Positions 1 to 64,000 of a DNA stretch of 64,000 bases are shown piece after piece. The stretch is from contig CAVRKE010000001.1 of the NCBI GenBank assembly GCA_963722305.1, positions 373,549-437,548 on the forward strand, in the 5' to 3' direction. The stretch's first letter is position 1. Every line of letters starts with the position of its first letter. The stretch comes from Candidatus Levyibacteriota bacterium (GTDB lineage Bacteria; Patescibacteriota; Microgenomatia; Levybacterales; UBA12049). The notes beneath the pieces are model-generated. The model worked only from the letters and a program-made list of their open reading frames with translations, searched no databases and had not been told where the DNA came from. A program made the translations under genes and the position numbers.

Positions 1-70
1 ATTTTTAACGTATTTTGCCCAAAAATTTGGATATCCATGGTAGAAAATATCCTAACACATCTTGATTACC

Positions 71-100
71 TTGACAAGATAACACTTTTTTCGTATTATG
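71..100 (+). promoter_or_regulatory. sigma70-like promoter (TTGACA-N18-TATTAT) upstream of first ORF
   Basis: TTGACA at 71-76 and TATTAT at 95-100, 10 nt before the ATG at 111. Confidence 0.4.
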
Positions 101-110
101 GGTTACACTC

Positions 111-542
111 ATGAAACAGGAAAGAATAGTTTTGTCGTTTATTATGGTCTTGATAGGACTTCTGGTCGCCGGCGCGCTATTTTATTTTTATCAATCAACC
201 AAAAAAGTCTCACCTTCAACCATCGGCATTGTCAACCAAGTTACCCCAACCTCAGCTCCCACTTCTAAACCAACCATTTATTTATCACTGAGTAGTCCGT
301 TAGATGAAGAGGTAGTAACTGATAAAACAATTTCTGTGGGCGGAAAAACCAACCCGGATGCCACCATCATTGTCATTACCGCTTCCGACCAACAGGTTCT
401 ACAGCCCTCAAGCCAGGGCGATTTTTCAACCACAATTACGTTGAACGATGACCAAAATATTATTGAAATCAGGTCGATATTGCCAAGCGGAGAAACAACC
501 ACCGTGCAAAGGACGGTTACCTATTCAACTGAAAATTTTTAA
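111..542 (+). CDS. hypothetical membrane-anchored protein (N-terminal TM helix)
   Basis: ORF with hydrophobic N-terminus LSFIMVLIGLLVAGALFYF; no recognisable domain. Confidence 0.4.
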   Translation: MKQERIVLSFIMVLIGLLVAGALFYFYQSTKKVSPSTIGIVNQVTPTSAPTSKPTIYLSLSSPLDEEVVTDKTISVGGKTNPDATIIVITASDQQVLQPSSQGDFSTTITLNDDQNIIEIRSILPSGETTTVQRTVTYSTENF

Positions 543-545
543 ACT

Positions 546-1292
546 ATGAAAAAATGTAGTATCTATTTGACAATTCTGTTTATAGCCTTAACCTTTGTGG
601 TGAGTGTTAAAGCCGCCACACCGACGCCCACACCCACACCATCCCTCTTGCAGCAAGTTGCTAACGAGATTGCTTCAAAAACCGCCCAGCTTAATCTGGT
701 CGAGAAAAAAGGCATTGTCGGAACCGTCACGGATTCTTCCGGCACTCAGATTACCCTTTCGGACTTAAACGGCAATATCAGGTTTGTGGATGTTGACGAG
801 CTGACAAACTTTTCGTCTCCTTCCTCAAGCTCTTATGGACTGTCCGATGTTACTAAGGGAACCATGCTTGGTGTCTTAGGCCTTTACAATAAACAATCGC
901 GCAGAATTCTGGCCAGAGATATCACTGTAATGAGTTCGTTTCCGACTGTCATTTTTGGGGAAACAACAGATATTGATAAAATTAACTATGAATTAACAAT
1001 TACTAAACAAGACCAACAAAAAGTGGTCATAGAAATTCAGGATATCACCAAAACCTATTCGTTTACAGCCGGAGCGCTGATTAAGTCCGGATTTTCAAAA
1101 ACACAAAATGGGGAGGCTATTGTTGCCATCGGTTTTCCCGACAAACAAGACCCGAATAAAATCTTAGGCACAAGAATAATCCTCTTGTCCGATGTCCAGA
1201 CAAATTTTACTGCAAACGTACTACCGTCGCTTAACCCGACTATTCCCCCGTCAACCGGCTCCGGCAGAAAATTGTACCCGATTACAAAATAG
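546..1292 (+). CDS. hypothetical secreted protein with signal peptide and TPTPTPTP linker
   Basis: N-terminal signal-like sequence MKKCSIYLTILFIALTFVVSVKA followed by Thr-Pro repeats. Confidence 0.45.
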   Translation: MKKCSIYLTILFIALTFVVSVKAATPTPTPTPSLLQQVANEIASKTAQLNLVEKKGIVGTVTDSSGTQITLSDLNGNIRFVDVDELTNFSSPSSSSYGLSDVTKGTMLGVLGLYNKQSRRILARDITVMSSFPTVIFGETTDIDKINYELTITKQDQQKVVIEIQDITKTYSFTAGALIKSGFSKTQNGEAIVAIGFPDKQDPNKILGTRIILLSDVQTNFTANVLPSLNPTIPPSTGSGRKLYPITK

Positions 1293-1297
1293 TTTAT

Positions 1298-2383
1298 ATG
1301 AACCGCCTGCAAAAAGTAAAAACAATGCTGGGAAAAGATTTCGAAGCGATACTGGTTTCCTCCATTCCCAACATCATTTATTTAACCGGCTTTTCCGGCT
1401 TTTCCAAAGAAGAGAGAGAAGCATACCTCCTTTTGACTAAGCAAAAAAACTACGTTTTTACCGATGGAAGATACGCTGAAGCGGCGAAGAAAATTGCCGG
1501 TTTTGAACTGGTGGAAATAGCACAAAATAGGGATTTTGCGCAAGGGCTTAAAGAAATTGTTGCCAAAGAGACAATAAAAATATTAGCGGTTGACGAAGAT
1601 GATCTGAAAGTATCTGAAGTTTTGAAAATAAAAAGGGCAAGCAAAATTTGTTCCGATGAAAGCCTGATTGAGCGGATGCGTGCAGTAAAAGACGAAACTG
1701 AAATTGGAAACATTAAAAAAGCCTGCAGTTTAGGCGATGCAGTTTTTGAATTTATTCTGACTGAACTCAAATTAGGGGTATCGGAAATACAAATCGCCAA
1801 AAAAATCGAAATTTTTATCTTGCAAAATGCGGCAGAAATTTCTTTTAAGCCGATTGTCGCCTTCGGGGCAAACTCCTCTTCGCCACACCACGTCGCATCG
1901 AAGAGAAAATTGCAGCAGAACCAAATCGTACTTTTGGATTTTGGAGTTAAGCTCAACAATTACTGCTCGGACATGACCAGAACGGTTTTCTTTGGCTCTG
2001 CAACCACAGAATTTAAAAAAATTTACCAAACAGTTCTCAAAGCCCAACAGAAAGCAATCGATTTTCTTAAATCATCAATCATGAATAATCAATCAGTCAC
2101 TGGTTTTGAAGTTGATAAAATCGCCAGAGAATATATTCAGGATGAGGGTTACCCCTCCATCCCCCACTCTTTGGGTCATGGCATCGGTCTGGAGGTGCAT
2201 GAAAAACCGTCTCTTTCACCTCGTAGAGTAAAAGATGAGCTAAAAACCGGCACGGTATTTTCGCTTGAACCGGGAATCTATCTTCCAAACTTTGGCGGAG
2301 TAAGGATTGAAGACCTGGTTTTACTGACCGTAAACGGCCCGGAGATAATTACCCATGCAAACCGCAAAATAATTGAGCTATAA
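1298..2383 (+). CDS. pepP: Xaa-Pro aminopeptidase / M24 family metallopeptidase
   Basis: M24 motifs HSLGHGIGLEVHE and VRIEDLVLLT; creatinase-like N-terminal domain. Confidence 0.8.
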   Translation: MNRLQKVKTMLGKDFEAILVSSIPNIIYLTGFSGFSKEEREAYLLLTKQKNYVFTDGRYAEAAKKIAGFELVEIAQNRDFAQGLKEIVAKETIKILAVDEDDLKVSEVLKIKRASKICSDESLIERMRAVKDETEIGNIKKACSLGDAVFEFILTELKLGVSEIQIAKKIEIFILQNAAEISFKPIVAFGANSSSPHHVASKRKLQQNQIVLLDFGVKLNNYCSDMTRTVFFGSATTEFKKIYQTVLKAQQKAIDFLKSSIMNNQSVTGFEVDKIAREYIQDEGYPSIPHSLGHGIGLEVHEKPSLSPRRVKDELKTGTVFSLEPGIYLPNFGGVRIEDLVLLTVNGPEIITHANRKIIEL

Positions 2384-3404
2384 TAAAATTATGCTCGATG
2401 AAATAAAAAAAGAATTCACCCTTTTTAAACTGCTGGTTATCCTTCTGACAGTCGCAGTCTCACTTTATCTGTTGGGAATTTTGTGGCAATTCTTAGGAAA
2501 TTTTTCGGATGTGATTGTCATCCTGCTTATCGCTTGGCTTTTGAGTTTTATTCTTGAACCACTGGTTGACCTTATTTCCAAACTGACCAGACTGGCTAAA
2601 GTTTGGTCGGCTTTAATTGTCTATGCTTTTTTTGCACTGCTTTTTACCACCATTATCTTTTTATTTTTGCCAATCGTAATTGGCGAATTCCAATCTCTTT
2701 CCAAAATTGCGCCGATGTACCTCGCTTCTTTTCCCAAGTTTATTCAAACCTGGAATAGCACCATTACCAACTCCGTTAACGCTTTGATTTCCTTTATTCC
2801 CTCCCTGGCCAATATTTTTATCGACATTATTTTAATCCTGATTTTATCCTTTTATTTAATTGTCGATAAAGAAAAAATCAATACTGAACTCTACAAATTG
2901 GCCCCCAAAGGCTGGCACAGTAACCTTCGGTTTATCCAAGAGACAATTGATGAAACATTTGCCTCTTTTCTACGAATTCAGTTAATCTTTGGTGTCATTG
3001 CCGGAATTTTCACCTGGATAGTTTTACGGATTTTTTCAATTGATTTTGCCGCCTCAATAGCCCTTTTGGCGGGAATTTTGACCATTATTCCGATTGTCGG
3101 TCCGATTTTGGCGGTTATTCCACCGGCTTTTGTTGCCTTAGTAACTCATCCGGAAAATCCCGCTTTGGCAATAGTGCTTTTGGCACTTCTCTATTTAATC
3201 CACCAAATAACCTACAACGTTATCGGACCAAAACTGATGGAAAGAGCTTTTAAGCTGCACCCGATTATTGTTTTCTTGTCGATTATCATCGGCTTTAAAG
3301 TTGCCGGGCCCTTAGGCGCGGTGTTTGTGGTGCCGGTTTTGGGCATTTGCGTGATAGTAATTAAAAAGCTCGGCTACCACTTTATCAACCCCGAAAGCTC
3401 TTAA
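2373..3404 (+). CDS. AI-2E family transporter (PerM/UPF0118 permease)
   Basis: Multi-TM protein with conserved ILTIIPIVGPILAVIPPAFVAL segment typical of AI-2E family. Confidence 0.7.
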   Translation: MSYNKIMLDEIKKEFTLFKLLVILLTVAVSLYLLGILWQFLGNFSDVIVILLIAWLLSFILEPLVDLISKLTRLAKVWSALIVYAFFALLFTTIIFLFLPIVIGEFQSLSKIAPMYLASFPKFIQTWNSTITNSVNALISFIPSLANIFIDIILILILSFYLIVDKEKINTELYKLAPKGWHSNLRFIQETIDETFASFLRIQLIFGVIAGIFTWIVLRIFSIDFAASIALLAGILTIIPIVGPILAVIPPAFVALVTHPENPALAIVLLALLYLIHQITYNVIGPKLMERAFKLHPIIVFLSIIIGFKVAGPLGAVFVVPVLGICVIVIKKLGYHFINPESS

Positions 3405-3481
3405 TTTGAGCTGAAACTTCGATTCATGATACAATCGGAGTATGGCAATACGACGTCCCGAGCGTATCGAGGGATAATTAT

Positions 3482-4678
3482 ATGATTGAGCCAAGAACAT
3501 TAAAGGGTTTTCGTGATTTCTTACCGAAAGAAGCGAAAAAGAGACAATATGTTTTAGAAATCCTGAAAAAGGTATTTGAGTCCTATGGTTTTGAGCCACT
3601 GGAAACTCCCGCTTTGGAATACGAAGAAATTCTGACGGGAAAATATGGTGATGAAGGCGACAAGTTAATGTACCGTTTTACCGATAACGGCAAGCGGAAA
3701 GTGGCCATGCGCTACGACCAGACTGTTCCTCTGGCCAGAGTTGTTGCCCAATATCAAAACGAATTACCAATACCTTTCAAACGCTACCAAATGCAAAATG
3801 TCTGGCGCGCCGAAAACACCCAAAAAGGCAGATATAGGGAATTTTTGCAAGTCGACGCCGACATCGTCGGCACCTACTCTCTTCTTTCCGACGCGGAAAT
3901 AATTTCTGCTGCCATTACGTCTTTAGAAAAGTTGGGATTTAAAAAATTTAAAATTTTGATCAATGACCGGTCTGTTCTAAATATTTTCGTTGCAGAAGAA
4001 GTAAGGGCTATTGATAAAATTACCAAAATTGGAATCGACAATGTTGTAAACGAAATAGCCGAAAATGGACCGGAAAAAGATAAACAGAAAATAAGAGAAA
4101 AAATAGACAATTTAAATAAGATGAAGCCGCCGGCAAGGGTCAATGACATTATTGAATACCTTAAGAAAACCGCTACAGAGAGTTCAAAAATTGAGTTCTC
4201 TCCGACTTTGGCTCGCGGTTTAGATTATTATACCGGCATTATTTTTGAAGTTGAAGTTGAGGGCTACGACGCGGGTTCGGTGGCCGGCGGTGGAAGATAC
4301 GACAATTTAATCGGTATGTTTACAAACAAGGATATTCCCGCGGTTGGTTTTTCTTTCGGTTTTGATAGACTGATTGAGGCAATGGAAGAATTGAATTTAT
4401 TCCCGAATGATATTTACACTACTAAAGCTTTAGTCGCTTTTGCCAATTCCGACTTGCAAGAAAAGGCTTTAAAAATTACTGATCAATTGCGTAATAAAGA
4501 AATTAACTGCGAAGTTTATCCCGAAGATACAACTTTGGAAAAGCAGTTAAAGTATGCCGATAAAAAACAAATCCCCTTTGTGATAATTGTCGAACAAAAC
4601 AAGTTGATTTTGAAGAATATGCTTGAGAGAACACAGGAAGAATTAACTTTAGAAAAAATCCTCAAGAAACTACAGTAA
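3482..4678 (+). CDS. hisS: histidyl-tRNA synthetase
   Basis: Class II aaRS HisS motifs (LKGFRDFLP, GGGRYDNLIGMF, C-terminal anticodon-binding domain). Confidence 0.85.
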   Translation: MIEPRTLKGFRDFLPKEAKKRQYVLEILKKVFESYGFEPLETPALEYEEILTGKYGDEGDKLMYRFTDNGKRKVAMRYDQTVPLARVVAQYQNELPIPFKRYQMQNVWRAENTQKGRYREFLQVDADIVGTYSLLSDAEIISAAITSLEKLGFKKFKILINDRSVLNIFVAEEVRAIDKITKIGIDNVVNEIAENGPEKDKQKIREKIDNLNKMKPPARVNDIIEYLKKTATESSKIEFSPTLARGLDYYTGIIFEVEVEGYDAGSVAGGGRYDNLIGMFTNKDIPAVGFSFGFDRLIEAMEELNLFPNDIYTTKALVAFANSDLQEKALKITDQLRNKEINCEVYPEDTTLEKQLKYADKKQIPFVIIVEQNKLILKNMLERTQEELTLEKILKKLQ

Positions 4679-4692
4679 TTTGAATAACAGAC

Positions 4693-5070
4693 CTATTTAC
4701 TTCTTGGGTTTTTCTTTTCAAGTACTGCTCTATTTCCGCGTGTAGTAAGAATTTCAACTTGCGCCTCTCCGCTATCATCTATTAATCTGGCTGTAGAAAC
4801 ATCATCAATACTCATATTAAATTCGCTAAGTTTATCGACAATCCACAATCCCCGTCTCTCTCTAGCGATTTTTACTGAACTATCAAGCAATTTCAAATAT
4901 TCTCTAAAACTTGGTAAAGCTTCGAGGTTTATTGACGGATTGATGGCATTAGTAATTTTTTCTCGCTGTTTAAAAACTCTTCGAAGTTCGCTTCCAGTAA
5001 AAGAACCATTTAAATAAACCAGTCTTTCTGAAGGTACTTGAAACGTTATAAATTTTATCTCTACCGGCAT
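4693..5070 (-). CDS. hypothetical protein, possibly a thermonuclease (SNase)-like C-terminal fragment
   Basis: Weak resemblance of ARERRGLW to SNase C-terminal RGLW motif; overlapping ORF 4970..5200 in another frame. Confidence 0.25.
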   Translation of the reverse strand: MPVEIKFITFQVPSERLVYLNGSFTGSELRRVFKQREKITNAINPSINLEALPSFREYLKLLDSSVKIARERRGLWIVDKLSEFNMSIDDVSTARLIDDSGEAQVEILTTRGNRAVLEKKNPRSK

Positions 5071-5126
5071 ATCCGAAGACTATATCAAAATACATCAGTA
5101 AAAGCAAGTTTTTGGCCAAGAGGAAA

Positions 5127-6368
5127 TCAGACGCCGAGACTGGTTTTATGTTCGTGGATGATGGAACGTGAGGAAACAATAATAATAAATGCCAACACAA
5201 TTAAAATAGCACCTACGGCATAAGGTAATCCCCGCCAAACCGCGTAAAAAACCGCTGCCATTAATGGTCCAATAACCCGGGTTAATGACTGTGTCCCCTG
5301 GTTGGCACCCTGCACTCTTCCCTGCATTGTCCTGTCCACCGAATTGGCAATTAGCGATGCGCTTGACGGCTCAAACAATCCGTCACCGGTAATTAAAATC
5401 GTCATCCCAATAACCAGGATTGGCACCGAAGGAAAAACCGCCATCAGACAATATATCATTAAACCTAAAAACATGAGTATTAAGCCGAATTCTGAAACCC
5501 TAACGTCACTGAACATTGTGAGAAGTTTTCTGACAATAAATCCCTGTGAAACGATATCCATCACCCCAACATAAAAAAGCGCAATTCCAATTTGTTCCGG
5601 CTGCCACTTAAACACGTCTTTATAAAATACGCTTTGGATGGATTGCATCATCATTAGTCCCAAGAAAAACAGGAAAACAAAAATAAAAATCCTTCTCAAA
5701 GCCTGAATATTAAAGATATGGTTAAACTGCGAAAACGGGTTTAAATGTTGAAGATTGATATGGGAAGTCCGGTGGTCTGAGTGTAAACTCTCCGGCAAAA
5801 CGAAATAGCCCCAGATGACATTAACAAAGGTTATCCCTGCCGCCAGATATAAAGGTGCGACCAAATTAAAATGCGCGGCCAGTCCGCCGATGGCCGGCCC
5901 GACCATAAAACCAAATCCCCCGGCCGCTCCCAAAAGTCCGTAATATCTTCCCCTGTTTTTAGGCTCGGTGATATCTGCCACATAAGCATAAACCGTGGAA
6001 ATATTTCCGCCGGTTAATCCGTCAATAATTCTTCCCAAAAATAAAATCCACAACGCGCCGCCCACCGCCATAATCAAATACCCAACAATTGAACCAATTA
6101 AGCTAATAAGGAGAATCGGGCGTCTGCCAAAGCGGTCCGACCATGTTCCCAGAACCGGCGCGGCAAAAAACTGGCATAGGGCGTAAGCGGACATTATAAA
6201 ACCGACATTTAAAGCAATCGCTGCTTCCTGGTGAACAAACTTTGCAACTAAAAATGGCAAAATCGGAATGATGATGCTAAAGCCCAAGAAGTTCAAAAAA
6301 ATTGTGACAATAATAAATGTCAACCGCTCATTTTCCAAGGAAAATATTCTGGTTAGAAAATTGCCCAT
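5127..6368 (-). CDS. MFS transporter (DHA1/TetA-like efflux family)
   Basis: 12 predicted TM helices; MFS motif A GTWSDRFGRRPILLISL and TetA-like GRIIDGLTGGN. Confidence 0.8.
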   Translation of the reverse strand: MGNFLTRIFSLENERLTFIIVTIFLNFLGFSIIIPILPFLVAKFVHQEAAIALNVGFIMSAYALCQFFAAPVLGTWSDRFGRRPILLISLIGSIVGYLIMAVGGALWILFLGRIIDGLTGGNISTVYAYVADITEPKNRGRYYGLLGAAGGFGFMVGPAIGGLAAHFNLVAPLYLAAGITFVNVIWGYFVLPESLHSDHRTSHINLQHLNPFSQFNHIFNIQALRRIFIFVFLFFLGLMMMQSIQSVFYKDVFKWQPEQIGIALFYVGVMDIVSQGFIVRKLLTMFSDVRVSEFGLILMFLGLMIYCLMAVFPSVPILVIGMTILITGDGLFEPSSASLIANSVDRTMQGRVQGANQGTQSLTRVIGPLMAAVFYAVWRGLPYAVGAILIVLAFIIIVSSRSIIHEHKTSLGV

Positions 6369-6407
6369 TTGACAATGATACCAGAATCTGCAAAATGCCT
6401 CAATGGT

Positions 6408-6902
6408 CTATAAGGCCTTTTCTAAAACCAGGGAGTTATAACAGGTTTTATTCAGTCTGTGCTGGTTTGTATTTCTTCGAACTTCCACATATCCCAAACT
6501 TTTATACAGATGTAGTGCGGCGTCTTGTCCAAGGGCAACTTCAACGCCGGCGGTTTTGGTGCCATTTTTCCTGGCCTCTTTTTCGATTGCCAACATCAGC
6601 TGCTTGCCAATCCCCTGCCCGCGGTAATCCTTGTCGACAAACACCGACCAGATTTCGCCTTTTTCTTTTTGATTATCCTGCCAATAAACACCGATAATTC
6701 CCACAATTTTATCACCTGTTTTTGCCACCAGAATTAGCGAATTTTCTGCCACGGCTCTACTTTTCCACTCTACGTCTTTCCACGCTACTTCCCGCTCGTA
6801 AGTAGAACTAAAAGCCTTCGGCTCATCCTGCAAAGCTTTGAGCCTAATTGTTCGATAATCCTGCCAGTTATGAGCACCAATTTTCTCGATGACTAACTCC
6901 AT
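6408..6902 (-). CDS. GNAT family N-acetyltransferase
   Basis: Acetyl-CoA binding motif RGQGIGKQLMLAIEKEARKNG. Confidence 0.8.
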   Translation of the reverse strand: MELVIEKIGAHNWQDYRTIRLKALQDEPKAFSSTYEREVAWKDVEWKSRAVAENSLILVAKTGDKIVGIIGVYWQDNQKEKGEIWSVFVDKDYRGQGIGKQLMLAIEKEARKNGTKTAGVEVALGQDAALHLYKSLGYVEVRRNTNQHRLNKTCYNSLVLEKAL

Positions 6903-6928
6903 GAAGTAATTATAGCACCCGGGAAATA

Positions 6929-6957
6929 GTTGACAAAAAGCCTATAGTTAGATATAC
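6929..6957 (+). promoter_or_regulatory. sigma70-like promoter TTGACA-N17-TATACT upstream of 6966 ORF
   Basis: Consensus -35 at 6929-6934 and -10 at 6952-6957. Confidence 0.4.
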
Positions 6958-6965
6958 TCTCCTCT

Positions 6966-7499
6966 ATGGAAAAACTGCACTTGCCTAACCTGCATCCCTT
7001 GAATGCCGTTAAAAACCGGTGCTTTGAAATGAGGGCATATCATCAATGGCAATTAATTGAAAGAGAAGTAAAAGCCCGGAGAAGACGCGCTATTCAATTA
7101 CGCGGAGATCGGATGGAAAACGGTTTATATAATGTTGAACAGGAACTGGTAATTCCAGATAGTGGCTACAAAGGAGAGTCACCGTTAGCATCAATATTGG
7201 TAACCATCACTCCCGATGAAACCTATAGCTCGCCAACCTGGCGTACCTGGCGCGCAGAAGCGCACTTATTAACCACCGAAGAAGAAAAACCCATGGCGGA
7301 TACTTCCCAACCAACCATTGGAAGCATGGTATGTGCTGATTCTGAGATGACTTTAGCAGAAGCCAAGGGACGGGCAGATTTATGGGTCAGGGACAGCTAT
7401 TGGTGGGTCCCCGAAAGTGTAGATTTTCCGCTTCCAGAAGGCACACAAGCCGCTGCTGTAATTAAATATTTAGTCCGCCGGCCGCCGGCTAGACTCTAA
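6966..7499 (+). CDS. hypothetical protein (higher GC than surroundings)
   Basis: 177-aa ORF with own promoter; no recognisable domain. Confidence 0.35.
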   Translation: MEKLHLPNLHPLNAVKNRCFEMRAYHQWQLIEREVKARRRRAIQLRGDRMENGLYNVEQELVIPDSGYKGESPLASILVTITPDETYSSPTWRTWRAEAHLLTTEEEKPMADTSQPTIGSMVCADSEMTLAEAKGRADLWVRDSYWWVPESVDFPLPEGTQAAAVIKYLVRRPPARL

Positions 7500-7523
7500 A
7501 TTTGGAAGGAACCCCGGAGCTAA

Positions 7524-7781
7524 TTATTGAGCCCGCGAAGCGTTTTGAAAAATTGTGCTGTATAAAAGTGCATCTTCGGCACTCTTTTCCGTTTTAATTC
7601 TTTCCATAGTTTGAAGAAATTTTAAAAGGTATGGCTTAATTTGTTGTTTGTCTAGTTCTTCCCTTCTCTTTAACGCTTCTTCAAAAAACCTGTCTGCCAT
7701 ACGGGTTGAACCACGAAAATAACCAAGGGCTACTCTTTTTAAGTCCAAAGACAGGGCACCTAAAATCTGTTTATTTCTCAT
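7524..7781 (-). CDS. hypothetical small helical protein (downstream partner of the 4-nt-overlapping pair)
   Basis: 85-aa ORF translationally coupled to the 7778..8122 ORF; possibly TA-like but no motif recognised. Confidence 0.3.
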   Translation of the reverse strand: MRNKQILGALSLDLKRVALGYFRGSTRMADRFFEEALKRREELDKQQIKPYLLKFLQTMERIKTEKSAEDALLYSTIFQNASRAQ

Positions 7782-8122
7782 ATGACCTCACTAAAAAAAT
7801 ATTTTGTCAAATCCTCAAACTGTTTTCTTAAGTTTGGGTCTTGAATTTCATTGCTTGTATTTTTATCCGCCGGCCGGACATTGATAAACGAATTGCAATC
7901 AATAATGTTAGTTTCCAAGTCTATTCCCCCACCCCAAAGATCTGATTGTATTGATCCTTCCTTAAGTAAAATCTCTTCCGACTCAAAATGTCTGTCTGCA
8001 CCAGCCGAGCAGATTTTGTTTTTAATATCTATCACGGTTTTAATATAAACAGCAAAACGTTCTTTTAATTTTGCTATTTCTTTTTTTGAAAATGGTTCGG
8101 ACTTGGTAAGTATCATTAGCAA
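7778..8122 (-). CDS. hypothetical protein (upstream partner of a 4-nt-overlapping two-gene unit)
   Basis: 114-aa ORF whose stop overlaps the start of the 7524..7781 ORF (ATGA). Confidence 0.35.
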   Translation of the reverse strand: MLMILTKSEPFSKKEIAKLKERFAVYIKTVIDIKNKICSAGADRHFESEEILLKEGSIQSDLWGGGIDLETNIIDCNSFINVRPADKNTSNEIQDPNLRKQFEDLTKYFFSEVI

Positions 8123-8202
8123 TAATTATATCACGAAAAAATTGAGCACGAAGAAACCCGGAGTTGATTGTAACACGGGGGAATCATATAGTGGCTCGAT
8201 TT

Positions 8203-8454
8203 TTATCCGCTGGTTATTACTTGCTTTAGATATCGTGCATCAGCCGCTGGTTGAAATCCTTTTCTAAGGGCTGCAAGATTGCGCGTTGTCGAAGCTTTTA
8301 TTCGATCGTCTGCAGACGTTGTTGTATGTGTCAAAATCCTTACAAGCTGATCCGCTGTTTGTTCTGCAATATTTAATCTTGCCGGAGCTTGTCCAGGGAT
8401 TGCTCCCGTAACGTCAGCCGGTAATGGTGCTTCTGCTCCTGGTTGTCTTGGCAT
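8203..8454 (-). CDS. doubtful ORF in a GC-rich patch (hypothetical)
   Basis: 83-aa ORF with Ala/Pro-rich low-complexity N-terminus; may be non-coding. Confidence 0.15.
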   Translation of the reverse strand: MPRQPGAEAPLPADVTGAIPGQAPARLNIAEQTADQLVRILTHTTTSADDRIKASTTRNLAALRKGFQPAADARYLKQVITSG

Positions 8455-8538
8455 AAGCCGATAATATAACTTAAACTCTTATTTGTCAATGGTATAAAGC
8501 CTTGTATTAGATACGATTTTAGGGTATAATTAATTGTC

Positions 8539-8833
8539 ATGAAAGCAGCGGGACACCCACAATATTTTGACCAGGCGACTAGTAATTTGCGCCTGCGGAA
8601 ACACTTTTAAAACCGGCTCAACGCAGGAAGTAATTCATGTGGAACTATGTGCAAAATGCCATCCATTCTACACCGGCGAACAAAGATTTGTTGACGCGGG
8701 TTCCAGAATCCAGAAATTCCAAGCTAAACAAACTGCTGCTGCTTTGCATGTCACCAAGAAAAAAGCCAAAGAGAAGCAAAAAGAAGACAGTGCCCCAAAG
8801 ACTCTCCGCGAAATGTTAATGGAAGTCCAGTAA
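8539..8833 (+). CDS. rpmE: 50S ribosomal protein L31, reading frame interrupted by an apparent 1-nt insertion near 8581
   Basis: Frame 1 from ATG 8539 encodes [14 protein letters not shown] (L31 N-terminal MKxxIHP motif) and stops at 8608. Frame 2 from 8567 encodes [13 protein letters not shown]...[14 protein letters not shown] (L31 zinc-ribbon motifs). Confidence 0.8.
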
Positions 8834-8877
8834 TTCTCCCCTATGGAAGATTATCGACAAATTCAAATTGACGGAAA

Positions 8878-9746
8878 TTGGATACAAAAATTGAAGAAAC
8901 AAAACCTCTTCTTGACGACCCCGAACTGGCCGAATGGCCAAAGCCGAAATCGAAAGTTTAGAACAGCAAAAACAGGAAATCTTAAGAACCTACGAAGGCC
9001 AAAAAAATGTCGAAGGTGATAATGAGACTTTAGGAGAAAGAAACGTCATTGTCGAAGCGTCAGGCGCTGCCGGTGGGGATGAAGCGAGCAACTGGGGAAA
9101 GGAATTATTGAGGATGTATTCCCGCTTTGCGCAAATGAAAGGTTTTAAAGTCGAGAATTTAGACGAGGACGTCATTAAAATTGAAGGCAGAGGTGCTTTT
9201 GAATTATTTAAATATGAAGCAGGCGTCCACCGGGTACAAAGGATTCCCACAACTGAAAAAAGAGGCCGGGTGCATACTTCTACCGCCACTGTTTCGGTTT
9301 TGCCGGAACTGGAAGACATTGATTTACACATTAACCCCGAAGATATCGAATTTGAAGCGCACCGCACTGGTGGACACGGCGGGCAGAATGTGAATAAAGT
9401 TTCCACAGCCGTGAGGCTTAAACATATCCCAACCGGCATTGTTGTTAATTGCCAAACCCAGCGCTTTCAGGCGCAAAACCGCGAACTGGCCATGGAAATG
9501 CTTAGGGCTAAACTGTGGGAAATGGAAGTGGAAAAACAGCATGGCGAAATCGCCGGATTAAAGGCCACTCAAGTCGGACGCGGCATGCGGGCGGAAAAAA
9601 TCAGGACTTATAACTTCCCTCAAGACAGGCTGACCGACCATCGGGTCGATAAATCCTGGAGAAATTTGCCCAGCCTTATGGACGGGAATCTGGACGACGT
9701 GGTCAACGAAATGAAAACTCTGGAAACCCCAACTTCTGCGGCTTGA
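8878..9746 (+). CDS. prfA: peptide chain release factor 1; N-terminal ~19 codons lie in a different frame from the main ORF (8934..9746)
   Basis: RF1 PxT-type motif [14 protein letters not shown] and GGQ motif [14 protein letters not shown]. The frame upstream of 8934 encodes [20 protein letters not shown], matching the RF1 N-terminal L..IE....LL.DPE motif. Confidence 0.8.
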
Positions 9747-9784
9747 CACATCCTATAATAATCTCGTATAATTAATCCTTCACT

Positions 9785-10399
9785 ATGGATATTGCACGGT
9801 CACCATTAAGACCAATCAAATATTACGGAAGCGGACTTTTGCGAAATCGAAAATTCGCGGAGGCTTTCTTGGGGAGAACGTTAACCACAACCGGATCATA
9901 TATGGAGATACATCATTATCCCCACGGTTTTGTGGAAAGGTTTATTCCGAAAGACAAACTAAGCACTATTCCCGGAATCGATGAAAATGCTCAGAGGCCG
10001 CTTTGCGTCATCATTAGAACAGGCAAAGAAAGAAATTATATCAAAGTTTTGGGTCTGCATTTAACCGAAGACGAATACCGGATGGTGCAAGCCTTAAACG
10101 GAGAGCTTTTCCAGGATGTCCCCTACAAAAAAGGTGACCCAAGCCTCTTAATTTCTTTACTCAAAAAACCCTATCGTAGACTTGCCACCAGGATTAAACA
10201 CCAAGACGGCCCACATGCCCATATCTACGAACTATTGGGTATGACGGAAGAGGAAATGATTGCGTTTGGAAAAAACGCGGAGACGAGATTGCCGCCAAAC
10301 TGGGCATACTTCGCACGCATGTCGAAGGCACACCAGTTGCTTCTGAGGGCGCACAGCACCAAGGACATGGCAAAGAAAGAGGCTAACCCCCTAGCTTAA
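9785..10399 (+). CDS. hypothetical protein
   Basis: 204-aa ORF; no recognisable domain; GC higher than neighbours. Confidence 0.35.
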   Translation: MDIARSPLRPIKYYGSGLLRNRKFAEAFLGRTLTTTGSYMEIHHYPHGFVERFIPKDKLSTIPGIDENAQRPLCVIIRTGKERNYIKVLGLHLTEDEYRMVQALNGELFQDVPYKKGDPSLLISLLKKPYRRLATRIKHQDGPHAHIYELLGMTEEEMIAFGKNAETRLPPNWAYFARMSKAHQLLLRAHSTKDMAKKEANPLA

Positions 10400-12083
10400 A
10401 TACTTCTGGTCTTTTTGTTTTAAATTTTCAATATTATCCAAGTGGTTTTCCTGGATTATTTTGGCAATCTGTCTTCCGCCGGCCAGGTTTGGCAACACCA
10501 CGTAGTCCGCACCTTCTTTGTATAAAGTTTTGGCGTCACCAACCTCAAGCGCCATTACCACGATTTTTGCCCTGCGGTTTTCGTGTTTTAATTCTTTCAA
10601 AAGTAATAAGTTATCTTCCAAATCGGGAATGGTGGAAATCAACACTTTGGCTTCGTCAAGTCTTGGCCCTTTCCTGAATATCCAAATCGGCAATGTCGCC
10701 GAAAAGTTTGTGGATTTTTTTATCCTTTAATTTTTCAACCACTCTGGGGTCAAAATCGACCACCACCACTTCCATTCCCGCGTCTTCCAAAGCTTCCATA
10801 ATGCTCTCCCCCATTTGGTCGCCGCCGACAACCACCACATGATTTGACAAATTTTCCAAACCTTCCCCATCCTGGACAATTTCATCTTTTTTGACATTTT
10901 CTTTTTCCAAGAAATTAAGTTTGGGTGCCAAAATCCGGTACAGTTTTTTGGAATTAATAAGTGCGTAGGAAGAAACAAAGAAGCTGGTCAGACCAACCAA
11001 AGTAATTAGGGAAACGATTGATTTGTCAAAGGCGCCGACAGAATATCCCATGAAAACTAAAATCAAAGAGAACTCGGAAATTTGTGACAGAGAAATTCCG
11101 GTTAGAAAAGCCGTTCTCTTGCGGTAGCCCATGGCCGCCAGCACCACCATCACTAAAAATGGCTTGATTAAAATAACAAATACCGAAAATATGATGGCCG
11201 GAAGAATTATCGAGGCAATTGAGGCAAACGACATCTGGATTCCCAAAAGGACAAAGAAAATCACAATGAAAAAATCCCTTAAAATTTTAGCCTTGGCAAT
11301 AATCTGGTAATTGGCTATTGAATTGGCCAGTGCCAGCCCGGCCAAAAATCCGCCGATTTCAATCGAAAAGCCCACATACGGCGAACTGACAATTGCTGCC
11401 AAACCGAATACCCAGGCCAAACTGGCCAAAAACAGCGTTTCGGGAGACTTGGCAATCGCTTCGATGATTTTCGGGAAAACGTTTTTACTTAAGTAAATCA
11501 CCCCGCCGACCAAAATGGCGGCTTTAATAATTACCAACGCTAAATTGATGATGAATTCAAAAGTCGTGGCATTAGCCGAAAATCCGGACAGGAACATTAA
11601 AAGGCCGATGGCCACGATGTCCTGCGCCAAAAGGATACCGACGGAAAATTTGGCGTACAAAGAATGCAACTCGCGTTTGTCGGACAGGATTTTAACCACT
11701 ATGATAGTCGAGGAAAATGTCAGGGCGGTAGCCAGATAGAAACTGGTTAAAAAATTAAAGCCGAAAACCACGGAAATGGTAAAAGCCGCCAAAAATGACA
11801 GCACAATCTGGCCAAGCGCAGCAATCAACAGCGCTTTGCCGATGGAAAAAAGTTCGGAAACACGGATTTCCAAGCCGACCATGAATAGAAGCAGCGTAAC
11901 CCCAACCTGCGACATGGTCGAAAGCATGCTTTGACTCGAACTTTGGAAAAGGTGGAATGAGCCAATGATGATGCCGGTTAAAATGTAAGCTAAGATTTCC
12001 GGCTGTTTTAAAAAACGAAAGACTAAAGACAATCCCGCGGCCAGGCAGATAATTAAAGTTAAGTCGAGGAAAATATTCTCCAC
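10391..12083 (-). CDS. CPA2 family K+/H+ antiporter with C-terminal TrkA-N (RCK) domain, split into two overlapping ORFs (10656..12083 and 10391..10693)
   Basis: Na+/H+ exchanger TM domain followed by NAD-binding motif VVVVGGDQMGESI...GDIAD. The TrkA-N domain continues (LDEAKVLISTIPDLEDN) in another frame. Confidence 0.75.
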
Positions 12084-12114
12084 AATTATTTATACTATGG
12101 ATTTAAGCTTTGCG

Positions 12115-13062
12115 TCAATTGACTTCCATTATTTCTTCTTCCAATTCAAGGCCGTATTTTTGTTTAACTTCGTTTTTGACGATTGCAATTAGGTCTTTAA
12201 CATTGTCAGCAGTGGCGTTACCCAAATTGACAATAAAGTTGGTGTGCTTGTCCGAAACGGCTGCACCGCCCACCTTTCTGCCTTTCAGCCCGGCGAGGAA
12301 AATTAATTTCCCGGCCGGCACCACCGGAATCGGGTCCTTTTTGACATACTGCAAGAGCTCGTCCCGATATTCTGCCGGCACATTTTCCAAGGGCACGTTT
12401 TTAAAAACACTGCCGGCATTGGGGTTATCCAGCGGGTGCTTAGTCTGACGAAATTCGATTTTCTCCCGAATTTGTTTTGCTATTTCCTCTCTATCGCCTT
12501 TTTTGAGCACAAAGTCTGCGGAAATAATCACTTCGTTTAAAGCTTTGGTTTTAAAAATGCTGCTTCGGTAAGAAAAATCGCACTCTTCCCTGCTTTTTTG
12601 GTTAATCCCAAAATTGTCAAGGTTTAGACTTTCAACCCGTAGGAGATTATCATTGGTTTCTCCGCCAAAAGCTCCGGCATTACCCCGAATTGCGCCCCCG
12701 ACGGTACCGGGCATTCCGCCTGCCCATTCAAACCCGGACAAGGCATGGGCAATACAGAAATCCGTTAAGGCTGAGATTAAAGTCCCGGCGCCAACGGAAA
12801 GCGTTTGGCCGGAAAAAGAAATTGCGTCTAAAAAAATTTTGATGACCAAACCCGGGAAGCCTTGGTCGGAAAATAAGATATTGGTCCCTCCGCCCAAAAC
12901 AAAAACTTTTTTTTGCTCTGCTCTTAAGTCTTTGGAAACCACGCGCCATTCTTTTAACCCCTCCACCAATTCTTCCTTTGTTTTAGCTTCCAAAAAATAA
13001 GCTGCCGGCCCGCCGATTTTATAATTTGAAAAATCTTTCAGTGAAACGTTTTGCCTAAGCAT
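12115..13062 (-). CDS. murB: UDP-N-acetylenolpyruvoylglucosamine reductase
   Basis: FAD-binding N-terminus FSNYKIGGPAAYF and MurB C-terminal domain. Confidence 0.85.
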   Translation of the reverse strand: MLRQNVSLKDFSNYKIGGPAAYFLEAKTKEELVEGLKEWRVVSKDLRAEQKKVFVLGGGTNILFSDQGFPGLVIKIFLDAISFSGQTLSVGAGTLISALTDFCIAHALSGFEWAGGMPGTVGGAIRGNAGAFGGETNDNLLRVESLNLDNFGINQKSREECDFSYRSSIFKTKALNEVIISADFVLKKGDREEIAKQIREKIEFRQTKHPLDNPNAGSVFKNVPLENVPAEYRDELLQYVKKDPIPVVPAGKLIFLAGLKGRKVGGAAVSDKHTNFIVNLGNATADNVKDLIAIVKNEVKQKYGLELEEEIMEVN

Positions 13063-13086
13063 AAATTGATTCTATCACAATATTAA

Positions 13087-13123
13087 TTGAAAATTGAGAA
13101 TTGAGAATTGAGAATTGAGAATT
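13087..13123. repeat. heptanucleotide tandem repeat (TTGARAA)x5, intergenic between murB and htrA
   Basis: ttgaaaa ttgagaa ttgagaa ttgagaa ttgagaa read directly. Confidence 0.8.
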
Positions 13124-13136
13124 ACCACTTGTGGAT

Positions 13137-14288
13137 TTATTGGTTTGGGGCTACGTCCAGAGTGGCTGTCAAATCCACAGTTTTTCCGTCCCGCCAAACA
13201 GTAATTGGCACGCTGTCTCCGGCTTTCTTGCCGGCAATGAGTGTAGATAGCTCCGTGTTTGCATTAACAGTCTTCCCGTCAAACTTAATGATAATGTCCC
13301 CCTGTTTAATTCCCGCTTTATCTGCCGGAGAACCGGCAACAACATCCTGAACGTATGCCCCCTGGACAACGTTGTTAAAAAGCGCCACTTCTTGGGAAAT
13401 CATGTTGTAAGCAACACCTAAGTATGGCCGGTTAAATTGTCCGGTTTGATTAAAGGTATCTATTGATTGTTTGAGAATACTGATTGGCAAAGCAAAGCCA
13501 ATATTTTGCCCGTTCTGCGAAACTGCCGTATTGATGGCGATGACCTGCCCCGAGGAATTAACTAGCGGTCCGCCGGAATTTCCGGGATTAATAGCCGCAT
13601 CCGTTTGGATTACATTGTCAAGGTTTTCGATATATCCCTGAAACTCGTCTCCGGCCGTAATCGAACGGCCCAAGCCCGAAATCACGCCGGTTGTAACGGT
13701 ATTGTTAAACTGACCAAGCGCCGTACCAATGGCCACTACAAACTGTCCAACCTGCAAATGGGTGGAATCGCCAAGCGTTACCGGCTTTAAAGTATTGCCA
13801 AGATTTTGTGTCGGATCAATTTTAAGTAGCGCAATATCGTTTAGGGGGTCGCGGTAAATCCTTTGCACCGTGTAGGTTTTATTGTTGCTGGTCACTACCT
13901 GATAGGTGGCCGTATCCGAAACGACGTGTTTGTTGGTGGCGATAATTCCGTCGGCTGAAACTACAAATCCCGAACCGATTGCCTGGGCCTGTTGTTGGGG
14001 CTGACTTTGCTGGGGCAACCCGAAAATCTGGAACGGGCCAATATTAAAAGTCTGACTTTGGTTGGGGGCTGCCTGTTCAACCACGGTTACCACCGACGGC
14101 CCGACACTCTTTACCACATTGATGGTCACGGATTCTTCCGTAACCACCTGAACTTTTTCCTGCGGCTGTAATAAAGTCGAATTTGAGAGTTTAAACTTTG
14201 ACGCAATTCCCGGAAAAAGCGCAAAAATTTCTACCCAAACAGCCAGAAAAACTATTAAAGCGGCTAAAACCAGTACTAATCTTCTCAT
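13137..14288 (-). CDS. HtrA/DegP family serine protease with PDZ domain
   Basis: Trypsin-like catalytic motifs (TNKHVV, GNSGGPLVN) and C-terminal PDZ (GDIIIKFDGKTV). Confidence 0.85.
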   Translation of the reverse strand: MRRLVLVLAALIVFLAVWVEIFALFPGIASKFKLSNSTLLQPQEKVQVVTEESVTINVVKSVGPSVVTVVEQAAPNQSQTFNIGPFQIFGLPQQSQPQQQAQAIGSGFVVSADGIIATNKHVVSDTATYQVVTSNNKTYTVQRIYRDPLNDIALLKIDPTQNLGNTLKPVTLGDSTHLQVGQFVVAIGTALGQFNNTVTTGVISGLGRSITAGDEFQGYIENLDNVIQTDAAINPGNSGGPLVNSSGQVIAINTAVSQNGQNIGFALPISILKQSIDTFNQTGQFNRPYLGVAYNMISQEVALFNNVVQGAYVQDVVAGSPADKAGIKQGDIIIKFDGKTVNANTELSTLIAGKKAGDSVPITVWRDGKTVDLTATLDVAPNQ

Positions 14289-14295
14289 GGCGTTA

Positions 14296-15584
14296 TTATT
14301 TTAACAATTCGAATACTGCTTTTTCAAGTTGGGTATCAGTGCTTGGATCTTTCGGATCTAAGGAAACCACGACATCGGGCGTCAATCCTTTTCCATGCAC
14401 CCAGGTCCCGTTTGGCGTTAACCATTTGGCGATTGTCACATGCAACCCTGCCCCGTCACCCATATCTTCTGCTTCCTGAACCGTTCCTTTCCCGAATGAT
14501 TTTTCGCCAACCAAAATTGCCCGTTTATGATCCCTTAAAGCCCCCGAAACAATTTCGCTGGCCGAGGCACTTCCTCCGTTAATTAAAACGACCACTTTAA
14601 TGTTGGGATTGGTTAATAAACCTTGCCTTTGCACATCCAATTCCGATTGGCTTGTACCGGTATCTTCGGAAACCACCTTCGTTCCCATTGGTAAAAATTC
14701 GGAAGCAATAAATTGCGCGTCGGTTAAATATCCGCCCGGATTATTTCTTAAATCAAGCACCACACCTTTAATGCTTTTGTCCGTGTTGATTTGCTGGCTG
14801 ATACCTTTAATCATGCTTTCCCAATCCTGATTAGTGTTATCGCCAAACTCCGAAAGCCTAAGGTAGGCATATTTAACACAGTCGGAAGATGTACATGGGT
14901 CGCCTTTGGCAATAAGCGAACAGCTTGAACCCGTACACTTGGCGCTTAAAACATTCATCGCCACACTTTTGACGGTAATGACGTCTCTGGTAATCTTTAA
15001 GTCTGCCTGTTTTTTATTATCTTTATGAATAACCGTCAAAGTCACCGTTGTCCCTTTTGGTCCCCTAATCAAATTAACCGCTTTTGAAAATCCCAGCCAA
15101 TCGTTGATTGTCCGTCGACTTTAATAATAACATCTCCGGCTTTGATGCCGGCTTTTTCTGCCGGACTGCCATCCAAAGGAGCAATCACAATAATATTGTT
15201 ATTTTGCGTGGTCAGTTCCGCACCGATTCCGGTGAATTCTCCGGCCAGATTCTGCTTAAAATTGGTGTTTTGAACCGGCGGAAGATACATCGTAAATGGG
15301 TCGCCTAAAGCACTAACCATTCCCGTAATTGCCCCGTTTAACATTTGTTGCTGGTTTAGTTTGGTTTTATCATAGTAATCTGTGGCTAGCCTTTGCCAAA
15401 CAGCCCAGAAAGGATTAAAGTCAATATTGATTAGGCCGGTCGGCGGTTCTTTATTGACAACGTTTAGAACCGGCTTATAGTTTTGCCAATCGAGCGTTAC
15501 TTTGTTTACCCCGAAATAATATCCGCCCAAAAAGGCAACTACGATAACTATTAGTATCTGCAGAGTCCTGACTCTTATTTTCAT
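14296..15584 (-). CDS. carboxyl-terminal processing protease (S41, Ctp), split into two ORFs (15069..15584 and 14296..15072) by a frame change near 15100
   Basis: The upstream ORF has a TM helix plus a PDZ domain (GDVIIKVDGQSTIGW). The downstream ORF has the S41 catalytic core (LRNNPGGYL, GGSASASEIVSGAL, KSFGKGTVQ). Its frame upstream of 15072 reads NDWLGFSKAVNLIRGPKGTTVTL. Confidence 0.8.
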
Positions 15585-16337
15585 AAAATGATTATACTCT
15601 TATCCTTTCCCCCTAAATAGACTTTTTTACCGTTGAGCTTTATTAGTTTTCCAAAATCTTCCTCAGCAACAATCATGATTGGTACCTTAACTTGTTTTTG
15701 TGAAAGGTCGACAAAATCAATATCCGCAAACTTTTTGGCGACAATTCCGTTTGCGTCCAAACCGATAGTCTTTAAACAGCGACACCCTGTCAACCTCTCC
15801 GCTTAAAATTATTTTACCGGCGATTTCCCTTCCTAAGCTTGACTCCTCAAGGACTGCAAAGTAACGGATTTCACCTTGGGCTCCCTCCCCCGAGCCGTCA
15901 AGGGCCAGAATTACATCCTTATCGGTTTTAATAACAATCTTCTCATTATTACAAAAATCTACCGTTCCGGCAACTGGTGAATTAATGGTCTTTAGGCTAA
16001 CCGCTTTTTCACTCCCCCGGATAACAACTTCTCCGCTAGCCGTATTTATTTTGACTATTGTTCCTGAAAATTCGCTGATAATCTTTTTAGTCCCTTTGCC
16101 AAACGCGCCGCTTTTTTCCGCCAAAATTTCATCTTTGGCAATTGCATCACCTAAGTGTTTTTGGAGAAACTTACCGATTTGTGGCGCCTCAATGCCTAAA
16201 ATTTGGGAAACTTGGACGGTTTTCTCCGAAAGGTCCTGTTTTTCGGCAATTGCGACAGCGTCCCCTGCCGTAATTTTATCGTTAACAGCAACTTTTGAAA
16301 CAAAGCCTTCTGGAAGAAGAATAGGCAGTAAAGTCAT
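15581..16337 (-). CDS. hypothetical protein, probably one gene split into ORFs 15717..16337 and 15581..15793
   Basis: 77-nt overlap in different frames; both parts look protein-like; barrel-hybrid-like N-terminus; no family assigned. Confidence 0.3.
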
Positions 16338-16350
16338 TTTTATAATAACG

Positions 16351-16599
16351 TTAAACCTTAACTATAAATGGCAGGAGCGCCAAGTGCCTCGCTTGTTTTA
16401 TCGAAAGTGTAATCCTTTTTTGATGTTTGGCGCAAAGCCCTGACCTTAAGCTTGGCACAATTTTGGCTCTTTCCGTAATAAAGCGGTTTAGTGTAGCCAC
16501 ATCGGAAAAGACCGGCTCTTTTTTCTCGGCACAAAAATAGCACTTCTTCGGTGCGTTGCTTTTTTGGACTTTTCGGATAATTCTCTTTTTTTTAGGCAT
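16351..16599 (-). CDS. rpsR: 30S ribosomal protein S18
   Basis: CYFCAEKK...RFITERAKI...GLCAKHQKRITLSIKQARHLALLP matches S18. Confidence 0.9.
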   Translation of the reverse strand: MPKKKRIIRKVQKSNAPKKCYFCAEKKEPVFSDVATLNRFITERAKIVPSLRSGLCAKHQKRITLSIKQARHLALLPFIVKV

Positions 16600-16636
16600 T
16601 TCTAATAATTATTAATTGTCAATTTTCAATTCTAAA

Positions 16637-17149
16637 TTAAAATGGGATATCATCCGGAGCTACTTCGTCCTCCTTCGGTGATTCTTGAACTTCTTCTTCG
16701 GGTTCCGTTTTTTTGGCTGCTTTTGTTTTGGCACCACCTGCGGCTGCTTTTGGCGCTTCGTGAACCTCCTCCATTGGCTCCTCTTCGGCTGCTACTACTT
16801 CCGACTCGCTGGTGCGTCTTGAATCAAGCAAAATCATGTCGTTGATAATCACTTCTGTGGTCTGCTTTTGCGTGCCGTCCTGCGCTTGCCAGGAGCGGGT
16901 TGTCAGTCTTCCCTCAACGTAGACTTTTCTGCCTTTGGTTAAAAACTGCGAGCAAAGTTCGGCCAGTTTATTCCAGGCGACAATGCGGTGGAAATCGGCT
17001 TCCTCTTTTTTCTCGCCGGTATCGGTCGTCCAACTCCTGTTAGTAGCAATACTAAACGAACAAACCGCGGTGCCGCTGGGAGTGTAGCGCAGCTCCGGGT
17101 CGCGGGTTAAATTGCCGATTAATTGCACTTTGTTTAAACTTCTTGCCAT
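16637..17149 (-). CDS. ssb: single-stranded DNA-binding protein
   Basis: OB-fold SSB N-terminus and acidic C-terminal tail ending DDIPF. Confidence 0.9.
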   Translation of the reverse strand: MARSLNKVQLIGNLTRDPELRYTPSGTAVCSFSIATNRSWTTDTGEKKEEADFHRIVAWNKLAELCSQFLTKGRKVYVEGRLTTRSWQAQDGTQKQTTEVIINDMILLDSRRTSESEVVAAEEEPMEEVHEAPKAAAGGAKTKAAKKTEPEEEVQESPKEDEVAPDDIPF

Positions 17150-17186
17150 ACCTTATTAATTTAAATTAAAAATTTGAAATTTGAAA

Positions 17187-17465
17187 TTACTTTTGCCTTA
17201 GCAAAAGGTGTCTAAGCACATTATCGCTCGCGATAATCTTTTTTTCAAGCTCTTTGACCAAATCCTGTTTTGTTTCAAAAACGAAGTTTTGGAAAAAGCC
17301 TTTGTCTTCTCTTTTGATAGCATAAGCCAGGACTTTTTCACCCCATTCCTCTTCTTTGCTGAATTTGGCGTCTTTAAGCCAAGTTTTAACTGTTTCCAGG
17401 AATTTTTTTCGGTTCGCTTCGGACAAAGATGTTTTCAGAACTAAAACCAATTGATAACTTCTCAT
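17187..17465 (-). CDS. rpsF: 30S ribosomal protein S6
   Basis: MRSYQLVLVL...LAYAIKRE... matches S6; forms classic rpsF-ssb-rpsR operon. Confidence 0.85.
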   Translation of the reverse strand: MRSYQLVLVLKTSLSEANRKKFLETVKTWLKDAKFSKEEEWGEKVLAYAIKREDKGFFQNFVFETKQDLVKELEKKIIASDNVLRHLLLRQK

Positions 17466-17495
17466 TAGGCTTTAATTTTACTATAGTAGCTTATT

Positions 17496-18101
17496 TTAAG
17501 CAAGCCCTGATCTACCTTTATGGTGCAATCTTGAAAAAGTGCTGTTATCTGTCTCCCAATGGCCAAGTTGTAATCTTGTGTCAATCGATTTGGGTCTACT
17601 ATCAATCGAAATAGCTTCAGGAATACGGCTATCTCTATTAACCCTTCTTCCCAGCTTTTTCATTCTTTTCTTGCGTTTTACTGTTAGATATTGCCAGAGC
17701 TTAAATTGCTTGTTCTGTGGTTTGTAGATTGCCTGATAAATAGTTTCATGGACAATTGAAAGATCGGGATGATCTTTTGACAATCTTCCGGCAATTGTTT
17801 CAGGAGACCACTGTTTCTCTATTAGTTTCTTTTTAACATAAGAGTAGACCTCCGGTCCTTTCCAGGATGCTTGAGAGCGTTGAATAGCTGCTCTCTTATC
17901 AGCTTTTTGTTGTGCACGGCAGGGAATATATACGGCTGAAGTTTTCTCCAATCCCTTGGTATATGTTCTGTTTCTTTTGAGTTCACGAGACAGAGTGCCT
18001 TTGTTTCGTCCTAATTTATCTGCAATATCTCCCAGACTTAGTCCTGCATGCTTAAGCGCATAAAGCTCTTCCCGCTCTACAAGAGTTAAATGATTATACA
18101 T
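17496..18101 (-). mobile_element. IS30-family transposase, N-terminal 201 aa only (HTH and linker present, DDE catalytic domain missing)
   Basis: LTLVEREELYALKHAGLSLGDIADKLGRNKGTLSRELKRN (IS30 HTH), WSPETIAGRL, HETIYQAIY and GHWETD motifs. ORF ends 30 nt from the rpsF start, so the element is 3'-truncated. Confidence 0.7.
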
Positions 18102-18378
18102 AGCGCAACACCTCCTTTCGGTAATTGATTTTACCTCAAGTGTTGCACTTCGTTTTAGAACCTACCGAAGCTTACAAAACGGCGCGGGGAGTTAGCAAGA
18201 TTTTCTTCTGAGCGGAAGGAGGTAACTCACTTGAAGATGAATCGAAAATCGTCAAAAGCAAACAATGTTTTAGGTAAAATTTGAAAAAAGATTTTCGTTT
18301 AGCAAGCGAAATAACCTTAAATATTGTAAAAATTAAGCGAGCGTCATCTGCAACGTGTGGTTACCGACTGAAGCAAAT

Positions 18379-19446
18379 TTATGCCCCTATTTTGAACTCG
18401 ATGACATCACCATCAATAACAATATAATCTTTTCCCTCCAAAAGCGCCTTGCCGTGTTCACGTGAACCTTTCCACCCACCATTCTGCATAAAATCTTGAA
18501 AGTGAACTACCTCCGCCTTAATAAATTTCAGCATAAAGTCCGTGTGGATTACGCCGGCCGCGTTAAGAGCATTCGTTCCTTTGGTAATGGTCCAGGCCCG
18601 CACTTCTTTCTCCCCACAGGTAAGATAAGAGACCAAATTGAGTATCTTATAGCCTTCTTTAATGACTTTTTCCAAGCCCGATTCTTCAACACCGAGCTCT
18701 TTGAGATAGTCTTTTTGTTCATCGGCAGTCAGTTCCGAAAGTTCACTTTCTGTCTTGGCGCACACGGCAATTGTGTCTGCCGGAAATTCTTTTTTGAGAT
18801 CTGATTCGTCAACGTTAGCAATCGTAAACATTGGTTTCATTGTCAGGAGTTGCAAACTTTTGGCTTCCCTGGCTTCTTCTTCGGATAATTGAACCAAACT
18901 TGCGAGTTTGCCTTCGTTTAAGGCAACAATGAATTTTTGGATTGCCGACCATCTATAACCTTCTTCTTTACTCGAATTACGTTTTGGTTCTGATTGCTTA
19001 TTGAGCGTTTCCAAATCCGCCAGAATTAATTCTGTATTGACTACTTCGTAGTCTGCCTGAGGTGTAGTTGAACTTTTCTCGCGGATGACGTTTGAGTCTT
19101 TAAAGTATCTCACGACTTGCGCGATTGCGTCGCATTCGCGGATATGAGACAAGAATTTATTTCCCAAACCTTCGCCCTGCGCCGCGCCTTTGACTAGTCC
19201 CGCAATGTCCACGAATGAGACAGTTGCAGGAATTATCGGAGGAACCTGCGGCATCTTGTGTTCAGTTTGAGTGATTTCGGCAAGCTTTTTTAAACGCTCA
19301 TCGGGAACCGGAACCACGCCGATGTTTGGTTCAATAGTGGCAAAAGGATAATTTGCCACAAACGCCGTCTGCTTTTTCAAAAGCGCATTAAACAAGGTGC
19401 TTTTGCCAACATTAGGAAGTCCGACAATTCCGATTGATAATGACAT
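18379..19446 (-). CDS. ychF: ribosome-binding ATPase YchF (Obg-family GTPase)
   Basis: IGIVGLPNVGKSTLFNAL P-loop, YchF-specific middle domain and C-terminal TGS domain. Confidence 0.9.
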   Translation of the reverse strand: MSLSIGIVGLPNVGKSTLFNALLKKQTAFVANYPFATIEPNIGVVPVPDERLKKLAEITQTEHKMPQVPPIIPATVSFVDIAGLVKGAAQGEGLGNKFLSHIRECDAIAQVVRYFKDSNVIREKSSTTPQADYEVVNTELILADLETLNKQSEPKRNSSKEEGYRWSAIQKFIVALNEGKLASLVQLSEEEAREAKSLQLLTMKPMFTIANVDESDLKKEFPADTIAVCAKTESELSELTADEQKDYLKELGVEESGLEKVIKEGYKILNLVSYLTCGEKEVRAWTITKGTNALNAAGVIHTDFMLKFIKAEVVHFQDFMQNGGWKGSREHGKALLEGKDYIVIDGDVIEFKIGA

Positions 19447-19477
19447 AAGAGGATTATAGCAGAAGTGAATTTACAAT

Positions 19478-19966
19478 TTATTGCGGTAGCACTTGCCCGG
19501 GCGAAACGCAAACCCTTCTAACCGGCTGGTTGGCAATCAGTGGCCCAATAACCATGCATTTTTCGCCTACTTTACAGTCGCTGTCGGATTTACAACCGGT
19601 TGGCAAAGGCACACCGGTTGGCGCAGCCGTTTGTAGCATCACCGGAGGATTTTGGTACGAAGACAAAGTTTTTTGATACCACACGCCAAGATAAAAGGCG
19701 ATAATCGGAAATACAATAAACATACTTAGTGCCAAGGCCTTAGAAAAAGGTGTTACCGTAAATAAATATTTATGCACTGTCGAATTCTTGGCCACAACTA
19801 GATTATAGCAGAATTTTTCCTCTCCATTTATTGACATTTTTCTATGCCGCATATACCATATAAAAATGCTGAATTTCTTAACCCGCCAAACTCTCCGTAA
19901 AGTTCCGGAGCTGACAATTTTTTTCTGGATTATTAAACTCTTGTCCACTGCGCTTGGTGAATCCAC
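19478..19966 (-). CDS. hypothetical membrane-anchored protein with Cys-rich extracytoplasmic C-terminus
   Basis: TM segment LALSMFIVFPIIAFYLGVWY followed by GCKSDSDCKVGEKCMVIGPL...RVCVSPG. True start probably internal. Confidence 0.3.
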   Translation of the reverse strand: MDSPSAVDKSLIIQKKIVSSGTLRRVWRVKKFSIFIWYMRHRKMSINGEEKFCYNLVVAKNSTVHKYLFTVTPFSKALALSMFIVFPIIAFYLGVWYQKTLSSYQNPPVMLQTAAPTGVPLPTGCKSDSDCKVGEKCMVIGPLIANQPVRRVCVSPGQVLPQ

Positions 19967-20618
19967 TTCCGACTATCTGGTTTTTCACATTAATCCTTAT
20001 ATTGCAGTTGCCCTGGGCGCAATCGGACTGGTGATATCTCTCATCTTACAGCTTTTTGTCAAACGTTATGTCGCCTGGATTTATTGGTTGGCTGTCGTGA
20101 TGGTGGCGATTTTTGGCACCATGGCCGCCGATGTTTTGCATGTCGGCTTTGGCATCCCCTACATTATTTCAAGCATTTTCTTTGCTGTTTCTTTGGCAAT
20201 AATTTTTGCACTTTGGTACTTGGTGGAAAAAACTTTATCCATCCACAGTATTTTGACGCTTCGGCGTGAATTATTTTATTGGGCCACCGTGATGGCCACT
20301 TTTGCGCTTGGCACCGCACTTGGCGATTTAACCGCCGCCACTTTCGGCCTAGGATATTTGTTATCAGGAATTTTGTTCGCAGTGATATTTATTATCCCTG
20401 CATTAGGATTTAAATTTGCAAAGTGGAATGCAATTTTTTCCTTTTGGTTTGCTTATGTGATAACCCGGCCGTTTGGCGCGTCGTTTGCGGATTATTTTGG
20501 CAAGCCAATTTTGGGAGGAGTTGGATTTGGCGACGAAATCACTTCGGCAGTCTTAGCGGTATTAATTATAATTTTCGTAGTTTACCTCTCGCTCTCCCAC
20601 AAAGACACCAAACAATAG
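19866..20618 (+). CDS. hypothetical polytopic membrane protein
   Basis: 6-7 predicted TM helices; no catalytic motif recognised. Confidence 0.45.
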   Translation: MLNFLTRQTLRKVPELTIFFWIIKLLSTALGESTSDYLVFHINPYIAVALGAIGLVISLILQLFVKRYVAWIYWLAVVMVAIFGTMAADVLHVGFGIPYIISSIFFAVSLAIIFALWYLVEKTLSIHSILTLRRELFYWATVMATFALGTALGDLTAATFGLGYLLSGILFAVIFIIPALGFKFAKWNAIFSFWFAYVITRPFGASFADYFGKPILGGVGFGDEITSAVLAVLIIIFVVYLSLSHKDTKQ

Positions 20619-20659
20619 AAAATTTTAGCAGAATTACAAACCGTGGAGTTGATTTATCT

Positions 20660-21382
20660 TCACCTGCGCACCTGCCTGCGTCGTCTTACACTAGTAGTAT
20701 TATTTCTTTTATTAAAAACCGTTAACATATAGAATGACTTAAACATCGAGTCATAAAATCCTTCAAGATATTGACTGCTCATATAATTTGAGTAAAACAA
20801 TAAACCAATTAATAATAGTATTATTGGACCGTTAATCCTAAACAGGAAAATAAAGTACATAATTTTTTTAGCAAAACATAATTTAATTGAAATTAGTAGA
20901 AAAAAAGCGAGAAGTGCAAAAAACGTATTTGACCAAAAGGCAAATCGTGACGAAAAATGATTTACTTGAAAAGCAGCCTTTTCCCCGCGCAACCAATTAT
21001 CCATAAAATAAAATGTTGCAATTAATTTTTCTTCATCGTTTACGTTAGCACCGATATCCAGAGATTTCTTTACCTTTATAAATTTCTTTTCGTTTTCTTT
21101 TTTCTTTATAACATTACTCATTACGTTATAATTCCACATAAGGTATTTCCTTGCCAATTTTGTCATTCCTTGAAAAATAAAACCGGATGTAAGACCTAAA
21201 AATAAATACAAAAATATCAATACTAAAGAGTCTGGTTGTTTATTAAATGACAGTAACGATGAAACATCAAATATTTTGAAATAACTCATTAGAACAATGA
21301 ACAAACTACCGGGAATTACATTATAAAAAAACTCTACTATCGAAGCATCTGTGTTCATTAAAAAACTGCCTCTCGGCAGCAA
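20660..21382 (-). CDS. hypothetical membrane protein, very AT-rich (likely foreign origin); probable true start ATG at about 21358
   Basis: 240-aa ORF, GC about 28 percent, several TM helices. Confidence 0.4.
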   Translation of the reverse strand: MLPRGSFLMNTDASIVEFFYNVIPGSLFIVLMSYFKIFDVSSLLSFNKQPDSLVLIFLYLFLGLTSGFIFQGMTKLARKYLMWNYNVMSNVIKKKENEKKFIKVKKSLDIGANVNDEEKLIATFYFMDNWLRGEKAAFQVNHFSSRFAFWSNTFFALLAFFLLISIKLCFAKKIMYFIFLFRINGPIILLLIGLLFYSNYMSSQYLEGFYDSMFKSFYMLTVFNKRNNTTSVRRRRQVRR

Positions 21383-21390
21383 TTAGAATT

Positions 21391-21420
21391 TACTCCCCTT
21401 TCCGTACTTTTGCAAGTACC
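21391..21420 (+). repeat. island repeat copy a (ACTCCCCTTTCCGTACTTTTGCAAGTACCT)
   Basis: Member of an 8-copy ~30-nt family; between divergent gene starts. Confidence 0.7.
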
Positions 21421-21424
21421 TTAG

Positions 21425-21730
21425 TTGGTAAAGTATAATGAATATATGCACGCCTATTATATCTGGTATTTTTTAATCGGCGGATTCCTCGCAAATGGTA
21501 TGCCCCATTTTATTTGGGGACTATCAAATACTATTGCCCGTAGTCCCTTTGGCCAACATACAAAACCGAAAATTAACTTTTTGTGGGGACTGACAAATTT
21601 TATTGCAGCAACTTTACTATCTATTTGGCAAATCTATGCAAAAACATTTTCAGGTATTGCGCTGGTGTTTTTGCTGATAGGCTTTTGGCTAATGACTGCC
21701 TCGTTTGGTTTGGGAATTAAAAGATTTTAA
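21425..21730 (+). CDS. small hypothetical membrane protein; likely true start ATG at 21446 (leaderless; TATAAT ends 7 nt upstream)
   Basis: 3 TM helices; TTGCAA-N18-TATAAT promoter partly inside repeat a. Confidence 0.4.
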   Translation: MVKYNEYMHAYYIWYFLIGGFLANGMPHFIWGLSNTIARSPFGQHTKPKINFLWGLTNFIAATLLSIWQIYAKTFSGIALVFLLIGFWLMTASFGLGIKRF

Positions 21731-21750
21731 AGCAGTAGAAAACTATACTG

Positions 21751-21780
21751 CTCATCCCTTTCCGTACTTTGTCAAGGCTA
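21751..21780 (+). repeat. island repeat copy b (CTCATCCCTTTCCGTACTTTGTCAAGGCTA)
   Basis: Between convergent gene ends. Confidence 0.7.
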
Positions 21781-21783
21781 AAA

Positions 21784-22296
21784 TTATTTAGTGAAAATGG
21801 AGCCGAAGCGACCTTCGGAAATTAGTTTTATAACTTCTTCCCGAGCAAAAATCTTTCCGTTCATGCAGACATAAATTCCCGCTTTGAGCTCCTGCGATTT
21901 TGCTACTGCATAACCTAAGTTAAAACCGGCATCGGACGGTACAAAACCGGACAAAGGAATCATTGAGCCAACCAATATAATAACCTTGTCATTATTAGTA
22001 AGATTTTCTTTTAAGTATCTGGCTGTATCCGGCATTGTATATGTTCCATGTGTAACAATGATTCTTTTAGAGGAACTGTTATTAATGGCGTTGATAATTC
22101 TCTTTCTATCATCTTGTGTTATATCGCGGCTGTCTTTCATACAGATATCTGTAAACTCACACTCTTCATAAAGTTTTAAGAGCTTAACGTATTGAGGAAC
22201 CGTTGAATGATCATTCGGGACAACAGTATCTTTGTTGCCATCATAAACAGAATCGATAGTTCCACCGGTAATAATAACATGCAAAGCATCGGCCAT
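21784..22296 (-). CDS. L-asparaginase/glutaminase N-terminal-domain protein
   Basis: Asparaginase signature VIITGGTIDS near N-terminus; only ~170 aa, so one domain only. Confidence 0.55.
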   Translation of the reverse strand: MADALHVIITGGTIDSVYDGNKDTVVPNDHSTVPQYVKLLKLYEECEFTDICMKDSRDITQDDRKRIINAINNSSSKRIIVTHGTYTMPDTARYLKENLTNNDKVIILVGSMIPLSGFVPSDAGFNLGYAVAKSQELKAGIYVCMNGKIFAREEVIKLISEGRFGSIFTK

Positions 22297-22317
22297 AGAA
22301 TGATTATAGCAAAAATT

Positions 22318-22347
22318 TACTCCCCTTTCCGCCCGTTGTCAAGGCTG
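22318..22347 (+). repeat. island repeat copy c (TACTCCCCTTTCCGCCCGTTGTCAAGGCTG)
   Basis: Read on the minus strand it gives TTGACA-N17-TAAATT upstream of the asparaginase-like gene. Confidence 0.7.
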
Positions 22348-22351
22348 GTGG

Positions 22352-22600
22352 TTAATTATAAGCGCCCTGTCTATGCGTGATTTTATGAACTTCTATTCTG
22401 TCTGCTTTTTTATTTATTTCATAAATAATTCTGTACGGCCAGACACGGAGAGACCAAAAATCGGCCAGTTCTCCGCTAAGTTTTTTACCGGAATATGGAT
22501 TTTTGCCTAGAACTTCAAGCTTTTTGTAGATTTTTATTTGAGCGGCTTTGGGGAGACGGCTACATTGTTTTTGAGCATCTTCGGATAAGGCAATCTTCAT
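22352..22600 (-). CDS. type II toxin, RelE/ParE family
   Basis: 82-aa basic protein with RelE/YafQ-like C-terminus (RIEVHKITHRQGAY). Confidence 0.75.
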   Translation of the reverse strand: MKIALSEDAQKQCSRLPKAAQIKIYKKLEVLGKNPYSGKKLSGELADFWSLRVWPYRIIYEINKKADRIEVHKITHRQGAYN

Positions 22601-22612
22601 TTGGCAAAAAAA

Positions 22613-22875
22613 TTATCTTAAGTCTTTTAAATCAGACAAAAGCGCAAATTTTCCTGCTTTAATCTGCCTGCGACTTTTTTCAAGGTCTTTCTTAATATTT
22701 GGTATTGCCAAAACTTCTGCAGTTTCTTCTAAAGACTCGAGCTCTTCAAAGCTCAAAACCACAGCTTTTGGCTTGCCATTTACAGTAATTGTTGCTCTAT
22801 CCATATTCTTACTTATCTTATTAATAAGATTTGGAAGGATTGCTCTTGCGTCTGATATTGATATAAAATTACTCA
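22613..22875 (-). CDS. type II antitoxin, Phd/YefM family (probable start at 22876; tool ORF runs to 22933)
   Basis: ISISDARAILPNLINKI...ATITVNGKPKAVVLSFEELESLEET typical Phd/YefM. Promoter TTGACA-N17-TACATT with TGTACA repeats just upstream. Confidence 0.7.
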
Positions 22876-22911
22876 TGTAACTAATGTACACTAATATGTA
22901 CAATTTGTCAA

Positions 22912-22970
22912 CCTCCTTTTTGCCCTTTTGCAAGCCCCAAGGTCGCTACGTTCGGCCCGTTGTGAAATGC
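22912..22970 (+). repeat. island repeat copy d (1.5 copies: CCTCCTTTTTGCCCTTTTGCAAGCCCC ... GCCCGTTGTGAAATGC)
   Basis: Between divergent starts of the TA operon and the ICMT gene. Confidence 0.6.
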
Positions 22971-22986
22971 ATGTTATAATTTATAA

Positions 22987-23592
22987 ATGATAAATATTCC
23001 GGCATACCTTGTTGGAGGCTGTTGGATTATCTTTATAGCCTACTGGTTTATATCCGCAAGGTCAGTAAAACCAACTCAGCAAGTCCAATCAGGCTTATGG
23101 AAATTCAGAGGTATTGTTATTTTAGTTTTCGCCGTAATAATTACTCTCTACCGCCTTTTAGGTCTTAATGGCTGCAAAATTGATGCAAGCGGCTGCCATT
23201 ATTACTTACTGACATTGCCTAATAAAGAACCAATCGCTATTCAATATCTGGCAACTCTTCTTTCAATCATTGGACTTATTATTGCAGTAATCGCCAGAAG
23301 ACAACTGGCCGACAATTGGAGCGCCTCGGTAGAGCTAAAAAAAGGGCATGAGCTGATTACTACCGGCATCTACGGTTTAGTCAGACACCCAATTTACGCA
23401 GGGATGCTTTTGATGAGTTTAGGGGCTGCTACTTTTATAAATGCCGTTGTTTTTTGGGTAATTTTGATAGTTGTGGTTGTTCTTTTTGGCTACAGAGCCA
23501 AACAAGAAGAAGCCTTAATGACAAAAACTTTTCCCAAAGAATATCCGGAGTATAAGAAAAAAGTCAAAGCCCTCATTCCTTTTATTTTCTAG
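22987..23592 (+). CDS. isoprenylcysteine carboxyl methyltransferase (ICMT/PEMT) family membrane methyltransferase
   Basis: GIYGLVRHPIYAGMLLMSLG signature; TATAAT-N8-ATG upstream (leaderless-type). Confidence 0.7.
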   Translation: MINIPAYLVGGCWIIFIAYWFISARSVKPTQQVQSGLWKFRGIVILVFAVIITLYRLLGLNGCKIDASGCHYYLLTLPNKEPIAIQYLATLLSIIGLIIAVIARRQLADNWSASVELKKGHELITTGIYGLVRHPIYAGMLLMSLGAATFINAVVFWVILIVVVVLFGYRAKQEEALMTKTFPKEYPEYKKKVKALIPFIF

Positions 23593-23633
23593 CTCTCCTT
23601 TTACTAAGGTCGATGCAGATTTACTTTAGGATG

Positions 23634-24278
23634 TTAAGCAAATGAGCCGGTTTTTACTTTGCCGGCGCGTTCATACGAAGCAATGATTATGCCTTTAGGG
23701 GATACGCTTGATTCTTTCAGAGTGAATGCCGCCGGGATTGTCCCTTCGGCAAACAAACGCTTACCAGACCCCAGAGTTACGGGAAAAATTTTAAGCCATA
23801 ACTGATCAACGAGACCGTTTTTTAAAAGTGTTTGAATAAGATTTCCGCTTCCATGTACCTGCAAATCCGGCCCTTTACCTTTCTTTATTTTTTTAATTTG
23901 CCCCACGACATCTCTGTTAATGAGAACCGATTTCTCCCAATAGGGTTTGAAATTCCGGTGTGAAACTACATATTTTATGGCTTTATTAAAGGGTTTTCCC
24001 ACTTCATCGTTATGCTCGGGCCAGTAGGACGCAAAAATATCGTAAGTTTTTCTGCCAAGCAATAAATCGAAAGGTCTGCCCATTTGCTTAGCCATTACTT
24101 TACCTGAGAATTTGTCGAAATAAGGAAAGGTCCACCCGCCGTAGGAAAAACCTCCCGAAGTATCTTCTTTCGGACCACCGGGAGCCTGCATTATCCCGTC
24201 TAGCGAGATAAAAGTAAGCACGATTATTTTTCTCATAATTTGAACATTAAGCAGCTTTTTTGAGGTCTTCGATAACAA
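23634..24278 (-). CDS. dihydrofolate reductase-like protein (RibD C-terminal domain family); likely start at MRKIIVL
   Basis: IVLTFISLDGIMQAPGGP and GRKTYDIF motifs of COG0262-type reductases. Confidence 0.6.
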   Translation of the reverse strand: MLSKTSKKLLNVQIMRKIIVLTFISLDGIMQAPGGPKEDTSGGFSYGGWTFPYFDKFSGKVMAKQMGRPFDLLLGRKTYDIFASYWPEHNDEVGKPFNKAIKYVVSHRNFKPYWEKSVLINRDVVGQIKKIKKGKGPDLQVHGSGNLIQTLLKNGLVDQLWLKIFPVTLGSGKRLFAEGTIPAAFTLKESSVSPKGIIIASYERAGKVKTGSFA

Positions 24279-24699
24279 TTTTTTTCATCTTAAGCAGCGC
24301 TTCCATGGCCGGTTTTGAATTGACCAATTCCCCCACATTTTCCGGGACTATTTGCCATGACAAGCCAAATTTATCTTTTAGCCAACCACACTGCTCTGAT
24401 TCGGGAACCGCAGAAAGTTTTTCCCAATAATAATCTATCTCTTCCTGGTCTTTACATTTAACAACGAAAGAAATGGCTTCATTGAATTTAAAAAAAGGTC
24501 CGCCGTTTATGGCAGTAAATTCTTGACCGTCGAGCAAAAAATTGACAGTCATCACCGAGCCCACCGGAAGCTTTGACGGAGTTTCCATTTCGTAGTGAGT
24601 TTTGGAAAGTATTTTTGAGTTTTTAAAAACAGATACGTAAAACTCCGCCGCTTCTTCGGCATTTTTGTCAAACCATAAAAAGGGCGATATTTTTTGCAT
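24247..24699 (-). CDS. VOC/PhnB-like family protein
   Basis: 150 aa with PFLWFD...NGGP...WGLSWQI pattern of PhnB/3-demethylubiquinone methyltransferase-like VOC proteins; overlaps the DHFR-like gene by 32 nt. Confidence 0.5.
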   Translation of the reverse strand: MQKISPFLWFDKNAEEAAEFYVSVFKNSKILSKTHYEMETPSKLPVGSVMTVNFLLDGQEFTAINGGPFFKFNEAISFVVKCKDQEEIDYYWEKLSAVPESEQCGWLKDKFGLSWQIVPENVGELVNSKPAMEALLKMKKIVIEDLKKAA

Positions 24700-24782
24700 A
24701 CAAAGAACTTAACAAACAAACCGAATAAAATCTGTAAGTTATATTACATGCATTTTTTGCTAAATTACAGTAGAATGAAACT

Positions 24783-25223
24783 ATGAAGACAGCCACTAAA
24801 ACGGTCAAGGGATTTTCGGATGAGGAAAGAAAAGCAATGCAGGAACGGGCTAAAGAGCTGGCAGCCCAGGCGCGATCAAATAAGAATAAAGCTCAAGGGG
24901 AAAATGACGTTCTTCAAGCAATCACAAAAATGTCTGAGCCGGATCGCGGCCTTGCCAAACGGCTCCACGCTCTTATTAAAGAAAACGCGCCAGCCCTCTC
25001 GCCAAAAACTTGGTATGGGTTCCCCGCCTATGCAAAGGGTGACAAAGTCGTCTGCTTTTTCCAATATGCGGGAAAGTTTAAGACAAGGTACGCGACCTTG
25101 GGCTTTTCCGACGCGGCAAACTTAGATGAAGGCCAAATGTGGCCGGTTACTTTTGCCTTGACAAAACTGACTCCCACCGAAGAAGCAAAAATTATTGCGC
25201 TATTAAAAAAAGCAGTCAGCTAA
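24783..25223 (+). CDS. DUF1801 (YdhG-like) domain protein
   Basis: PKTWYGFPAYAKGDKVVCFFQYAGKFKTRYATLGF resembles the DUF1801 core. Confidence 0.4.
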   Translation: MKTATKTVKGFSDEERKAMQERAKELAAQARSNKNKAQGENDVLQAITKMSEPDRGLAKRLHALIKENAPALSPKTWYGFPAYAKGDKVVCFFQYAGKFKTRYATLGFSDAANLDEGQMWPVTFALTKLTPTEEAKIIALLKKAVS

Positions 25224-25238
25224 TAACTAATTTCAGAA

Positions 25239-25268
25239 CTCTCCTTCCTTTTGCCCGTTGTCAAATGG
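25239..25268 (+). repeat. island repeat copy e (CTCTCCTTCCTTTTGCCCGTTGTCAAATGG)
   Basis: Between convergent gene ends. Confidence 0.7.
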
Positions 25269-25272
25269 ATTA

Positions 25273-26121
25273 TTATCTGGCAACTATTAACGGTCGGGAT
25301 AAGCTATTTGCATGATCTTCAGCACTGTCATCGTTGTCCACTAAACCTATCCGACCATCATAATTATAAAAGACCATATGCTTCCCAAGGTAAACCCTTA
25401 ATTCCCATACATTTCCACCATCCACAGGTTGCGATAGTTCCTGTGATCCAACCATTAATAAATGGTTACCTCTATCTCCTGGCTTATCATCTAAAACCTC
25501 CGGATGCAATAAGTAATAATAAATTCCCTCTAAAACCGTAGCTCCACGCTCATCAGGCCGAAGGTATTTTCTTATCACAGGAATAGATTCAGCAAATTCC
25601 GTGTCATGAACATTGGTTCTGATAAACTCTACAATTTCCGGGCTTAGCTCATCATGGCCTAAATTTTTCGTATAGTTATCGTAGTCATCTATAATTATTT
25701 TTCTTAATTGGTCGCGGTTTCTGGTTTCTGCATAAATAGCGTATGGCAGATCCGGAGACGTAAATCGGTTGCCGGGCCAATCTGTAATCGGCTGACCGAC
25801 TAATGCCTGAGGAACACCAACTATTTCCAATAAACGCTGCCAGGAAATTCTTGGATCGATTAAGGTCGGAACGTCACCAAACTTATCTCGAAATTCGGGA
25901 AGCTTGGGTAAAAATCGCGGTAATGAATCTAGGTATGCTTGCGGGGATGGATATCCAAGTTCTTTGTCAAAACCAAACTCCAATAGCCTGTTTGCCTGCA
26001 CTGTCCATAAACTATCTAACCTGCTCCTTTCCGCCGATGCTGTGGTGACAAGAGCTCCAACTTCATCTCTTTTTGCCCCGATTGGAAAACCAGTTTTTCT
26101 GTGATTTTCGTTTACTGCCAT
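25273..26121 (-). CDS. hypothetical protein (higher GC); TATAAT 7 nt upstream of ATG
   Basis: 282-aa ORF without recognisable domain. Confidence 0.3.
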   Translation of the reverse strand: MAVNENHRKTGFPIGAKRDEVGALVTTASAERSRLDSLWTVQANRLLEFGFDKELGYPSPQAYLDSLPRFLPKLPEFRDKFGDVPTLIDPRISWQRLLEIVGVPQALVGQPITDWPGNRFTSPDLPYAIYAETRNRDQLRKIIIDDYDNYTKNLGHDELSPEIVEFIRTNVHDTEFAESIPVIRKYLRPDERGATVLEGIYYYLLHPEVLDDKPGDRGNHLLMVGSQELSQPVDGGNVWELRVYLGKHMVFYNYDGRIGLVDNDDSAEDHANSLSRPLIVAR

Positions 26122-26153
26122 AAGAGTAATTATAACACTACTATAAGATAAAA

Positions 26154-26186
26154 GCTACCCCTTTCCATCAGTTGTCAAAACTAAGG
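26154..26186 (+). repeat. island repeat copy f (GCTACCCCTTTCCATCAGTTGTCAAAACTAAGG)
   Basis: Between tandem minus-strand genes. Confidence 0.7.
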
Positions 26187-26191
26187 AGTTG

Positions 26192-26641
26192 TTACTGAAG
26201 TTGGCCTAAATCGGCGAGGATTTGGGTAAAGTGCGTCAACGGATTAACGCTTTTGTATTCTTTGACTATTTCGCCTTCCGGATTAATTAAATACGAATTT
26301 CTTTGCGTTCCCGTAAATTCTCTGCCCATAAATTTCTTCGTTCCCCATGCCCCGTAACTTTCGATAATTTTATGATCCGAATCCGAAAGTAAAATAAAAT
26401 TGAGTTTATATTTGTCGGCAAATTTTTTATGTGATACAACGCTGTCCTTGGAAATTCCGACTACTGTTACTCCCCTTTTTGTAAATTCGCTAAGACCGTC
26501 GCGGAAATTACACGCTTCTTTGGTGCAACCGGGGGTATCATCTTTTGGATAAAAATAAATAAGCAACCACTTTCCTTTGTACTCTAACAACTTGTGAAAT
26601 TCCCCGTTTTGGTCAGGTAAACTAAAATCTTTTGCTTTCAC
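26192..26641 (-). CDS. bcp: thiol peroxidase Bcp (peroxiredoxin Q family)
   Basis: FYPKDDTPGCTKEACNFRD peroxiredoxin active-site motif. Confidence 0.85.
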   Translation of the reverse strand: MKAKDFSLPDQNGEFHKLLEYKGKWLLIYFYPKDDTPGCTKEACNFRDGLSEFTKRGVTVVGISKDSVVSHKKFADKYKLNFILLSDSDHKIIESYGAWGTKKFMGREFTGTQRNSYLINPEGEIVKEYKSVNPLTHFTQILADLGQLQ

Positions 26642-26677
26642 GCGCGAAGCACATCCTCTTCTTTTTCACGCTTATTG

Positions 26678-26695
26678 TCTGTAAGCTTGCTTACA
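26678..26695. promoter_or_regulatory. perfect 8-2-8 palindrome CTGTAAGC-TT-GCTTACAG in the bcp/qor divergent intergenic region (candidate operator)
   Basis: Read directly; nested in outer CTTATT...AATAAG inverted repeat. Confidence 0.45.
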
Positions 26696-26733
26696 GCTGT
26701 TTGTTGTAATAAGCGCTAAAATGATATCAGTAA

Positions 26734-27669
26734 ATGAAGGCAGCACAGGTTAAAAACTATGGCGGCAATGACGCTATAGAAGTGGTGGACGCTAGCGCGC
26801 TTACCCCACAAAAGGGGCAGGTTTTGGTTGAAGTGTATGCCGCGAGTTTAAACCGGATTGATTCTTTTTTTCTGGCCGGCGGATTACAAGCGTGGCTTAA
26901 AATTGAACTGCCCCAAACTTTAGGCGGAGATTTTGCCGGGGTCATAACCGAAATAGGAGAAGGAGTAACCGATTTTAAAGTCGGTGACGAAGTTTACGGG
27001 AATGCCGGAGTATACAGGGGCGGGTCGGGTTCGCTGGCAAACTTTGTAGTATCCAACGTTGATAATACCGCTCTTAAACCTAAATCCCTTGATTTTAGTC
27101 AGTCGGCCGCACTTCCCTTAGCCGGAGCCAGTGCCCTACAGGGAATTGAAGAAGAATTAAAACTCCAAAAAGGACAAAAAGTGCTAATTCAAGGAGGAGC
27201 AGGTGGAATCGGAGCTTTTGCAATTCAGATTGCCAAAACGCTCGGAGTGTATGTGGCAACCACAGTCGGAAGCGATGATGTTGAGTTTGCCAAAAGTCTT
27301 GGCGCCGATGAAGTGATTGACTACAAAACACAAGACGCATCACAAATTTTAAAAGATTACGACGCAGTTTTTAATACGGCTAATCCGCAAGAAGCAGGTA
27401 AATTGTTTGCAATCCTGAAAAAAGGCGGCAAATTTGTTTCGATGACCGGCCAACCGGACTTAGAGCTTGCCAAGAAATATGCAGTAACCGCTGTTGGTCA
27501 GGCAACCAAAACAAGTTCCGAACAATTAAAAAGAATTGCCGAGCTTGTTGACAACAAAAAACTAAAAGTATACGTCGAAAAGACTTTCCCGTTTGCCCAA
27601 ACCAAAGAAGCATTTGCCTATTTCGAAACCCAACACCCCAGAGGAAAAGTAGTTGTGAATGTAAAGTAG
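26734..27669 (+). CDS. NADPH:quinone oxidoreductase (zinc-type alcohol dehydrogenase/MDR superfamily)
   Basis: MDR fold with cofactor-binding GGAGGIGAFAIQIAK. Confidence 0.8.
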   Translation: MKAAQVKNYGGNDAIEVVDASALTPQKGQVLVEVYAASLNRIDSFFLAGGLQAWLKIELPQTLGGDFAGVITEIGEGVTDFKVGDEVYGNAGVYRGGSGSLANFVVSNVDNTALKPKSLDFSQSAALPLAGASALQGIEEELKLQKGQKVLIQGGAGGIGAFAIQIAKTLGVYVATTVGSDDVEFAKSLGADEVIDYKTQDASQILKDYDAVFNTANPQEAGKLFAILKKGGKFVSMTGQPDLELAKKYAVTAVGQATKTSSEQLKRIAELVDNKKLKVYVEKTFPFAQTKEAFAYFETQHPRGKVVVNVK

Positions 27670-27684
27670 AATCAAGAATTTTTT

Positions 27685-27714
27685 TCTCCCCTTTTCGTCC
27701 GTTTGCAAGTACCT
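27685..27714 (+). repeat. island repeat copy g (TTCTCCCCTTTTCGTCCGTTTGCAAGTACC)
   Basis: Between convergent gene ends; followed by GTCCG...CGGAC stem. Confidence 0.7.
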
Positions 27715-27771
27715 CGCTGACGCTTCGGACCGTTATTAAATCAAAAAACTTTGGGATTTATAATTAATGAT

Positions 27772-28411
27772 TTAAGCAAGTTTGTCTAGAAATTGTCGGA
27801 GCTGGCCGGTTCTATCCAGAAGGATTTTGTTGCCGTCGGTTAAAACCTTTTTTGTTCCTTCATCGGCCGGAATTTTTATCCAATCCGCAGTTGTAAAATT
27901 GTATTCGATCTCAAAACCGTTCTTGTAAAAGACCCTTTTTGTTTTAAGCAGTCCCCAATGTTCGTCCATTATTTTTTCGGCGTACCCGAATTTTCCTATC
28001 CATGAATCATCTTTTAGATATAAGTCCGGTTTTTGGGTAATGATTACTAAATCAACGTCCGAAGTTTCCTTAAAGGAATTTCTGGCATACGAGCCTACCA
28101 AAAACACCCCAATAATATCCTCCTGGAAAATTGCCCAATCAACAAGTTTTTTTAAAAATGCCTCAATGTCTTCCACTAAATTGATTATAGCATTCCCCTT
28201 CTTATCCGTTACTGCAAGTCCTGAATGAAGTGAAGGATCAAATTTATTTTTTGGGAAGATCAATTATTTTGGCCGGGCCTTTGACCGGCCCACGTCTTCT
28301 TGAGGGATGAAATTCATGAGGGTCCCGATGCGCATCTATATTGATAATGTGACCGTCTTTATTAACCAACCTAAGCTTTGGTTCCCCACCTTCTTCACCA
28401 TTGTTTATCAT
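27772..28411 (-). CDS. nucleotidyltransferase-domain protein (Pol-beta superfamily). The main ORF 27772..28263 is preceded by a 55-codon N-terminal extension in another frame at an A6 run
   Basis: NTase motif GVFLVGSYARNSFKETSDVDLVII. Removing one A from the A6 run at minus-strand 28247-28252 fuses the extension (MINNGEEGGE...) in frame. Confidence 0.5.
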
Positions 28412-28490
28412 ATTTACTAGTATAGCACTACCGTTATTTTCTCAGCTAAAATTCAACCCCACACGTTACTATTAGTGCTATAATTTTGCC

Positions 28491-29801
28491 ATGCAGTTTA
28501 AATTGGCTAAACCCACAAATTTCCCTAAATTACCTAAATTCCCTCATTTGCCCCATTTGCCCCGCTTGAAACAGGAGTCGGTTGGAAAAATAGCCGCTTT
28601 TCTGGCTAAACATAAAGTGGCGCTGACAATCCTAATTTCGTTTATTCTCTTTGTCACGGTAGCAATGTGGTACCGGGGATACCTCCTTTCCAAAATGAAG
28701 CAAACTTTAGGAAGTTCCAGTGATGAAATATTTTATTCCACCAAGTCTGAAAATCTGGGCCCGACTATTAGCCTTCCTACACCTTCCGACAATAACACCA
28801 TTCTTCCGAATAATTCCGCTTCTTATGAAAATACAATACCAACACCTTTCCCCACACTTGCGCCTCTGCCGGCAATTACTCCGATACCGGTTTCCACAAC
28901 AACTACAAACACCAGCACTTCTTCTACCAGTAACAGCTCGGGCAACCCCAACTGTACGACCGGTTCGGGTACGCCCAATTCCTGGTATTCCGATGTTTAC
29001 CCCAATCCTTCAGCCGCATCAACCAATACCGGCTCCATCACCATGTATGTTTACATCCGCGACTGCAACGAAAATACTGCATCGGTTTCCGACAACTTGA
29101 ACATTTCCTTAAGTTCGGGCGATTCGAATACGCAAATTAACGGCAATAGTCTTCCTGCTACTGTGACTACACAAAACGGAGTCGCCAGTTTTACCGTTGC
29201 CTCGCAGGTTAGCGGCACAGTTACTTTGGTTGTGCAAGATACTACCAGTAACTTTACTGTAACTAACGTTAACAATAATAATCCGAGCATTACGTTTAAT
29301 AGTAGCGGCAGCTCTTCAGGGAATGCCCATTGCGCAACTGCCAACGGCGTACCGAATTTCTGGTATTCTGAGGTTTCTCCAAACTCCCCTATTTCCGCCG
29401 CTACCGGCTCTACCGTAACGCTGACGGTTAACATCCAAGACTGCGGCAAAAACAATGTCTCCTCCGACAACCTAACACTTACTCAAACTTCCAGCGATTC
29501 CAGCTTAACCGTGAACGGCTCTTCCGCGCCGGTGAGCGTTCAAGCGCAAAATGGCGTTGCCACTTTTAATCTAGTTTCGCAAAACGCCGGCACAGATACG
29601 TTCACGATACAAGACACTACCAGTAACTTTGCGGTAACCGATTCCAACAACAATTCTCCGAGCATCGTTTTTAGCGGCTCTTCAACCACTACCACACCAA
29701 CTCCGACACCAACCGTGACAACGGCTCCAACGCCAAGCGTAACAGATACTCCAACTCCCACGCCAACACCATCCACTACTCCCACAACAACTGGTCCATA
29801 A
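28491..29801 (+). CDS. cell-surface protein with N-terminal TM anchor, two ~115-aa Ig-like tandem repeats and a Thr/Pro-rich tail
   Basis: Internal repeats (NCTTGSGTPNSWYSDVYPN...QDTTSNFTVTN / HCATANGVPNFWYSEVSPN...QDTTSNFAVTD); C-terminal TPTPTPT. Confidence 0.5.
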   Translation: MQFKLAKPTNFPKLPKFPHLPHLPRLKQESVGKIAAFLAKHKVALTILISFILFVTVAMWYRGYLLSKMKQTLGSSSDEIFYSTKSENLGPTISLPTPSDNNTILPNNSASYENTIPTPFPTLAPLPAITPIPVSTTTTNTSTSSTSNSSGNPNCTTGSGTPNSWYSDVYPNPSAASTNTGSITMYVYIRDCNENTASVSDNLNISLSSGDSNTQINGNSLPATVTTQNGVASFTVASQVSGTVTLVVQDTTSNFTVTNVNNNNPSITFNSSGSSSGNAHCATANGVPNFWYSEVSPNSPISAATGSTVTLTVNIQDCGKNNVSSDNLTLTQTSSDSSLTVNGSSAPVSVQAQNGVATFNLVSQNAGTDTFTIQDTTSNFAVTDSNNNSPSIVFSGSSTTTTPTPTPTVTTAPTPSVTDTPTPTPTPSTTPTTTGP

Positions 29802-29808
29802 CCGTAGG

Positions 29809-29840
29809 CATCCCATCCCCTTTTCGCCTGTTGCCAAATA
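29809..29840 (+). repeat. island repeat copy h (CATCCCATCCCCTTTTCGCCTGTTGCCAAATA)
   Basis: Last copy, downstream of the surface-protein gene. Confidence 0.65.
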
Positions 29841-29920
29841 TGAAAAAGTACTCAGCATTCTCTAAGAAATAACCTTTATGCTAAATTTATGATTACAAAG
29901 GAGGTGAATTTAGAATAACA

Positions 29921-30502
29921 ATGAAGAAGCAAAAAATTGCGCTTTCTCTGGTAATACTAACAGTTTTAACCACCACACTATTGGTTGTTCCGTCTGCTTT
30001 TGCCCAAAGCACAACGGCAAATAATAAACCAAATTTTTTCCAAGGGTTAATTCAGTTTATCGAGCAGAAATTTGGGCTTAATAAGGACCAAGTTACGTCA
30101 GCGGTCAATCAATATAAAAACCAAGTGAAAGCGACCATTACACCACGTCCGACACTAACGCCGGAGCAAATCCAGGCACAGGAAAAAGCCGGGCTGGATA
30201 AACTTGTCACTGCCGGGAAAATAACCAGTGCTCAGGAAACATTAATCTTAAATGAGCTTTCGGCTTTGAACAGTCAATATCCCTTAACCGGATTGACGGG
30301 AACTCAAAGGAGAACTCAAATGCAGGCAATGCAAGCTGCGCTTAAAGCGTGGGCTACCAGCAACAACATTAATCTTGCCTACATACCGATGTTTGGAGGA
30401 ATGGGTGGACCAGGTGGGCCAAGAGGAAAAATGGGTGGAAGAGGCGGTTTCCGTGGACCATGGGGAGCAAAACCAACTATTACACCAACGCCAACTCAAT
30501 AA
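29921..30502 (+). CDS. hypothetical secreted protein with Gly-rich C-terminus
   Basis: Signal peptide MKKQKIALSLVILTVLTTTLLVVPSAFA; C-terminal GGMGGPGGPRGKMGGRGGFRG. Confidence 0.4.
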   Translation: MKKQKIALSLVILTVLTTTLLVVPSAFAQSTTANNKPNFFQGLIQFIEQKFGLNKDQVTSAVNQYKNQVKATITPRPTLTPEQIQAQEKAGLDKLVTAGKITSAQETLILNELSALNSQYPLTGLTGTQRRTQMQAMQAALKAWATSNNINLAYIPMFGGMGGPGGPRGKMGGRGGFRGPWGAKPTITPTPTQ

Positions 30503-30515
30503 ATCTTTTCCGTCT

Positions 30516-30564
30516 AAAAACAAACGCTTTACTTATAAACAGAAGGCGTTTGTTTTGTTTTTCA
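30516..30564 (+). terminator. rho-independent terminator (AACAAACGC / GCGTTTGTT stem, then a T-run)
   Basis: 9-bp perfect stem with 18-nt loop followed by TTGTTTTTC. Confidence 0.5.
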
Positions 30565-30632
30565 ATACCGGTAATTTACATTACAGTTTTCTTCTATAAA
30601 AAGGATTATTCTTCTAAAAGAAAGGGGAAATT

Positions 30633-31037
30633 ATGCCAAATAGAGTTGTGCATTTTGAAATTGAGGCCAAAGATATGGACAGAGCCAAAAAATTTTACGG
30701 CGAGGCTTTTGGTTGGGAAATGGATAAAATGGGAGACGAATACGGCGGTTATCTTGTGATAAAAACCGGGGAAAATACCGGCAAAATGGAAGATATGGGA
30801 ATCAACGGCGGAATTTATAAAAGTATGAAGGACGATAAGGAAATTAATGCCTACCGCTGCGTTATCGGGGTTGAAGACGCTGAAAAAGCTGCAGAAGCCG
30901 TAACAAAAGCCGGTGGGAAAGTTTTAAGTAAGCCAAGCGATATTCCCAATGTGGGACTGTTTGTTAGTTGCAAAGACACTGAAGGAAATAATTTTACCAT
31001 GCTCCAACCTTCTCCAAATATGACACCGCAGAAATAA
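30633..31037 (+). CDS. VOC family protein (glyoxalase/bleomycin-resistance fold)
   Basis: HFEIEAKDMDRAKKFYGEAFGW N-terminal glyoxalase motif. Confidence 0.7.
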   Translation: MPNRVVHFEIEAKDMDRAKKFYGEAFGWEMDKMGDEYGGYLVIKTGENTGKMEDMGINGGIYKSMKDDKEINAYRCVIGVEDAEKAAEAVTKAGGKVLSKPSDIPNVGLFVSCKDTEGNNFTMLQPSPNMTPQK

Positions 31038-31047
31038 TAAATTTAAC

Positions 31048-31488
31048 TTACTGTCCGGGGTTAATGCGCAGAGTTTGGGCGCTGACTGAACCGTTTGAGG
31101 AAGTTTGTCCGGTGATGGTGACGTTTTGACCGTTTTGCAGATTACTTTGACTGGCGGTACTAAGTTGTGAATACTGAGTTGAAGATGAAAGGTTGACTGC
31201 TCTGGTTGAACCGTCGGGAAGTTTAAGTGTTACCTGGTTGCCGGAAATACCGGTGATTGTCCCATTAAGCACTCCCCTCCTCATCTGCATTCCGTTAAAA
31301 CCGATGTTTGGTCCAAAACCAAAATTTTGTGGTCTGACTCCATATTGGAAATTCATCATTGGTCTTCCATAATAAAATCCCCTTGCCAAACGGGCTCTCT
31401 GAAAAGCCATTCCTACGCCGAAAGCGATAAATCCGACGATAACGACAAGGATTAAGGCAATACCGATTATTTTAGATTCATTCTTCAC
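31048..31488 (-). CDS. hypothetical membrane-anchored protein
   Basis: N-terminal TM helix, Gly/Asn/Gln-rich remainder. Confidence 0.35.
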   Translation of the reverse strand: MKNESKIIGIALILVVIVGFIAFGVGMAFQRARLARGFYYGRPMMNFQYGVRPQNFGFGPNIGFNGMQMRRGVLNGTITGISGNQVTLKLPDGSTRAVNLSSSTQYSQLSTASQSNLQNGQNVTITGQTSSNGSVSAQTLRINPGQ

Positions 31489-31571
31489 GGGGGCAGTATA
31501 ACACTATTTTCTGAGAAAAGGCTGAATAAAGTAAGCTTTCAACCCAATCCTGTCAAGTAGCTAGTAGACTG

Positions 31572-31600
31572 TTGACACAGGACCAAGAACAGCCTATAAT
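31572..31600 (+). promoter_or_regulatory. perfect consensus sigma70 promoter TTGACA-N17-TATAAT
   Basis: TTGACA 31572-31577, TATAAT 31595-31600; 146 nt upstream of the 31747 ORF. Confidence 0.5.
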
Positions 31601-31746
31601 TGGGCCGCCAAATGCGAGAAGCTAGCCGGAGAAAGACAACTTCCCTAACAATTGACACCTTCAAACAAGGAAATGCCACCCTATTTTTTACTTTTCTCAA
31701 AAGATTATTAAGAGATATTAATTTATTTTATCTAAGCTAAGCTATT

Positions 31747-33201
31747 ATGAATGAACTACCAAGAAGTCCATATGCAAATGCTGCCCAAAGACCACTTGAA
31801 TATTTTTTGCCAACGGCTGGATTCGTAGATAGAGATCTTGAATACGTTCGGCGACTAGTAGATTATCGAGAAGGGATTCATCGAAACAGACGAATTTTAA
31901 GGGACAGAAGGCTGTGTCGAGCGATTGTCGATAGCGCAGTTGCTGCTGTCACAATGATAGATGAAACTAGACCCGCAGGCGAAAAAGGCTATACGGTTCA
32001 GGCGATGAAAGTCCGTGACATTTATGAAGGCTTGCAAAGGTTGGGTACTGCTCAGGCACAATTGGCAGTGCTTGAAGGAGCATTAAACGATGCTAATCCT
32101 CTGATAAAAGCTGATGTTATCCGCCGTTTCATAAGAAGCTCTAATAAAATTAGTGCCGATGGAAAACTGGAAAAACAATATCCTTATATTTATCCGGTGG
32201 TATTCGATAAATTACTTGAACCAACAGGTAATTCTACCATCGACGACGAACAAAAAAAACTGGCCTTAAAGATTATTGTCGAAAATCCGACAGCGGGTTA
32301 CGATAAGGCAGGACGGGTTTTTGAAAGCATTAACCGTTTATTCATTTATGTCATCGAAGACGACCTCCCCGAAGAAAAAAGAATGGAGTATGTTTATGCT
32401 GCCGCAAATTTGCATCAACGGGCAGTTTCGGGCCAACAGAGGTCAGAACGTTTCCCCATAGGAATAGCTGAACCGGTTAGAGATCGACTAAGCGGCATCT
32501 TACAAAGTGAGCTTGAAAAGGCATTGGAACGATTTAGACCTTCAACTAAAAGCGAGATGGAAGCCTTATTAAGAAAAATTGCCCGTAAAAATCTGAATCT
32601 CTTAAACGCAAGGGAAACGTCTGCCGCAAAAGATCGTGTGCAGTTTGACATGCAAAAAGAGATTAAAAAACTTGAAAATAATATGAGTCTACCTGAAGAG
32701 ATGGATGCCAAAAATCAGGTGGATGCGCTTAAACATCTCTACGCTGGCGGGGACGTGCCTTTTGAAATTAATGATTTGATTCAGGAATACGAAGATTTAC
32801 TGGCCATAGTCGGATTTAGAGCCAATTCTCTTATTAATATTCTAATCACGGAGGATGAAGCGGAAGAAAAAGCCCGAAGAGAGGCCGAAAGAATCCAAAA
32901 AGAAGCAGCTGCGCAGAAAGCCAAGAGTGAAGCTGAGGAACAAGCCAAACAAACTAAGATTAGACAAGAAGCAGCCAGAGCGCAAATGCTCGCAAGAATT
33001 AAAACTCAAGTTCCTCCTGAAGTTTTTGGACTTTTGGACGGAACGGCAGAAATTAAACTCAAAACAACAACTGTAAGTAATCCAGGAACTAAACCTGCGA
33101 AACCCACAGCCTCTAATAAGAGGGTCGTAGATAATAGCCCGGAAGCCAGAGAACAAAGGCTTAGAGAGCTGGCTCACCGCATGGAAACAGAAACTACTTA
33201 G
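31747..33201 (+). CDS. hypothetical 484-aa soluble protein with charged coiled-coil C-terminus (ORFan)
   Basis: No TM or known motifs; Lys/Glu/Ala-rich C-terminal repeats; higher GC. Confidence 0.4.
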   Translation: MNELPRSPYANAAQRPLEYFLPTAGFVDRDLEYVRRLVDYREGIHRNRRILRDRRLCRAIVDSAVAAVTMIDETRPAGEKGYTVQAMKVRDIYEGLQRLGTAQAQLAVLEGALNDANPLIKADVIRRFIRSSNKISADGKLEKQYPYIYPVVFDKLLEPTGNSTIDDEQKKLALKIIVENPTAGYDKAGRVFESINRLFIYVIEDDLPEEKRMEYVYAAANLHQRAVSGQQRSERFPIGIAEPVRDRLSGILQSELEKALERFRPSTKSEMEALLRKIARKNLNLLNARETSAAKDRVQFDMQKEIKKLENNMSLPEEMDAKNQVDALKHLYAGGDVPFEINDLIQEYEDLLAIVGFRANSLINILITEDEAEEKARREAERIQKEAAAQKAKSEAEEQAKQTKIRQEAARAQMLARIKTQVPPEVFGLLDGTAEIKLKTTTVSNPGTKPAKPTASNKRVVDNSPEAREQRLRELAHRMETETT

Positions 33202-33264
33202 AAGTACTAATAACAGATGAAAAATAGCGAAAACTGCTGCCTTGCGCTATAATACGCTTCAACT

Positions 33265-34338
33265 ATGCACTCTAAATATTGGGACAAAAATACCATTGAC
33301 AAAATCCGTCGGGGTTATTACTCTGCCAGTTATTTTAATAAAACCAAAACGATTCTTTTGCGGGAAAAGAACCTGAAAAATGTTACCATGCAAATTTTTC
33401 AGAAAAATGAAGGGGCGGTTTTATGCGGGGTTGAAATTGTAATTGAACTTTTGCAGGTTGGTGCAGGATATTTTCGGAACGGGCGATGGGTTTCTAAATT
33501 TAGCGATTTGAAAATTGTGGCTTTGAAAGATGGGACTGTCCTGAAGCCCTGGCAGTCGGTAATGCATATCAAGGGCCCATACGCTTATTTTGCCCAACTT
33601 GAGTCTTTATACTTGGGAATTTTGGCCAGAGCGACTACTGTTGCCACCAATGCCAGAAAGATTGTTGAGGCGGCACGCGGCAAACCGGTGCTATTTTTTG
33701 CCGACAGATTTGATTACTTTTTAAACCAGGAAATTGACGGCTATGCCGCTTCCTTCGGTGGCATAACCGCAGTTTGCAGCCAAGCACATGCAGAGTGGTT
33801 AGGCAAGGAACCGGTTGGTACCATCCCCCACTCCTTGATAGCGATAAGTAACGGAAACACTATTGAAGCAGTCGGTAAATTTAATCGGTATTTTCCCAAA
33901 GATAATTTAATCGCCCTGGTTGATTTTGAGAACGACTGCGTGAATGAAAGTTTGCAGGTCGCAAAAGCATTTGGTAAGAAATTATGGGGAGTCAGGCTGG
34001 ATACGGCAGAAAATCTGGTTGACCAAAGTCTCAAGAGATTTACTGAACATAGTAATAAGCTACATGGTGTCAATCCGACGCTGGTGAAAAAGTTAAGAAA
34101 AACTTTGGATGAGAATAAATTCGAGCACATTAAGATTATTGTTTCCGGAGGATTTAATCAGCAAAAAATCGCCGGGTTTGAAAAGGAAAAAGCGCCGGTT
34201 GATATTTATGCCGTCGGCTCGGCCATGCTTGAGGGAAAAAATGACTTCACCGCGGATATAGTTGAGGTTGCGGGCAAACCAATTGCTAAGGTCGGCAGAA
34301 AGCTACAACCTATCGAAGGTCCAGTGTCTCGCCTTTAA
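33265..34338 (+). CDS. nicotinate phosphoribosyltransferase-like protein (NAPRTase family)
   Basis: Overall similarity to archaeal-type NAPRTase/QPRTase fold (FADRFDYF, GTIPHSLIA, VRLDTAENL). Confidence 0.5.
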   Translation: MHSKYWDKNTIDKIRRGYYSASYFNKTKTILLREKNLKNVTMQIFQKNEGAVLCGVEIVIELLQVGAGYFRNGRWVSKFSDLKIVALKDGTVLKPWQSVMHIKGPYAYFAQLESLYLGILARATTVATNARKIVEAARGKPVLFFADRFDYFLNQEIDGYAASFGGITAVCSQAHAEWLGKEPVGTIPHSLIAISNGNTIEAVGKFNRYFPKDNLIALVDFENDCVNESLQVAKAFGKKLWGVRLDTAENLVDQSLKRFTEHSNKLHGVNPTLVKKLRKTLDENKFEHIKIIVSGGFNQQKIAGFEKEKAPVDIYAVGSAMLEGKNDFTADIVEVAGKPIAKVGRKLQPIEGPVSRL

Positions 34339-35440
34339 AGACAAGGTTTTTGGGTTTGATGACCACTTGTTTTTCGCCAGTTTGAACTGTGCCCGCATCG
34401 ATTGCCTGAAAATTGTTTTCTTGAACTATTTTCAAAGTTTTCTGCACAGCTTCTGCCGCTACAAAAATCGCATAATCCTGTCCCATGTTGTATGTTTGGT
34501 ACATTTCATCATTATCAAGTCCCGCTTGTTGTTGAATGAAGTTGAAAACTTCCTGCGGCTCAAATATTTTTTCCAAAACATAGGTGAACTCCGGCCTTCC
34601 CCGCATCACTTTTCTCATTCCATGGCCGGTGATGTTGGAAATATAATGAATATCGACTCCTGCACTTAAAAGATTTTGCACCAGCTTGGCGTAAATGTTC
34701 GATTTTGTCAACAAAGCTTCTCCGTAAATCTGTCCGCTAGGTAGTTTGGTCGCGTAACTCGCAGACAGTTTTTGGGCGACCGCCCGAGCTAAGGAAATTC
34801 CGTTGGCGTTGACGCCGTTGCTTTTAACTAAAATTATTCTGTCCCCGGCTTTTAACTTTTTATCAGTGATGAGATTTTTTGCAGAGCTGATGATTCCCAC
34901 CGCCGACCCGCCGAATTCGGCTGTATCTTTTACGACAATTTGTTTCATGGTGGCTGTTTCTCCCCCGCCCCACGAAGCGCCGGCTAAATCGCAGGCCGCT
35001 TTCCAACCGTTAATCAAATCCGTCATGCGGACCGTATCGTAAAGCCAATCGTTATCCTCGATCGCCCAATAAGCATGAATTACCAAAGGTGTTGCGCCCA
35101 CAGTTACCAAATCGTTGATAATTGTCGCTACCGTGTCGTGGGCAACGCAATCATAATAAGTTTTACCGGTAATTTTTCTGGTTGCGTCGGCAATTAAATT
35201 TTTCGTTCCCAAACCCTCGATAACCGAAGCCATCAAAACATCTCCCTGCTGTTTATCCCGAGCGGGGCCGAGGGACCAAACATAAGCCGATTCTCCGCGG
35301 GTGTCGGAAATTTCTGAGAAACCATGTTTTTGAAGATTCAGTCCTGTTTCTCTGGCGGCCTTCTGAAACAGTTTTTTAATCGGGTCTTTAGTCGCGTAGT
35401 TATCCCCGACTTGAGAGTAGGTAATTTTTTTTGCCTTCAT
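34310..35440 (-). CDS. purM: phosphoribosylformylglycinamidine cyclo-ligase (AIR synthetase)
   Basis: PurM motifs VIEGLGTK, DCVAHDTVATIINDL, GGETATM, MYQTYNMGQ. Confidence 0.8.
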   Translation of the reverse strand: MKAKKITYSQVGDNYATKDPIKKLFQKAARETGLNLQKHGFSEISDTRGESAYVWSLGPARDKQQGDVLMASVIEGLGTKNLIADATRKITGKTYYDCVAHDTVATIINDLVTVGATPLVIHAYWAIEDNDWLYDTVRMTDLINGWKAACDLAGASWGGGETATMKQIVVKDTAEFGGSAVGIISSAKNLITDKKLKAGDRIILVKSNGVNANGISLARAVAQKLSASYATKLPSGQIYGEALLTKSNIYAKLVQNLLSAGVDIHYISNITGHGMRKVMRGRPEFTYVLEKIFEPQEVFNFIQQQAGLDNDEMYQTYNMGQDYAIFVAAEAVQKTLKIVQENNFQAIDAGTVQTGEKQVVIKPKNLVFKGETLDLR

Positions 35441-35518
35441 AAATTTCTGTTTTGATTATAATTTGAATTGAACCAAATAGCAATTATTTTGACGATTTGA
35501 TATAATCCCATTCGCTAA

Positions 35519-36733
35519 ATGTATATTGATCGCGAAAGTCGTCTTAGTCTGCCCCGTCCCGACTTAATAAGTAAACCCGACCAACAAGAAGGAATTCCCC
35601 AAAGTAATCTTGTGATAATTACCGACGTTGAAGGCCCTCTGGTTTTAGGCGATACCTATGCCGACTTAATGGCCGAATCCGTAAAACCGAACCCCCGAGA
35701 ATTTAGGGGACTTGATTATCGATCGGAGATAAATTACGGAGTGGAACTTTTTGAAGCTACCTATCAATGGTTTACCAAGTACAGATACAACAAAGGTTTG
35801 GGACAGGACGGTTCGGATATTGTTTTACATTTGCCAACCTTATTATTCTTTGGCCAGAAAGACCAGGATGTAATTCAGCAGGCTCGAAGGTCTCGCAAAT
35901 CTCCAGGCTCGGAAAAACTTTTAGACTTTTTGAGAAGTGAAAAGCGGGCTGTCATAGTCGGAGTAACCACTGCCTGGCACCGCCCCCACCAAATCGCTCT
36001 TGAGCCTTTGGGACTTGACGGAATCGTTGGCACCGAATTTTCTCTAGATGAGGCAAAGGAAACTCTGATGAATTCCGGAAAAGGCCAGGAAGAAATAAAA
36101 CTGGTAAAGAGATTCCTTTCGAGGACTTTTAAAGTTATTTCCGATAGGCATTGGGCGTTTGGTGAAGAAAAGGAAATATTTACCAAATGGCTAGAAGAAG
36201 AAATCGAACGTTTTTTCACTGATGTTATCGGTGTCACCTGGGACGAGGAAGGTTACATGGTCACCTCAACCCCCGACCGAAAGTTCAAAACGGAACTTGG
36301 TACATTAATGGCTTCGCTGAGAATAATGGGTGATAAAGAAAAAGCTCGCGCCGCAAAGGTAATTGCCGAAAAATGTTCATTGCCCGGAGCAACCGTGGTG
36401 GCAATCGGCGACGGTTTAAATGATGCGGTAATGCTTAAGGAAACTTTCTGGTCCATAGGCATAAATGGTGCTGCCGCTGCTTCTGCTGCCGCAATCGGTG
36501 TGGCGACTGAAAATGTCGATGTCCTCCAAGTAGTTATTGACTTGATTACCAAATATCCCGAACAAACCGAAGAAAATATTAGAAAAGTTGTTGCGGAAGC
36601 ACAAGAGATACTTGGCGACAGAGCAGTTGTTCACCTTGGAGGAAGAATTGAAAAAATGACACAGGACTTGATAGATTTGCAGGTAAAGGCAAAAAAGAAA
36701 TATCGCGGGAAAGTTGCCTCAAAAACCGCCTAA
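35519..36733 (+). CDS. HAD-superfamily hydrolase-like protein
   Basis: Motif I-like ITDVEGPL and motif IV VVAIGDGLNDAVMLK. Confidence 0.45.
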   Translation: MYIDRESRLSLPRPDLISKPDQQEGIPQSNLVIITDVEGPLVLGDTYADLMAESVKPNPREFRGLDYRSEINYGVELFEATYQWFTKYRYNKGLGQDGSDIVLHLPTLLFFGQKDQDVIQQARRSRKSPGSEKLLDFLRSEKRAVIVGVTTAWHRPHQIALEPLGLDGIVGTEFSLDEAKETLMNSGKGQEEIKLVKRFLSRTFKVISDRHWAFGEEKEIFTKWLEEEIERFFTDVIGVTWDEEGYMVTSTPDRKFKTELGTLMASLRIMGDKEKARAAKVIAEKCSLPGATVVAIGDGLNDAVMLKETFWSIGINGAAAASAAAIGVATENVDVLQVVIDLITKYPEQTEENIRKVVAEAQEILGDRAVVHLGGRIEKMTQDLIDLQVKAKKKYRGKVASKTA

Positions 36734-36734
36734 C

Positions 36735-38120
36735 TTAAGCAGCCAGGGATTCATAAGCGGTGCCCCTGACAACTTCCGGAGTAACCACAATTGTCGTTTT
36801 CTTACCAAGCAATTCTCTCATCCTGATAAATTGGCCAAGCGGAGAGCGTCTACCGATATACCTTAAACTGAATTCTCCCATTTTTTCATAAATTGGGTCA
36901 CCCGCGCTTGCTTCAATCCTGTCTAAACCGGCATAGATTGCTTTATACAACAACCCGCATTTCTTCGGATGAAGTCTTCCAACAAACATCCTATTTATTC
37001 TGTCGACTGTTCCTTCCGGAATAATTTTCCCTTCCAAATCTTTTCCGTACGCCGCCAATTCATCCCAAATCCCTTCTCCTTCACCCGCATCTCTCTCTAC
37101 GCCGCGGACTTCTTCTCCGTCTCGGGTTAACACTCCTTTTACCGAACCTTCCATCGCCAGTTCAAACGCTACTCTTTTTGAGGCATTATTAAACGCCAAA
37201 ACTAGATGGTCTAAAGAAAGCATATCTCGAAGGCCCAAACCAACCACCACTTCTTGACTGGTCATGGCCACGTCTTTTTGCTCCAATGCTCTGCCGTATA
37301 ATTCTCCTTCTGCCAAATTCCGTTTCCAGTAAACATTAGGCATTGCATCTTCTATCTGGAAGTGCCCTCTCTCAACACTGTAGTCTTCCTTTACCCGAAC
37401 GAAAGCATCCCTTCTTGCCAACCCTGCCCTAAAACCCATACCTGTGATTGGTTCCTCGCCGATATGTCCGTCAGTTCCTATGCCGTAAACCCCCAAACTT
37501 TCTACATCTTCCCGGCCTAAAAGCGCTCTGACAATTTCCGTATATCTGCGGGCGGATTCGGCAGCCGCTCTCTCTTGCGCTTTTTGGAATTCGATTTCGC
37601 CGTTTTCTCCGTCTTTAAACTCGGCCCGCGATACGGACACGAAATGCATTGGTACAAAATTTCCCTCAATTGATTCGCTTTGAATTTGGGCTACTTCGGT
37701 AATTGGCCTGACTTCTTGGCCTAAATTTGTAAGTGTTGCTTTTCTTTGATAATCAAAATCGGTGTCACTGCCGGGTTCCGGTCCCCAGGCTTCTTCATGC
37801 CCCATGACAATTACGTTTGATAAATCGGCAGTTGCAGTGGCAGCCATTTCGCCAAGACTAAACCAAACCGCTTTTGGCGAACCACCGGTAGCTGCATCCA
37901 AAACCAATCTTTTATTCTGTCTACCGGCTTCTTCTGCTGTTTGGGCCACTATTCCGGCAATATACTGCCCAAAAGTCTCCAAGTCACTTGCCACTACCAA
38001 TTCAATAGACTCCGCGTGAACAAATACCGGACCAAACTTTTCCCCCGCACTTTTACTCGACGTCACCATTCTCTTTGGGCTTGAAATTTCAATCTGATAA
38101 TGAGAAATTCCTTCGTTCAT
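36735..38120 (-). CDS. NagB/Pgl-like (sugar-phosphate isomerase/deaminase fold) large protein
   Basis: GIGTDGHIGEEP resembles NagB GIGENGHIAFNEP; LVLDAATGGSPKAVW resembles N-terminal motif; 461 aa is atypically long. Confidence 0.35.
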   Translation of the reverse strand: MNEGISHYQIEISSPKRMVTSSKSAGEKFGPVFVHAESIELVVASDLETFGQYIAGIVAQTAEEAGRQNKRLVLDAATGGSPKAVWFSLGEMAATATADLSNVIVMGHEEAWGPEPGSDTDFDYQRKATLTNLGQEVRPITEVAQIQSESIEGNFVPMHFVSVSRAEFKDGENGEIEFQKAQERAAAESARRYTEIVRALLGREDVESLGVYGIGTDGHIGEEPITGMGFRAGLARRDAFVRVKEDYSVERGHFQIEDAMPNVYWKRNLAEGELYGRALEQKDVAMTSQEVVVGLGLRDMLSLDHLVLAFNNASKRVAFELAMEGSVKGVLTRDGEEVRGVERDAGEGEGIWDELAAYGKDLEGKIIPEGTVDRINRMFVGRLHPKKCGLLYKAIYAGLDRIEASAGDPIYEKMGEFSLRYIGRRSPLGQFIRMRELLGKKTTIVVTPEVVRGTAYESLAA

Positions 38121-38131
38121 ATTTTTATTTC

Positions 38132-39316
38132 TTACATGTTAATAGCCATCCAAACAATTGCTTTTGCATTATTTACTAAGGCATTAATGTTTGTCTCCGG
38201 CACACCTTTATTAAAATGGGGCCAACGTTCTCCATAACCTATAGGAACGACTGTTTTTACTCTTTCAATCCAGGCTGGATCATTGCTGCGTGATACTGTA
38301 GCATGTACTGCTTCGCTTTGTTCAACTCGAACTCCCAAAGGAACTAACTCTCTTAGGAATGCCTCAAATTGCGCATAATAATGGGGCGCAACAATTGCTC
38401 CTTTTCCACCGGAAACATAAGCTGCCAAAAGAGCCGAATCGGGAATTGCATATCCTTCTTCTATACCTTGTCCATCAACCTCTACAATCTTTTTTGGTAA
38501 ATCTCGGGGTGAAAGATTATTAATCATTTGCCTTGCACCTCTGGCAAAAGTTGCATTTTGCTCGGGCAAACCCTCTTCTGCACCAGGAAAAACAAAACCA
38601 ACAGGAAGTTCGCGGAATTTTATTGAATTCCAATTTTTTCTGGCAATTTCAGCCAAAGCTTTAAGAGCCAATATATTTACCGTTATTCCTGCTGCGTTGT
38701 CAACATTTCCTTGCATTAAACCGGTTTCCATATCGACACTCATTGTAGGACTGAAAACAAAACGATCAAATCCGGGAACAAATCCACTTTGAGGCTTAGT
38801 ATCCGCAATATAATAAGGTTTTAAATATTCCTTGCTTTCTGGGTTTTCTTGATGACACCCTATTCTTCCTTTGCTTATTACTTCATATCTTCTAGAACGC
38901 AAGTTAAAGCGCAGAACTGCCGCAGGAAATTCCCGTACTCCTTTTTCAGGACGATGAGCTGCCAAAGGCATGAGTTCGATTGCCGCTTCATTTGTGGGAC
39001 GTGCTACCGTATAGCTGACCGTATCGCTGTGAGCGCTTATCCATAATGGTTTTCGTAATTGTAGCAAAACCGCCGGAGATCCGCTGCCGACAAAATTTGT
39101 TTGAAAAATTCCTCCACCTAGAGGCACATCTGCGTCAATCAACAATCTTTCTATAACAGGGGTTCGCGTGTAGTATTCTGTTCCCGATGGAGCCGGTTTT
39201 TGCAACAAGGACAAAACACCCCATGCTTGATCAAAAGTTATAATTTTGTTTATAGCCTCCGCTGCTCTTTCTCTGTCTCTAAATCTTAGTCCGGTAACCG
39301 GTCGTTCTACTGGCAT
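38132..39316 (-). CDS. M42/M28-clan metallopeptidase-like protein
   Basis: SAHSDTVSY and GNVDNAAGITVNILALKAL resemble MH-clan metal-binding motifs. Confidence 0.35.
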   Translation of the reverse strand: MPVERPVTGLRFRDRERAAEAINKIITFDQAWGVLSLLQKPAPSGTEYYTRTPVIERLLIDADVPLGGGIFQTNFVGSGSPAVLLQLRKPLWISAHSDTVSYTVARPTNEAAIELMPLAAHRPEKGVREFPAAVLRFNLRSRRYEVISKGRIGCHQENPESKEYLKPYYIADTKPQSGFVPGFDRFVFSPTMSVDMETGLMQGNVDNAAGITVNILALKALAEIARKNWNSIKFRELPVGFVFPGAEEGLPEQNATFARGARQMINNLSPRDLPKKIVEVDGQGIEEGYAIPDSALLAAYVSGGKGAIVAPHYYAQFEAFLRELVPLGVRVEQSEAVHATVSRSNDPAWIERVKTVVPIGYGERWPHFNKGVPETNINALVNNAKAIVWMAINM

Positions 39317-39385
39317 ATTATGGGATTATACTGCTGGAGGTAAATAATGTAAATAGCTTGTTATTGCTTGATCAATTTGATGATT

Positions 39386-40039
39386 TTATTTGCCCAAGTT
39401 CTCTAATGTTGCTATTGTTATTTCCGGCAAACTCTTGACGATTTTATCCGCTTTGGAAAAATCCTGATGCGCTGTCCATTTGTTGGGAACTGCAATCACT
39501 TTCATTCCGGCCGCTTTGGCCGAAGCCACTCCGTTTTCCGTATCTTCAATTGCTACGCATTCCGTCACTTTAACTTTAAGAAGACTTGCGGTTTTCAAAA
39601 AAATATCGGGTGCCGGTTTTCTTTTCATCTCATCGTTTACCCCGACAATAACATCGAATTCGTTATCGAATTCCAACTCTTGAATAACTACCCTGACCTG
39701 CCGCTCATTGCGGCTGGAAGCAAGGCCAATTCTAATTTTTGCCTTTTTAAGTTTTTGCATTAATGGCAAAATTCCTGGCATTGGGGATATTCCGGAGAGA
39801 ATAATCTCCTCAAAGAATTTTCTTTTTTTTGTTTTGATAAAATCAGAATCTTGCTCAGCTAACCCATGTCTTTTAATTATTTCTTTGAGAACTACGTTTC
39901 CGGGGTTGTGAATTAAACCCCAATTCTGAAAAATCGGCTTTACACCATACTCCGCCAGGATTTTTTCCCATGCCAAAGATTCTATTGGCTCACTATCAAC
40001 AATTACCCCGTCCATGTCAAAAATTACAGCTTTTATCAT
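39386..40039 (-). CDS. HAD-IA family hydrolase (beta-phosphoglucomutase-like phosphatase)
   Basis: VIFDMDGVIVDSE motif I, GLASS motif II, EDTENGVASAKAAGM motif IV region. Confidence 0.75.
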   Translation of the reverse strand: MIKAVIFDMDGVIVDSEPIESLAWEKILAEYGVKPIFQNWGLIHNPGNVVLKEIIKRHGLAEQDSDFIKTKKRKFFEEIILSGISPMPGILPLMQKLKKAKIRIGLASSRNERQVRVVIQELEFDNEFDVIVGVNDEMKRKPAPDIFLKTASLLKVKVTECVAIEDTENGVASAKAAGMKVIAVPNKWTAHQDFSKADKIVKSLPEITIATLENLGK

Positions 40040-40821
40040 GCGCTTTTGACGAAGTTAACCATATTCTGAAAAAGTGACAAGCCCTGCGGTTGCTTAACCG
40101 TTCCCCTTCTCCAATTGGGGTTTTGTTCAATTCTGACAAAACATTCGGGATGTGGCATTAGTCCCAAAACTCTACCTGTCTCGTCGGAAATTCCGGCAAT
40201 GGCCCTTAGAGCTCCGTTTGGATTATCCGGATATTTTTGCGTCTGTCTACCGTTTTCGTCGACATACCGAAATGCTACCAGATTATCTTTTTCAATTTTA
40301 TCTAGAACCAAACTTCCGGCGAAAAATTTTCCTTCTCCGTGGGCCACCGGGTAGCAAATGATTTCGTCTTCCATCCCTGTCAAAAATAGAGATTTTGAGT
40401 TGCTTTCGGTTTTGAGTTTTATCCAACGGCACTCGAAATGTCCGGAATCATTGGTAGTCAAGGTGACGTCCATTTGACCAATGCGCCTGAAAGGTACGAT
40501 GCCGGTTCTAACCAGGACTTGAAAACCGTTGCAAATTCCTAAAACCGCCGTGTCTTGCCTGTCAACAAACTTTTTCATCTCGTCGGAGAAAAATGAAATT
40601 AACTCCACCGCCAAAATTTTTCCCGAAACAACATCATCGCCGTATGCAAACCCTCCGGGAATACCTAAGATTTGGAAGTTATTTAATTTTTCTTTTCCGC
40701 TCCTCAGGTCGTTGACATGGACTATTTTTGCCTCAGCCCCCGCCAGCTCAAAGGCGAAAGCCAAATCTTCGTCTCTGTTTATTCCGTCTGTTTTTAAAAT
40801 TAAGGCTTTTGGTTTTAGCAT
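40036..40821 (-). CDS. purQ: phosphoribosylformylglycinamidine synthase I (glutaminase subunit)
   Basis: Class I GATase with GICNGFQ catalytic Cys motif and PurQ-specific C-terminus. Confidence 0.85.
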   Translation of the reverse strand: MLKPKALILKTDGINRDEDLAFAFELAGAEAKIVHVNDLRSGKEKLNNFQILGIPGGFAYGDDVVSGKILAVELISFFSDEMKKFVDRQDTAVLGICNGFQVLVRTGIVPFRRIGQMDVTLTTNDSGHFECRWIKLKTESNSKSLFLTGMEDEIICYPVAHGEGKFFAGSLVLDKIEKDNLVAFRYVDENGRQTQKYPDNPNGALRAIAGISDETGRVLGLMPHPECFVRIEQNPNWRRGTVKQPQGLSLFQNMVNFVKSA

Positions 40822-40824
40822 ATT

Positions 40825-43686
40825 TTAAGGAAACATTTCCCGCATTGGTTTTTGCCAGACTTTCTTCAATACATCCAAATCCGCGCTGAACAAAAGTTTT
40901 TTGTTTTGAACGGTAATCATTTTTTCTGTTTGTGTTTTACCGATAATCGTAAAAGAAATGTTTTTGAAAAGCTTTTGAGCGACCTTTTCGTTTGCTACTT
41001 CTACCAAAAAATTGCCGGCGGTTTCGTTGAAAAGAATATTATCGCTTCTTTGATTTTTGCAGTTTGCTAAATCCAGAACCGCACCCATATTCCCACCGAC
41101 ACACATTTCAAAAACCGTGACTATTAAACCCCCTTCACTCACATCATGAACCGAAAGAATTTGCCCTTTTTGCGCTGCTCGATAAATTACATCGCCAATT
41201 TTTGCTAAAAGTTTAAGGTCAACTTTGGGAATATTTGTTCCCAAAAGTTTTTGACTATCAAAATAAACCGAGCCGCCCATTGCCTGCCAATCCATTTTGC
41301 CGACCAAACAAATTACGGAATTTTCCTTTTTAAAATCTGCCGTCAGGGTTTTGCCGGCGTCGGGAATTCTGCCAAACACCGACATGCACAAAACTTCCGG
41401 AATTTTAATAACCTTCCCGTCTTTCCCCCGGTAAGTCGAAGACAAACTGTCTTTTCCGGAAATAACCGGAATTCCGAAGGTCTTCATCGCCTCGACCACC
41501 GCATCAACCGACCTGTCCAGACTCCATAAAGATTCCTCATCGGGAAACGGCCAGATATAATTATTGATAAGTGAAGCTTGACGAATATCTCCACCGGCGG
41601 CAATGTAATTGGAGGCTGCTTCCGCAATCGCCCACAAACTTCCATAGTACGGGTCAAGCCTGTTTAGAATCGGGTTAAGCCCGTGCGCAATCAGCATGCC
41701 GTATTTTTTGTTTAAGAAAGGCCTAAGTACCACCGCGTCATTTGGTCCGTCCAACAGCTCCCCCGAATACGGTTGCAAATCGTTTGTCGCCTGCACCGAA
41801 TGGTCATACATTCTGATAACCGGCTCTTTTGAGCAAATGTTTCCGTGTGATAAAACTTTGGATAAAACCTGCAACCATTCTTGCTGATTTTTGGGTGATT
41901 TGACTATTTTTGATTTTTGATTTTTGATTTTTGACTTTCGGGCAATCATGTTTCTCTGAGGAAGACCGTGGTGTAAAAATTCCATCTCCAATTCACAAAC
42001 CAATTTTTTGCCGTAGTAAACTTTTAGTTTCTTATCCTTATCGAATTTTCCAAGCACTACCGCTTCAACGTTATACTTTTTACAAATATCTAAAAGCGTT
42101 TTTAATTTGTTTTTTGGCACTGCCAAAACCATTCTCTCCTGTGCTTCGGAAATCCAAATCTCCCAGGGCGACAAACCCTGATATTTTAAGGGTGCTTTGG
42201 ACAAATCAACCGTCACTCCGGTCTCCTCCCCCATTTCGCCCACTGCCGAAGAAAATCCGCCGGCCCCGCAATCTTGTATTGCCCGAATCAAACCCGCGTC
42301 TCTGGCTTCGATAATGGCGTCGAACATGCGCTTTTCCTCAATAGCGTTACCTATCTGGACAGCCGAGGAGTTAACGTTGATGGTTCGCTCGGTCATTTCC
42401 GCACTTGAAAAAGTGGCGCCGTGGATGCCGTCCCGGCCGGTCCTTCCGCCAAGCGCGACTGCGATATCGCCGGTTTGCGCCTTACCTTTTGGAGCTAAGT
42501 TTGTCGGAATAATTCCGTAAGCCCCGACGATAATGGTCGGCTTGGCCCGGAAGTCATCATGGAAATGCACCGAACCGTTATTGGTCGGAATCCCCATCCG
42601 GTTGCCGTAATCCCTTACTCCGGTAACCACTCTTTTCAATAAATAATCCGGACGAAGACAGCCGGCAGGCAGCATTTTGTCCTGCATTGCAGGAGTTGCA
42701 AAACAGAAAATATCGGTCGAAGCAATCGTTTTGGCTCCTTGCCCCGTCCCCAAAACGTCGCGGAAAACTCCACCGGACCCCGTCATTGCGCCGCCGTAAG
42801 GCTCGATGGCACAGGGACTGTTGTGGGTTTCAACTTTCCCACAAATCGACATGCCATCATAAAATTGCATGACTCCCGAATTGTCGACAAAGGCCGAAAC
42901 AATATTTTTGTTATGCTTTAGAGCTTCCTTTTTTAAACGGCTCATTAACGGCTCTTTCATTTTGCCGTCAACGTTAAGTTTGGCCTTGAATGTTTTATGC
43001 GCGCAGTGCTCACTCCAGGTTTGGGCCAGAGTTTCCAGTTCGCAATCGGTCGGGTCTCTTTTTATCTTATTGAAATAATTTTGGATGACCTTCATTTCCG
43101 CAAGGTTTAAAAATAGTTTATCTTTTGATAAAGACAACAATTCTTCGTCGTTCATTTTTCTTAAAGGAATCACCCTTGTCGGGCCGACTTTTCCGACAAT
43201 CAAAAGAGTAGTTGGTTGTTTGTCGACGACATATTCGACGATTTGGTTGAAGAGGTTAAGCTTTGATACTAACTTTTGCACTTCCTCCGCTTTAATTTTA
43301 CCGAAAAAATGGTATTCGGTTGAAGCATCGGCGGCTGTTAAATCGTCGATGCCTAAATCTTTTGCCGCCTTAATAATTGATGCCACCTCCGGGTTCATTA
43401 CCCCGGGTTTGTAAGCAATTTCCACTTTTTGCGATTGTCCATCGATGAGCGGTTTATTCAACGAGTATTTTTGATTTATTTTTTCGCAAAATAGTTTTTC
43501 CGCCAGCACTTTTGCCTGACTTTTGTCTATCCCTTCAAGTCTGTACAAACGGTTGGTTAAAACTTTTGTCACCGCCGTATTTTTTAATTGCGCCAAAATT
43601 CCCGAACCTTTAAGGTCCTCTTTTTCGTTGATTGCCGAAACTCTGACAGTTTGAATCATGATTTTACCCTTTCCATATCTCTCCAA
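40825..43686 (-). CDS. purL: phosphoribosylformylglycinamidine synthase, PurS-PurL fusion
   Basis: N-terminal PurS-like ~80 aa followed by PurL AIRS domains; 953 aa; Lys-rich insert KSKIKNQKSKIVKSPKNQ encoded by a heptamer repeat. Confidence 0.85.
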   Translation of the reverse strand: MERYGKGKIMIQTVRVSAINEKEDLKGSGILAQLKNTAVTKVLTNRLYRLEGIDKSQAKVLAEKLFCEKINQKYSLNKPLIDGQSQKVEIAYKPGVMNPEVASIIKAAKDLGIDDLTAADASTEYHFFGKIKAEEVQKLVSKLNLFNQIVEYVVDKQPTTLLIVGKVGPTRVIPLRKMNDEELLSLSKDKLFLNLAEMKVIQNYFNKIKRDPTDCELETLAQTWSEHCAHKTFKAKLNVDGKMKEPLMSRLKKEALKHNKNIVSAFVDNSGVMQFYDGMSICGKVETHNSPCAIEPYGGAMTGSGGVFRDVLGTGQGAKTIASTDIFCFATPAMQDKMLPAGCLRPDYLLKRVVTGVRDYGNRMGIPTNNGSVHFHDDFRAKPTIIVGAYGIIPTNLAPKGKAQTGDIAVALGGRTGRDGIHGATFSSAEMTERTINVNSSAVQIGNAIEEKRMFDAIIEARDAGLIRAIQDCGAGGFSSAVGEMGEETGVTVDLSKAPLKYQGLSPWEIWISEAQERMVLAVPKNKLKTLLDICKKYNVEAVVLGKFDKDKKLKVYYGKKLVCELEMEFLHHGLPQRNMIARKSKIKNQKSKIVKSPKNQQEWLQVLSKVLSHGNICSKEPVIRMYDHSVQATNDLQPYSGELLDGPNDAVVLRPFLNKKYGMLIAHGLNPILNRLDPYYGSLWAIAEAASNYIAAGGDIRQASLINNYIWPFPDEESLWSLDRSVDAVVEAMKTFGIPVISGKDSLSSTYRGKDGKVIKIPEVLCMSVFGRIPDAGKTLTADFKKENSVICLVGKMDWQAMGGSVYFDSQKLLGTNIPKVDLKLLAKIGDVIYRAAQKGQILSVHDVSEGGLIVTVFEMCVGGNMGAVLDLANCKNQRSDNILFNETAGNFLVEVANEKVAQKLFKNISFTIIGKTQTEKMITVQNKKLLFSADLDVLKKVWQKPMREMFP
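41904..41935. repeat. heptanucleotide tandem repeat (TGATTTT)x3-4 inside purL coding sequence
   Basis: ttttgatttttgatttttgatttttgac read directly; encodes the Lys-rich insertion. Confidence 0.8.
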
Positions 43687-44975
43687 CCAATGTCTTTTCT
43701 AAAATGTAAATTATTACCTTCGATGTCAACCATCGCCATTGCGTCATAGGCTTTTTTGCGGGCCTCTTGTAAAGTTTTTCCTTCACCGACAATATGAAAA
43801 ACCCGTCCGCCGTGAGCAACAAAGTTTTTCCCTTGTTTAACAATTCCCGCACCGAAGACTTTGACATTGGGAAGTTTCATCACTTTTTCCAAACCGGTAA
43901 TAACTTTACCTTTGACTCTGGAATAATCAACCGGATATCCTCGACTACAGCCCGCAACGCTAACTCGCGAAAGATTGTCGTGTTTAATTTTAATTTTGTT
44001 TAATTTATGGGCAAGTACGGCCTGAACAATTGTCAGATAGTCTGTTTTTAGCGAAGGGACTATTACTTCCGCTTCCGGGTCACCCCAGCGCGCATTAAAC
44101 TCGACGACTTTCACTCCGGTGGCTTGCCCTGAGCTTGCCGAATGGGTTTTCATTGCCCCCAAGTATAAAATTCCGACATAAGCTCTGCCTTCTTTTTGCA
44201 TACCTTCCATAAACGGTTTAAGAATTTTTCCTTCCGCTTCTTTTAACACTTCCGGCGTTACCACTTTTGGATTAGAAACACAACCCATTCCTCCGGTGTT
44301 TGGACCTTTATCATGTTCGTAAACCGTTTTATGGTCTTGAGCTGTTCCGACAATTTGGTAATTTTTGCCATCACAAATTGCAAATAAAGAGAATTCTTCA
44401 CCAACTAAACATTGCTCGATTAAAAATGTATCTCCGGCCTTACCGAAATTTTTCATGGAGTTAATGGCGGCAATTGTCTCCTTTTTATTTTCGGCGCGGA
44501 TTGCCCCTTTGCCAAGCGCCAGTCCGGAAGCTTTGACGTAAAGCACTTGCTCTTTTAAGTTTTGGACATAAGCAATCGCTTTTTTTGCATCCGTAAAAGT
44601 TTCATAATGCGGAATCGGCAACTTATATTTTTGCATAAAATGCCTCGCCCAATCCTTGTTCCATTCTATTTCCGCCGCTTTTTGCGTTGGGCCGAAAGCT
44701 TTAATGCCTAAAGCTTGCAGTTTATCGACAAACCCTTCGGCCAGTTGGTCGTCAGCCGCAACATCAACCAAATCAATTTTGTATTTTCTGGCGAGCTCGA
44801 CAACTCCATCAAAGTCGGTTGCCGCAACTGTCGGTTCGGTTTTAATTTTTTGACTGGTTTGTGAAATTAAACCGTTACCCGGCGTAACAATTATTTTCTT
44901 GACTTTTTTGCTCAAGGCATAGCCAGCAGCCAAAGTGTGTTCCCTACCTCCGGAGCCAACAATTAAAATATTCAT
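43656..44975 (-). CDS. purD: phosphoribosylamine--glycine ligase
   Basis: MNILIVGSGGREH hallmark and ATP-grasp domain. Confidence 0.85.
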   Translation of the reverse strand: MNILIVGSGGREHTLAAGYALSKKVKKIIVTPGNGLISQTSQKIKTEPTVAATDFDGVVELARKYKIDLVDVAADDQLAEGFVDKLQALGIKAFGPTQKAAEIEWNKDWARHFMQKYKLPIPHYETFTDAKKAIAYVQNLKEQVLYVKASGLALGKGAIRAENKKETIAAINSMKNFGKAGDTFLIEQCLVGEEFSLFAICDGKNYQIVGTAQDHKTVYEHDKGPNTGGMGCVSNPKVVTPEVLKEAEGKILKPFMEGMQKEGRAYVGILYLGAMKTHSASSGQATGVKVVEFNARWGDPEAEVIVPSLKTDYLTIVQAVLAHKLNKIKIKHDNLSRVSVAGCSRGYPVDYSRVKGKVITGLEKVMKLPNVKVFGAGIVKQGKNFVAHGGRVFHIVGEGKTLQEARKKAYDAMAMVDIEGNNLHFRKDIGWRDMERVKS

Positions 44976-44976
44976 C

Positions 44977-47067
44977 TTAAGTTATGGTAATGGTTTTAAA
45001 TTCAAATTTATTGCCGCTTTTACAAAGCTCCTGCAAAACTTGAACATACAACGCATTTTCTTTTTGTTTCAGCCTTCCGTAAAGGGAATCAATCGTATCC
45101 CCTTTCCTGATTTTTTCAAAACATCTGCCCAACACTTTACCAAAATCAAACTCATTACTCAAGAAGTGGTTTGAACAGCCGGCAAAGGTCGAGCGCAGCG
45201 AGAGAAAGTTTTGGATCGCCTTATCGGTCATTTTACCCCTGTTCCAAATTCCTTTTGTTCCATCGGGATTTGTCACTACTCCATCCAGCGTGTCGGGAAT
45301 AAGGCCCGGGTGGGTATTTAATATTCTATACGAGAAAGCTCTAATCATGTCCTCCGGCACAATCTGTTTCCAGCCGGCCAGACAAATATATGTCGGGCCA
45401 AGTTTATCCAAAAGTGTCGCCAGTTCTTCTTTTTTGGGACAAATAAATGTTGGGAGATTGTGTCTTTTGGCTCTGACTAATCCATAAGCACTTTCTTTAT
45501 CACTAATGACGCCAATGATTTTAGCATTTAATTTTTTACTCTCCACCGCATCAATAATCGCCTGTAAGTTAGTGCCGGTCCCCGCATCGGAAATTAATAC
45601 CGCTAAAGTTTTTGGTTCTTTGGCATATTTGATATCCTTTTTATGCTCTCCGATATCAATCGGGTAATCGCCGGTAAAACATGACGTGCAAAAAACATCT
45701 TCGGACAATTCGGTGGCTTTTATCAAACCCCGGTAAGAAAGATAATATAAAGAGTCGGCTCCGGTAAATTCTTGGATTTCCTTGACGGTTTTATAGGCAC
45801 CGATTAAGTCCTTTTGCACCGGCGTATCAATGCCGTAAAAATCCGGAAATTTTACCGGTGGCGAACTAATTACCAAATGTACTTTGGTAGCCCCGGCGTT
45901 TCGCACCAACCTAATTAATTTTTTGGTGGTATTCCCCCGCACAATTGAATCATCGACCAGAATTATTCTTTTCCCTTTTATTACCTCGGGGATAGGATTT
46001 AATTTCATCTTCACTCCCCTATCCCTCAGTCTTGGGTCAGGCATAATAAATGTCCGTCCGACATAACGGTTTTTAATTAACCCCAATTCTAGGGGAATTT
46101 TCGACTGAATGGAATAACCGGTAGCTGCCGGAACCGACGAATCCGGCACCGGCACAACCACGTCGGCATCTATCGGAAATTCTTTGGCCAGTTCTTTGCC
46201 CAAATTTTTTCTCACCTCATAAACTCTTTTACCTAAAATCTCGCTATCGGGACGAGAAAAATAAACAAATTCAAAAATATCCAGCTTTTGGTTTGGTTTG
46301 GCCAATTGATAAGATTTTAATCCGTTTTTCCCAACTACTACCATTTCGCCGGGTAAAACTTCCCGTAAATTCTTAGCGCCGACGGTATCGAAAGCGCAGG
46401 TTTCTGAGGCAAAAACATAACCGCCACCGTTAATTGTTCCCAGCGATAACGGTCTGATCCCGCATGCATCCCTAACCGCCGCTATTTTATCCTTGGTCAT
46501 CACCAAAAGTGAAAATGCTCCGGTAAAAAGCGGAAAAGCCTTTTTGAGCGCCTCTTCCAAAGTTAAACCTTTTTCAAGCAAACATTCAATCGCCAGATGC
46601 ATTAAGCGCGAATCCGTCAACCCGTCGGTTTCTTTAGCTAACCCGTTTTCATGCAAAAAGTTAATTAACTTTTTTACTTCCGGAAGATTGCCATTGTGCG
46701 CCAAGGCTACAATATTTTTTCTGCCGGTCGCCGGTTGGGTGTGTTCGAAGAATGAACCACCGTAGGTTGAATAGCGGTTATGCCCTATGCCGATTAAGCC
46801 GGTTAATCTTTTCAAATCGTGTTCGGTATAGACCTGCGTTACCAACCCCATGGCTTTATGGGTTTTAATTTCTTTTCCATCGGAAACCGAAATACCGGTA
46901 CTCTCCTGGCCACGATGCTGCAGCGCATAAAGACCAAAAAAAATGAGGCGTGCCGCCTCAAGGTCTTTTCCGTATACGCCAAAAATAGCACACTTTTCAT
47001 TAAGTTGGAAACTCATTTCTTCCACTGACTTAACCTTCTTATTCATTTTTATAAATAGGGACCACAA
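44977..47067 (-). CDS. purF: amidophosphoribosyltransferase fused to phosphoribosylglycinamide formyltransferase (PurF-PurN fusion)
   Basis: N-terminal Ntn-GATase (propeptide then CAIFGVYG) and PRTase domain (IILVDDSIVRGNT). C-terminal ~200 aa has PurN motifs LAVLISDAGTGTNLQAIIDA and ILNTHPGLIP. Confidence 0.8.
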   Translation of the reverse strand: MWSLFIKMNKKVKSVEEMSFQLNEKCAIFGVYGKDLEAARLIFFGLYALQHRGQESTGISVSDGKEIKTHKAMGLVTQVYTEHDLKRLTGLIGIGHNRYSTYGGSFFEHTQPATGRKNIVALAHNGNLPEVKKLINFLHENGLAKETDGLTDSRLMHLAIECLLEKGLTLEEALKKAFPLFTGAFSLLVMTKDKIAAVRDACGIRPLSLGTINGGGYVFASETCAFDTVGAKNLREVLPGEMVVVGKNGLKSYQLAKPNQKLDIFEFVYFSRPDSEILGKRVYEVRKNLGKELAKEFPIDADVVVPVPDSSVPAATGYSIQSKIPLELGLIKNRYVGRTFIMPDPRLRDRGVKMKLNPIPEVIKGKRIILVDDSIVRGNTTKKLIRLVRNAGATKVHLVISSPPVKFPDFYGIDTPVQKDLIGAYKTVKEIQEFTGADSLYYLSYRGLIKATELSEDVFCTSCFTGDYPIDIGEHKKDIKYAKEPKTLAVLISDAGTGTNLQAIIDAVESKKLNAKIIGVISDKESAYGLVRAKRHNLPTFICPKKEELATLLDKLGPTYICLAGWKQIVPEDMIRAFSYRILNTHPGLIPDTLDGVVTNPDGTKGIWNRGKMTDKAIQNFLSLRSTFAGCSNHFLSNEFDFGKVLGRCFEKIRKGDTIDSLYGRLKQKENALYVQVLQELCKSGNKFEFKTITIT

Positions 47068-47079
47068 AGAAACGGAAAA

Positions 47080-48036
47080 TTATTTTTTCTTCCTACCTAA
47101 CTTTTCTTCTAACTGAATTTTTATTTTGTCTTTATCCGGAACAAATTTCTTCCCGGTAATTCTTTCATAAATCGTAATGTACCTTTTGCTGATTTTATTA
47201 ATAAAGCTTTTCGGCATCACCGGTGGCTTGCCGTCTCCGGCATATCCCCGTTTTTTGAACCAAATTCGCATAAATTCTTTATCAAAGTTTTCCGGCTCCA
47301 GACCTTTTTTAAATCTTTCAAGGTAAGTTTTCTTGACCCAGAAGCGCGATGAATCCGGCGTATGAATTTCGTCAATTAAGATTAATTTTCCCTTGTCGTC
47401 CAAGCCAAACTCGTATTTTGTGTCAACCAGAATTATCCCCGCTTTGTTACAAATTTTTTGTCCTCTTTCAAATAGAGCCAAAGCGGCTTTTTCCAGTTGG
47501 CGCCAAATTGCAGGTGAAACAATTTTTTTCTTCACGATTTCCTCCGCTGTCAATCTCTGGTCGTGTCCGACTTCTGCTTTAGTGGTTGGAGTGATGATTG
47601 GTTTTGGTAATTTCTGGTTTTTCTTTAAACCGTTTGGAAATTTAATTCCGTAAATTACCCTATCCCCTTTTTCGTATGACCCCCAAATTGAGGTGCCGGT
47701 CACGCCGGTCATGTATCCTCTGACTACCATTTCAATCGGAATTGGTTTGGCGCTTTTGGCAATTGTGACGTTGCCGTGCGGAACCGACAACACGTGGTTT
47801 TGGACGATGTCTTTGGTTTTATCAAACCAGAAGGCGGAAATTTGGTTTAAGACTTGCCCTTTGTGTGGAATAATATCTAAAACTCGGTCAAAGGCGGAAA
47901 TTCGGTCGGTGGTAATTAAGACGCGTTTATCGCCTACTATATAATAGTCGCGGACTTTGCCCGAATATTTTTTGCCCAGACCTTTAAGATTAACTGTTTT
48001 TAGTGCTTTCATCTTTAAGATAGTTCTGATATCCAA
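47080..48036 (-). CDS. purC: SAICAR synthetase (long form)
   Basis: PurC motifs [15 protein letters not shown]; 318 aa. Confidence 0.85.
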
Positions 48037-48538
48037 TCTTCTCCAGTTTTTCGGCTTTTTCGACTACGCTATCGCTTAAAGTTTTTTTATATTGATCAAC
48101 TTTTTTCTGAATTTCTTTGTCGTTTGTGCCGATAATTTGGGCAGCCAAAATTCCGGCGTTTTTGGCGGCGTTTATTCCCACGGTAGCAACCGGAATCCCC
48201 GGCGGCATTTGCACGATTGACAAAAGTGAATCAAGCCCTTCGAGCGACTTTGCTTTAACCGGAACTCCGATTACGGGAAGCGGCGTTAAAGCGGCTACCA
48301 TCCCCGGCGCGTGGGCGGCTCCGCCGGCTCCCGCAATAACTACTTTTATTCCTTTTTCTGTTAGTGATTTTGCGTATTCGAAGAGGCGGTCGGGGGTGCG
48401 GTGGGCGGAGACGACTGTCAGCTCATATGGAATCTTAAAATCGTCTAAGACTTTAGCGGCATCCTGCATGATGCCCAAGTCCGAATCGGATCCCATGAGT
48501 ATCGCAACTAATGGTTTGGTCATATCTGACAACGCCAT
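47990..48538 (-). CDS. purE: N5-carboxyaminoimidazole ribonucleotide mutase / AIR carboxylase
   Basis: [11 protein letters not shown] and [13 protein letters not shown] PurE signatures. Confidence 0.85.
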
Positions 48539-48575
48539 TATCTTATGTTTTCAACCAAATTTCAATAGTGAAAAA

Positions 48576-49238
48576 TTATCCACCGGAGCCACCGTGATCC
48601 TCGTGTCCTCCTCCATAATCAAAAGAATGGACTAGGGTTAAAGGCCTTTTATAAAGACCTTCTAAAACATCTTCTGCAAGGCCTGGATTTCGTACTATTT
48701 CGTCAGACGATCTTACGATTATTTTTCTCCATAGAGGTGCCATACTTCCGTATCCCACTACATCATGCTCGCGAAATTCAAGAAAAAACCCTCGCACGTG
48801 CTCCAAGGAATGTGTTGGACCATACTGAGGTTCTTGAGTCAATTTAGTCCAGGCCACCTTAACCACGTAACTTGTTTCAGGAAAACTGGGTATTGGATAA
48901 TGAAACTCTTTACCGTCAGGACCATTAGAAATTCCGAACCACACACCATCTTTCATTCCCATTCTCATTCCCATTCTTTTCTCATATTCGTTATAGGATT
49001 TATAATCAAGCGTTATTCCAGCTCCTGTTATTCCCCTAAACCTTGCTAATAAATCCGGGAAGGGACCACTTTCATACTTAGCGCGTCCTAGATCATGTAT
49101 TCTCTCTAGTTCATCCATTGGCAAAACATACGGAGTTACACCAGTTCCTTCTCGAGCTTTTGCCCGATCCTGAGCTGCTGCTATTTTACGAATCTCCGCC
49201 TGTCTTGCTTCAGCTAGTCTGTCTAGAAACCCCGGCAT
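48576..49238 (-). CDS. hypothetical protein at the head of the pur operon (Gly-rich C-terminus)
   Basis: 220 aa; no known motif; higher GC; ends DYGGGHEDHGGSGG. Confidence 0.3.
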   Translation of the reverse strand: MPGFLDRLAEARQAEIRKIAAAQDRAKAREGTGVTPYVLPMDELERIHDLGRAKYESGPFPDLLARFRGITGAGITLDYKSYNEYEKRMGMRMGMKDGVWFGISNGPDGKEFHYPIPSFPETSYVVKVAWTKLTQEPQYGPTHSLEHVRGFFLEFREHDVVGYGSMAPLWRKIIVRSSDEIVRNPGLAEDVLEGLYKRPLTLVHSFDYGGGHEDHGGSGG

Positions 49239-49278
49239 AATACTTGGATTATACTACAGGATAGAATAAAGTCAACTT

Positions 49279-50904
49279 TTGCCTATCTTATCCTTGACTT
49301 TAGGGAATGGTTATATTATAAAAAGAATTACCTTTATGCCAACTAAAACCACCGGAAAATACGCGCTTCTTAGCGTTTGGGACAAAAACGGAATTGTTGA
49401 ATTCGCCAAAGAAATTTCTAATTTAGGTTTTCAGATTATTTCCTCCGGCGGAACGGCAAAGGTTCTGAATGATGCCGGAGTAAAAGTTGTTCCGATTCAA
49501 CAAATCACCGGCAATCCGGAAAGTTTTGACGGCCGGATGAAAACCATCAGTTACCAGGTTGAAGGAGGAATATTATTTGATCGAACAAATCCCTCACATG
49601 TTAGACAAGCCAAAGAATTAAACGTTAAACAAATTGATTTGGTTGTCTGCAATCTTTATCCTTTTGAACAGACAGTAAAAGATCCAAAAGCCAAACTTGA
49701 ACAAGTAATTGAAAGCATTGATGTCGGCGGGCCGACCATGGTCAGGGCAGCCGCCAAAAACTTCAAAAATGTTTTTGTTGTTGTAAATCCAAATGATTAT
49801 GGAAAAGTAATTGAGGCTTTGAAAAAAAATGCTGACAATTTGGATTTAAGACAAGCCTTGGCAGCCAAAGCTTTTAACCACCTTTCTTTTTATGATGCCC
49901 AAATTGCTAAATATTTGGGTAACGAGCAGTTTCCGGAAGAGTTAACGTTACCGGGACGAAAACTAATTTCGCTTCGCTACGGCGAGAATCCCCACCAAAA
50001 AGCAGCTGCTTACTTTGAACCGAATAATAACTCGCCCTTAAAGCATTTGCAAAGACAGACGGGCCGGGAACTTTCTTACGTTAATTTCACCGATATTGCC
50101 GCCGGACTTGAATCGGTCAGAATGTTTAAAGAACCGGCCGCGGTGGTCATTAAACACAATAGCCCATCCGGTGTTGCTTTGGGTGAGAAAGCAGCCGAAG
50201 CTCTGTCGCGGGCAGTAGCCGCAGACCCGGAATCGGCCTTCGGCGGAATTGTGGTTTTGAATAAACCCTTGGACCTTACCGCTGCCAAGATTTTTGCCGA
50301 TTTTAAAGAAGAAAACGGGGTTTTAATTGATATTGTGGCCGTCCCAAGCATCGACTCCAACGCCAAACAATTTATTACAACGATTAGAAAAAGCACCGGC
50401 ATTTACACATTCGGAGAAATTCCACAAAAGCGCTCAAATCCTAACCACCTCAGATTTTTCGACGGCGGTTTTGTCATGCAGGACTGGGACGACACTCAAG
50501 ATGTGAATTTTGCGAACTGGAAAGTTGTGACAAAGAAGAAACCGACTACCAAACAATTTGAGCAGATGCGCATTGCCTGGAAATTTATCTCCAGAATTAA
50601 ATCCAATACCATCATTATTGTTGATAAAGATTTACCAATGACTAGAGGCATTGGTTGCGGACAAACCTCAAGAGTCAGGTCGACGAAAATCGCTTTGGAA
50701 CAAGCCGGAAAATTTGCCAAAGGCGCTATTTTAGCCAGCGACGCTTTTTTCCCATTCGATGATTCGGTAAAACTGGCCGCTAAACATAAAATTGCCGCCA
50801 TAATCCAACCGGGAGGTTCAATTAACGATAAACTTTCTATCGAGGCGGCAGACAAAGCGGGCATTGCAATGGTCTTAACCGGAGAACGCAAATTCTGGCA
50901 CTAA
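49279..50904 (+). CDS. purH: bifunctional AICAR transformylase / IMP cyclohydrolase
   Basis: MGS-like N-terminus (ALLSVWDKNG, SSGGTAK) and AICARFT C-terminal domain. Confidence 0.85.
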   Translation: MPILSLTLGNGYIIKRITFMPTKTTGKYALLSVWDKNGIVEFAKEISNLGFQIISSGGTAKVLNDAGVKVVPIQQITGNPESFDGRMKTISYQVEGGILFDRTNPSHVRQAKELNVKQIDLVVCNLYPFEQTVKDPKAKLEQVIESIDVGGPTMVRAAAKNFKNVFVVVNPNDYGKVIEALKKNADNLDLRQALAAKAFNHLSFYDAQIAKYLGNEQFPEELTLPGRKLISLRYGENPHQKAAAYFEPNNNSPLKHLQRQTGRELSYVNFTDIAAGLESVRMFKEPAAVVIKHNSPSGVALGEKAAEALSRAVAADPESAFGGIVVLNKPLDLTAAKIFADFKEENGVLIDIVAVPSIDSNAKQFITTIRKSTGIYTFGEIPQKRSNPNHLRFFDGGFVMQDWDDTQDVNFANWKVVTKKKPTTKQFEQMRIAWKFISRIKSNTIIIVDKDLPMTRGIGCGQTSRVRSTKIALEQAGKFAKGAILASDAFFPFDDSVKLAAKHKIAAIIQPGGSINDKLSIEAADKAGIAMVLTGERKFWH

Positions 50905-51653
50905 ACATCTTTTCCTTTTTTCCAATCCACCCTTGTTAATAATGAAGAAAAAACATCGTCGCCCATTGTAATTTTTAAATTATTAATTTCTTCTTCGGTT
51001 GGATTTCGTTTTTGAAATTCAACTGTTTTTTCCAAACCCTCAACAATTGCAAGCGGCTGCTGTTCATTCCCTTCACCCATTTCTAAAACTGCTGCAGTCG
51101 CTAATGAATCGGCTATATTAGTTTTTTCAACTTGCAATAATCTTCCAAAAATATCTGGTTTTCCGACGTAATCCCTTAATGCCTTAAATCCACTATGGGC
51201 AACGGAAACTCCTGTTACGCCCCATCTTAACGGAGACAATCTACTGTCGGTAATAATCACGCCTAAGTTCTCTACACCAAATTTCTTTATTAAATATTCA
51301 CGGACTTCATTGGCGTTTTTTTGCGGATCTTTTGGCCATAAAATATAATCACCGTTACCGTTTGACTCATCTACTCCACCTGAAGCAACCATAATATTAT
51401 TATTAATTGTGATCATAAATCCGTATTGATTAAATTCCCTGGGCAAATAAAGTTCCGCCTCTTGTTTTGCTAAATCGTTTTTTTGTTCGTCTGAAATTTT
51501 TTTGACGATTCGACCTTCGCAAATCGCAACAATCTTTGAGGCAATTGCGACAACTGATTTTTCTTTAAGACCTGAAATATATTTGTCCAAAACTTCAAAC
51601 AAAGAAATTGAACCGGGCAAAATTTTTTCGGTTTTAATCGGAGTTACTTTCAT
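50901..51653 (-). CDS. CofE-like (F420-0:gamma-glutamyl ligase family) protein
   Basis: Family-level resemblance (VVAIASKIVAICEGRIV, ITDSRLSPLRWGVTGVSVA). Confidence 0.4.
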   Translation of the reverse strand: MKVTPIKTEKILPGSISLFEVLDKYISGLKEKSVVAIASKIVAICEGRIVKKISDEQKNDLAKQEAELYLPREFNQYGFMITINNNIMVASGGVDESNGNGDYILWPKDPQKNANEVREYLIKKFGVENLGVIITDSRLSPLRWGVTGVSVAHSGFKALRDYVGKPDIFGRLLQVEKTNIADSLATAAVLEMGEGNEQQPLAIVEGLEKTVEFQKRNPTEEEINNLKITMGDDVFSSLLTRVDWKKGKDV

Positions 51654-51676
51654 TAATTTGAATTATAACACAGCCA

Positions 51677-53209
51677 TTATTTTTCACTGTATCCGGGGAA
51701 GAAATCGGTTTTGATTTGGCTTCTTTTGAGGCCTGCTTGAGCTAAAGTTTTTTCAAAATTTTGCACCATTAGCTGCGGGCCGGAAAGGTAATAAATTCTG
51801 TTCTTGAAATCCGGGATTTTTTCCTGGATTGTTTGGGGTGTGATATAGCCGGTTGTTCCATTCCAATTTTGAGGGATATTCTGAACATCGGTCAAATTAT
51901 AAATTGTTTTAACGCCATTTGCTCTCGCCTTTTCGAAGATATCCGAAAACAAAATATCGTCTACCGTCCTGTTGGTATAGAGAAGAACGATATTGACTGA
52001 TAAATTTTTGTCGATAATGTATTGAATCATACTGCGAAACGGTGCAATTCCCACTCCTCCGGCAATAAACACCAATGGCTGTTTTAAATCTTTTGGTAAA
52101 ACAAAATCTCCGGCAACTTGGGCAGCAATTATTTGTCTTCCATTTGGTAAACTCAACAATTCTTTTTTATAAGAACTGGGGGGGTCGTAAAATTTAATCG
52201 TCATTGATAAGATGTTCTCCGTGGGTGATGAGGAGATGCTAAAATACCGTCTATTTCCCCTGCTGTCGACCTTTTTATGGCTAAGTGTCCATTCCATATA
52301 TTGTCCGGGGATAAAGCGCATATCTTTCTTTTTATCAAATACAAACTCGTAAGTATCCAGTGACAATTGCCGTTTATATTTAAGCGGAAGAGCTAACCTG
52401 TAATTTGGACTGATAAAATAGGAAAAAGCATTTCCTAAAACCAACGCTATCTCGGGAGTAAAGGAAATTCCTAAAATATTCAGGGTTGGGGTTGCATACA
52501 AGAAGGCAACAACGTAGGCATAAACTTCGCGTAATTTATCTGTTGCCGGCGAAGTTAAGGGTTCGGTCAGCATTACAAACATAAAGAAAAATAGGGCTGA
52601 ATGAAAAATAGTTAGTTGCCAGTTATTTAATATCGAAACTAGCGAACCGCTGGCAATAAATGTACCTGCCGCTACAATTAAAAGGTAAGCGATAAAAAAA
52701 CTGAAGACCATATTTTCTCTTTTAATTTTTCTAAGCAGTAGCAGTCCCCCGACTAAAACGAACGGCAGCATTAAAGGCGTTCCCACCCACCAAGTTGCGG
52801 CATGTTCCGGAGAAAGAAGCGAAATTGCCGCCACGGAAACTGCTGCCGGATTAAATAAATGCCGCTTCTCAACCGTTAACAGGTATTTTGCCGCCATTGC
52901 CAAAACCGACGCTCCGATAAAAAACGGAACGTTAAGCGGATATTTTACCGGAATTATTAAAACCAAAATTAAGGCTGTAATAAATACCGATTCGCTGTTG
53001 GTAACCGCACCGACTATTTTGGCAAAAATGTAATTTGCAACATAGCAAACAATTACCGCCAAAAAACTGTCAATCAAAATATCCAGCGGATTGTATTGCA
53101 AAAAGCCGAAAAAACTTAAAATTACCGCCGCTGCCAGCAAAAAAATTAGGTAGTACAAAGTTAATTTGTACATCGTGATTTTATTTAAGATTGAATCTAT
53201 AAATTGCAT
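51677..53209 (-). CDS. membrane oxidoreductase: N-terminal polytopic domain fused to a ferredoxin-NADP-reductase-like FAD/NAD(P)-binding module
   Basis: About 8 TM helices, then the FR-type FAD motif RYFSISSSP, and NAD-binding LVFIAGGVGIAPFRSM. Confidence 0.55.
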   Translation of the reverse strand: MQFIDSILNKITMYKLTLYYLIFLLAAAVILSFFGFLQYNPLDILIDSFLAVIVCYVANYIFAKIVGAVTNSESVFITALILVLIIPVKYPLNVPFFIGASVLAMAAKYLLTVEKRHLFNPAAVSVAAISLLSPEHAATWWVGTPLMLPFVLVGGLLLLRKIKRENMVFSFFIAYLLIVAAGTFIASGSLVSILNNWQLTIFHSALFFFMFVMLTEPLTSPATDKLREVYAYVVAFLYATPTLNILGISFTPEIALVLGNAFSYFISPNYRLALPLKYKRQLSLDTYEFVFDKKKDMRFIPGQYMEWTLSHKKVDSRGNRRYFSISSSPTENILSMTIKFYDPPSSYKKELLSLPNGRQIIAAQVAGDFVLPKDLKQPLVFIAGGVGIAPFRSMIQYIIDKNLSVNIVLLYTNRTVDDILFSDIFEKARANGVKTIYNLTDVQNIPQNWNGTTGYITPQTIQEKIPDFKNRIYYLSGPQLMVQNFEKTLAQAGLKRSQIKTDFFPGYSEK

Positions 53210-53212
53210 ATT

Positions 53213-53947
53213 TTAAAGATAATCGGTAAAACCGCTGGTTAGAACCGCTTGTTTATTTTTCTTAACCATATATCCCTCAAGCCCCTTTAATTTTTCGATA
53301 AAATCTATCCCCTTTTCTCCCATCGCAAAAGCCGCCGTTGCAAACCTGTCCGCTTCATAGACATTCGGGCCGATGACGATAAGACTGGCGATTTCTTCCG
53401 CTGCTTTGTTTTCTTTCGGATTATAAATGTGAGCACCTCTTTGATAAGTCCCTGAAGTCGCAATGCCTTTATTGGAAAGTTTTACCACTTTTATAATTTC
53501 ATCCAAATTAAACGGATTTTGAATTCCGACTTTCCAATTTTCGCGCTTTTCGTTTTTACCAAAAACCTGCACATCACCGGCGATTTCAACATAGAAGTTA
53601 GCGAAATTTTTGTTTTTCAGAATTAATGAACCCTGATAAATGGCATATCCTTTGACAATTCCCGAAGGGTCCAAAACTCCGTTATTATTGATATCGAAAT
53701 ATCCGTCTGTTTCACTTTTAGTTTCTTCACAAAGCTTTAGTACAGTTTGCATCTCGCTACTATAATCCCAAGGTTTTAGCTCTCCCCGGTTGATTTGCGA
53801 AATTTCACTGTCCTCCTTGTAGGTACTAAATTTTTTGTCCATGTAATGGAAATAGGCAAACACTTCATTGATGTCTTCCTCTGTAACGCCAACATCAACG
53901 ACATTAATCGTCGCCGGCATTCCCATCACAACTGTTTGTTTTTTCAC
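53213..53947 (-). CDS. apbE: FAD:protein FMN transferase (ApbE family)
   Basis: ApbE family fold, SEISQINRG and ATSGTYQRGAHIYNPK segments. Confidence 0.7.
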   Translation of the reverse strand: MKKQTVVMGMPATINVVDVGVTEEDINEVFAYFHYMDKKFSTYKEDSEISQINRGELKPWDYSSEMQTVLKLCEETKSETDGYFDINNNGVLDPSGIVKGYAIYQGSLILKNKNFANFYVEIAGDVQVFGKNEKRENWKVGIQNPFNLDEIIKVVKLSNKGIATSGTYQRGAHIYNPKENKAAEEIASLIVIGPNVYEADRFATAAFAMGEKGIDFIEKLKGLEGYMVKKNKQAVLTSGFTDYL

Positions 53948-54076
53948 CCTGCACTATCCTTTCTTATATTTCGATAAATTCCAAATTTTGATATTAAAGT
54001 GCAGGGTTTCATTTATCCTGCACTTTCTTTATTTTATGATAATAATTAATTCTTAGTTTGAACATAAAAGTGCAGG
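53945..54076. repeat. two tandem ~70-nt units, each bounded by inverted repeats CCTGCACT ... AGTGCAGG, in the apbE/FMN-bind intergenic region
   Basis: cACCCTGCACT (53945-53955) / AGTGCAGGGT (53998-54007) and CCTGCACT (54017-54024) / AGTGCAGG (54069-54076), with AT-rich ~43-nt spacers. Confidence 0.6.
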
Positions 54077-54078
54077 AT

Positions 54079-54549
54079 TTACTTGGCTTTCGCTAAAGCA
54101 TCTGTTAAAGACGCTTGAAAGGCCTGACTGGAGGCTGATGCTCCCGAAACAATATCCACTTGTGCGCTTTGCGCCGCAATTGCTTCCTGAGCCAATATCG
54201 GATCCGCTTGGCTGTTAACATATTGCGAGGTTCGGTTATCATTTGGATATTGCAAAAAAGTGACGTTGGTAATTTTTCCGCCTGAGATTGTGGCTTGAAC
54301 CTGAATATTTCCGTAAAATGCGTCCTGGACACTACCGGTATAAGTTCCGTCTTTATAGGAACCAGATGATGGCGTGGACGGCTGTGTTGAGACTGAGCCA
54401 GAATTAGAATTTGATGGCTGTGGTTGTGATTGGACTTGGCCACTATTTTTTTGCATAACAACCGGTAGATTATTGCCGCTTATTTGTCTAACAAAAACCA
54501 ATGCTCCAAAAACTGCTAATACCACCGAAATCTGTAAATATTTTTTCAT
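54079..54549 (-). CDS. FMN-binding domain lipoprotein (flavinylation target, FMN_bind family)
   Basis: Signal peptide, Ser/Pro-rich linker, then DGTYTGS...GGKITNVTFL FMN_bind-like core. Confidence 0.55.
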   Translation of the reverse strand: MKKYLQISVVLAVFGALVFVRQISGNNLPVVMQKNSGQVQSQPQPSNSNSGSVSTQPSTPSSGSYKDGTYTGSVQDAFYGNIQVQATISGGKITNVTFLQYPNDNRTSQYVNSQADPILAQEAIAAQSAQVDIVSGASASSQAFQASLTDALAKAK

Positions 54550-54594
54550 GATAAACTAATTTTGAGCTTAATAACTTAAAATTACCTGAGAAAT

Positions 54595-55563
54595 TTAGGA
54601 GCCGTTTAGAATCAGACTTAAAAGTGCCATCCGGACGTACATTCCGTTTCTAACCTGCGAAGCAAGGTAAACTGCTCTTTTGTCGCTGTCCACTGCCGGA
54701 TCGATTTCGCCCACTCTTGGCAGAGGGTGCATGATGATTGTATTCTTGCCTGCCTTTTCTTCAACTAATTTTGGTGTAACGATAAATTTATTTTTCAGTT
54801 TTTCGTAAATTTCCAGTGAGGCAAATCTTTCTTTCTGCACTCTGGTCCAATACCAGAAGTCAAGATTTTTAGGGATGTCTCTATCGCCGTCTATTTCGAT
54901 TAATTTTACTCCGAGCGAGAAAACTTTTTGGTAATCCTCTTTAGAAAGCCTCAACTCTTTCGGCGACAACAGATAAACGGTATTATTTTTATAAAGCGAC
55001 AAGCCCTTGAGTAAAGAATGGACCGTTCTTCCATACAATAAATCACCGGCCATCACGCCTGTCAGATTATCCAGCTTTCCTTCTTTTTCTTGGATTGTAC
55101 AAAGGTCCAAAAGAGTTTGCGTTGGGTGCTCACCGATGCCGTCGCCGGCGTTAATTATCGGCACAAACTTGGCTGCCTCCGCCGCTATTTTGGCTGTCCC
55201 GACGACCGGATGCCTAATCACTATTGCGTCGCAGTAAGCTTCAAAAACCCTAATAGTATCTTCCAGCGTTTCGCCTTTGGAAACCGAAGAAAAAACCTGT
55301 GGATTTAAAATATCCACCGTTTGCCCGCCCAGCTGTTTTACCGCCGCACCGAACGAACCAAAAGTACGGCTTGACGGTTCATAAAAAATCAGCGTCACGA
55401 TTTTTCCGGCCAGCAAATGCGAAGGTTTGGCATTATAACCAATTTCCCTCATTTTTTTGGTTAACTTAAAAAGGATCGAGATATCTTTTGGGGAAAACTG
55501 ATCAAGGGAAATTATGTCTTTTCCCTTAAATTTACCGTTTATCTTTTGCGGTTCAAAACTCAT
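54595..55563 (-). CDS. pyrB: aspartate carbamoyltransferase catalytic subunit
   Basis: YEPSSRTFGSF, HPTQTLLDL and MHPLPR motifs. Confidence 0.85.
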   Translation of the reverse strand: MSFEPQKINGKFKGKDIISLDQFSPKDISILFKLTKKMREIGYNAKPSHLLAGKIVTLIFYEPSSRTFGSFGAAVKQLGGQTVDILNPQVFSSVSKGETLEDTIRVFEAYCDAIVIRHPVVGTAKIAAEAAKFVPIINAGDGIGEHPTQTLLDLCTIQEKEGKLDNLTGVMAGDLLYGRTVHSLLKGLSLYKNNTVYLLSPKELRLSKEDYQKVFSLGVKLIEIDGDRDIPKNLDFWYWTRVQKERFASLEIYEKLKNKFIVTPKLVEEKAGKNTIIMHPLPRVGEIDPAVDSDKRAVYLASQVRNGMYVRMALLSLILNGS

Positions 55564-55617
55564 AAAACTTGGTTAACTATAATCCAAGAAAAATAATTTG
55601 TCAATAAATAAAAGTGG

Positions 55618-56370
55618 TTATTTTTCAACATCGAAGACGGCTTTGCGGTAATTGCAGTAATCGCAAGTCTCTGACGGTTGTGGAATAACATCGGAACTCA
55701 AGCATTTGTAAGCGTTCATAATGGTTTTTTCAATCCAGGAATCATCTCCTGCATAAGGAATTATTTTTATGTCGAACTCAAGTTTTGCGTCAAATTTTTC
55801 CCCGTCCGTTTTGCCATTACAGTAAACAAAATAGCCGGTCTTTGAAACTTTAAAATTGTTTTTTCTAAAAAGCCACTGATAAATTTCCATTTGCCGCTTG
55901 TAACCTATTTGCCACTCGGCATCCAAGCTGACCTCTTCTTCTTTTGAGGTAGACTTGTAGTCAACGATTATTAATTCTTTTTGCGGATTAATCCAGATGT
56001 CATCGACTCCGCCGGTAATAACAAAGTTGGTGGGCCGAAGGGCAAAAGTAATCCCTTTGAAAGGATCACGCCATTCATCTAGTTTTTCATGCTTAAAAGG
56101 AACAGCATTAATGCCAAACTTCTTCATTAGAGGATGGGGTTTACCCTTCTCCCGCAAAATATCAAACTCTTTTTTTAATAACTTATCAACTGCGGAATTT
56201 AAAGAAAACGGAAATCCCGGCGGCTGAGCCACTCCCAATTTTCGATCCAGATAAAAACAGCGCGGGCAATTGATAAATAAATCGAGCTTTGAGCGGCTAA
56301 GCCGGAATGGAAAAGAAGATTTAGGATCATACAGGTTCCCTTTTCTTTTTGGATTGTAATATGCAGACAT
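55618..56370 (-). CDS. PD-(D/E)XK nuclease, Cas4/RecB-like with N- and C-terminal Cys pairs
   Basis: Catalytic core D...ELIIVDYKST and Cys pairs CPRC plus CDYC. Confidence 0.55.
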   Translation of the reverse strand: MSAYYNPKRKGNLYDPKSSFPFRLSRSKLDLFINCPRCFYLDRKLGVAQPPGFPFSLNSAVDKLLKKEFDILREKGKPHPLMKKFGINAVPFKHEKLDEWRDPFKGITFALRPTNFVITGGVDDIWINPQKELIIVDYKSTSKEEEVSLDAEWQIGYKRQMEIYQWLFRKNNFKVSKTGYFVYCNGKTDGEKFDAKLEFDIKIIPYAGDDSWIEKTIMNAYKCLSSDVIPQPSETCDYCNYRKAVFDVEK

Positions 56371-56465
56371 TGTTCACCTATTTTCTCACACTTAATATAA
56401 AACTGCCAGAGGATATTCAACATCTTGTATTTTTTGCCAATTTAATTCATGCTATTAATTGTAAT

Positions 56466-57326
56466 ATGAGTAACCTTACCGAAGAAAAATTAAAGGAGCT
56501 GGAACTAAAAGCCAACCAGGCCCGCCAATTGGTAATCGAAATGCTTTTGACCGCCGGTTCGGGCCATAGCGCCGGCTCTTTGGGAATGGCGGACATTTTT
56601 AGCGCTTTTTACTTTCATATCTTGAACCATCAACCGGCTAACCCTGCTTGGCCGGACCGCGACCGGCTAATTCTTTCCAACGGCCATATTTGCCCAATCA
56701 GGTATGCCACCATGGCTCTAAGCGGTTATTTTCCGGTTGAAGAATTAAAAACCTTGCGAAAATTGGGTTCAAGGCTGCAAGGCCATCCCCACCGCACATC
56801 TTTACCCGGACTGGAAACCACTTCCGGCCCTTTGGGCGAAGGCATTTCCCAGGGAATCGGTATTACCCTGGCGGCAAACTTAGAAAAAAAAACTTATCGT
56901 ATTTATGTGGTTACATCGGACGGCGAACACGAGGAAGGCAACACTTGGGAAGCGGTAATGTTTGCCGGAAAAAATAAGTTGAGCAATTTAACTGTCGTTG
57001 TCGACCGCAACAATATCCAAATCGACGGCTTTACCGAAGATGTCATGCCGCTTGAATCGCTAAAAGCTAAATACGAAGCGTTTAACTGGAACGCGATTGA
57101 AATTGACGGCAATGATATCAAGGCTTTTATTGCTGCGGTTGAGAAAGTCAAAACGGTTTCGGATAAACCAAGCGTCATTATCGCCGATACTATTCCCGGC
57201 AAAGGAGTTTCGTTTATGGAAAAGGATTTTTTGTGGCACGGCAAAGCACCAAACGCCGAAGAAGCCAAAAAAGCCCTTGAAGAATTAAGAACTTTGCAGG
57301 GAAGAATCAACCTTAATGATAAATGA
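56466..57326 (+). CDS. tkt: transketolase, N-terminal (TPP-binding) subunit; tool ORF starts at 56349 but ATG 56466 is likely
   Basis: GSGHSAGSLGMADIF and GPLGEGISQGIG TPP-binding motifs. Confidence 0.8.
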   Translation: MSNLTEEKLKELELKANQARQLVIEMLLTAGSGHSAGSLGMADIFSAFYFHILNHQPANPAWPDRDRLILSNGHICPIRYATMALSGYFPVEELKTLRKLGSRLQGHPHRTSLPGLETTSGPLGEGISQGIGITLAANLEKKTYRIYVVTSDGEHEEGNTWEAVMFAGKNKLSNLTVVVDRNNIQIDGFTEDVMPLESLKAKYEAFNWNAIEIDGNDIKAFIAAVEKVKTVSDKPSVIIADTIPGKGVSFMEKDFLWHGKAPNAEEAKKALEELRTLQGRINLNDK

Positions 57327-57457
57327 GTAATGATTAATTAAAAAAAGGGGTGACATCGGAGGAAGGTTGAGCGAAGCGAAATGGTTAGGATGATTCTTAA
57401 CCGCAAGACTTGGCAAGAGTTTCTGCTTCTCTTTGCGGAAAAGAGAGGAAAGAATTT

Positions 57458-58447
57458 ATGTTGAACAAAGATTTAAATTTAAATAAAAATTTATTCGCAG
57501 AAACGGTTGAAAAAAGAGCCACCAGAGATGGTTTTGGTGAGGCGCTGGTTGAGCTTGGAAAGACTAATCCAAATGTAGTGGTCTTAACCGCCGATCTTTC
57601 GGAATCGACCAGAACCGAGGAGTTTGCCAAACAGTTTCCGGAGCGGTTTTTCGAAGTCGGGGTAGCCGAACAAAATATGGTGGCCATCGCTGCCGGCCTG
57701 GGTGTCAGCGGAAAAATTGCTTTTACAACCTCCTATGCTGTCTTTTCTCCCGGAAAAAATTTAGAAACTATTCGGACCACTATCGCCTACAATCAGGCAA
57801 ACGTCAAAATTGCCGGACATCACGCCGGAGTTTTGACCGGTCCGGACGGCGCTACTCATCAGGCAACCGAAGACCTGGCGATTATGCGGACACTCCCGGG
57901 AATGACGGTTTTTTGTCCCTGCGATGCCATCGAAGCCAAAAAAATGACTTTAGAAGCGGCCAAAATTTTCGGTCCGGTTTATCTAAGATTCACCAGAGAT
58001 AAAACCCCTCTTATCACTACCGGGCAAACACCGTTTGATAGCCATAAAATTCAAACTTTTTGGGTTAGTGAAGAACCTAAAGTGACTATTTTTGCCACCG
58101 GCTATCTGCTTTACTATGCTCTTCTGGCCGCCAAAAGCCTTGAGCAGCAGGGTATTCAAGTTCTAGTTGCCAATGTTGCGGCAATTAAGCCTTGCGATGA
58201 AGAAACAATCATTGAGTTGGCCGGAAAATCAGGCCGCGTGGTCACCGTTGAAGACCACCAAGTCGCCGGGGGCCTGGGCGGCATGATTGCCGAAATTTTG
58301 GCCAGGACCAAACCAACGCCGATTGAATTTGTTGGGCTTAAAGATACCTTTGGCGAATCCGGCCAACCCTTGGAACTAATTAAAAAATTTCTGCTGGGCG
58401 AAGTGGCCATCGCAGAAGCCGTTAAAAGAATAATCGCAAAAGCCTAG
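57458..58447 (+). CDS. tkt: transketolase, C-terminal (pyrimidine-binding) subunit; likely start ATG 57458 after GAGGAA
   Basis: Transketolase Pyr and C-terminal domains (FEVGVAEQNMV, AGHHAGVLTGPDGATHQ). Confidence 0.8.
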   Translation: MLNKDLNLNKNLFAETVEKRATRDGFGEALVELGKTNPNVVVLTADLSESTRTEEFAKQFPERFFEVGVAEQNMVAIAAGLGVSGKIAFTTSYAVFSPGKNLETIRTTIAYNQANVKIAGHHAGVLTGPDGATHQATEDLAIMRTLPGMTVFCPCDAIEAKKMTLEAAKIFGPVYLRFTRDKTPLITTGQTPFDSHKIQTFWVSEEPKVTIFATGYLLYYALLAAKSLEQQGIQVLVANVAAIKPCDEETIIELAGKSGRVVTVEDHQVAGGLGGMIAEILARTKPTPIEFVGLKDTFGESGQPLELIKKFLLGEVAIAEAVKRIIAKA

Positions 58448-59391
58448 TCAAGTGAGGCGAAAACGCGGTAGAATTTCTGGAAATTTCTGCTGACCGTTTG
58501 AATCACTTCTGCCTTACCGATTTCGCCATGGTAAAACTTCTCCAAAGCGTCCCAAAAAACCGTTCTGCCGACTGCAAAACCGATTACCCCTTCAAGTTTT
58601 GGCCCGACTTCCAACCACTCCTCTTTTAAGCCCGTCTCTATCCATTCATCAACCGTTTTTTCATCCGCTCCTCTTCCCAAAACCACCAAATTAACGTTTT
58701 CTCTTCCGTCGGCTTTTATCGCCCTGACAATTTTTTCGTAATCTTCGACTTTCTCAAAACCCTCAAGCTTCCAAACATCCGGCTCAATCCCAAAATCGTG
58801 TAAATCTTTGATTACTTCCTTGGTTAAAAGTGGCCTAATCTCGCTATCGTAGCGTTTTTTGTTTTTTTGCACTTTTTCCAGTTGTTTTTCGGTCGGAATA
58901 ACCAACAGCTCCAACAAGAATTTATAATTTTTTTCGTGGCAGAAATCACTGGCCGATTTTAATTTTTCCTTTTGCCGGCTTTTCAAATCATCTCCATCAA
59001 CGGGGTTATATCTGATTAGAATTTTCACAAAAGTCGGATGGTATCTGGCGATGTGTTCCGCGAAATTCTCGTATTGAAACTGAAACTCATCTACCCCGCT
59101 TTTCTCAATCGTCAACATGGTAATAAATCCATTCAGTTGAGCATCCGCCAAGACCGCGCTGCCATAATCCTCATCGCAAAGAATGGCGGCGTAATCTTGA
59201 GGAATAACCTTTTCTACCGCATCTTTAAAACCTTTATAGATAAGCATTTTAAATTCTCTAATTAAATGTTTTTGCTCTTCGTTTAGCTCCGCTTCCGAAG
59301 GTAAATTAAACATTTTCTTGGCAAAAGTCGCCCGGTGGTCAAACGGCAGAATATACAAAGGCTTGGTATAACCCAAATCGGCAAACTCCAT
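58444..59391 (-). CDS. aldolase-like TIM-barrel protein (LacD/DUF2090-type family)
   Basis: N-terminal YILPFDHR motif; weak family assignment. Confidence 0.3.
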   Translation of the reverse strand: MEFADLGYTKPLYILPFDHRATFAKKMFNLPSEAELNEEQKHLIREFKMLIYKGFKDAVEKVIPQDYAAILCDEDYGSAVLADAQLNGFITMLTIEKSGVDEFQFQYENFAEHIARYHPTFVKILIRYNPVDGDDLKSRQKEKLKSASDFCHEKNYKFLLELLVIPTEKQLEKVQKNKKRYDSEIRPLLTKEVIKDLHDFGIEPDVWKLEGFEKVEDYEKIVRAIKADGRENVNLVVLGRGADEKTVDEWIETGLKEEWLEVGPKLEGVIGFAVGRTVFWDALEKFYHGEIGKAEVIQTVSRNFQKFYRVFASLD

Positions 59392-59474
59392 TACTTATTT
59401 AGTCTGACGGCATTTGCGGGTTTTGTCAACGCTTGGTAGTTTGAAGGTCTAAGAATACCTACGGGGAAAAATAT

Positions 59475-59657
59475 CTAGAAAAACCTTATTCCGTGTTGTT
59501 GGGCAACCAACATCATTGCGGCGACCAAAACAAAAAGCACAAATATAAAGAACATCCAAGAATTAAATTTAATGTTGTCGCTCTTGTAGCCTCTTGCGCT
59601 TTTTTTTCTGACTGCTTTTCTCTTTGGCATATTTACCTCTTTATTCATTATAATCAC
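59475..59657 (-). CDS. small basic membrane protein (hypothetical)
   Basis: Basic N-terminus then single TM helix MFFIFVLFVLVAAMMLVA. Confidence 0.3.
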   Translation of the reverse strand: MIIMNKEVNMPKRKAVRKKSARGYKSDNIKFNSWMFFIFVLFVLVAAMMLVAQQHGIRFF

Positions 59658-59863
59658 AAAGTAGTGGTCAATGTCAAATTAACCCCTTGACAAGCCTCTA
59701 TAGATTGCTTTACGCTGAATATAATGAGTATTAGAGGCCTTATCTCCCGAGAAAAACCCCGAGCAGCGATTTTGCCGCGAAAAGCTACTCCTGACGACAA
59801 AAGAAATAGAATGGTAGACGCAGCCAGAAGACAACTCGCGCAGGACAGAGTCAGAGTCGCGGC

Positions 59864-61204
59864 CTAATTTTTATCCTCTACTTTAAATCCCATCTCAATT
59901 ATTTTCTTTCTGATTTTGTCTGCTTCCGTAAATTTTTTCTCTTTTCTTAAGCTTTCCCGCTCCCCAAGCATTTTCTTAACCTCCTCCGGCATTTGTTTCT
60001 CCTTTGCTACAACAATTGATTGTGAGTCTTTAAGCGAAAGCCCTAAAACTTCGTCAAATTTAGCAATCGTACCTGCTTTAAGCGAATCTGGATTCTCCGA
60101 TCTCATTACTTCCCAAAGCACAGAAAGCGCTTTTGGCATATTCAAGTCATCATTTATAGCGTCCAAAAACTTTTCTTCGTATTCTTTTATTCCTTCCGAG
60201 AAAAATCTTTCAAAGACTGAAATTTCTCTTCTCAACCTCTCCAGCGCATTTTGTGCCGCAGACAGCGCCTCAAAAGTGAAATTCATTTCCTGCCGGTAAT
60301 GCGTTTGCAAAAAAAGATATCGAAGAGAAAGTGGATCAAAACCTTTGTCAATAATATCTGAAAGCGTGTAAAAATTATGCAGGCTTTTACTCATTTTCTT
60401 GCCGTCAACCAGCATATGTGCCCCGTGCACCCAATATTTGACAAACGGAGACTTGCCGGTTCTGGCCTCAGACTGGGCAATTTCGTTTTCGTGATGTGGG
60501 AAAATCAAATCAACTCCGCCGGTGTGGATATCAATTTGTTCTCCCAAAATACTTTGGCTCATCACCGAACACTCGATATGCCAACCCGGTCTACCCTTTC
60601 CCCACGGGCAGTTATAACCAAATTCATCAGCTTGAACAGCTTTCCACAAGGCAAAATCCTGGACATCGTCTTTGCTATATTCGTCGGAAAGAATTCTGGT
60701 GCCGCTTTTTAGCTTTCTATTCTGTACACCGGAAAGCCTACCGTAATTAGGAAATTTTGAAATGTCAAAATAGATTGAGCCATCTTTTTCCTGATAGGCA
60801 AAACCTTTTTCAAGTAGAATTTTGATGAATTCAATCATCTTTGGAATATAAGCGGTGGCGTGTGGCTGCTCTTTTAACTGTTCGGGGTTAATATTCAATT
60901 TTTTGACATCTTCCAAGAAGTATTTTGTGTATTCTCTGGTTATCTCGCCGATTTCTTTTCCTTCATCTTTGGCTTTTTTAATAATCTTATCATCAATGTC
61001 GGTAATATTTTGCACCGCTTCAACGTTAAAATTATTATATTTAAGCGTTCTGAGTAAAATATCGGAAAAAACAAACGTTCTCAAATTTCCAATGTGCATA
61101 TGGTTATAAACGGTCGGTCCGCAGGTATACATGGTTACTTTTGGCGTATTCTGAGGCTTAAATTCTTCAACTTGATGGGATAAAGTGTTATAAATCTTCA
61201 ACAT
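59864..61204 (-). CDS. cysS: cysteinyl-tRNA synthetase
   Basis: Class I motifs HIGN (MHIGNLRT) and KMSKS. Confidence 0.9.
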   Translation of the reverse strand: MLKIYNTLSHQVEEFKPQNTPKVTMYTCGPTVYNHMHIGNLRTFVFSDILLRTLKYNNFNVEAVQNITDIDDKIIKKAKDEGKEIGEITREYTKYFLEDVKKLNINPEQLKEQPHATAYIPKMIEFIKILLEKGFAYQEKDGSIYFDISKFPNYGRLSGVQNRKLKSGTRILSDEYSKDDVQDFALWKAVQADEFGYNCPWGKGRPGWHIECSVMSQSILGEQIDIHTGGVDLIFPHHENEIAQSEARTGKSPFVKYWVHGAHMLVDGKKMSKSLHNFYTLSDIIDKGFDPLSLRYLFLQTHYRQEMNFTFEALSAAQNALERLRREISVFERFFSEGIKEYEEKFLDAINDDLNMPKALSVLWEVMRSENPDSLKAGTIAKFDEVLGLSLKDSQSIVVAKEKQMPEEVKKMLGERESLRKEKKFTEADKIRKKIIEMGFKVEDKN

Positions 61205-61231
61205 TTCTTTTTGAGCTTAACACAAGCGTGA

Positions 61232-61822
61232 TTACCCTGCAACTCCCCTGTTGGCTTCCGTTTTGGTTTGGGCTCGGGTTTTGGCGATGTCCTCATCTCC
61301 CTGTTTCTTTTTCTCTTCCAACTCCATCTTTTTCTGCTCTTCTTCTTTTTCCTGCTTCTCGACCCTTTTGGCCGCACTTTCCTTTTCCTGCTCTTCTTCT
61401 TTTTTCGTTTCGTAAGCAATTAACGGTTCGTAATAAGTTCCCTTATGCAGCTCCTTGCGAAGATTTGCCAGTTTTTGTTGAGTTTCCAGTTTGTCTTTTT
61501 GTTGCATTTGCTGCTGCAAATCCGGCGTCAGATTTTCCGGGAGTTCTGATGATGGCGCATAAAATTCTTTAACAAATCGTTTGGTCTCCTCGGTACTGAC
61601 GGCTTGAGGAACTGCTTCTGCTGCAGGTTGTTTTTGATTTTGGCCGGTCGCCTGCGCGCTTTGCGCCTGATTTTGCGTGCTTTGCGCCTGATTATCCGGA
61701 CTGGCTTCACCTCTATCGAAACCTAATTGTCCGGAAACAGACTTTGCAACGCTTTTGACCGTATTTTGCGTTGTCTGTTGCCCTTGTTCCAACATTTCCC
61801 CAAAAAAACTATTCTTGTCCAT
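61232..61822 (-). CDS. hypothetical Gln/Glu/Lys-rich low-complexity protein
   Basis: 196 aa, charged coiled-coil-like C-terminal half. Confidence 0.35.
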   Translation of the reverse strand: MDKNSFFGEMLEQGQQTTQNTVKSVAKSVSGQLGFDRGEASPDNQAQSTQNQAQSAQATGQNQKQPAAEAVPQAVSTEETKRFVKEFYAPSSELPENLTPDLQQQMQQKDKLETQQKLANLRKELHKGTYYEPLIAYETKKEEEQEKESAAKRVEKQEKEEEQKKMELEEKKKQGDEDIAKTRAQTKTEANRGVAG

Positions 61823-61874
61823 AATTCAATGCTACTTTAAATTCTTTAGGAATTAATAATTAGAACTTAGAAAT

Positions 61875-62495
61875 TTAATATTGGCTCCTTCCCTCCATTG
61901 CTCTTTGTAATGTCGTCTCGTCGGCGTATTCCAAATCCGCCCCGACCGGCAGCCCTCTGCCAATCCTGGTAATTTTTATTTGGAATTTGGGATTTGGGAT
62001 TTGGGATTTAACTTGTTTGGCAATATACATCGCCGTGGCTTCTCCTTCCATGGTCGGATTAGTCGCTAAGATTATTTCCTTAATCTCTGATTTTTTGTCT
62101 TTAATCCTTAACATCAATTGATTGATGTATATTTCCTCCGGCCCAATATTATTTAAAGGGTCAATTTTACCGTGCAGCACATGATAAACTCCCTTATAGC
62201 TTCTGCCTTTTTCAATTGCCAAAACGTCCAACGGCTCCTCAACCACGCAGATAGTGGACTTGTCTCTTTGCAAATCGGAGCAGATACTGCAAGGATTCTG
62301 GTCATCAATCATAAAGCATATTGAACATAAAATTGTATCTTTTTTAAGACTTTGTAGCGAAATAGCAAACTTATCCAATTCACCTTGAGGAACGTGCAGT
62401 AGATAAAATGTTAACCGCTGGGCGGTTTTCGGCCCCACCCCCGGTAGTTTTTCGAAAGACTCAATTAGATTTTGGATCGCCTTTGGTATAGTCAT
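61875..62495 (-). CDS. recR: recombination protein RecR
   Basis: HhH motif LPGVGPKTAQRL, C4 zinc finger CSICFMIDDQNPCSICSD, Toprim domain. Confidence 0.85.
   Translation of the reverse strand: MTIPKAIQNLIESFEKLPGVGPKTAQRLTFYLLHVPQGELDKFAISLQSLKKDTILCSICFMIDDQNPCSICSDLQRDKSTICVVEEPLDVLAIEKGRSYKGVYHVLHGKIDPLNNIGPEEIYINQLMLRIKDKKSEIKEIILATNPTMEGEATAMYIAKQVKSQIPNPKFQIKITRIGRGLPVGADLEYADETTLQRAMEGRSQY
61982..62009. repeat. heptanucleotide tandem repeat (GGGATTT)x3 plus a degenerate copy inside recR coding sequence
   Basis: ggaatttgggatttgggatttgggattt read directly; encodes IPNPKFQIK on the minus strand. Confidence 0.8.
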
Positions 62496-62656
62496 AATTT
62501 CTTTATTTTACAACATTTGAGTAGTCTAAGCGCGGGGAGATACAAAATTTTCGCTGTTTACATTCGAACTCCCTAACTTCAGGTTTATTGTTGAGAGTCT
62601 TGAGCTGGAAACGAGAAAATTTTCGTATCGACCTAAAGCGCTTCACGGACAAACCC

Positions 62657-63556
62657 CTAACTTATTAGACTCTCTGCCGCAATTTTGGCAATGGACAAAA
62701 TTTCCAGTTTTGGAAAACGATTATAAGCCGGAACCTCAATGGTATCGGAAACGACCATTCTTTCAATCCGCGATTTCTGCAAAATTTTATCCGCATACTT
62801 GGCAAAAACCGCGTGCGTGGCAAAAGCCAACACTCTTACTGCTCCGTTTTCGCTGAGCAAATTTGCCGCGTCAACCATGGTTATTCCGGTTGAAACCATA
62901 TCGTCAACAATGATGGCTGTTTTTCCCCGAACATCACCCGTCAATCCCGTATCTTTAATCTCTCCGCTTGCCAAATCACGGTTTTTTTCAACCGTCGCAA
63001 ACGGAATATTCCCTAACATTTCGGAAACTTCTTTAATTCTTCTTATCCCGCCCATGTCCGGTGAAACCAAGACAATTTCCTTTAGGCTAAAGTCTTTTTT
63101 TATTTTCTCCGAAAAAGTGGGCAAAGCGGATAAGTGATGGACGGGAACGGAAAAAATATCCGGAATTTTCGGCGAGTGCAGGTCAAAAGTAAACAACTCC
63201 GTCATTCCCACTCTGGTTAAAATCTCGGCGATTACTTCCAAAGACACTGCTTCACCGTCGCGAAAAATATGGTCCTGGCGTTGATATCCAAGATATGGAA
63301 TAACGGTCTTGACCGTCTTTGCGCCGGAGCGTTTTAAAGCGTCTATCATGATGAATAGTTCCATGTAATTTTCGTCGGGCGGAATGCTGGCGGATTGGAC
63401 AACTACACAGTCTTCGCCCAAGACCTTTTTTTGAATTCTGATTCTTTTTTCGCCGTCGGGAAAAACAAAAATTTCAACCGGAGAAAGATTTAGATCCAAA
63501 TGCTTGGCTATTTTTTCGGCTAAGAACCGGTTGGAAGAACCACTGAAAATCAACAT
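62657..63556 (-). CDS. prs: ribose-phosphate pyrophosphokinase
   Basis: N-terminal PRPP-synthetase domain and PRPP-binding loop AIIVDDMVSTGIT. Confidence 0.85.
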   Translation of the reverse strand: MLIFSGSSNRFLAEKIAKHLDLNLSPVEIFVFPDGEKRIRIQKKVLGEDCVVVQSASIPPDENYMELFIMIDALKRSGAKTVKTVIPYLGYQRQDHIFRDGEAVSLEVIAEILTRVGMTELFTFDLHSPKIPDIFSVPVHHLSALPTFSEKIKKDFSLKEIVLVSPDMGGIRRIKEVSEMLGNIPFATVEKNRDLASGEIKDTGLTGDVRGKTAIIVDDMVSTGITMVDAANLLSENGAVRVLAFATHAVFAKYADKILQKSRIERMVVSDTIEVPAYNRFPKLEILSIAKIAAESLIS

Positions 63557-63601
63557 CTCGTAGATATTGTACTACACGCGTCTTTGTATTCAAATACGCA
63601 G

Positions 63602-64000
63602 TTAGGTAAGGATGAGACTGCTGATGGAGTCGCCGGTTTCGAGGCGTTTGATTGCTTCTGCCAAAAGAGGTGCCACCGAAACTATTTCTATTTTTGGGTG
63701 TCTTACAACTGCGCTTCGGTGTAAAACACTGTCTGTGACAATTACTTTTTCCAGAGCCGACTGGCTAATTTTTGCCAAAGCGTCTCCCGAGAAAAGCCCG
63801 TGTGTGGCACAGGCGAAAATTCTTTTGGCTCCATTTTTCTTTAGACAATCTGCCGCATGCGTAATGGTATCTCCGGCGTCAATCATATCGTCAATCAGCA
63901 AAACATTCTTACCTTTGACATCTCCTACCATTGCCAAAGCCTCAGATTTATTATTGGCACGGATATCTCTTTCTTTGTAAACAATCGCCAATTCGTCGAC
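63602..64000 (-). CDS. prs: second ribose-phosphate pyrophosphokinase paralog, 3' part only (gene continues beyond window end)
   Basis: PRPP-binding loop VLLIDDMIDAGDTI; ORF open to the window edge. Confidence 0.6.
   Translation of the reverse strand, partial: VDELAIVYKERDIRANNKSEALAMVGDVKGKNVLLIDDMIDAGDTITHAADCLKKNGAKRIFACATHGLFSGDALAKISQSALEKVIVTDSVLHRSAVVRHPKIEIVSVAPLLAEAIKRLETGDSISSLILT

Follow-up and report, generated by a model that had tools for sequence, protein, structure and literature searches.

A co-oriented repeat of about 30 nt at the gene junctions of a variable island beside ychF in Microgenomates: predicted portable promoter and possible site of module exchange

The Patescibacteria (CPR) have tiny genomes in which few mobile elements are recognised, and the turnover of their accessory genes is poorly understood. 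In the island described here, the same sequence of about 30 bases stands at almost every gene junction and always points in a single direction, which raises the question whether it is a site of gene exchange, a promoter, or both. The locus is a conserved chromosomal hotspot that exchanges unrelated detoxification, stress and surface genes. If the repeats are recombination points, they would constitute an integron-like gene-capture device with a different type of site and a different enzyme, and would also provide a ready-made promoter for the engineering of uncultured CPR organisms; if their role is confined to that of promoters, the locus remains a clean natural case of promoter propagation under a strict strand rule. 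A literature search on CPR integrons, CPR promoters or such repeats gave nothing relevant.

The window, that is, the whole stretch of 64,000 nt that was analysed, contains the variable region and its two flanking genes as follows.

18379 to 19446, minus strand: ychF, left flank of the variable region
19447 to 33264, no strand assigned: variable accessory region, from ychF to the phosphoribosyltransferase gene
33265 to 34338, plus strand: nicotinate/quinolinate phosphoribosyltransferase gene, right flank of the variable region

The repeats occupy the central 8.4 kb of this region. The minus strand of the window is G-rich and bears most genes; about half of the island genes are on the plus strand. 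The modules, single genes of 0.36–2.3 kb, are by Pfam a 3-TM protein, an asparaginase N-domain, a RelE/Phd toxin-antitoxin pair, an ICMT methyltransferase, a DHFR-like/VOC/DUF1801 group, a hypothetical protein, Bcp plus Qor, and a nucleotidyltransferase plus an Ig-repeat surface protein, in this order, which agrees with the preliminary description. The GC content of the membrane-protein gene at 20660–21382, given there as 28%, is 29.7%. Close homologues of the RibD_C island gene occur in unrelated taxa, with 70–78% identity to archaeal and other-phylum proteins, and one large context of such a homologue (L115) is a tightly packed accessory cluster with no repeats. As had been claimed, no tyrosine or serine recombinase, and no Phage_integrase domain, is present among the window ORFs scanned; the only transposase found is a truncated IS30 transposase at 17496–18101, and the window has no tRNA or tmRNA gene.

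Eight copies of the repeat, a ninth indel variant and two decayed remnants, all on the plus strand, lie at 21385–29841.

21385 to 21418, plus strand: copy a, by weight matrix and covariance model
21747 to 21779, plus strand: copy b, by weight matrix and covariance model
22312 to 22345, plus strand: copy c, the closest of the window copies to the consensus
22905 to 22968, plus strand: copy d, long form, by covariance model
23593 to 23617, plus strand: decayed remnant (CTCTCCTTTTAC...), by eye, below the model threshold
25238 to 25266, plus strand: copy e, by weight matrix and covariance model
26149 to 26181, plus strand: copy f, by weight matrix and covariance model
26651 to 26684, plus strand: decayed copy upstream of Bcp (minus strand), by eye
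27678 to 27740, plus strand: copy g, long form, by weight matrix and covariance model
28186 to 28219, plus strand: copy i, covariance-model match at 28186–28210 with E = 0.03
29814 to 29841, plus strand: copy h, by weight matrix and covariance model

The preliminary description had listed the eight copies, all of which are real, and had missed copy i. In a weight-matrix scan the eight start at 21387, 21747, 22314, 22905, 25236, 26150, 27680 and 29809 and score 25.7–41.8 bits, all on the plus strand, against top matches elsewhere in the window of only 19.8 bits (plus) and 19.2 bits (minus). A sequence-only covariance model, run on the window with filters off, finds them at E = 2e-8 to 7e-4, and the next matches after copy i have E >= 0.05 and lie within coding sequence. 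In addition, a model trained solely on 19 copies from other genomes (R2) recovers six of the window copies with E <= 0.0044; copy i follows with E = 0.03, and copies b and f are weak matches (E = 0.17 and 0.38). All window matches of this model are on the plus strand inside 21386–29841. Because this relatives-only model recovers the window copies, the family is not a self-training artefact, and the observation of co-oriented repeats is confirmed as real. Scanning of both strands gave zero copies in the other ~55 kb of the window, including a second variable spot at 35.5–39.3 kb, so the claimed confinement to the island and strict co-orientation hold within the window, as they do in the loci of relatives described below. 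A strict motif pattern gave 11 isolated matches in unrelated phyla, about the chance number, in 185,579 representative genomes (596 Gb) that do not include the source species; 12 single matches in viral contigs are likewise consistent with chance, and a scan of 19000–34000 against Rfam, a collection that does not include the IntegronFinder attC model, gave no match. Two other candidates were rejected: a KOPS/Chi-like polar oligomer, short C-rich words being only mildly skewed outside the island, as gene strand bias predicts, and an origin from a fragment of tRNA or rRNA, which the repeat does not resemble, the window moreover having no tRNA gene.

The consensus is ACTCCCCTTTTCGCCCGTTGTCAAG, with a mean column identity of 69% and a conserved length of ~30–45 nt; its core is a TTG-N-CAA box with a 17-nt pyrimidine/purine tract, and in the long forms a conserved linker leads to a second box. 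Copies are ~55–75% identical to one another over ~30 nt, and in pairwise comparison neighbouring copies are no more similar than distant ones. Two copies are mosaic: the left half of copy a is identical to c (18/18) and its right half resembles g (15/20), the right end of copy b matches c, and a and b have the 15-nt core CCCTTTCCGTACTTT in common.

Read on the minus strand, copy a consists of TTGCAA-17-TAAATT; a hairpin with a T-run comes next, ahead of the start codon (ATG) of the 29.7%-GC membrane gene. The palindromic TTGCAA of this copy may also act as a -35 on the plus strand, with an 18-nt spacer to the TATAAT of the 3-TM gene. Copy b lies between the stop of the 3-TM gene (plus) and that of the asparaginase-domain gene (minus), with no -10 at 16–18 nt. 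Copy c, TTGACA-17-TAAATT, stands upstream of the asparaginase-domain gene, which also has its own predicted promoter, TGcTATAAT-6-ATG, at 22303–22311. Copy d separates the Phd/RelE operon (minus) from ICMT (plus) and is made up of the box TTGTCAA at 22905–22911, core and box TTTTGCAAG at 22910–22934, a conserved linker and a second box CCCGTTGTGAAA at 22957–22968; the boxes around the full copy account for the "1.5 copies" reported at 22912. The 17-nt spacing of -35 to -10 reported for a, c and d is found in a and c; in d the full copy does not have it, and it is found instead at the half-copy box upstream (TTGACA-17-TACATT). The remnant at 23593–23617 is directly 3' of the ICMT stop codon. 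Copy e, without a -10, is 15 nt past the DUF1801 gene stop (plus) and ahead of the stop of a 282-aa orphan gene (minus), and its orthologue in L105 (2838) is also behind a DUF1801 homologue. Copy f is upstream of this orphan gene, which has its own TGtTATAAT promoter, and directly after the Bcp stop. The site of the decayed copy at 26651–26684 is occupied in L110 (6898) and L105 (1691) by good copies that form the predicted leaderless Bcp promoter. Copy g, between the stops of Qor (plus) and the nucleotidyltransferase gene (minus), has core and box at 27685–27709, the linker TACCTCGCTGACGCTTCGGA and a degenerate second box. Copy i, with a 2-nt insertion within the box, is upstream of the same nucleotidyltransferase gene, whose predicted promoter is TGcTATAAT-7-GTG. 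Copy h stands between the Ig-repeat surface protein gene (plus), whose stop it follows, and the conserved leader of a 193-aa gene (plus); it is absent from the same Ig/193-aa junction in L106, and at the orthologous junctions in L106 and L110 it is scored as missing or decayed.

Seven other Microgenomates contigs carry the family at the same place, with ychF on one side and the nicotinate phosphoribosyltransferase gene on the other. At E < 0.1 the eight genomes yield 33 non-redundant copies, which share a single chromosomal orientation and all fall inside this interval; outgroup loci contribute none, and there are no copies in ~115 kb of flanking core DNA of the eight genomes. Gene content and module order are different in every related genome, as expected from the module variability proposed earlier, and at least 12 gene families are common to the islands, their order changing between genomes and their orientation never. 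Same-species contigs from different samples (L106/107/108 and L110/111) have an identical order, and therefore turnover is slow. Common modules are about as diverged as core genes are (Bcp 78% vs ychF 81%), and a CDF module in L112 has moved, yet has no repeat copy. In a more distant relative, L027, an unrelated repeat of ~30 nt occurs at the same locus in nine copies that all point the same way, with one copy for each small accessory gene whichever the gene direction; this repeat has no promoter features and also follows stop codons, and one window-type copy stands directly upstream of ychF. The gene tables of the related loci contain no integrase or other recombinase.

On the minus strand the element reads TTGACA, a 17-nt conserved purine-rich spacer and TAAATT, and its prediction as a sigma-70-type promoter is well supported. 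The TTGNNN box is present in 24 of the 27 strong copies, and TAnnnT at 16–18 nt in 14 of them against about two expected by chance. In relatives, the -10 is 6–10 nt from an ATG or GTG at L110-1810, L110-6898, L105-1691, L106-5876, L109-3319 and L109-6911, and is followed by a leader containing a Shine-Dalgarno sequence at L106-7556 and L112-1523. The host genome in general uses leaderless TGnTATAAT-N6-ATG starts, and most minus-strand island genes here have such a promoter of their own between the repeat and the start codon. Two thirds of the copies (22/33) are upstream of minus-strand gene starts and 11/33 are directly past stop codons of opposite-strand genes; not one of the 33 is inverted to serve a plus-strand gene. 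Some behind-gene copies in relatives keep a -10 (TAAGTT at L110-6076, TAAATT at L105-4535). No sigma-70 promoter is recognised at window copies b, d, e, f, g and h, and b, e, g and h have no -10, yet their core match of 26–32 bits is equal to any. The element together with a hairpin leader is found ahead of non-homologous genes at copy a and L105-1165; because of this possible 5' leader and the position ahead of unrelated genes, the element is, as shown by sequence geometry, a predicted portable promoter. The promoter reading put forward earlier is thus borne out at this level. A Shine-Dalgarno reading of GGAAAGGGGAG was rejected, the spacing to start codons being wrong in nearly all copies, as were sigma-54, ECF and SigB-type promoters, whose consensus sequences the boxes do not fit.

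The explanation favoured here, held with somewhat less than even confidence, is that the repeat, which is specific to this lineage, marks in polar fashion the junctions of an accessory-gene array open to shuffling and doubles as a portable promoter. This array, flanked by ychF and the phosphoribosyltransferase gene, is found in a clade of the Microgenomates (Patescibacteria). Read on the strand that carries ychF, G-rich and presumably leading, the core supplies the -35 and spacer of a predicted sigma-70 promoter and, where a TAAATT-type -10 is present, the element would drive the next minus-strand gene, often leaderless with its start 6–10 nt on. We infer that modules have also been inserted, deleted and re-ordered at these copies, because a co-oriented copy is found at nearly every boundary whatever the gene direction; the case for a recombination or boundary role consists of this polarity, the position of some copies behind genes of the opposite strand, shuffling with no inversion, and the mosaic copies. 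Exchange may take place by recombination between direct repeats, which would shift modules and never invert them, through a site-specific recombinase encoded elsewhere or through short-homology/RecA recombination after DNA uptake. However, a search of the window and the related loci turned up no recombinase apart from the IS30 fragment, no excised circle or clean occupied-versus-empty pair was seen, and the identical order in same-species contigs indicates slow turnover. Moreover, the repeats fill most intergenic gaps, so that breakpoints would coincide with them anyway; some moved modules (CDF in L112) and the variable spot at 35.5–39.3 kb have no copy; closeness along the island does not make copies more alike; and ~55–75% identity over ~30 nt makes a poor RecA substrate.

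A less probable but serious possibility is that the repeat is a promoter family only, a strong leftward sigma-70 promoter reused ahead of accessory genes with no role in recombination. Its co-orientation would then come from selection for replication-co-directional transcription together with local duplication, and the copies behind plus-strand genes would act as antisense promoters, would serve from a distance minus-strand genes that lie further to the left, or would be relics in decay. The promoter geometry and leaderless spacing, the 22/33 copies ahead of minus-strand starts, the G-rich minus strand with most genes, the -10 kept at L110-6076 (TAAGTT) and L105-4535 (TAAATT), the missing or decayed copy h in L106 and L110 and the documented reuse of promoters (PMC3488235) are all in line with it. 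Nevertheless, 0/33 copies are inverted to drive a plus-strand gene. In the window, b, e, g and h have some of the best core matches although they possess no -10, and c, d, f and i are bypassed because the genes have TGnTATAAT promoters of their own. The L027 array shows the same arrangement with a repeat free of promoter features, and this reading leaves the conserved spacer unexplained.

It is also conceivable, though rather doubtful, that the locus represents a previously unrecognised Microgenomates cassette system at a fixed hotspot beside ychF, worked by a non-IntI recombinase or by uptake plus short homology, of which the L027 repeat would be a second version. Capture, loss and re-ordering of modules of one gene each would take place at polar sites that are short, unstructured and specific to the lineage, and in the lineage of the window the site would have merged with a promoter, so that captured minus-strand genes arrive expressed.

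Serial integration at one att site that overlaps a promoter beside ychF is unlikely. Small integrative elements, or cargo-only satellites mobilised in trans, would duplicate the att site at each insertion and leave tandem modules with co-oriented att copies, as in tycheposon/IMEX-like islands; this covers the polarity, the one repeat per module, the ychF-adjacent position and the lineage-specific repeat sequence, the L027 copy directly upstream of ychF is in accord with it, and a and b, with their core CCCTTTCCGTACTTT, resemble hybrid products of insertion of the 3-TM module into a c-like copy. However, no integrase, tRNA or dif-like site was found, the modules are single genes of 0.36–2.3 kb, and their divergence, close to that of core genes (Bcp 78% vs ychF 81%), points to old residents reshuffled and not to repeated fresh integrations. 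Still less probable is a polar insulator, terminator or roadblock, where a DNA-binding protein, or C-rich RNA acting as a Rho entry site, halts transcription at boundaries. Copies do lie 0–20 nt from stop codons of plus-strand genes, as the L027 repeat likewise follows stop codons, the plus-strand RNA would be C-rich and G-poor, and a few intrinsic terminators are present; but the repeat has no hairpin, transcripts of minus-strand genes carry the purine-rich strand, so that a Rho effect would be one-sided, and island restriction and order shuffling are unexplained.

A true integron cassette array minus its integrase (CALIN), with unusually short attC sites, is largely refuted and very improbable, although the sites are co-oriented with one per small accessory gene, the cargo is cassette-like (toxin-antitoxin pair, VOC, RibD_C, nucleotidyltransferase, Bcp) and CALINs without a nearby integrase are common (PMC4889954). 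Single-stranded DNA folds of 80–96 nt gave no attC-like hairpin common to the nine copies and no conserved hairpin in any, with Z-scores mostly within +/-1, and 21301–29900 contains no RYYYAAC...GTTRRRY pair 40–150 nt apart on either strand, against 1.2 expected in shuffles. The conserved part is an asymmetric sequence of 25–30 nt, both strands carry genes, every gene with a promoter of its own, and very small genomes had no integrons in the survey (PMC4889954). Least credible is a small repeat of the selfish or genome-wide kind (REP/REPIN, MITE or DNA-uptake sequence), which would suit a short intergenic element with a palindromic box (TTGCAA/TTGTCAA) and the presence or absence of copy h at an otherwise conserved junction, but the repeat has one orientation only, no terminal inverted repeats, target duplications or hairpin, and is absent from 55 kb of the same genome and ~60 kb of relatives' core DNA, with chance matches only in other genomes.

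Comparison with known systems places the array near several of them. REP/REPIN and MITE traits (palindromic hairpin, terminal inverted repeats, target duplication, genome-wide dispersal) were not found, nor were those of tRNA-targeting integrative islands, the window having no tRNA/tmRNA gene and no integrase. Like the pdif modules of Acinetobacter plasmids, which exploit Xer, the island consists of small accessory modules bounded by short recombination-site-like repeats; however, pdif sites are alternating 28-bp XerC-spacer-XerD dyads, while the present element never alternates and its consensus ACTCCCCTTTTCGCCCGTTGTCAAG has no Xer-type dyad (two 11-bp inverted arms, 6-bp spacer). Tycheposon-type islands and Neisseria minimal mobile elements occupy a fixed hotspot between conserved genes with strain-specific cargo. 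The present locus shares with tandem att-repeat islands the hotspot between conserved genes and the modules separated by co-oriented short repeats, and differs in having no tRNA-derived att and no integrase, in its single-gene modules and in a repeat that is a predicted promoter. Putative mobile promoters (Matus-Garcia et al. 2012, PMC3488235) are 50–100 nt long, at least 80% identical and upstream of non-homologous genes; the present element resembles them as a conserved promoter, in some cases with a 5' leader, reused before non-homologous genes within and between genomes. Its ~30–45 conserved nt and 69% mean column identity are below the operational limits of that definition, and mobile promoters show no polarity or clustering, whereas the present copies are shorter, more diverged, of a single orientation and in one island, with one third of them behind genes and not in front. 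Membership in integrons or pdif modules, whose layout the island was said earlier to mirror, is not upheld. Compared with integrons and CALINs, the island sites are ~30 nt, asymmetric, free of hairpins and promoter-bearing, the genes lie on both strands with their own promoters, and the host is a CPR genome of roughly the 0.6-Mb class, a size class in which the survey detected no integrons (PMC4889954). Because no hairpin, no R''/R' cores and no integrase (IntI) were found, the array is not an integron, but it is integron-like in its logic: polar co-oriented sites, one per small module (9/9 in the window, 33/33 across genomes), unrelated accessory cargo including a toxin-antitoxin pair, shuffled order with orientation kept, and junctions that look chimeric.

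A weight matrix trained on the eight reported copies of the repeat was scanned over both strands of the 64-kb window, and the copies scored 25.7-41.8 bits, every one on the plus strand, while the best matches elsewhere reached only 19.8 bits (plus) and 19.2 bits (minus), in line with the earlier claim that no full copy lies elsewhere in the window. With a sequence-only covariance model (R1), run without filters, the eight copies had E = 2e-8 to 7e-4, and a ninth, i (28186-28210, E = 0.03), was found, whose box carries a 2-nt insertion; besides these nine copies (a to i) there was no match in the window at E < 0.05. A second model (R2), built from 19 copies in other genomes only, detects copy i (E = 0.03) and six further window copies (E ≤ 0.0044), with weak matches to b and f, and every one of these is on the plus strand within 21386-29841. 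Because a model made from other genomes' copies alone recovers those of the window, the evidence for it is not circular; the family is real, lies where the preliminary description placed it, and is co-oriented by weight matrix, R1 and R2 alike. Pfam confirmed the listed gene content of the island, the variable accessory region between ychF and the nicotinate/quinolinate phosphoribosyltransferase (QRPTase) gene. The membrane-protein gene at 20660-21382, reported as 28% GC, measured 29.7%, against 34% to 47% in the other island genes. In addition, two decayed remnants were seen:
23593, after the ICMT stop
26651, upstream of Bcp

The region in relatives was found via YchF and QRPTase as anchors, giving seven non-redundant related contigs:
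L025/L110 and L111, YchF 81% identical
L105, QRPTase 78%
L106-108, L112 and L114, about 72%
L109, 67%
L027, YchF 66%
The small accessory genes between ychF and QRPTase differ from genome to genome, and the repeat family is present in all related loci but the more distant L028. Scanning a profile over the related loci, as had been proposed, R1 gave 30 matches at E < 0.1 in 305 kb of related and outgroup loci, all in the variable region and oriented on the chromosome as in the window, with none in the flanking purine, ribosomal and cell-wall genes or in the outgroups. When each genome is counted once there are 33 copies, none of them inverted. Furthermore, when one genome per species (185,579 species) was scanned with a strict motif, only 11 isolated chance matches came up, and the family is therefore specific to this clade.

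The flank on the ychF side is made of core genes (HisRS, release factor, MurB, HtrA, S6/SSB/S18, YchF), and so is the opposite one (QRPTase, AIR-synthase-related and purine genes, a split transketolase, CysRS, RecR). The closest named homologues of QRPTase are from Gottesman-, Levy- and Roizmanbacteria, which indicates that the host is a Microgenomates-group member of the Patescibacteria. The source contig, deposited in NCBI and ENA, has a length of 608 kb. The window encodes no tyrosine or serine recombinase, as already described, and no tRNA gene. Features outside the island are as follows:
17496-18101, minus strand, truncated IS30-family transposase, the sole transposase of the window, between rpsF and ychF on the far side of ychF
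35519-39316, second presence/absence spot, three genes (404, 461 and 394 aa) between the AIR-synthase-like and HAD genes
55618-56370, minus strand, PD-(D/E)XK nuclease-family protein, Cas4 match weak and below threshold (35 bits vs cut-off 65)
The IS30 fragment has an HTH_38 domain, covers positions 2-140 of 267 of NCBIfam transpos_IS30, stops just past the first catalytic Asp, is followed by a 277-nt non-coding stretch and is missing from the relatives. The three genes of the second spot (35.5-39.3 kb), which has no repeats, are missing in L110; there a PLD-like gene separates QRPTase from the AIR-synthase-like gene instead. The window offers no CRISPR context for the PD-(D/E)XK protein.

On the ychF strand the repeat has the consensus CTTGACA-ACGGGCGAAAAGGGGAG-TAAATT, made up of a -35 box, a conserved purine-rich 17-nt spacer and a -10 hexamer. 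A TTGNNN box occurs in 24 of the 27 strongest copies, its variants (TTGACA, TTGCAA, TTGGCA, TTGATA) keeping to the usual -35 conservation pattern, and TAnnnT is found at 16-18 nt in 14 of them, where chance would give roughly two. In the relatives, the -10 precedes a start codon by 6-10 nt in L110-1810, L110-6898 (Bcp), L105-1691 (Bcp), L106-5876, L109-3319 and L109-6911 (each named by locus and position), and two more copies have a short leader with GGAGG downstream. At least 20 window genes, including ychF, carry (TGn)TATAAT 5-8 nt before the start codon, for example at:
19447-19462
22297-22311
22972-22986
28476-28490
Shine-Dalgarno leaders (GGAGG or AAAGGGGA) are found in a minority of window genes. 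Leaderless mRNAs from extended -10 promoters thus seem to be the default in this organism, so the leaderless geometry of the repeat fits its host. Moreover, copy a and L105-1165 share box, spacer, -10 and a hairpin-plus-T-run leader up to the ATG, although the proteins downstream are unrelated. This leader, CTGCCgagaGGCAGTTTTTT-A-ATG, which could be a 5' stabiliser or attenuator, lies between the repeat's -10 and the ATG at:
21361-21384, minus strand
L105:1120-1160
Four copies (d and g of the window, L105-1165 and L105-1691) have a long form, with a conserved linker, TACCTCGCTGAC.C.TCGG.CC, and then another TTG-CAA box after the first. The linker lies at:
27710-27729 and 22935-22956 of the window
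L105:1190-1215 and 1716-1745
Copy a and L105-1165 also have a 16-nt palindrome, GTACTTTTGCAAGTAC, that overlaps the -35. The linker, second box and palindrome of the long forms may represent an operator or a fused double site. The -35/17-nt geometry of the preliminary description was borne out, except that in copy d the correct spacing uses the box of the upstream half-copy. Taken by its sequence features, the repeat is probably a portable promoter element, and this half of the earlier interpretation is well supported.

The same geometry would be accounted for if the repeat were a promoter and nothing else, a reading that is nevertheless rather unlikely, since 11 of the 33 copies lie 0-20 nt past the stop codon of an opposite-strand gene, where firing would be antisense into that gene:
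Window b, e, g and h
L110-6070 and L110-2090
L105-2838 and L105-4528
L112-1119
L114-254 and L114-1994
Within the window, b, e, g and h lack a -10 at every allowed spacing, although they fit the core no worse than any other copy (26-32 bits), and at c, d, f and i the genes have a TGnTATAAT promoter of their own between repeat and start codon, which bypasses the repeat. Plus-strand genes make up about half of those in the island, yet none has an inverted copy ahead of it. Furthermore, behind-gene copies recur at orthologous positions across genomes while their right-hand neighbours differ:
DUF1801, window and L105
Ig-repeat gene, window and L114
Acyltransferase, L110 and L105
A plain promoter role is therefore not enough to explain the repeat.

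When the island ORFs were compared all-against-all, at least 12 families were found in two to six genomes, on the minus strand (Bcp, CDF, DUF3467, small membrane protein, DUF5666) or the plus strand (Ig-repeat protein, acyltransferase, DUF167, DUF1801, 193-aa protein, DUF347, ~500-aa protein). Their order varies among genomes: Bcp adjoins QRPTase in L110 and precedes DUF1801 in L105 and, in both the window and L112, the Ig gene, DUF167 adjoins ychF in L110 and QRPTase in L106 and L114, and CDF has moved to QRPTase in L112. Not one of these families switches strand, and a change of order without a change of strand is as expected for excision and re-insertion between directly repeated sites. The left 18 nt of copy a are identical to c and its right side resembles g (15/20), and copy b shares its centre with a and its right end with c, so that a and b look like two hybrid products of one insertion, in which a 360-bp 3-TM module would have entered a c-like copy. 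Against this, no recombinase was found in any locus examined. The order is identical in same-species contigs of different samples, the CDF module that moved in L112 is without a copy, the Ig/193-aa junction has a copy in the window and none in L106, neighbouring copies resemble each other no more than distant ones do, and the second variable spot of the window is free of repeats. Since repeats fill most intergenic gaps, their coincidence with breakpoints is unavoidable. The cassette half of the interpretation is plausible but inferred, and the proposed combination of junction element and promoter, in which shuffling without inversion joins the well-supported promoter, is favoured only tentatively over the promoter-only reading.

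Two relatives carry other repeats near ychF. L027, a more distant relative, has one window-type copy directly upstream of ychF and, adjoining ychF, a 7-kb array with nine copies of a different ~30-nt repeat, (A/G)TTCTAACTTCCTCCAYYCCTCGGAGCT, and L028 has a third repeat:
L027:600-7100 (contig Ga0209515_10000246), plus strand of the locus, consensus RTTCTAACTTCCTCCAYYCCTCGGAGCT, spacing 374-1235 bp
L028:178-215, 3586-3638 and 4584-4636, three copies of a ~50-nt repeat, AAAAATCCCCAGGTGCCAAACTAGTCCACCCC..., within the upstream region of ychF
The L027 repeat, unrelated in sequence to the window family, occurs once per small gene (NUDIX, GntR-like, RibD_C, methyltransferase, cupredoxin), and all nine copies are on one strand, including those flanking reverse-oriented genes; neither a conserved hairpin nor promoter geometry is seen in them. 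The occurrence at one locus of two unrelated repeats arranged alike is an argument for the architecture itself, rather than any particular promoter, being the selected feature. The cargo of the window's island includes:
23634-24236, minus strand, RibD_C (DHFR-like) gene
Its product is 70-78% identical to proteins of Methanosarcina, Methanolobus, Parcubacteria, Moraniibacteria and Chloroflexota-type MAGs, and 61% to the related L027 copy, which is thus further than the archaeal and other-phylum proteins; RibD_C appears to be widely transferred cargo, also across domains. A different organisation of similar cargo is seen at L115:7400-18400 (GCA_034680565.1, JAXOUH010005121.1), where ~18 tightly packed, small co-directional accessory genes, including DUF1801 (x2), NUDIX (x2), RibD_C, glyoxalase, EamA and CYTH, are separated by 10-20-nt gaps with no junction repeats.

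Among known systems, the island is like an integron cassette array or CALIN in its logic, but it is without IntI, its genes lie on both strands with a promoter each, no copy forms a hairpin in single-stranded folds, and the island has no RYYYAAC...GTTRRRY pairs; the lack of canonical attC cores had been recognized correctly, and on these features integron membership was rejected. The IntegronFinder survey found very small genomes to be without integrons (PMC4889954). Likeness to pdif modules also failed, since the site has no Xer-type dyad and its orientation never alternates, and REP, MITE and uptake-sequence readings were rejected on structure, polarity and confinement. Our literature search found no paper in which integrons, cassette arrays or repeats of this type are described for CPR bacteria. 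A non-integron gene-capture system in these bacteria is possible but rather unlikely. The promoter aspect of the repeat is the same in kind as promoter propagation, in the study of which polar clustered arrays are not described (PMC3488235), although the copies are shorter and more diverged than the operational definition used there.

Follow-up and report, generated by a model that had tools for sequence, protein, structure and literature searches.

The four genes lying between purQ and purM in a 64,000-nucleotide stretch of DNA from a Candidatus Levyibacteriota bacterium (hereafter, the window) probably act on a sugar phosphate connected with the purine pathway, since relatives keep three of the four beside purine genes. 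Our preferred reading, held tentatively and at somewhat less than even confidence, is that the block represents an accessory module for small molecules, repeatedly recruited to the de novo purine operons of Microgenomates-type CPR bacteria. It would not substitute for pur enzymes but would combine a phosphosugar or ribotide amide hydrolase, a deaminase and a phosphatase at the phosphoribosyl end of the pathway. De novo purine synthesis is among the best-charted pathways and, to our knowledge, unknown conserved enzymes are rare inside purine operons. Here, three very small unannotated families, designated M42L, NagBL and HAD404, recur with purine genes in CPR and, judging from their alignments, have kept their catalytic residues. 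Each comprises 10–11 clusters among 5.8 billion proteins; among 1.84 billion representatives, the M42L family amounts to 148 clusters.

All four ORFs were found where they had been predicted, at 35519..36733 on the plus strand (HAD404) and, on the minus strand, at 36735..38120 (NagBL), 38132..39316 (M42L) and 39386..40039 (a HAD-IA hydrolase). They are real genes, since each has conserved homologues (30–60% identity) and invariant catalytic motifs. The host is a small-genome bacterium, probably of the CPR. Upstream of the block, profile matches delineated a core purine operon (40036..48538, minus strand) composed of purE (47990-48538), purC (47080-48036), a purF-purN fusion (44977-47067), purD (43656-44975), a purS-purL fusion (40825-43686) and purQ (40036-40821). 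The same approach placed a full bifunctional purH on the plus strand (49279-50904); purE and purH were absent from the gene list of the original prediction. On the other side, a purM-like gene (34310..35440, minus strand) encodes a 376-aa AIR synthase with AIRS and AIRS_C domains, which scores 176.7 bits against TIGR00878, below the cut-off of 236, and has homologues at the same position in the related loci L003, L004 and L015. Neither purK nor purB, nor purP or purA, was detected when the whole 64 kb was searched by tblastn with queries from related loci, in agreement with the earlier statement on purK and purB. No riboswitch was detected in the whole window with Rfam at gathering thresholds, and a tRNA search found no tRNA genes. 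The same window also holds a transketolase and a DeoC-family aldolase.

HAD404 is arranged tail to tail with the NagBL gene (1-nt gap) and head to head with purM (78-nt gap). Because it stands between purQ and purM on the opposite strand, purM is not co-transcribed with purQ and constitutes a separate transcription unit diverging from HAD404. A promoter-like element, ATTATTT-N11-TATAATCCCAT, was found at 39320..39348 (minus strand), ending 3 nt before the M42L ATG, so that a near-leaderless M42L transcript would follow. Its second occurrence, at 35483..35511 (plus strand), precedes the HAD404 ATG by 7 nt. The window contains no other copy of the element, and the exact 11-mer TATAATCCCAT is likewise found at these two positions only; it is possible that M42L and HAD404 are co-regulated through this common promoter-like element. 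A weak terminator-like hairpin (36729..36747, minus strand; 7 pairs, 3 of them G-C, then a T-rich tail; a consensus match only) overlaps the NagBL stop at the convergent junction with HAD404. The proposed co-transcription with the pur genes is therefore excluded by orientation for purM and weakened by this promoter-like element for the M42L-NagBL pair. The reading frames of purQ and HAD-IA overlap by 4 nt, at the stop of the former and the start codon of the latter, and a 4-nt overlap with the preceding pur gene is also seen in L015 and L005, which indicates predicted translational coupling to pur genes in three lineages.

The 394-aa M42L protein has no signal peptide. At E ≤ 0.001 it was without a match in Pfam and NCBIfam, it fell short of the gathering score of PF05343, and it had no PDB sequence match at E ≤ 10; weak PF01546 or PF05343 touches were confined to the remote relatives P0011, P0108 and L022. 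When its AlphaFold model (pLDDT 81.9, pTM 0.88) was submitted to Foldseek, the best 41 PDB matches were all M42/TET/FrvX proteins, with E-values down to 7e-15. The model predicts an MH-clan catalytic domain with an inserted beta-barrel domain, so that structure prediction and structural search both uphold the initial M42-like assignment. This is the fold of the M42 (TET/FrvX/PepA) aminopeptidases of MEROPS clan MH, inserted beta-domain included (target-normalised TM-scores of ~0.65–0.75). The order of the metal-ligand motifs is also the same, and the putative two-metal ligand set with its catalytic Glu (HxD, D, EE, D, H) appears complete, ligand roles being assigned by motif order and not from coordinates. 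No variation was seen at H96, D98, D206, E247 or E248, and D281 and H367 occur in at least 90% of the sequences. In contrast to the similarity in fold, M42L is only 11–16% identical to M42 aminopeptidases and has an extra N-terminal helical segment as well as many invariant arginines; a motif comparison by eye located the conserved arginines of the family (R51, R136, R185, R259, R262 and R343) in the PfkB fusion protein as well.

This fusion, P0062, joins a PfkB kinase to M42L. At two loci of distant M42L relatives, L022 and L023, SIS, PfkB, M42L and HAD proteins occur together. Of the two kinases in L022, one has ribokinase as its best-scoring assignment (135.7 bits, under the cut-off of 299.65). 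The SIS proteins are similar to NagB-II and to the isomerase domain of GlmS, and the adjoining HADs are not orthologous to the HAD-IA of the window. In L023, the PfkB-M42L fusion, SIS proteins and a HAD stand beside an Asp/Glu racemase and three amidohydrolases, in what looks like a muropeptide-degradation-like cluster. The SIS deaminase of these loci may fill the role that NagBL may play in the window. Both loci share the logic of NagK-NagA-NagB and of FrlD-FrlB (fructosamine kinase/deglycase), in which a sugar kinase and an amide hydrolase are combined with an isomerase or deaminase for amino-sugar phosphates, whereas the putative amide hydrolase M42L has an MH-clan and not a NagA fold, and the CPR version is without a kinase and lies within a biosynthetic purine operon. 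Since the family, unlike the M42 aminopeptidases, is fused or linked to PfkB, SIS and HAD proteins and to purine operons, a phosphorylated small molecule is suggested as the substrate of M42L rather than a peptide. Its reaction would also provide a lead for M42-like proteins in sugar or nucleoside clusters that do not act as peptidases. Literature searches on FrvX/SgcX/YpdE and on accessory genes of CPR or archaeal purine operons returned nothing relevant.

For the 461-aa NagBL protein, the large NagB/6-phosphogluconolactonase fold announced by the original prediction was recovered. Although curated cut-offs were not reached (PF01182, 21 bits versus 27; TIGR00502, 27.2 versus 236.9), Foldseek matched the model (pLDDT 73) to 1dea, 2bkv, 4r7t and 3oc6 with E-values of 1e-6 to 1e-5 and a probability of 1.00. 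The core fold is that of NagB/6-phosphogluconolactonase (PF01182), with the TGxxP phosphate loop and the DGHI motif kept, but NagBL is nearly double in length (461 aa versus ~240–270) and has a conserved, low-confidence insert of ~70 residues (223–290) and a helical C-terminal extension. In a profile alignment with E. coli NagB (1cd5/1jt9), of which two later stretches are weak alone, D217, H219 and K315 correspond to D141, H143 and K208, and E109 replaces D72; S314-K315 aligns with the SQK208 phosphate site in this same alignment. We take D72, D141 and H143 to be catalytic and K208 to be phosphate-binding. Ten NagBL relatives were collected. They are linked to purine genes solely where NagBL follows M42L; elsewhere (L008, L009, L010 and L012/L013) NagBL always follows an unrelated protein of ~485 aa. 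The 484-aa and 436-aa no-Pfam ORFs of the window, M42L and HAD404 were all considered as relatives of this partner and rejected, being unrelated in comparison.

The 217-aa HAD-IA hydrolase was correctly assigned to its fold, with scores above cut-off for PF13419 HAD_2 (116 bits versus 23.8) and TIGR01509 (77.6 versus 29.4) and all four HAD motifs. It is of the beta-phosphoglucomutase/sugar-phosphatase type. Scores remained under the cut-offs of TIGR02009 (133.6 versus 153) and of the beta-phosphoglucomutase equivalog TIGR01990 (119.1 versus 189.4), and sugar-phosphatase models, including hexitol phosphatase and MupP, were also hit. Orthologues with 42–62% identity are found in the purine operons of L015, L005/L006 and L001/L002.

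The 404-aa HAD404 protein, originally described as a divergent HAD-like gene product, belongs to the HAD superfamily by its motifs and by PF00702 (29.3 bits versus 26.4). Its first motif is the DxE variant D36-V-E38-G-P, and D36, E38, T150/T151 (motif II), K275 (motif III) and D298 and D302 (motif IV) are invariant. The closest PDB relative is 1Y8A (AF1437, a hypothetical protein from Archaeoglobus fulgidus; E 4e-8), matched across both protein halves. The two have in common the (T)D-x-E-G-P motif, the GDGxND motif and a C-terminal basic tail, whereas HAD404 is ~70 residues longer and purine linkage is seen only for the bacterial family. A literature search on AF1437/1Y8A found nothing relevant, and the reaction of HAD404 would give a first functional lead for this structural-genomics orphan. 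HAD404 lies within purine operons in two gene orders, L015/L016 and L017/L018. In the latter, which holds purN and purD but no purF within 10 kb, HAD404 is located between purD and a PfkB kinase that resembles ribose-1-phosphate kinases and whose start overlaps the HAD404 stop. A 403-aa no-Pfam gene of L001 was considered as a HAD404 homologue and rejected, since it proved to be a second M42L paralogue.

Comparison of gene neighborhoods showed M42L in purine operons of Microgenomates-type bacteria, at 36–55% identity and in at least five gene orders, these contexts coming from about ten related metagenomic lineages that are not fully independent. Besides purQ-HAD-M42L-NagBL in the window, the orders are HAD-M42L-purSL (L001), purC-M42L-purM (L003, where M42L is alone of the block), purQ-M42L-NagBL-purM (L004, where both HADs are absent), purD-HAD-M42L (L005/L006) and purD-M42L-purSL without HAD (L007). 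In L001 the second paralogue separates purB from purK, and in L011 it follows purQ. The sole close copy outside a purine operon, in L020 (58% identity to that of L005), adjoins a nucleoside hydrolase, a PnrA-type nucleoside ABC transporter and a PfkB kinase. L015 has the same syntenic operon as the window without M42L and NagBL. Further scans yielded one locus in the genome collection and four in metagenomes, a low number that reflects the narrowness of the degenerate patterns used, and looking up the clusters of the window proteins yielded neither names nor accessions. Together, the neighborhoods of M42L, HAD404 and HAD-IA support the proposed link with purine or nucleotide metabolism.

Under the accessory-module reading, M42L would be a two-metal amidohydrolase that cuts the amide of an N-acyl glycosylamine or amino sugar bearing a phosphate; the most plausible substrate would be a 5-phosphoribosyl compound. 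Where present, NagBL would open and deaminate or isomerise the freed amino-sugar phosphate by NagB-type chemistry, and HAD-IA and HAD404 would remove or move phosphate. The module might in this way manage the phosphoribosyl/phosphoribosylamine end of the pathway, either by drawing ribose-5-phosphate and ammonia from ribosyl or amino-sugar material that has been scavenged, or by recycling surplus or aberrant early ribotides. Such reactions could reveal how ultra-small symbionts supply or recycle the ribose-phosphate backbone of purines, or alternatively a metabolite repair acting on labile early intermediates. Several observations speak against a module of this kind: its parts are dispensable (L015 is without M42L and NagBL, L004 without the HADs, and M42L is the only part found in L003), some NagBL copies lie outside purine-gene contexts, and hydrolysis of intermediates within a biosynthetic operon would waste ATP. 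A more specific version, which we regard as a long shot, is that the two proteins constitute a previously undescribed branch at the start of purine synthesis, in which M42L is a GAR/FGAR amidohydrolase freeing phosphoribosylamine and NagBL interconverts phosphoribosylamine (or its Amadori isomer) with ribose-5-phosphate and ammonia. This would create an editing or recycling loop, or an ammonia-dependent route to phosphoribosylamine independent of glutamine and PRPP. An ammonia-dependent phosphoribosylamine-forming activity was reportedly described decades ago, and we know of no gene to which it has been assigned.

The foremost rival to the accessory module, rather unlikely in our estimation, is amino-sugar phosphate catabolism resembling NagA-NagB. 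M42L would deacylate a host-scavenged compound similar to GlcNAc-6-P or MurNAc-6-P, NagBL would yield a keto-sugar phosphate and ammonia, and HAD-IA would be a MupP-like sugar phosphatase, the purine-operon site reflecting only operon mosaicism or a general role in supplying carbon and nitrogen (pentose precursors). The NagBL fold matches, which are GlcN6P deaminases, agree with this scheme, as do the aligned NagB residues (subject to the weak stretches and to Glu for D72), the sugar-phosphatase scores of HAD-IA, the fusion in the L023 cluster, the NagBL copies outside purine operons and the transketolase and aldolase of the window. Yet every context recovered for the close M42L subfamily has purine or nucleoside genes next to it, and in none is it a neighbor of glycolytic genes or sugar transporters. 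NagBL is often missing where M42L is present (L001, L003 and L005), and in CPR loci the module comes with neither a kinase nor a transporter. We consider it improbable that M42L is instead a true TET-type aminopeptidase in an amino-acid auxotroph, freeing Gly, Asp and Gln/Glu from imported peptides for PurD, PurC, PurF and PurL next to unrelated HADs and NagBL. Purine synthesis does consume Gly, Asp and two Gln. The top structural matches are all M42 proteins, including the Glu/Asp-specific PepA, and biosynthetic gaps are common in CPR bacteria (PMC8407418). Against a peptidase stand the low identity to M42 enzymes with PF05343 unreached, the invariant arginines, and fusion or adjacency to PfkB, SIS and HAD proteins, which suits peptide substrates poorly.

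Equally improbable in our view is that the genes are unrelated passengers, inserted at a permissive purQ-purM site of a compact genome through horizontal transfer or operon shuffling. The idea of a horizontally inserted block, already raised in the original prediction, retains some ground: presence at this one junction is variable (L015, L004), NagBL is also located elsewhere, a terminator-like site falls at the NagBL stop, and later insertion would be compatible with the third-position GC of M42L (0.276, against 0.418 on average in the window; z = -2.45) and with the separate promoter-like site ahead of this gene. Random passengers would not readily account, however, for the recurrence of M42L, its paralogue, HAD404 and HAD-IA in purine operons of several orders and lineages when purine genes are a small fraction of a genome, nor for the predicted coupling of HAD-IA in three lineages. 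The least probable proposal is that one or more of these proteins replace a missing PurK or PurB, or PurF through an ammonia-dependent substitute. It draws on the lack of purK and purB in the window, on a 10-residue PurE motif that we take to be class I-type (class I PurE normally depends on PurK), and on the lack of a nearby purF in L017/L018. We rejected the PurK/PurB substitution, since M42L coexists with purK in L003 and, in two copies, with purB and purK in L001. The chemistry required, ATP-grasp or fumarase-type lyase, corresponds to none of the folds, the PurF domain is intact with its catalytic Cys in the window and in L015, and purK and purB may lie elsewhere on the 608-kb contig, beyond the 64-kb window.

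Classical purine-operon accessory genes, such as purU and the AIR-riboside kinase STM4066, balance precursors or salvage riboside intermediates. They are likewise non-core and purine-associated, but are unrelated to the window proteins in both sequence and fold. Replacement of IMP cyclohydrolase was set aside, the window having a full bifunctional PurH. The PurF of the window carries a short propeptide ahead of its Cys. A role of M42L as an aminopeptidase trimming this propeptide was also set aside: Ntn amidotransferases process themselves, and such a role is at odds with the links to PfkB, SIS and HAD proteins.

The purine genes of the window form a compact operon on the minus strand, composed of purE (47990-48538), purC (47080-48036), a 696-aa purF-purN fusion (44977-47067), purD (43656-44975), a 953-aa purS-purL fusion (40825-43686) and purQ (40036-40821); purH (49279-50904, likely true start at the ATG at 49337) is divergent from it. 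Directly 3' of purQ lies the gene of a 217-aa HAD-IA hydrolase (39386-40039, minus strand), the purQ stop and the ATG of this gene sharing 4 nt. The gene of the 394-aa protein M42L (38132-39316, minus) follows after a 70-nt gap and that of the 461-aa protein NagBL (36735-38120, minus) after a further 11 nt. The 404-aa protein HAD404 is encoded on the plus strand (35519-36733), its gene ending 1 nt from the NagBL stop and starting 78 nt from the start of a divergent purM-like gene (34310-35440, minus). The four non-pur genes were thus confirmed with the coordinates, lengths and orientations of the original prediction. Co-transcription of purM with purQ, which it also put forward, is impossible since HAD404 stands on the opposite strand between them. 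The purine operon itself is not unusual, because one survey found a complete IMP pathway in about a third of CPR MAGs (PMC11608272). Two unusual fusions, purF-purN and purS-purL, are common to the window and to the syntenic operon of the related locus L015, and in the locus L003 purD, purS, purL and purQ are joined in a mega-fusion of 1721 aa (2164-7329).

In order to assign the four proteins, sequence profiles and structure models were used. The HAD-IA hydrolase is an unambiguous member of its family (PF13419, 116 bits); its nearest models are beta-phosphoglucomutases and sugar phosphatases, yet it scores under their equivalog cut-offs. M42L has no sequence match in Pfam, NCBIfam or PDB. Its AlphaFold model, built with 11 homologues as input, is confident (pLDDT 81.9, pTM 0.88), and M42/TET/FrvX aminopeptidases, with 10-16% identity, take all of the first 41 places among its structural matches. 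The residues of the MH-clan two-metal set (H96-x-D98, D206 within DNAAG, E247-E248, D281 and H367) are conserved. NagBL scores under the PF01182 cut-off, and its model (pLDDT 73) matches GlcN6P deaminases and 6-phosphogluconolactonases. In a profile alignment with E. coli NagB, E109 falls on D72, D217 on D141, H219 on H143 and S314-K315 on the SQK208 phosphate site; NagBL additionally carries an insert (223-290), conserved though modelled poorly, and is extended at its C-terminus by helices. The folds first proposed for M42L and NagBL were therefore borne out by structure prediction. HAD404 shows the invariant motifs D36-V-E38-G-P, T150/T151, K275 and GDGxND, and its best match among solved structures is AF1437 (1Y8A, E 4e-8), itself uncharacterised.

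Only 10-11 clusters each were retrieved for M42L, NagBL and HAD404 among 5.8 billion. A filter-free HMMER search of 1.84 billion representatives with an M42L profile gave 148 clusters at E <= 1e-3, 63 of them at E <= 1e-30. All three represent subfamilies that are new and very small, within known folds, and their association with purine operons had not been described before. Those relatives that carry a name are given as a "Microgenomates group bacterium" and as a Candidatus Gottesmanbacteria MAG, and the proteins of the window are encoded on a contig of 608 kb; we infer that the window DNA is probably of CPR/Patescibacteria origin.

Comparison of related loci placed M42L inside purine operons, in a gene order that varies by locus: HAD-IA, M42L, purSL, purQ, purP, purP, purB, an M42L paralogue on the opposite strand, purK and purE in L001/L002; purFN, the purD-SL-Q mega-fusion, purK, purE, purC, M42L and purM in L003; purQ, M42L, NagBL and purM in L004; purF, purN, purD, HAD-IA and M42L in L005/L006; and purD, M42L and purSL in L007, where purSL comes next. 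In L011 a divergent M42L paralogue stands after purQ and before NagBL. HAD-IA orthologues (42-62% identity) keep the 4-nt overlap with the upstream pur gene in the window and L015 (purQ) and in L005 (purD). L015 and L016 have an operon syntenic with that of the window, including HAD-IA and a HAD404 divergent from purM, without M42L and NagBL. In L017/L018, HAD404 is on the same strand as the operon, with purD on one side and, on the other, a PfkB kinase gene that overlaps its stop codon; this kinase scores best with IolC and ribose-1-phosphate kinase models, all far under cut-off. Neighbourhood conservation thus holds for M42L, HAD404 and HAD-IA but only partly for NagBL, which is purine-linked only when 3' of M42L (window, L004 and L011). 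Distant NagBL members (38-45% identity) always follow an unrelated protein of about 485 aa, away from purine genes (L008 2812-4287, L010 1295-2749, L012 2-1042 and L009 3-530). This protein matches nothing in Pfam, NCBIfam or PDB; it gives NagBL a second partner, likewise uncharacterised.

The 70-nt gap 5' of M42L holds a strong sigma-70-like site (TTTACA, 17 nt, TATAAT; 11/12 consensus positions). The 29-nt element ATTATTT-N11-TATAATCCCAT occurs in exactly two copies in the window, one ending 3 nt 5' of the ATG of M42L and the other 7 nt 5' of that of HAD404, and the stop codon of NagBL is overlapped by a weak terminator-like hairpin. These consensus matches suggest that M42L-NagBL and HAD404 may be a convergent pair with similar promoters, to which any read-through from purQ would add. 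Predicted -10 boxes lie just 3-8 nt 5' of the M42L, HAD404 and purM start codons, and no Shine-Dalgarno sequence is evident at these starts (gaps 35441-35518 and 39317-39385), which suggests that mRNAs in this genome are leaderless or nearly so. In GC3, M42L (0.276, z = -2.45) ranks second from the bottom among 54 ORFs; GC3 is ordinary in HAD-IA, NagBL and HAD404.

The sole close M42L copy outside a purine operon, in L020, shares 58% identity with the L005 protein and is followed by genes for a nucleoside hydrolase, a PnrA-type nucleoside ABC transporter, an ADP-ribosylglycohydrolase-family protein, a TRZ/ATZ-type deaminase, a TrpF-like isomerase and a PfkB kinase. This cluster (1876-11560), directly 3' of M42L on a GC-rich contig (54%), has the appearance of a pathway that handles an unusual N-riboside. 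Among distant relatives, P0062 is a 671-aa PfkB kinase-M42L fusion, in which the conserved M42L arginines were also seen by eye. Its locus, L023, reads SIS, SIS, PfkB-M42L and HAD, with an Asp/Glu racemase and three amidohydrolases on the other strand. L022 encodes a sugar ABC transporter, a CehA/McbA metallohydrolase, SIS, PfkB (best match ribokinase, below cut-off), SIS, an MFS transporter resembling nucleoside symporters, PfkB, M42L and HAD. The SIS proteins resemble the GlmS isomerase domain and NagB-II, the known non-homologous counterpart of NagB chemistry. The wider M42L family therefore works with a sugar/riboside kinase, an amino-sugar-phosphate isomerase/deaminase and a phosphatase, a partnership that favours a phosphorylated amide of small size over peptides as the probable M42L substrate.

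Together, the comparative gene context backs a nucleotide-related role as a general idea. The best-supported reading, which we hold tentatively, is an accessory phosphosugar/ribotide module serving the phosphoribosyl or phosphoribosylamine end of the purine pathway. M42L would hydrolyse the amide of a phosphorylated N-acyl glycosylamine or amino sugar, NagBL would deaminate or isomerise the product, and HAD-IA and HAD404 would handle the phosphate, either in supply from scavenged material or in recycling of surplus or aberrant early ribotides. The most specific version, from GAR/FGAR via phosphoribosylamine to ribose-5-phosphate and ammonia, or the reverse as an ammonia-dependent entry, fits the enzyme logic and an optional NagBL, because phosphoribosylamine is labile; taken by itself it is a long shot. 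A NagA/NagB-like amino-sugar pathway, which the fold of NagBL and the SIS neighbours also bring to mind, is rather doubtful. That M42L is a true aminopeptidase supplying amino acids would agree with its structural matches and is improbable, its partners pointing away from peptides.

The original prediction had also considered a horizontally inserted block. The M42L-NagBL-HAD block is clearly optional and modular; pure hitch-hiking of M42L, HAD404 and HAD-IA is unlikely because their linkage to purine genes is repeated through rearrangements, and we give little credence to unrelated passengers. As predicted, purK and purB are absent from the window: tblastn with queries from related loci gave no match to purK, purB, purP or purA in the 64 kb. 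That the block substitutes for a missing pur enzyme is nevertheless very improbable, since M42L coexists with both purK and purB and none of the folds suits the chemistry required. Compared with these alternatives, the phosphosugar/ribotide module remains our preferred reading.

Several further features surround the operon. PurE bears a 10-residue motif that we take to mark class I enzymes (N5-CAIR mutases); another part of the contig may hold purK, or N5-CAIR may arise without an enzyme. A 220-aa ORF on the operon strand (48576-49238, minus), 37 nt upstream of purE and between it and the divergent purH, has no Pfam/NCBIfam match and no homologue among the compared loci, and could be the operon's first gene. 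A CofE-family gene (50901-51653, minus) lies tail to tail with purH, the 3' ends of the two sharing 4 nt, and its GC3 of 0.275 is the lowest in the window; its product scores best with TIGR04132, "putative folate metabolism gamma-glutamate ligase" (258 bits, under the 350 cut-off), and may be connected with the need of PurN and PurH for folate. Nicotinate phosphoribosyltransferase, another PRPP consumer (33265-34338, plus; NF005529, 395 bits), converges on purM with a 29-nt overlap of its 3' end. A fusion of an RnfD/NqrB-like membrane domain and an NAD-binding oxidoreductase domain (506-510 aa) is encoded close to the purine genes both in the window (51677-53209, minus), where ApbE and an FMN-binding protein come next, and in L004 (5707-7227). 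About 6-8 kb past purH, the window encodes pentose-phosphate enzymes (56349-59391), namely a transketolase split into separate genes for its N- and C-terminal halves and a DeoC/LacD-family aldolase (DUF2090).
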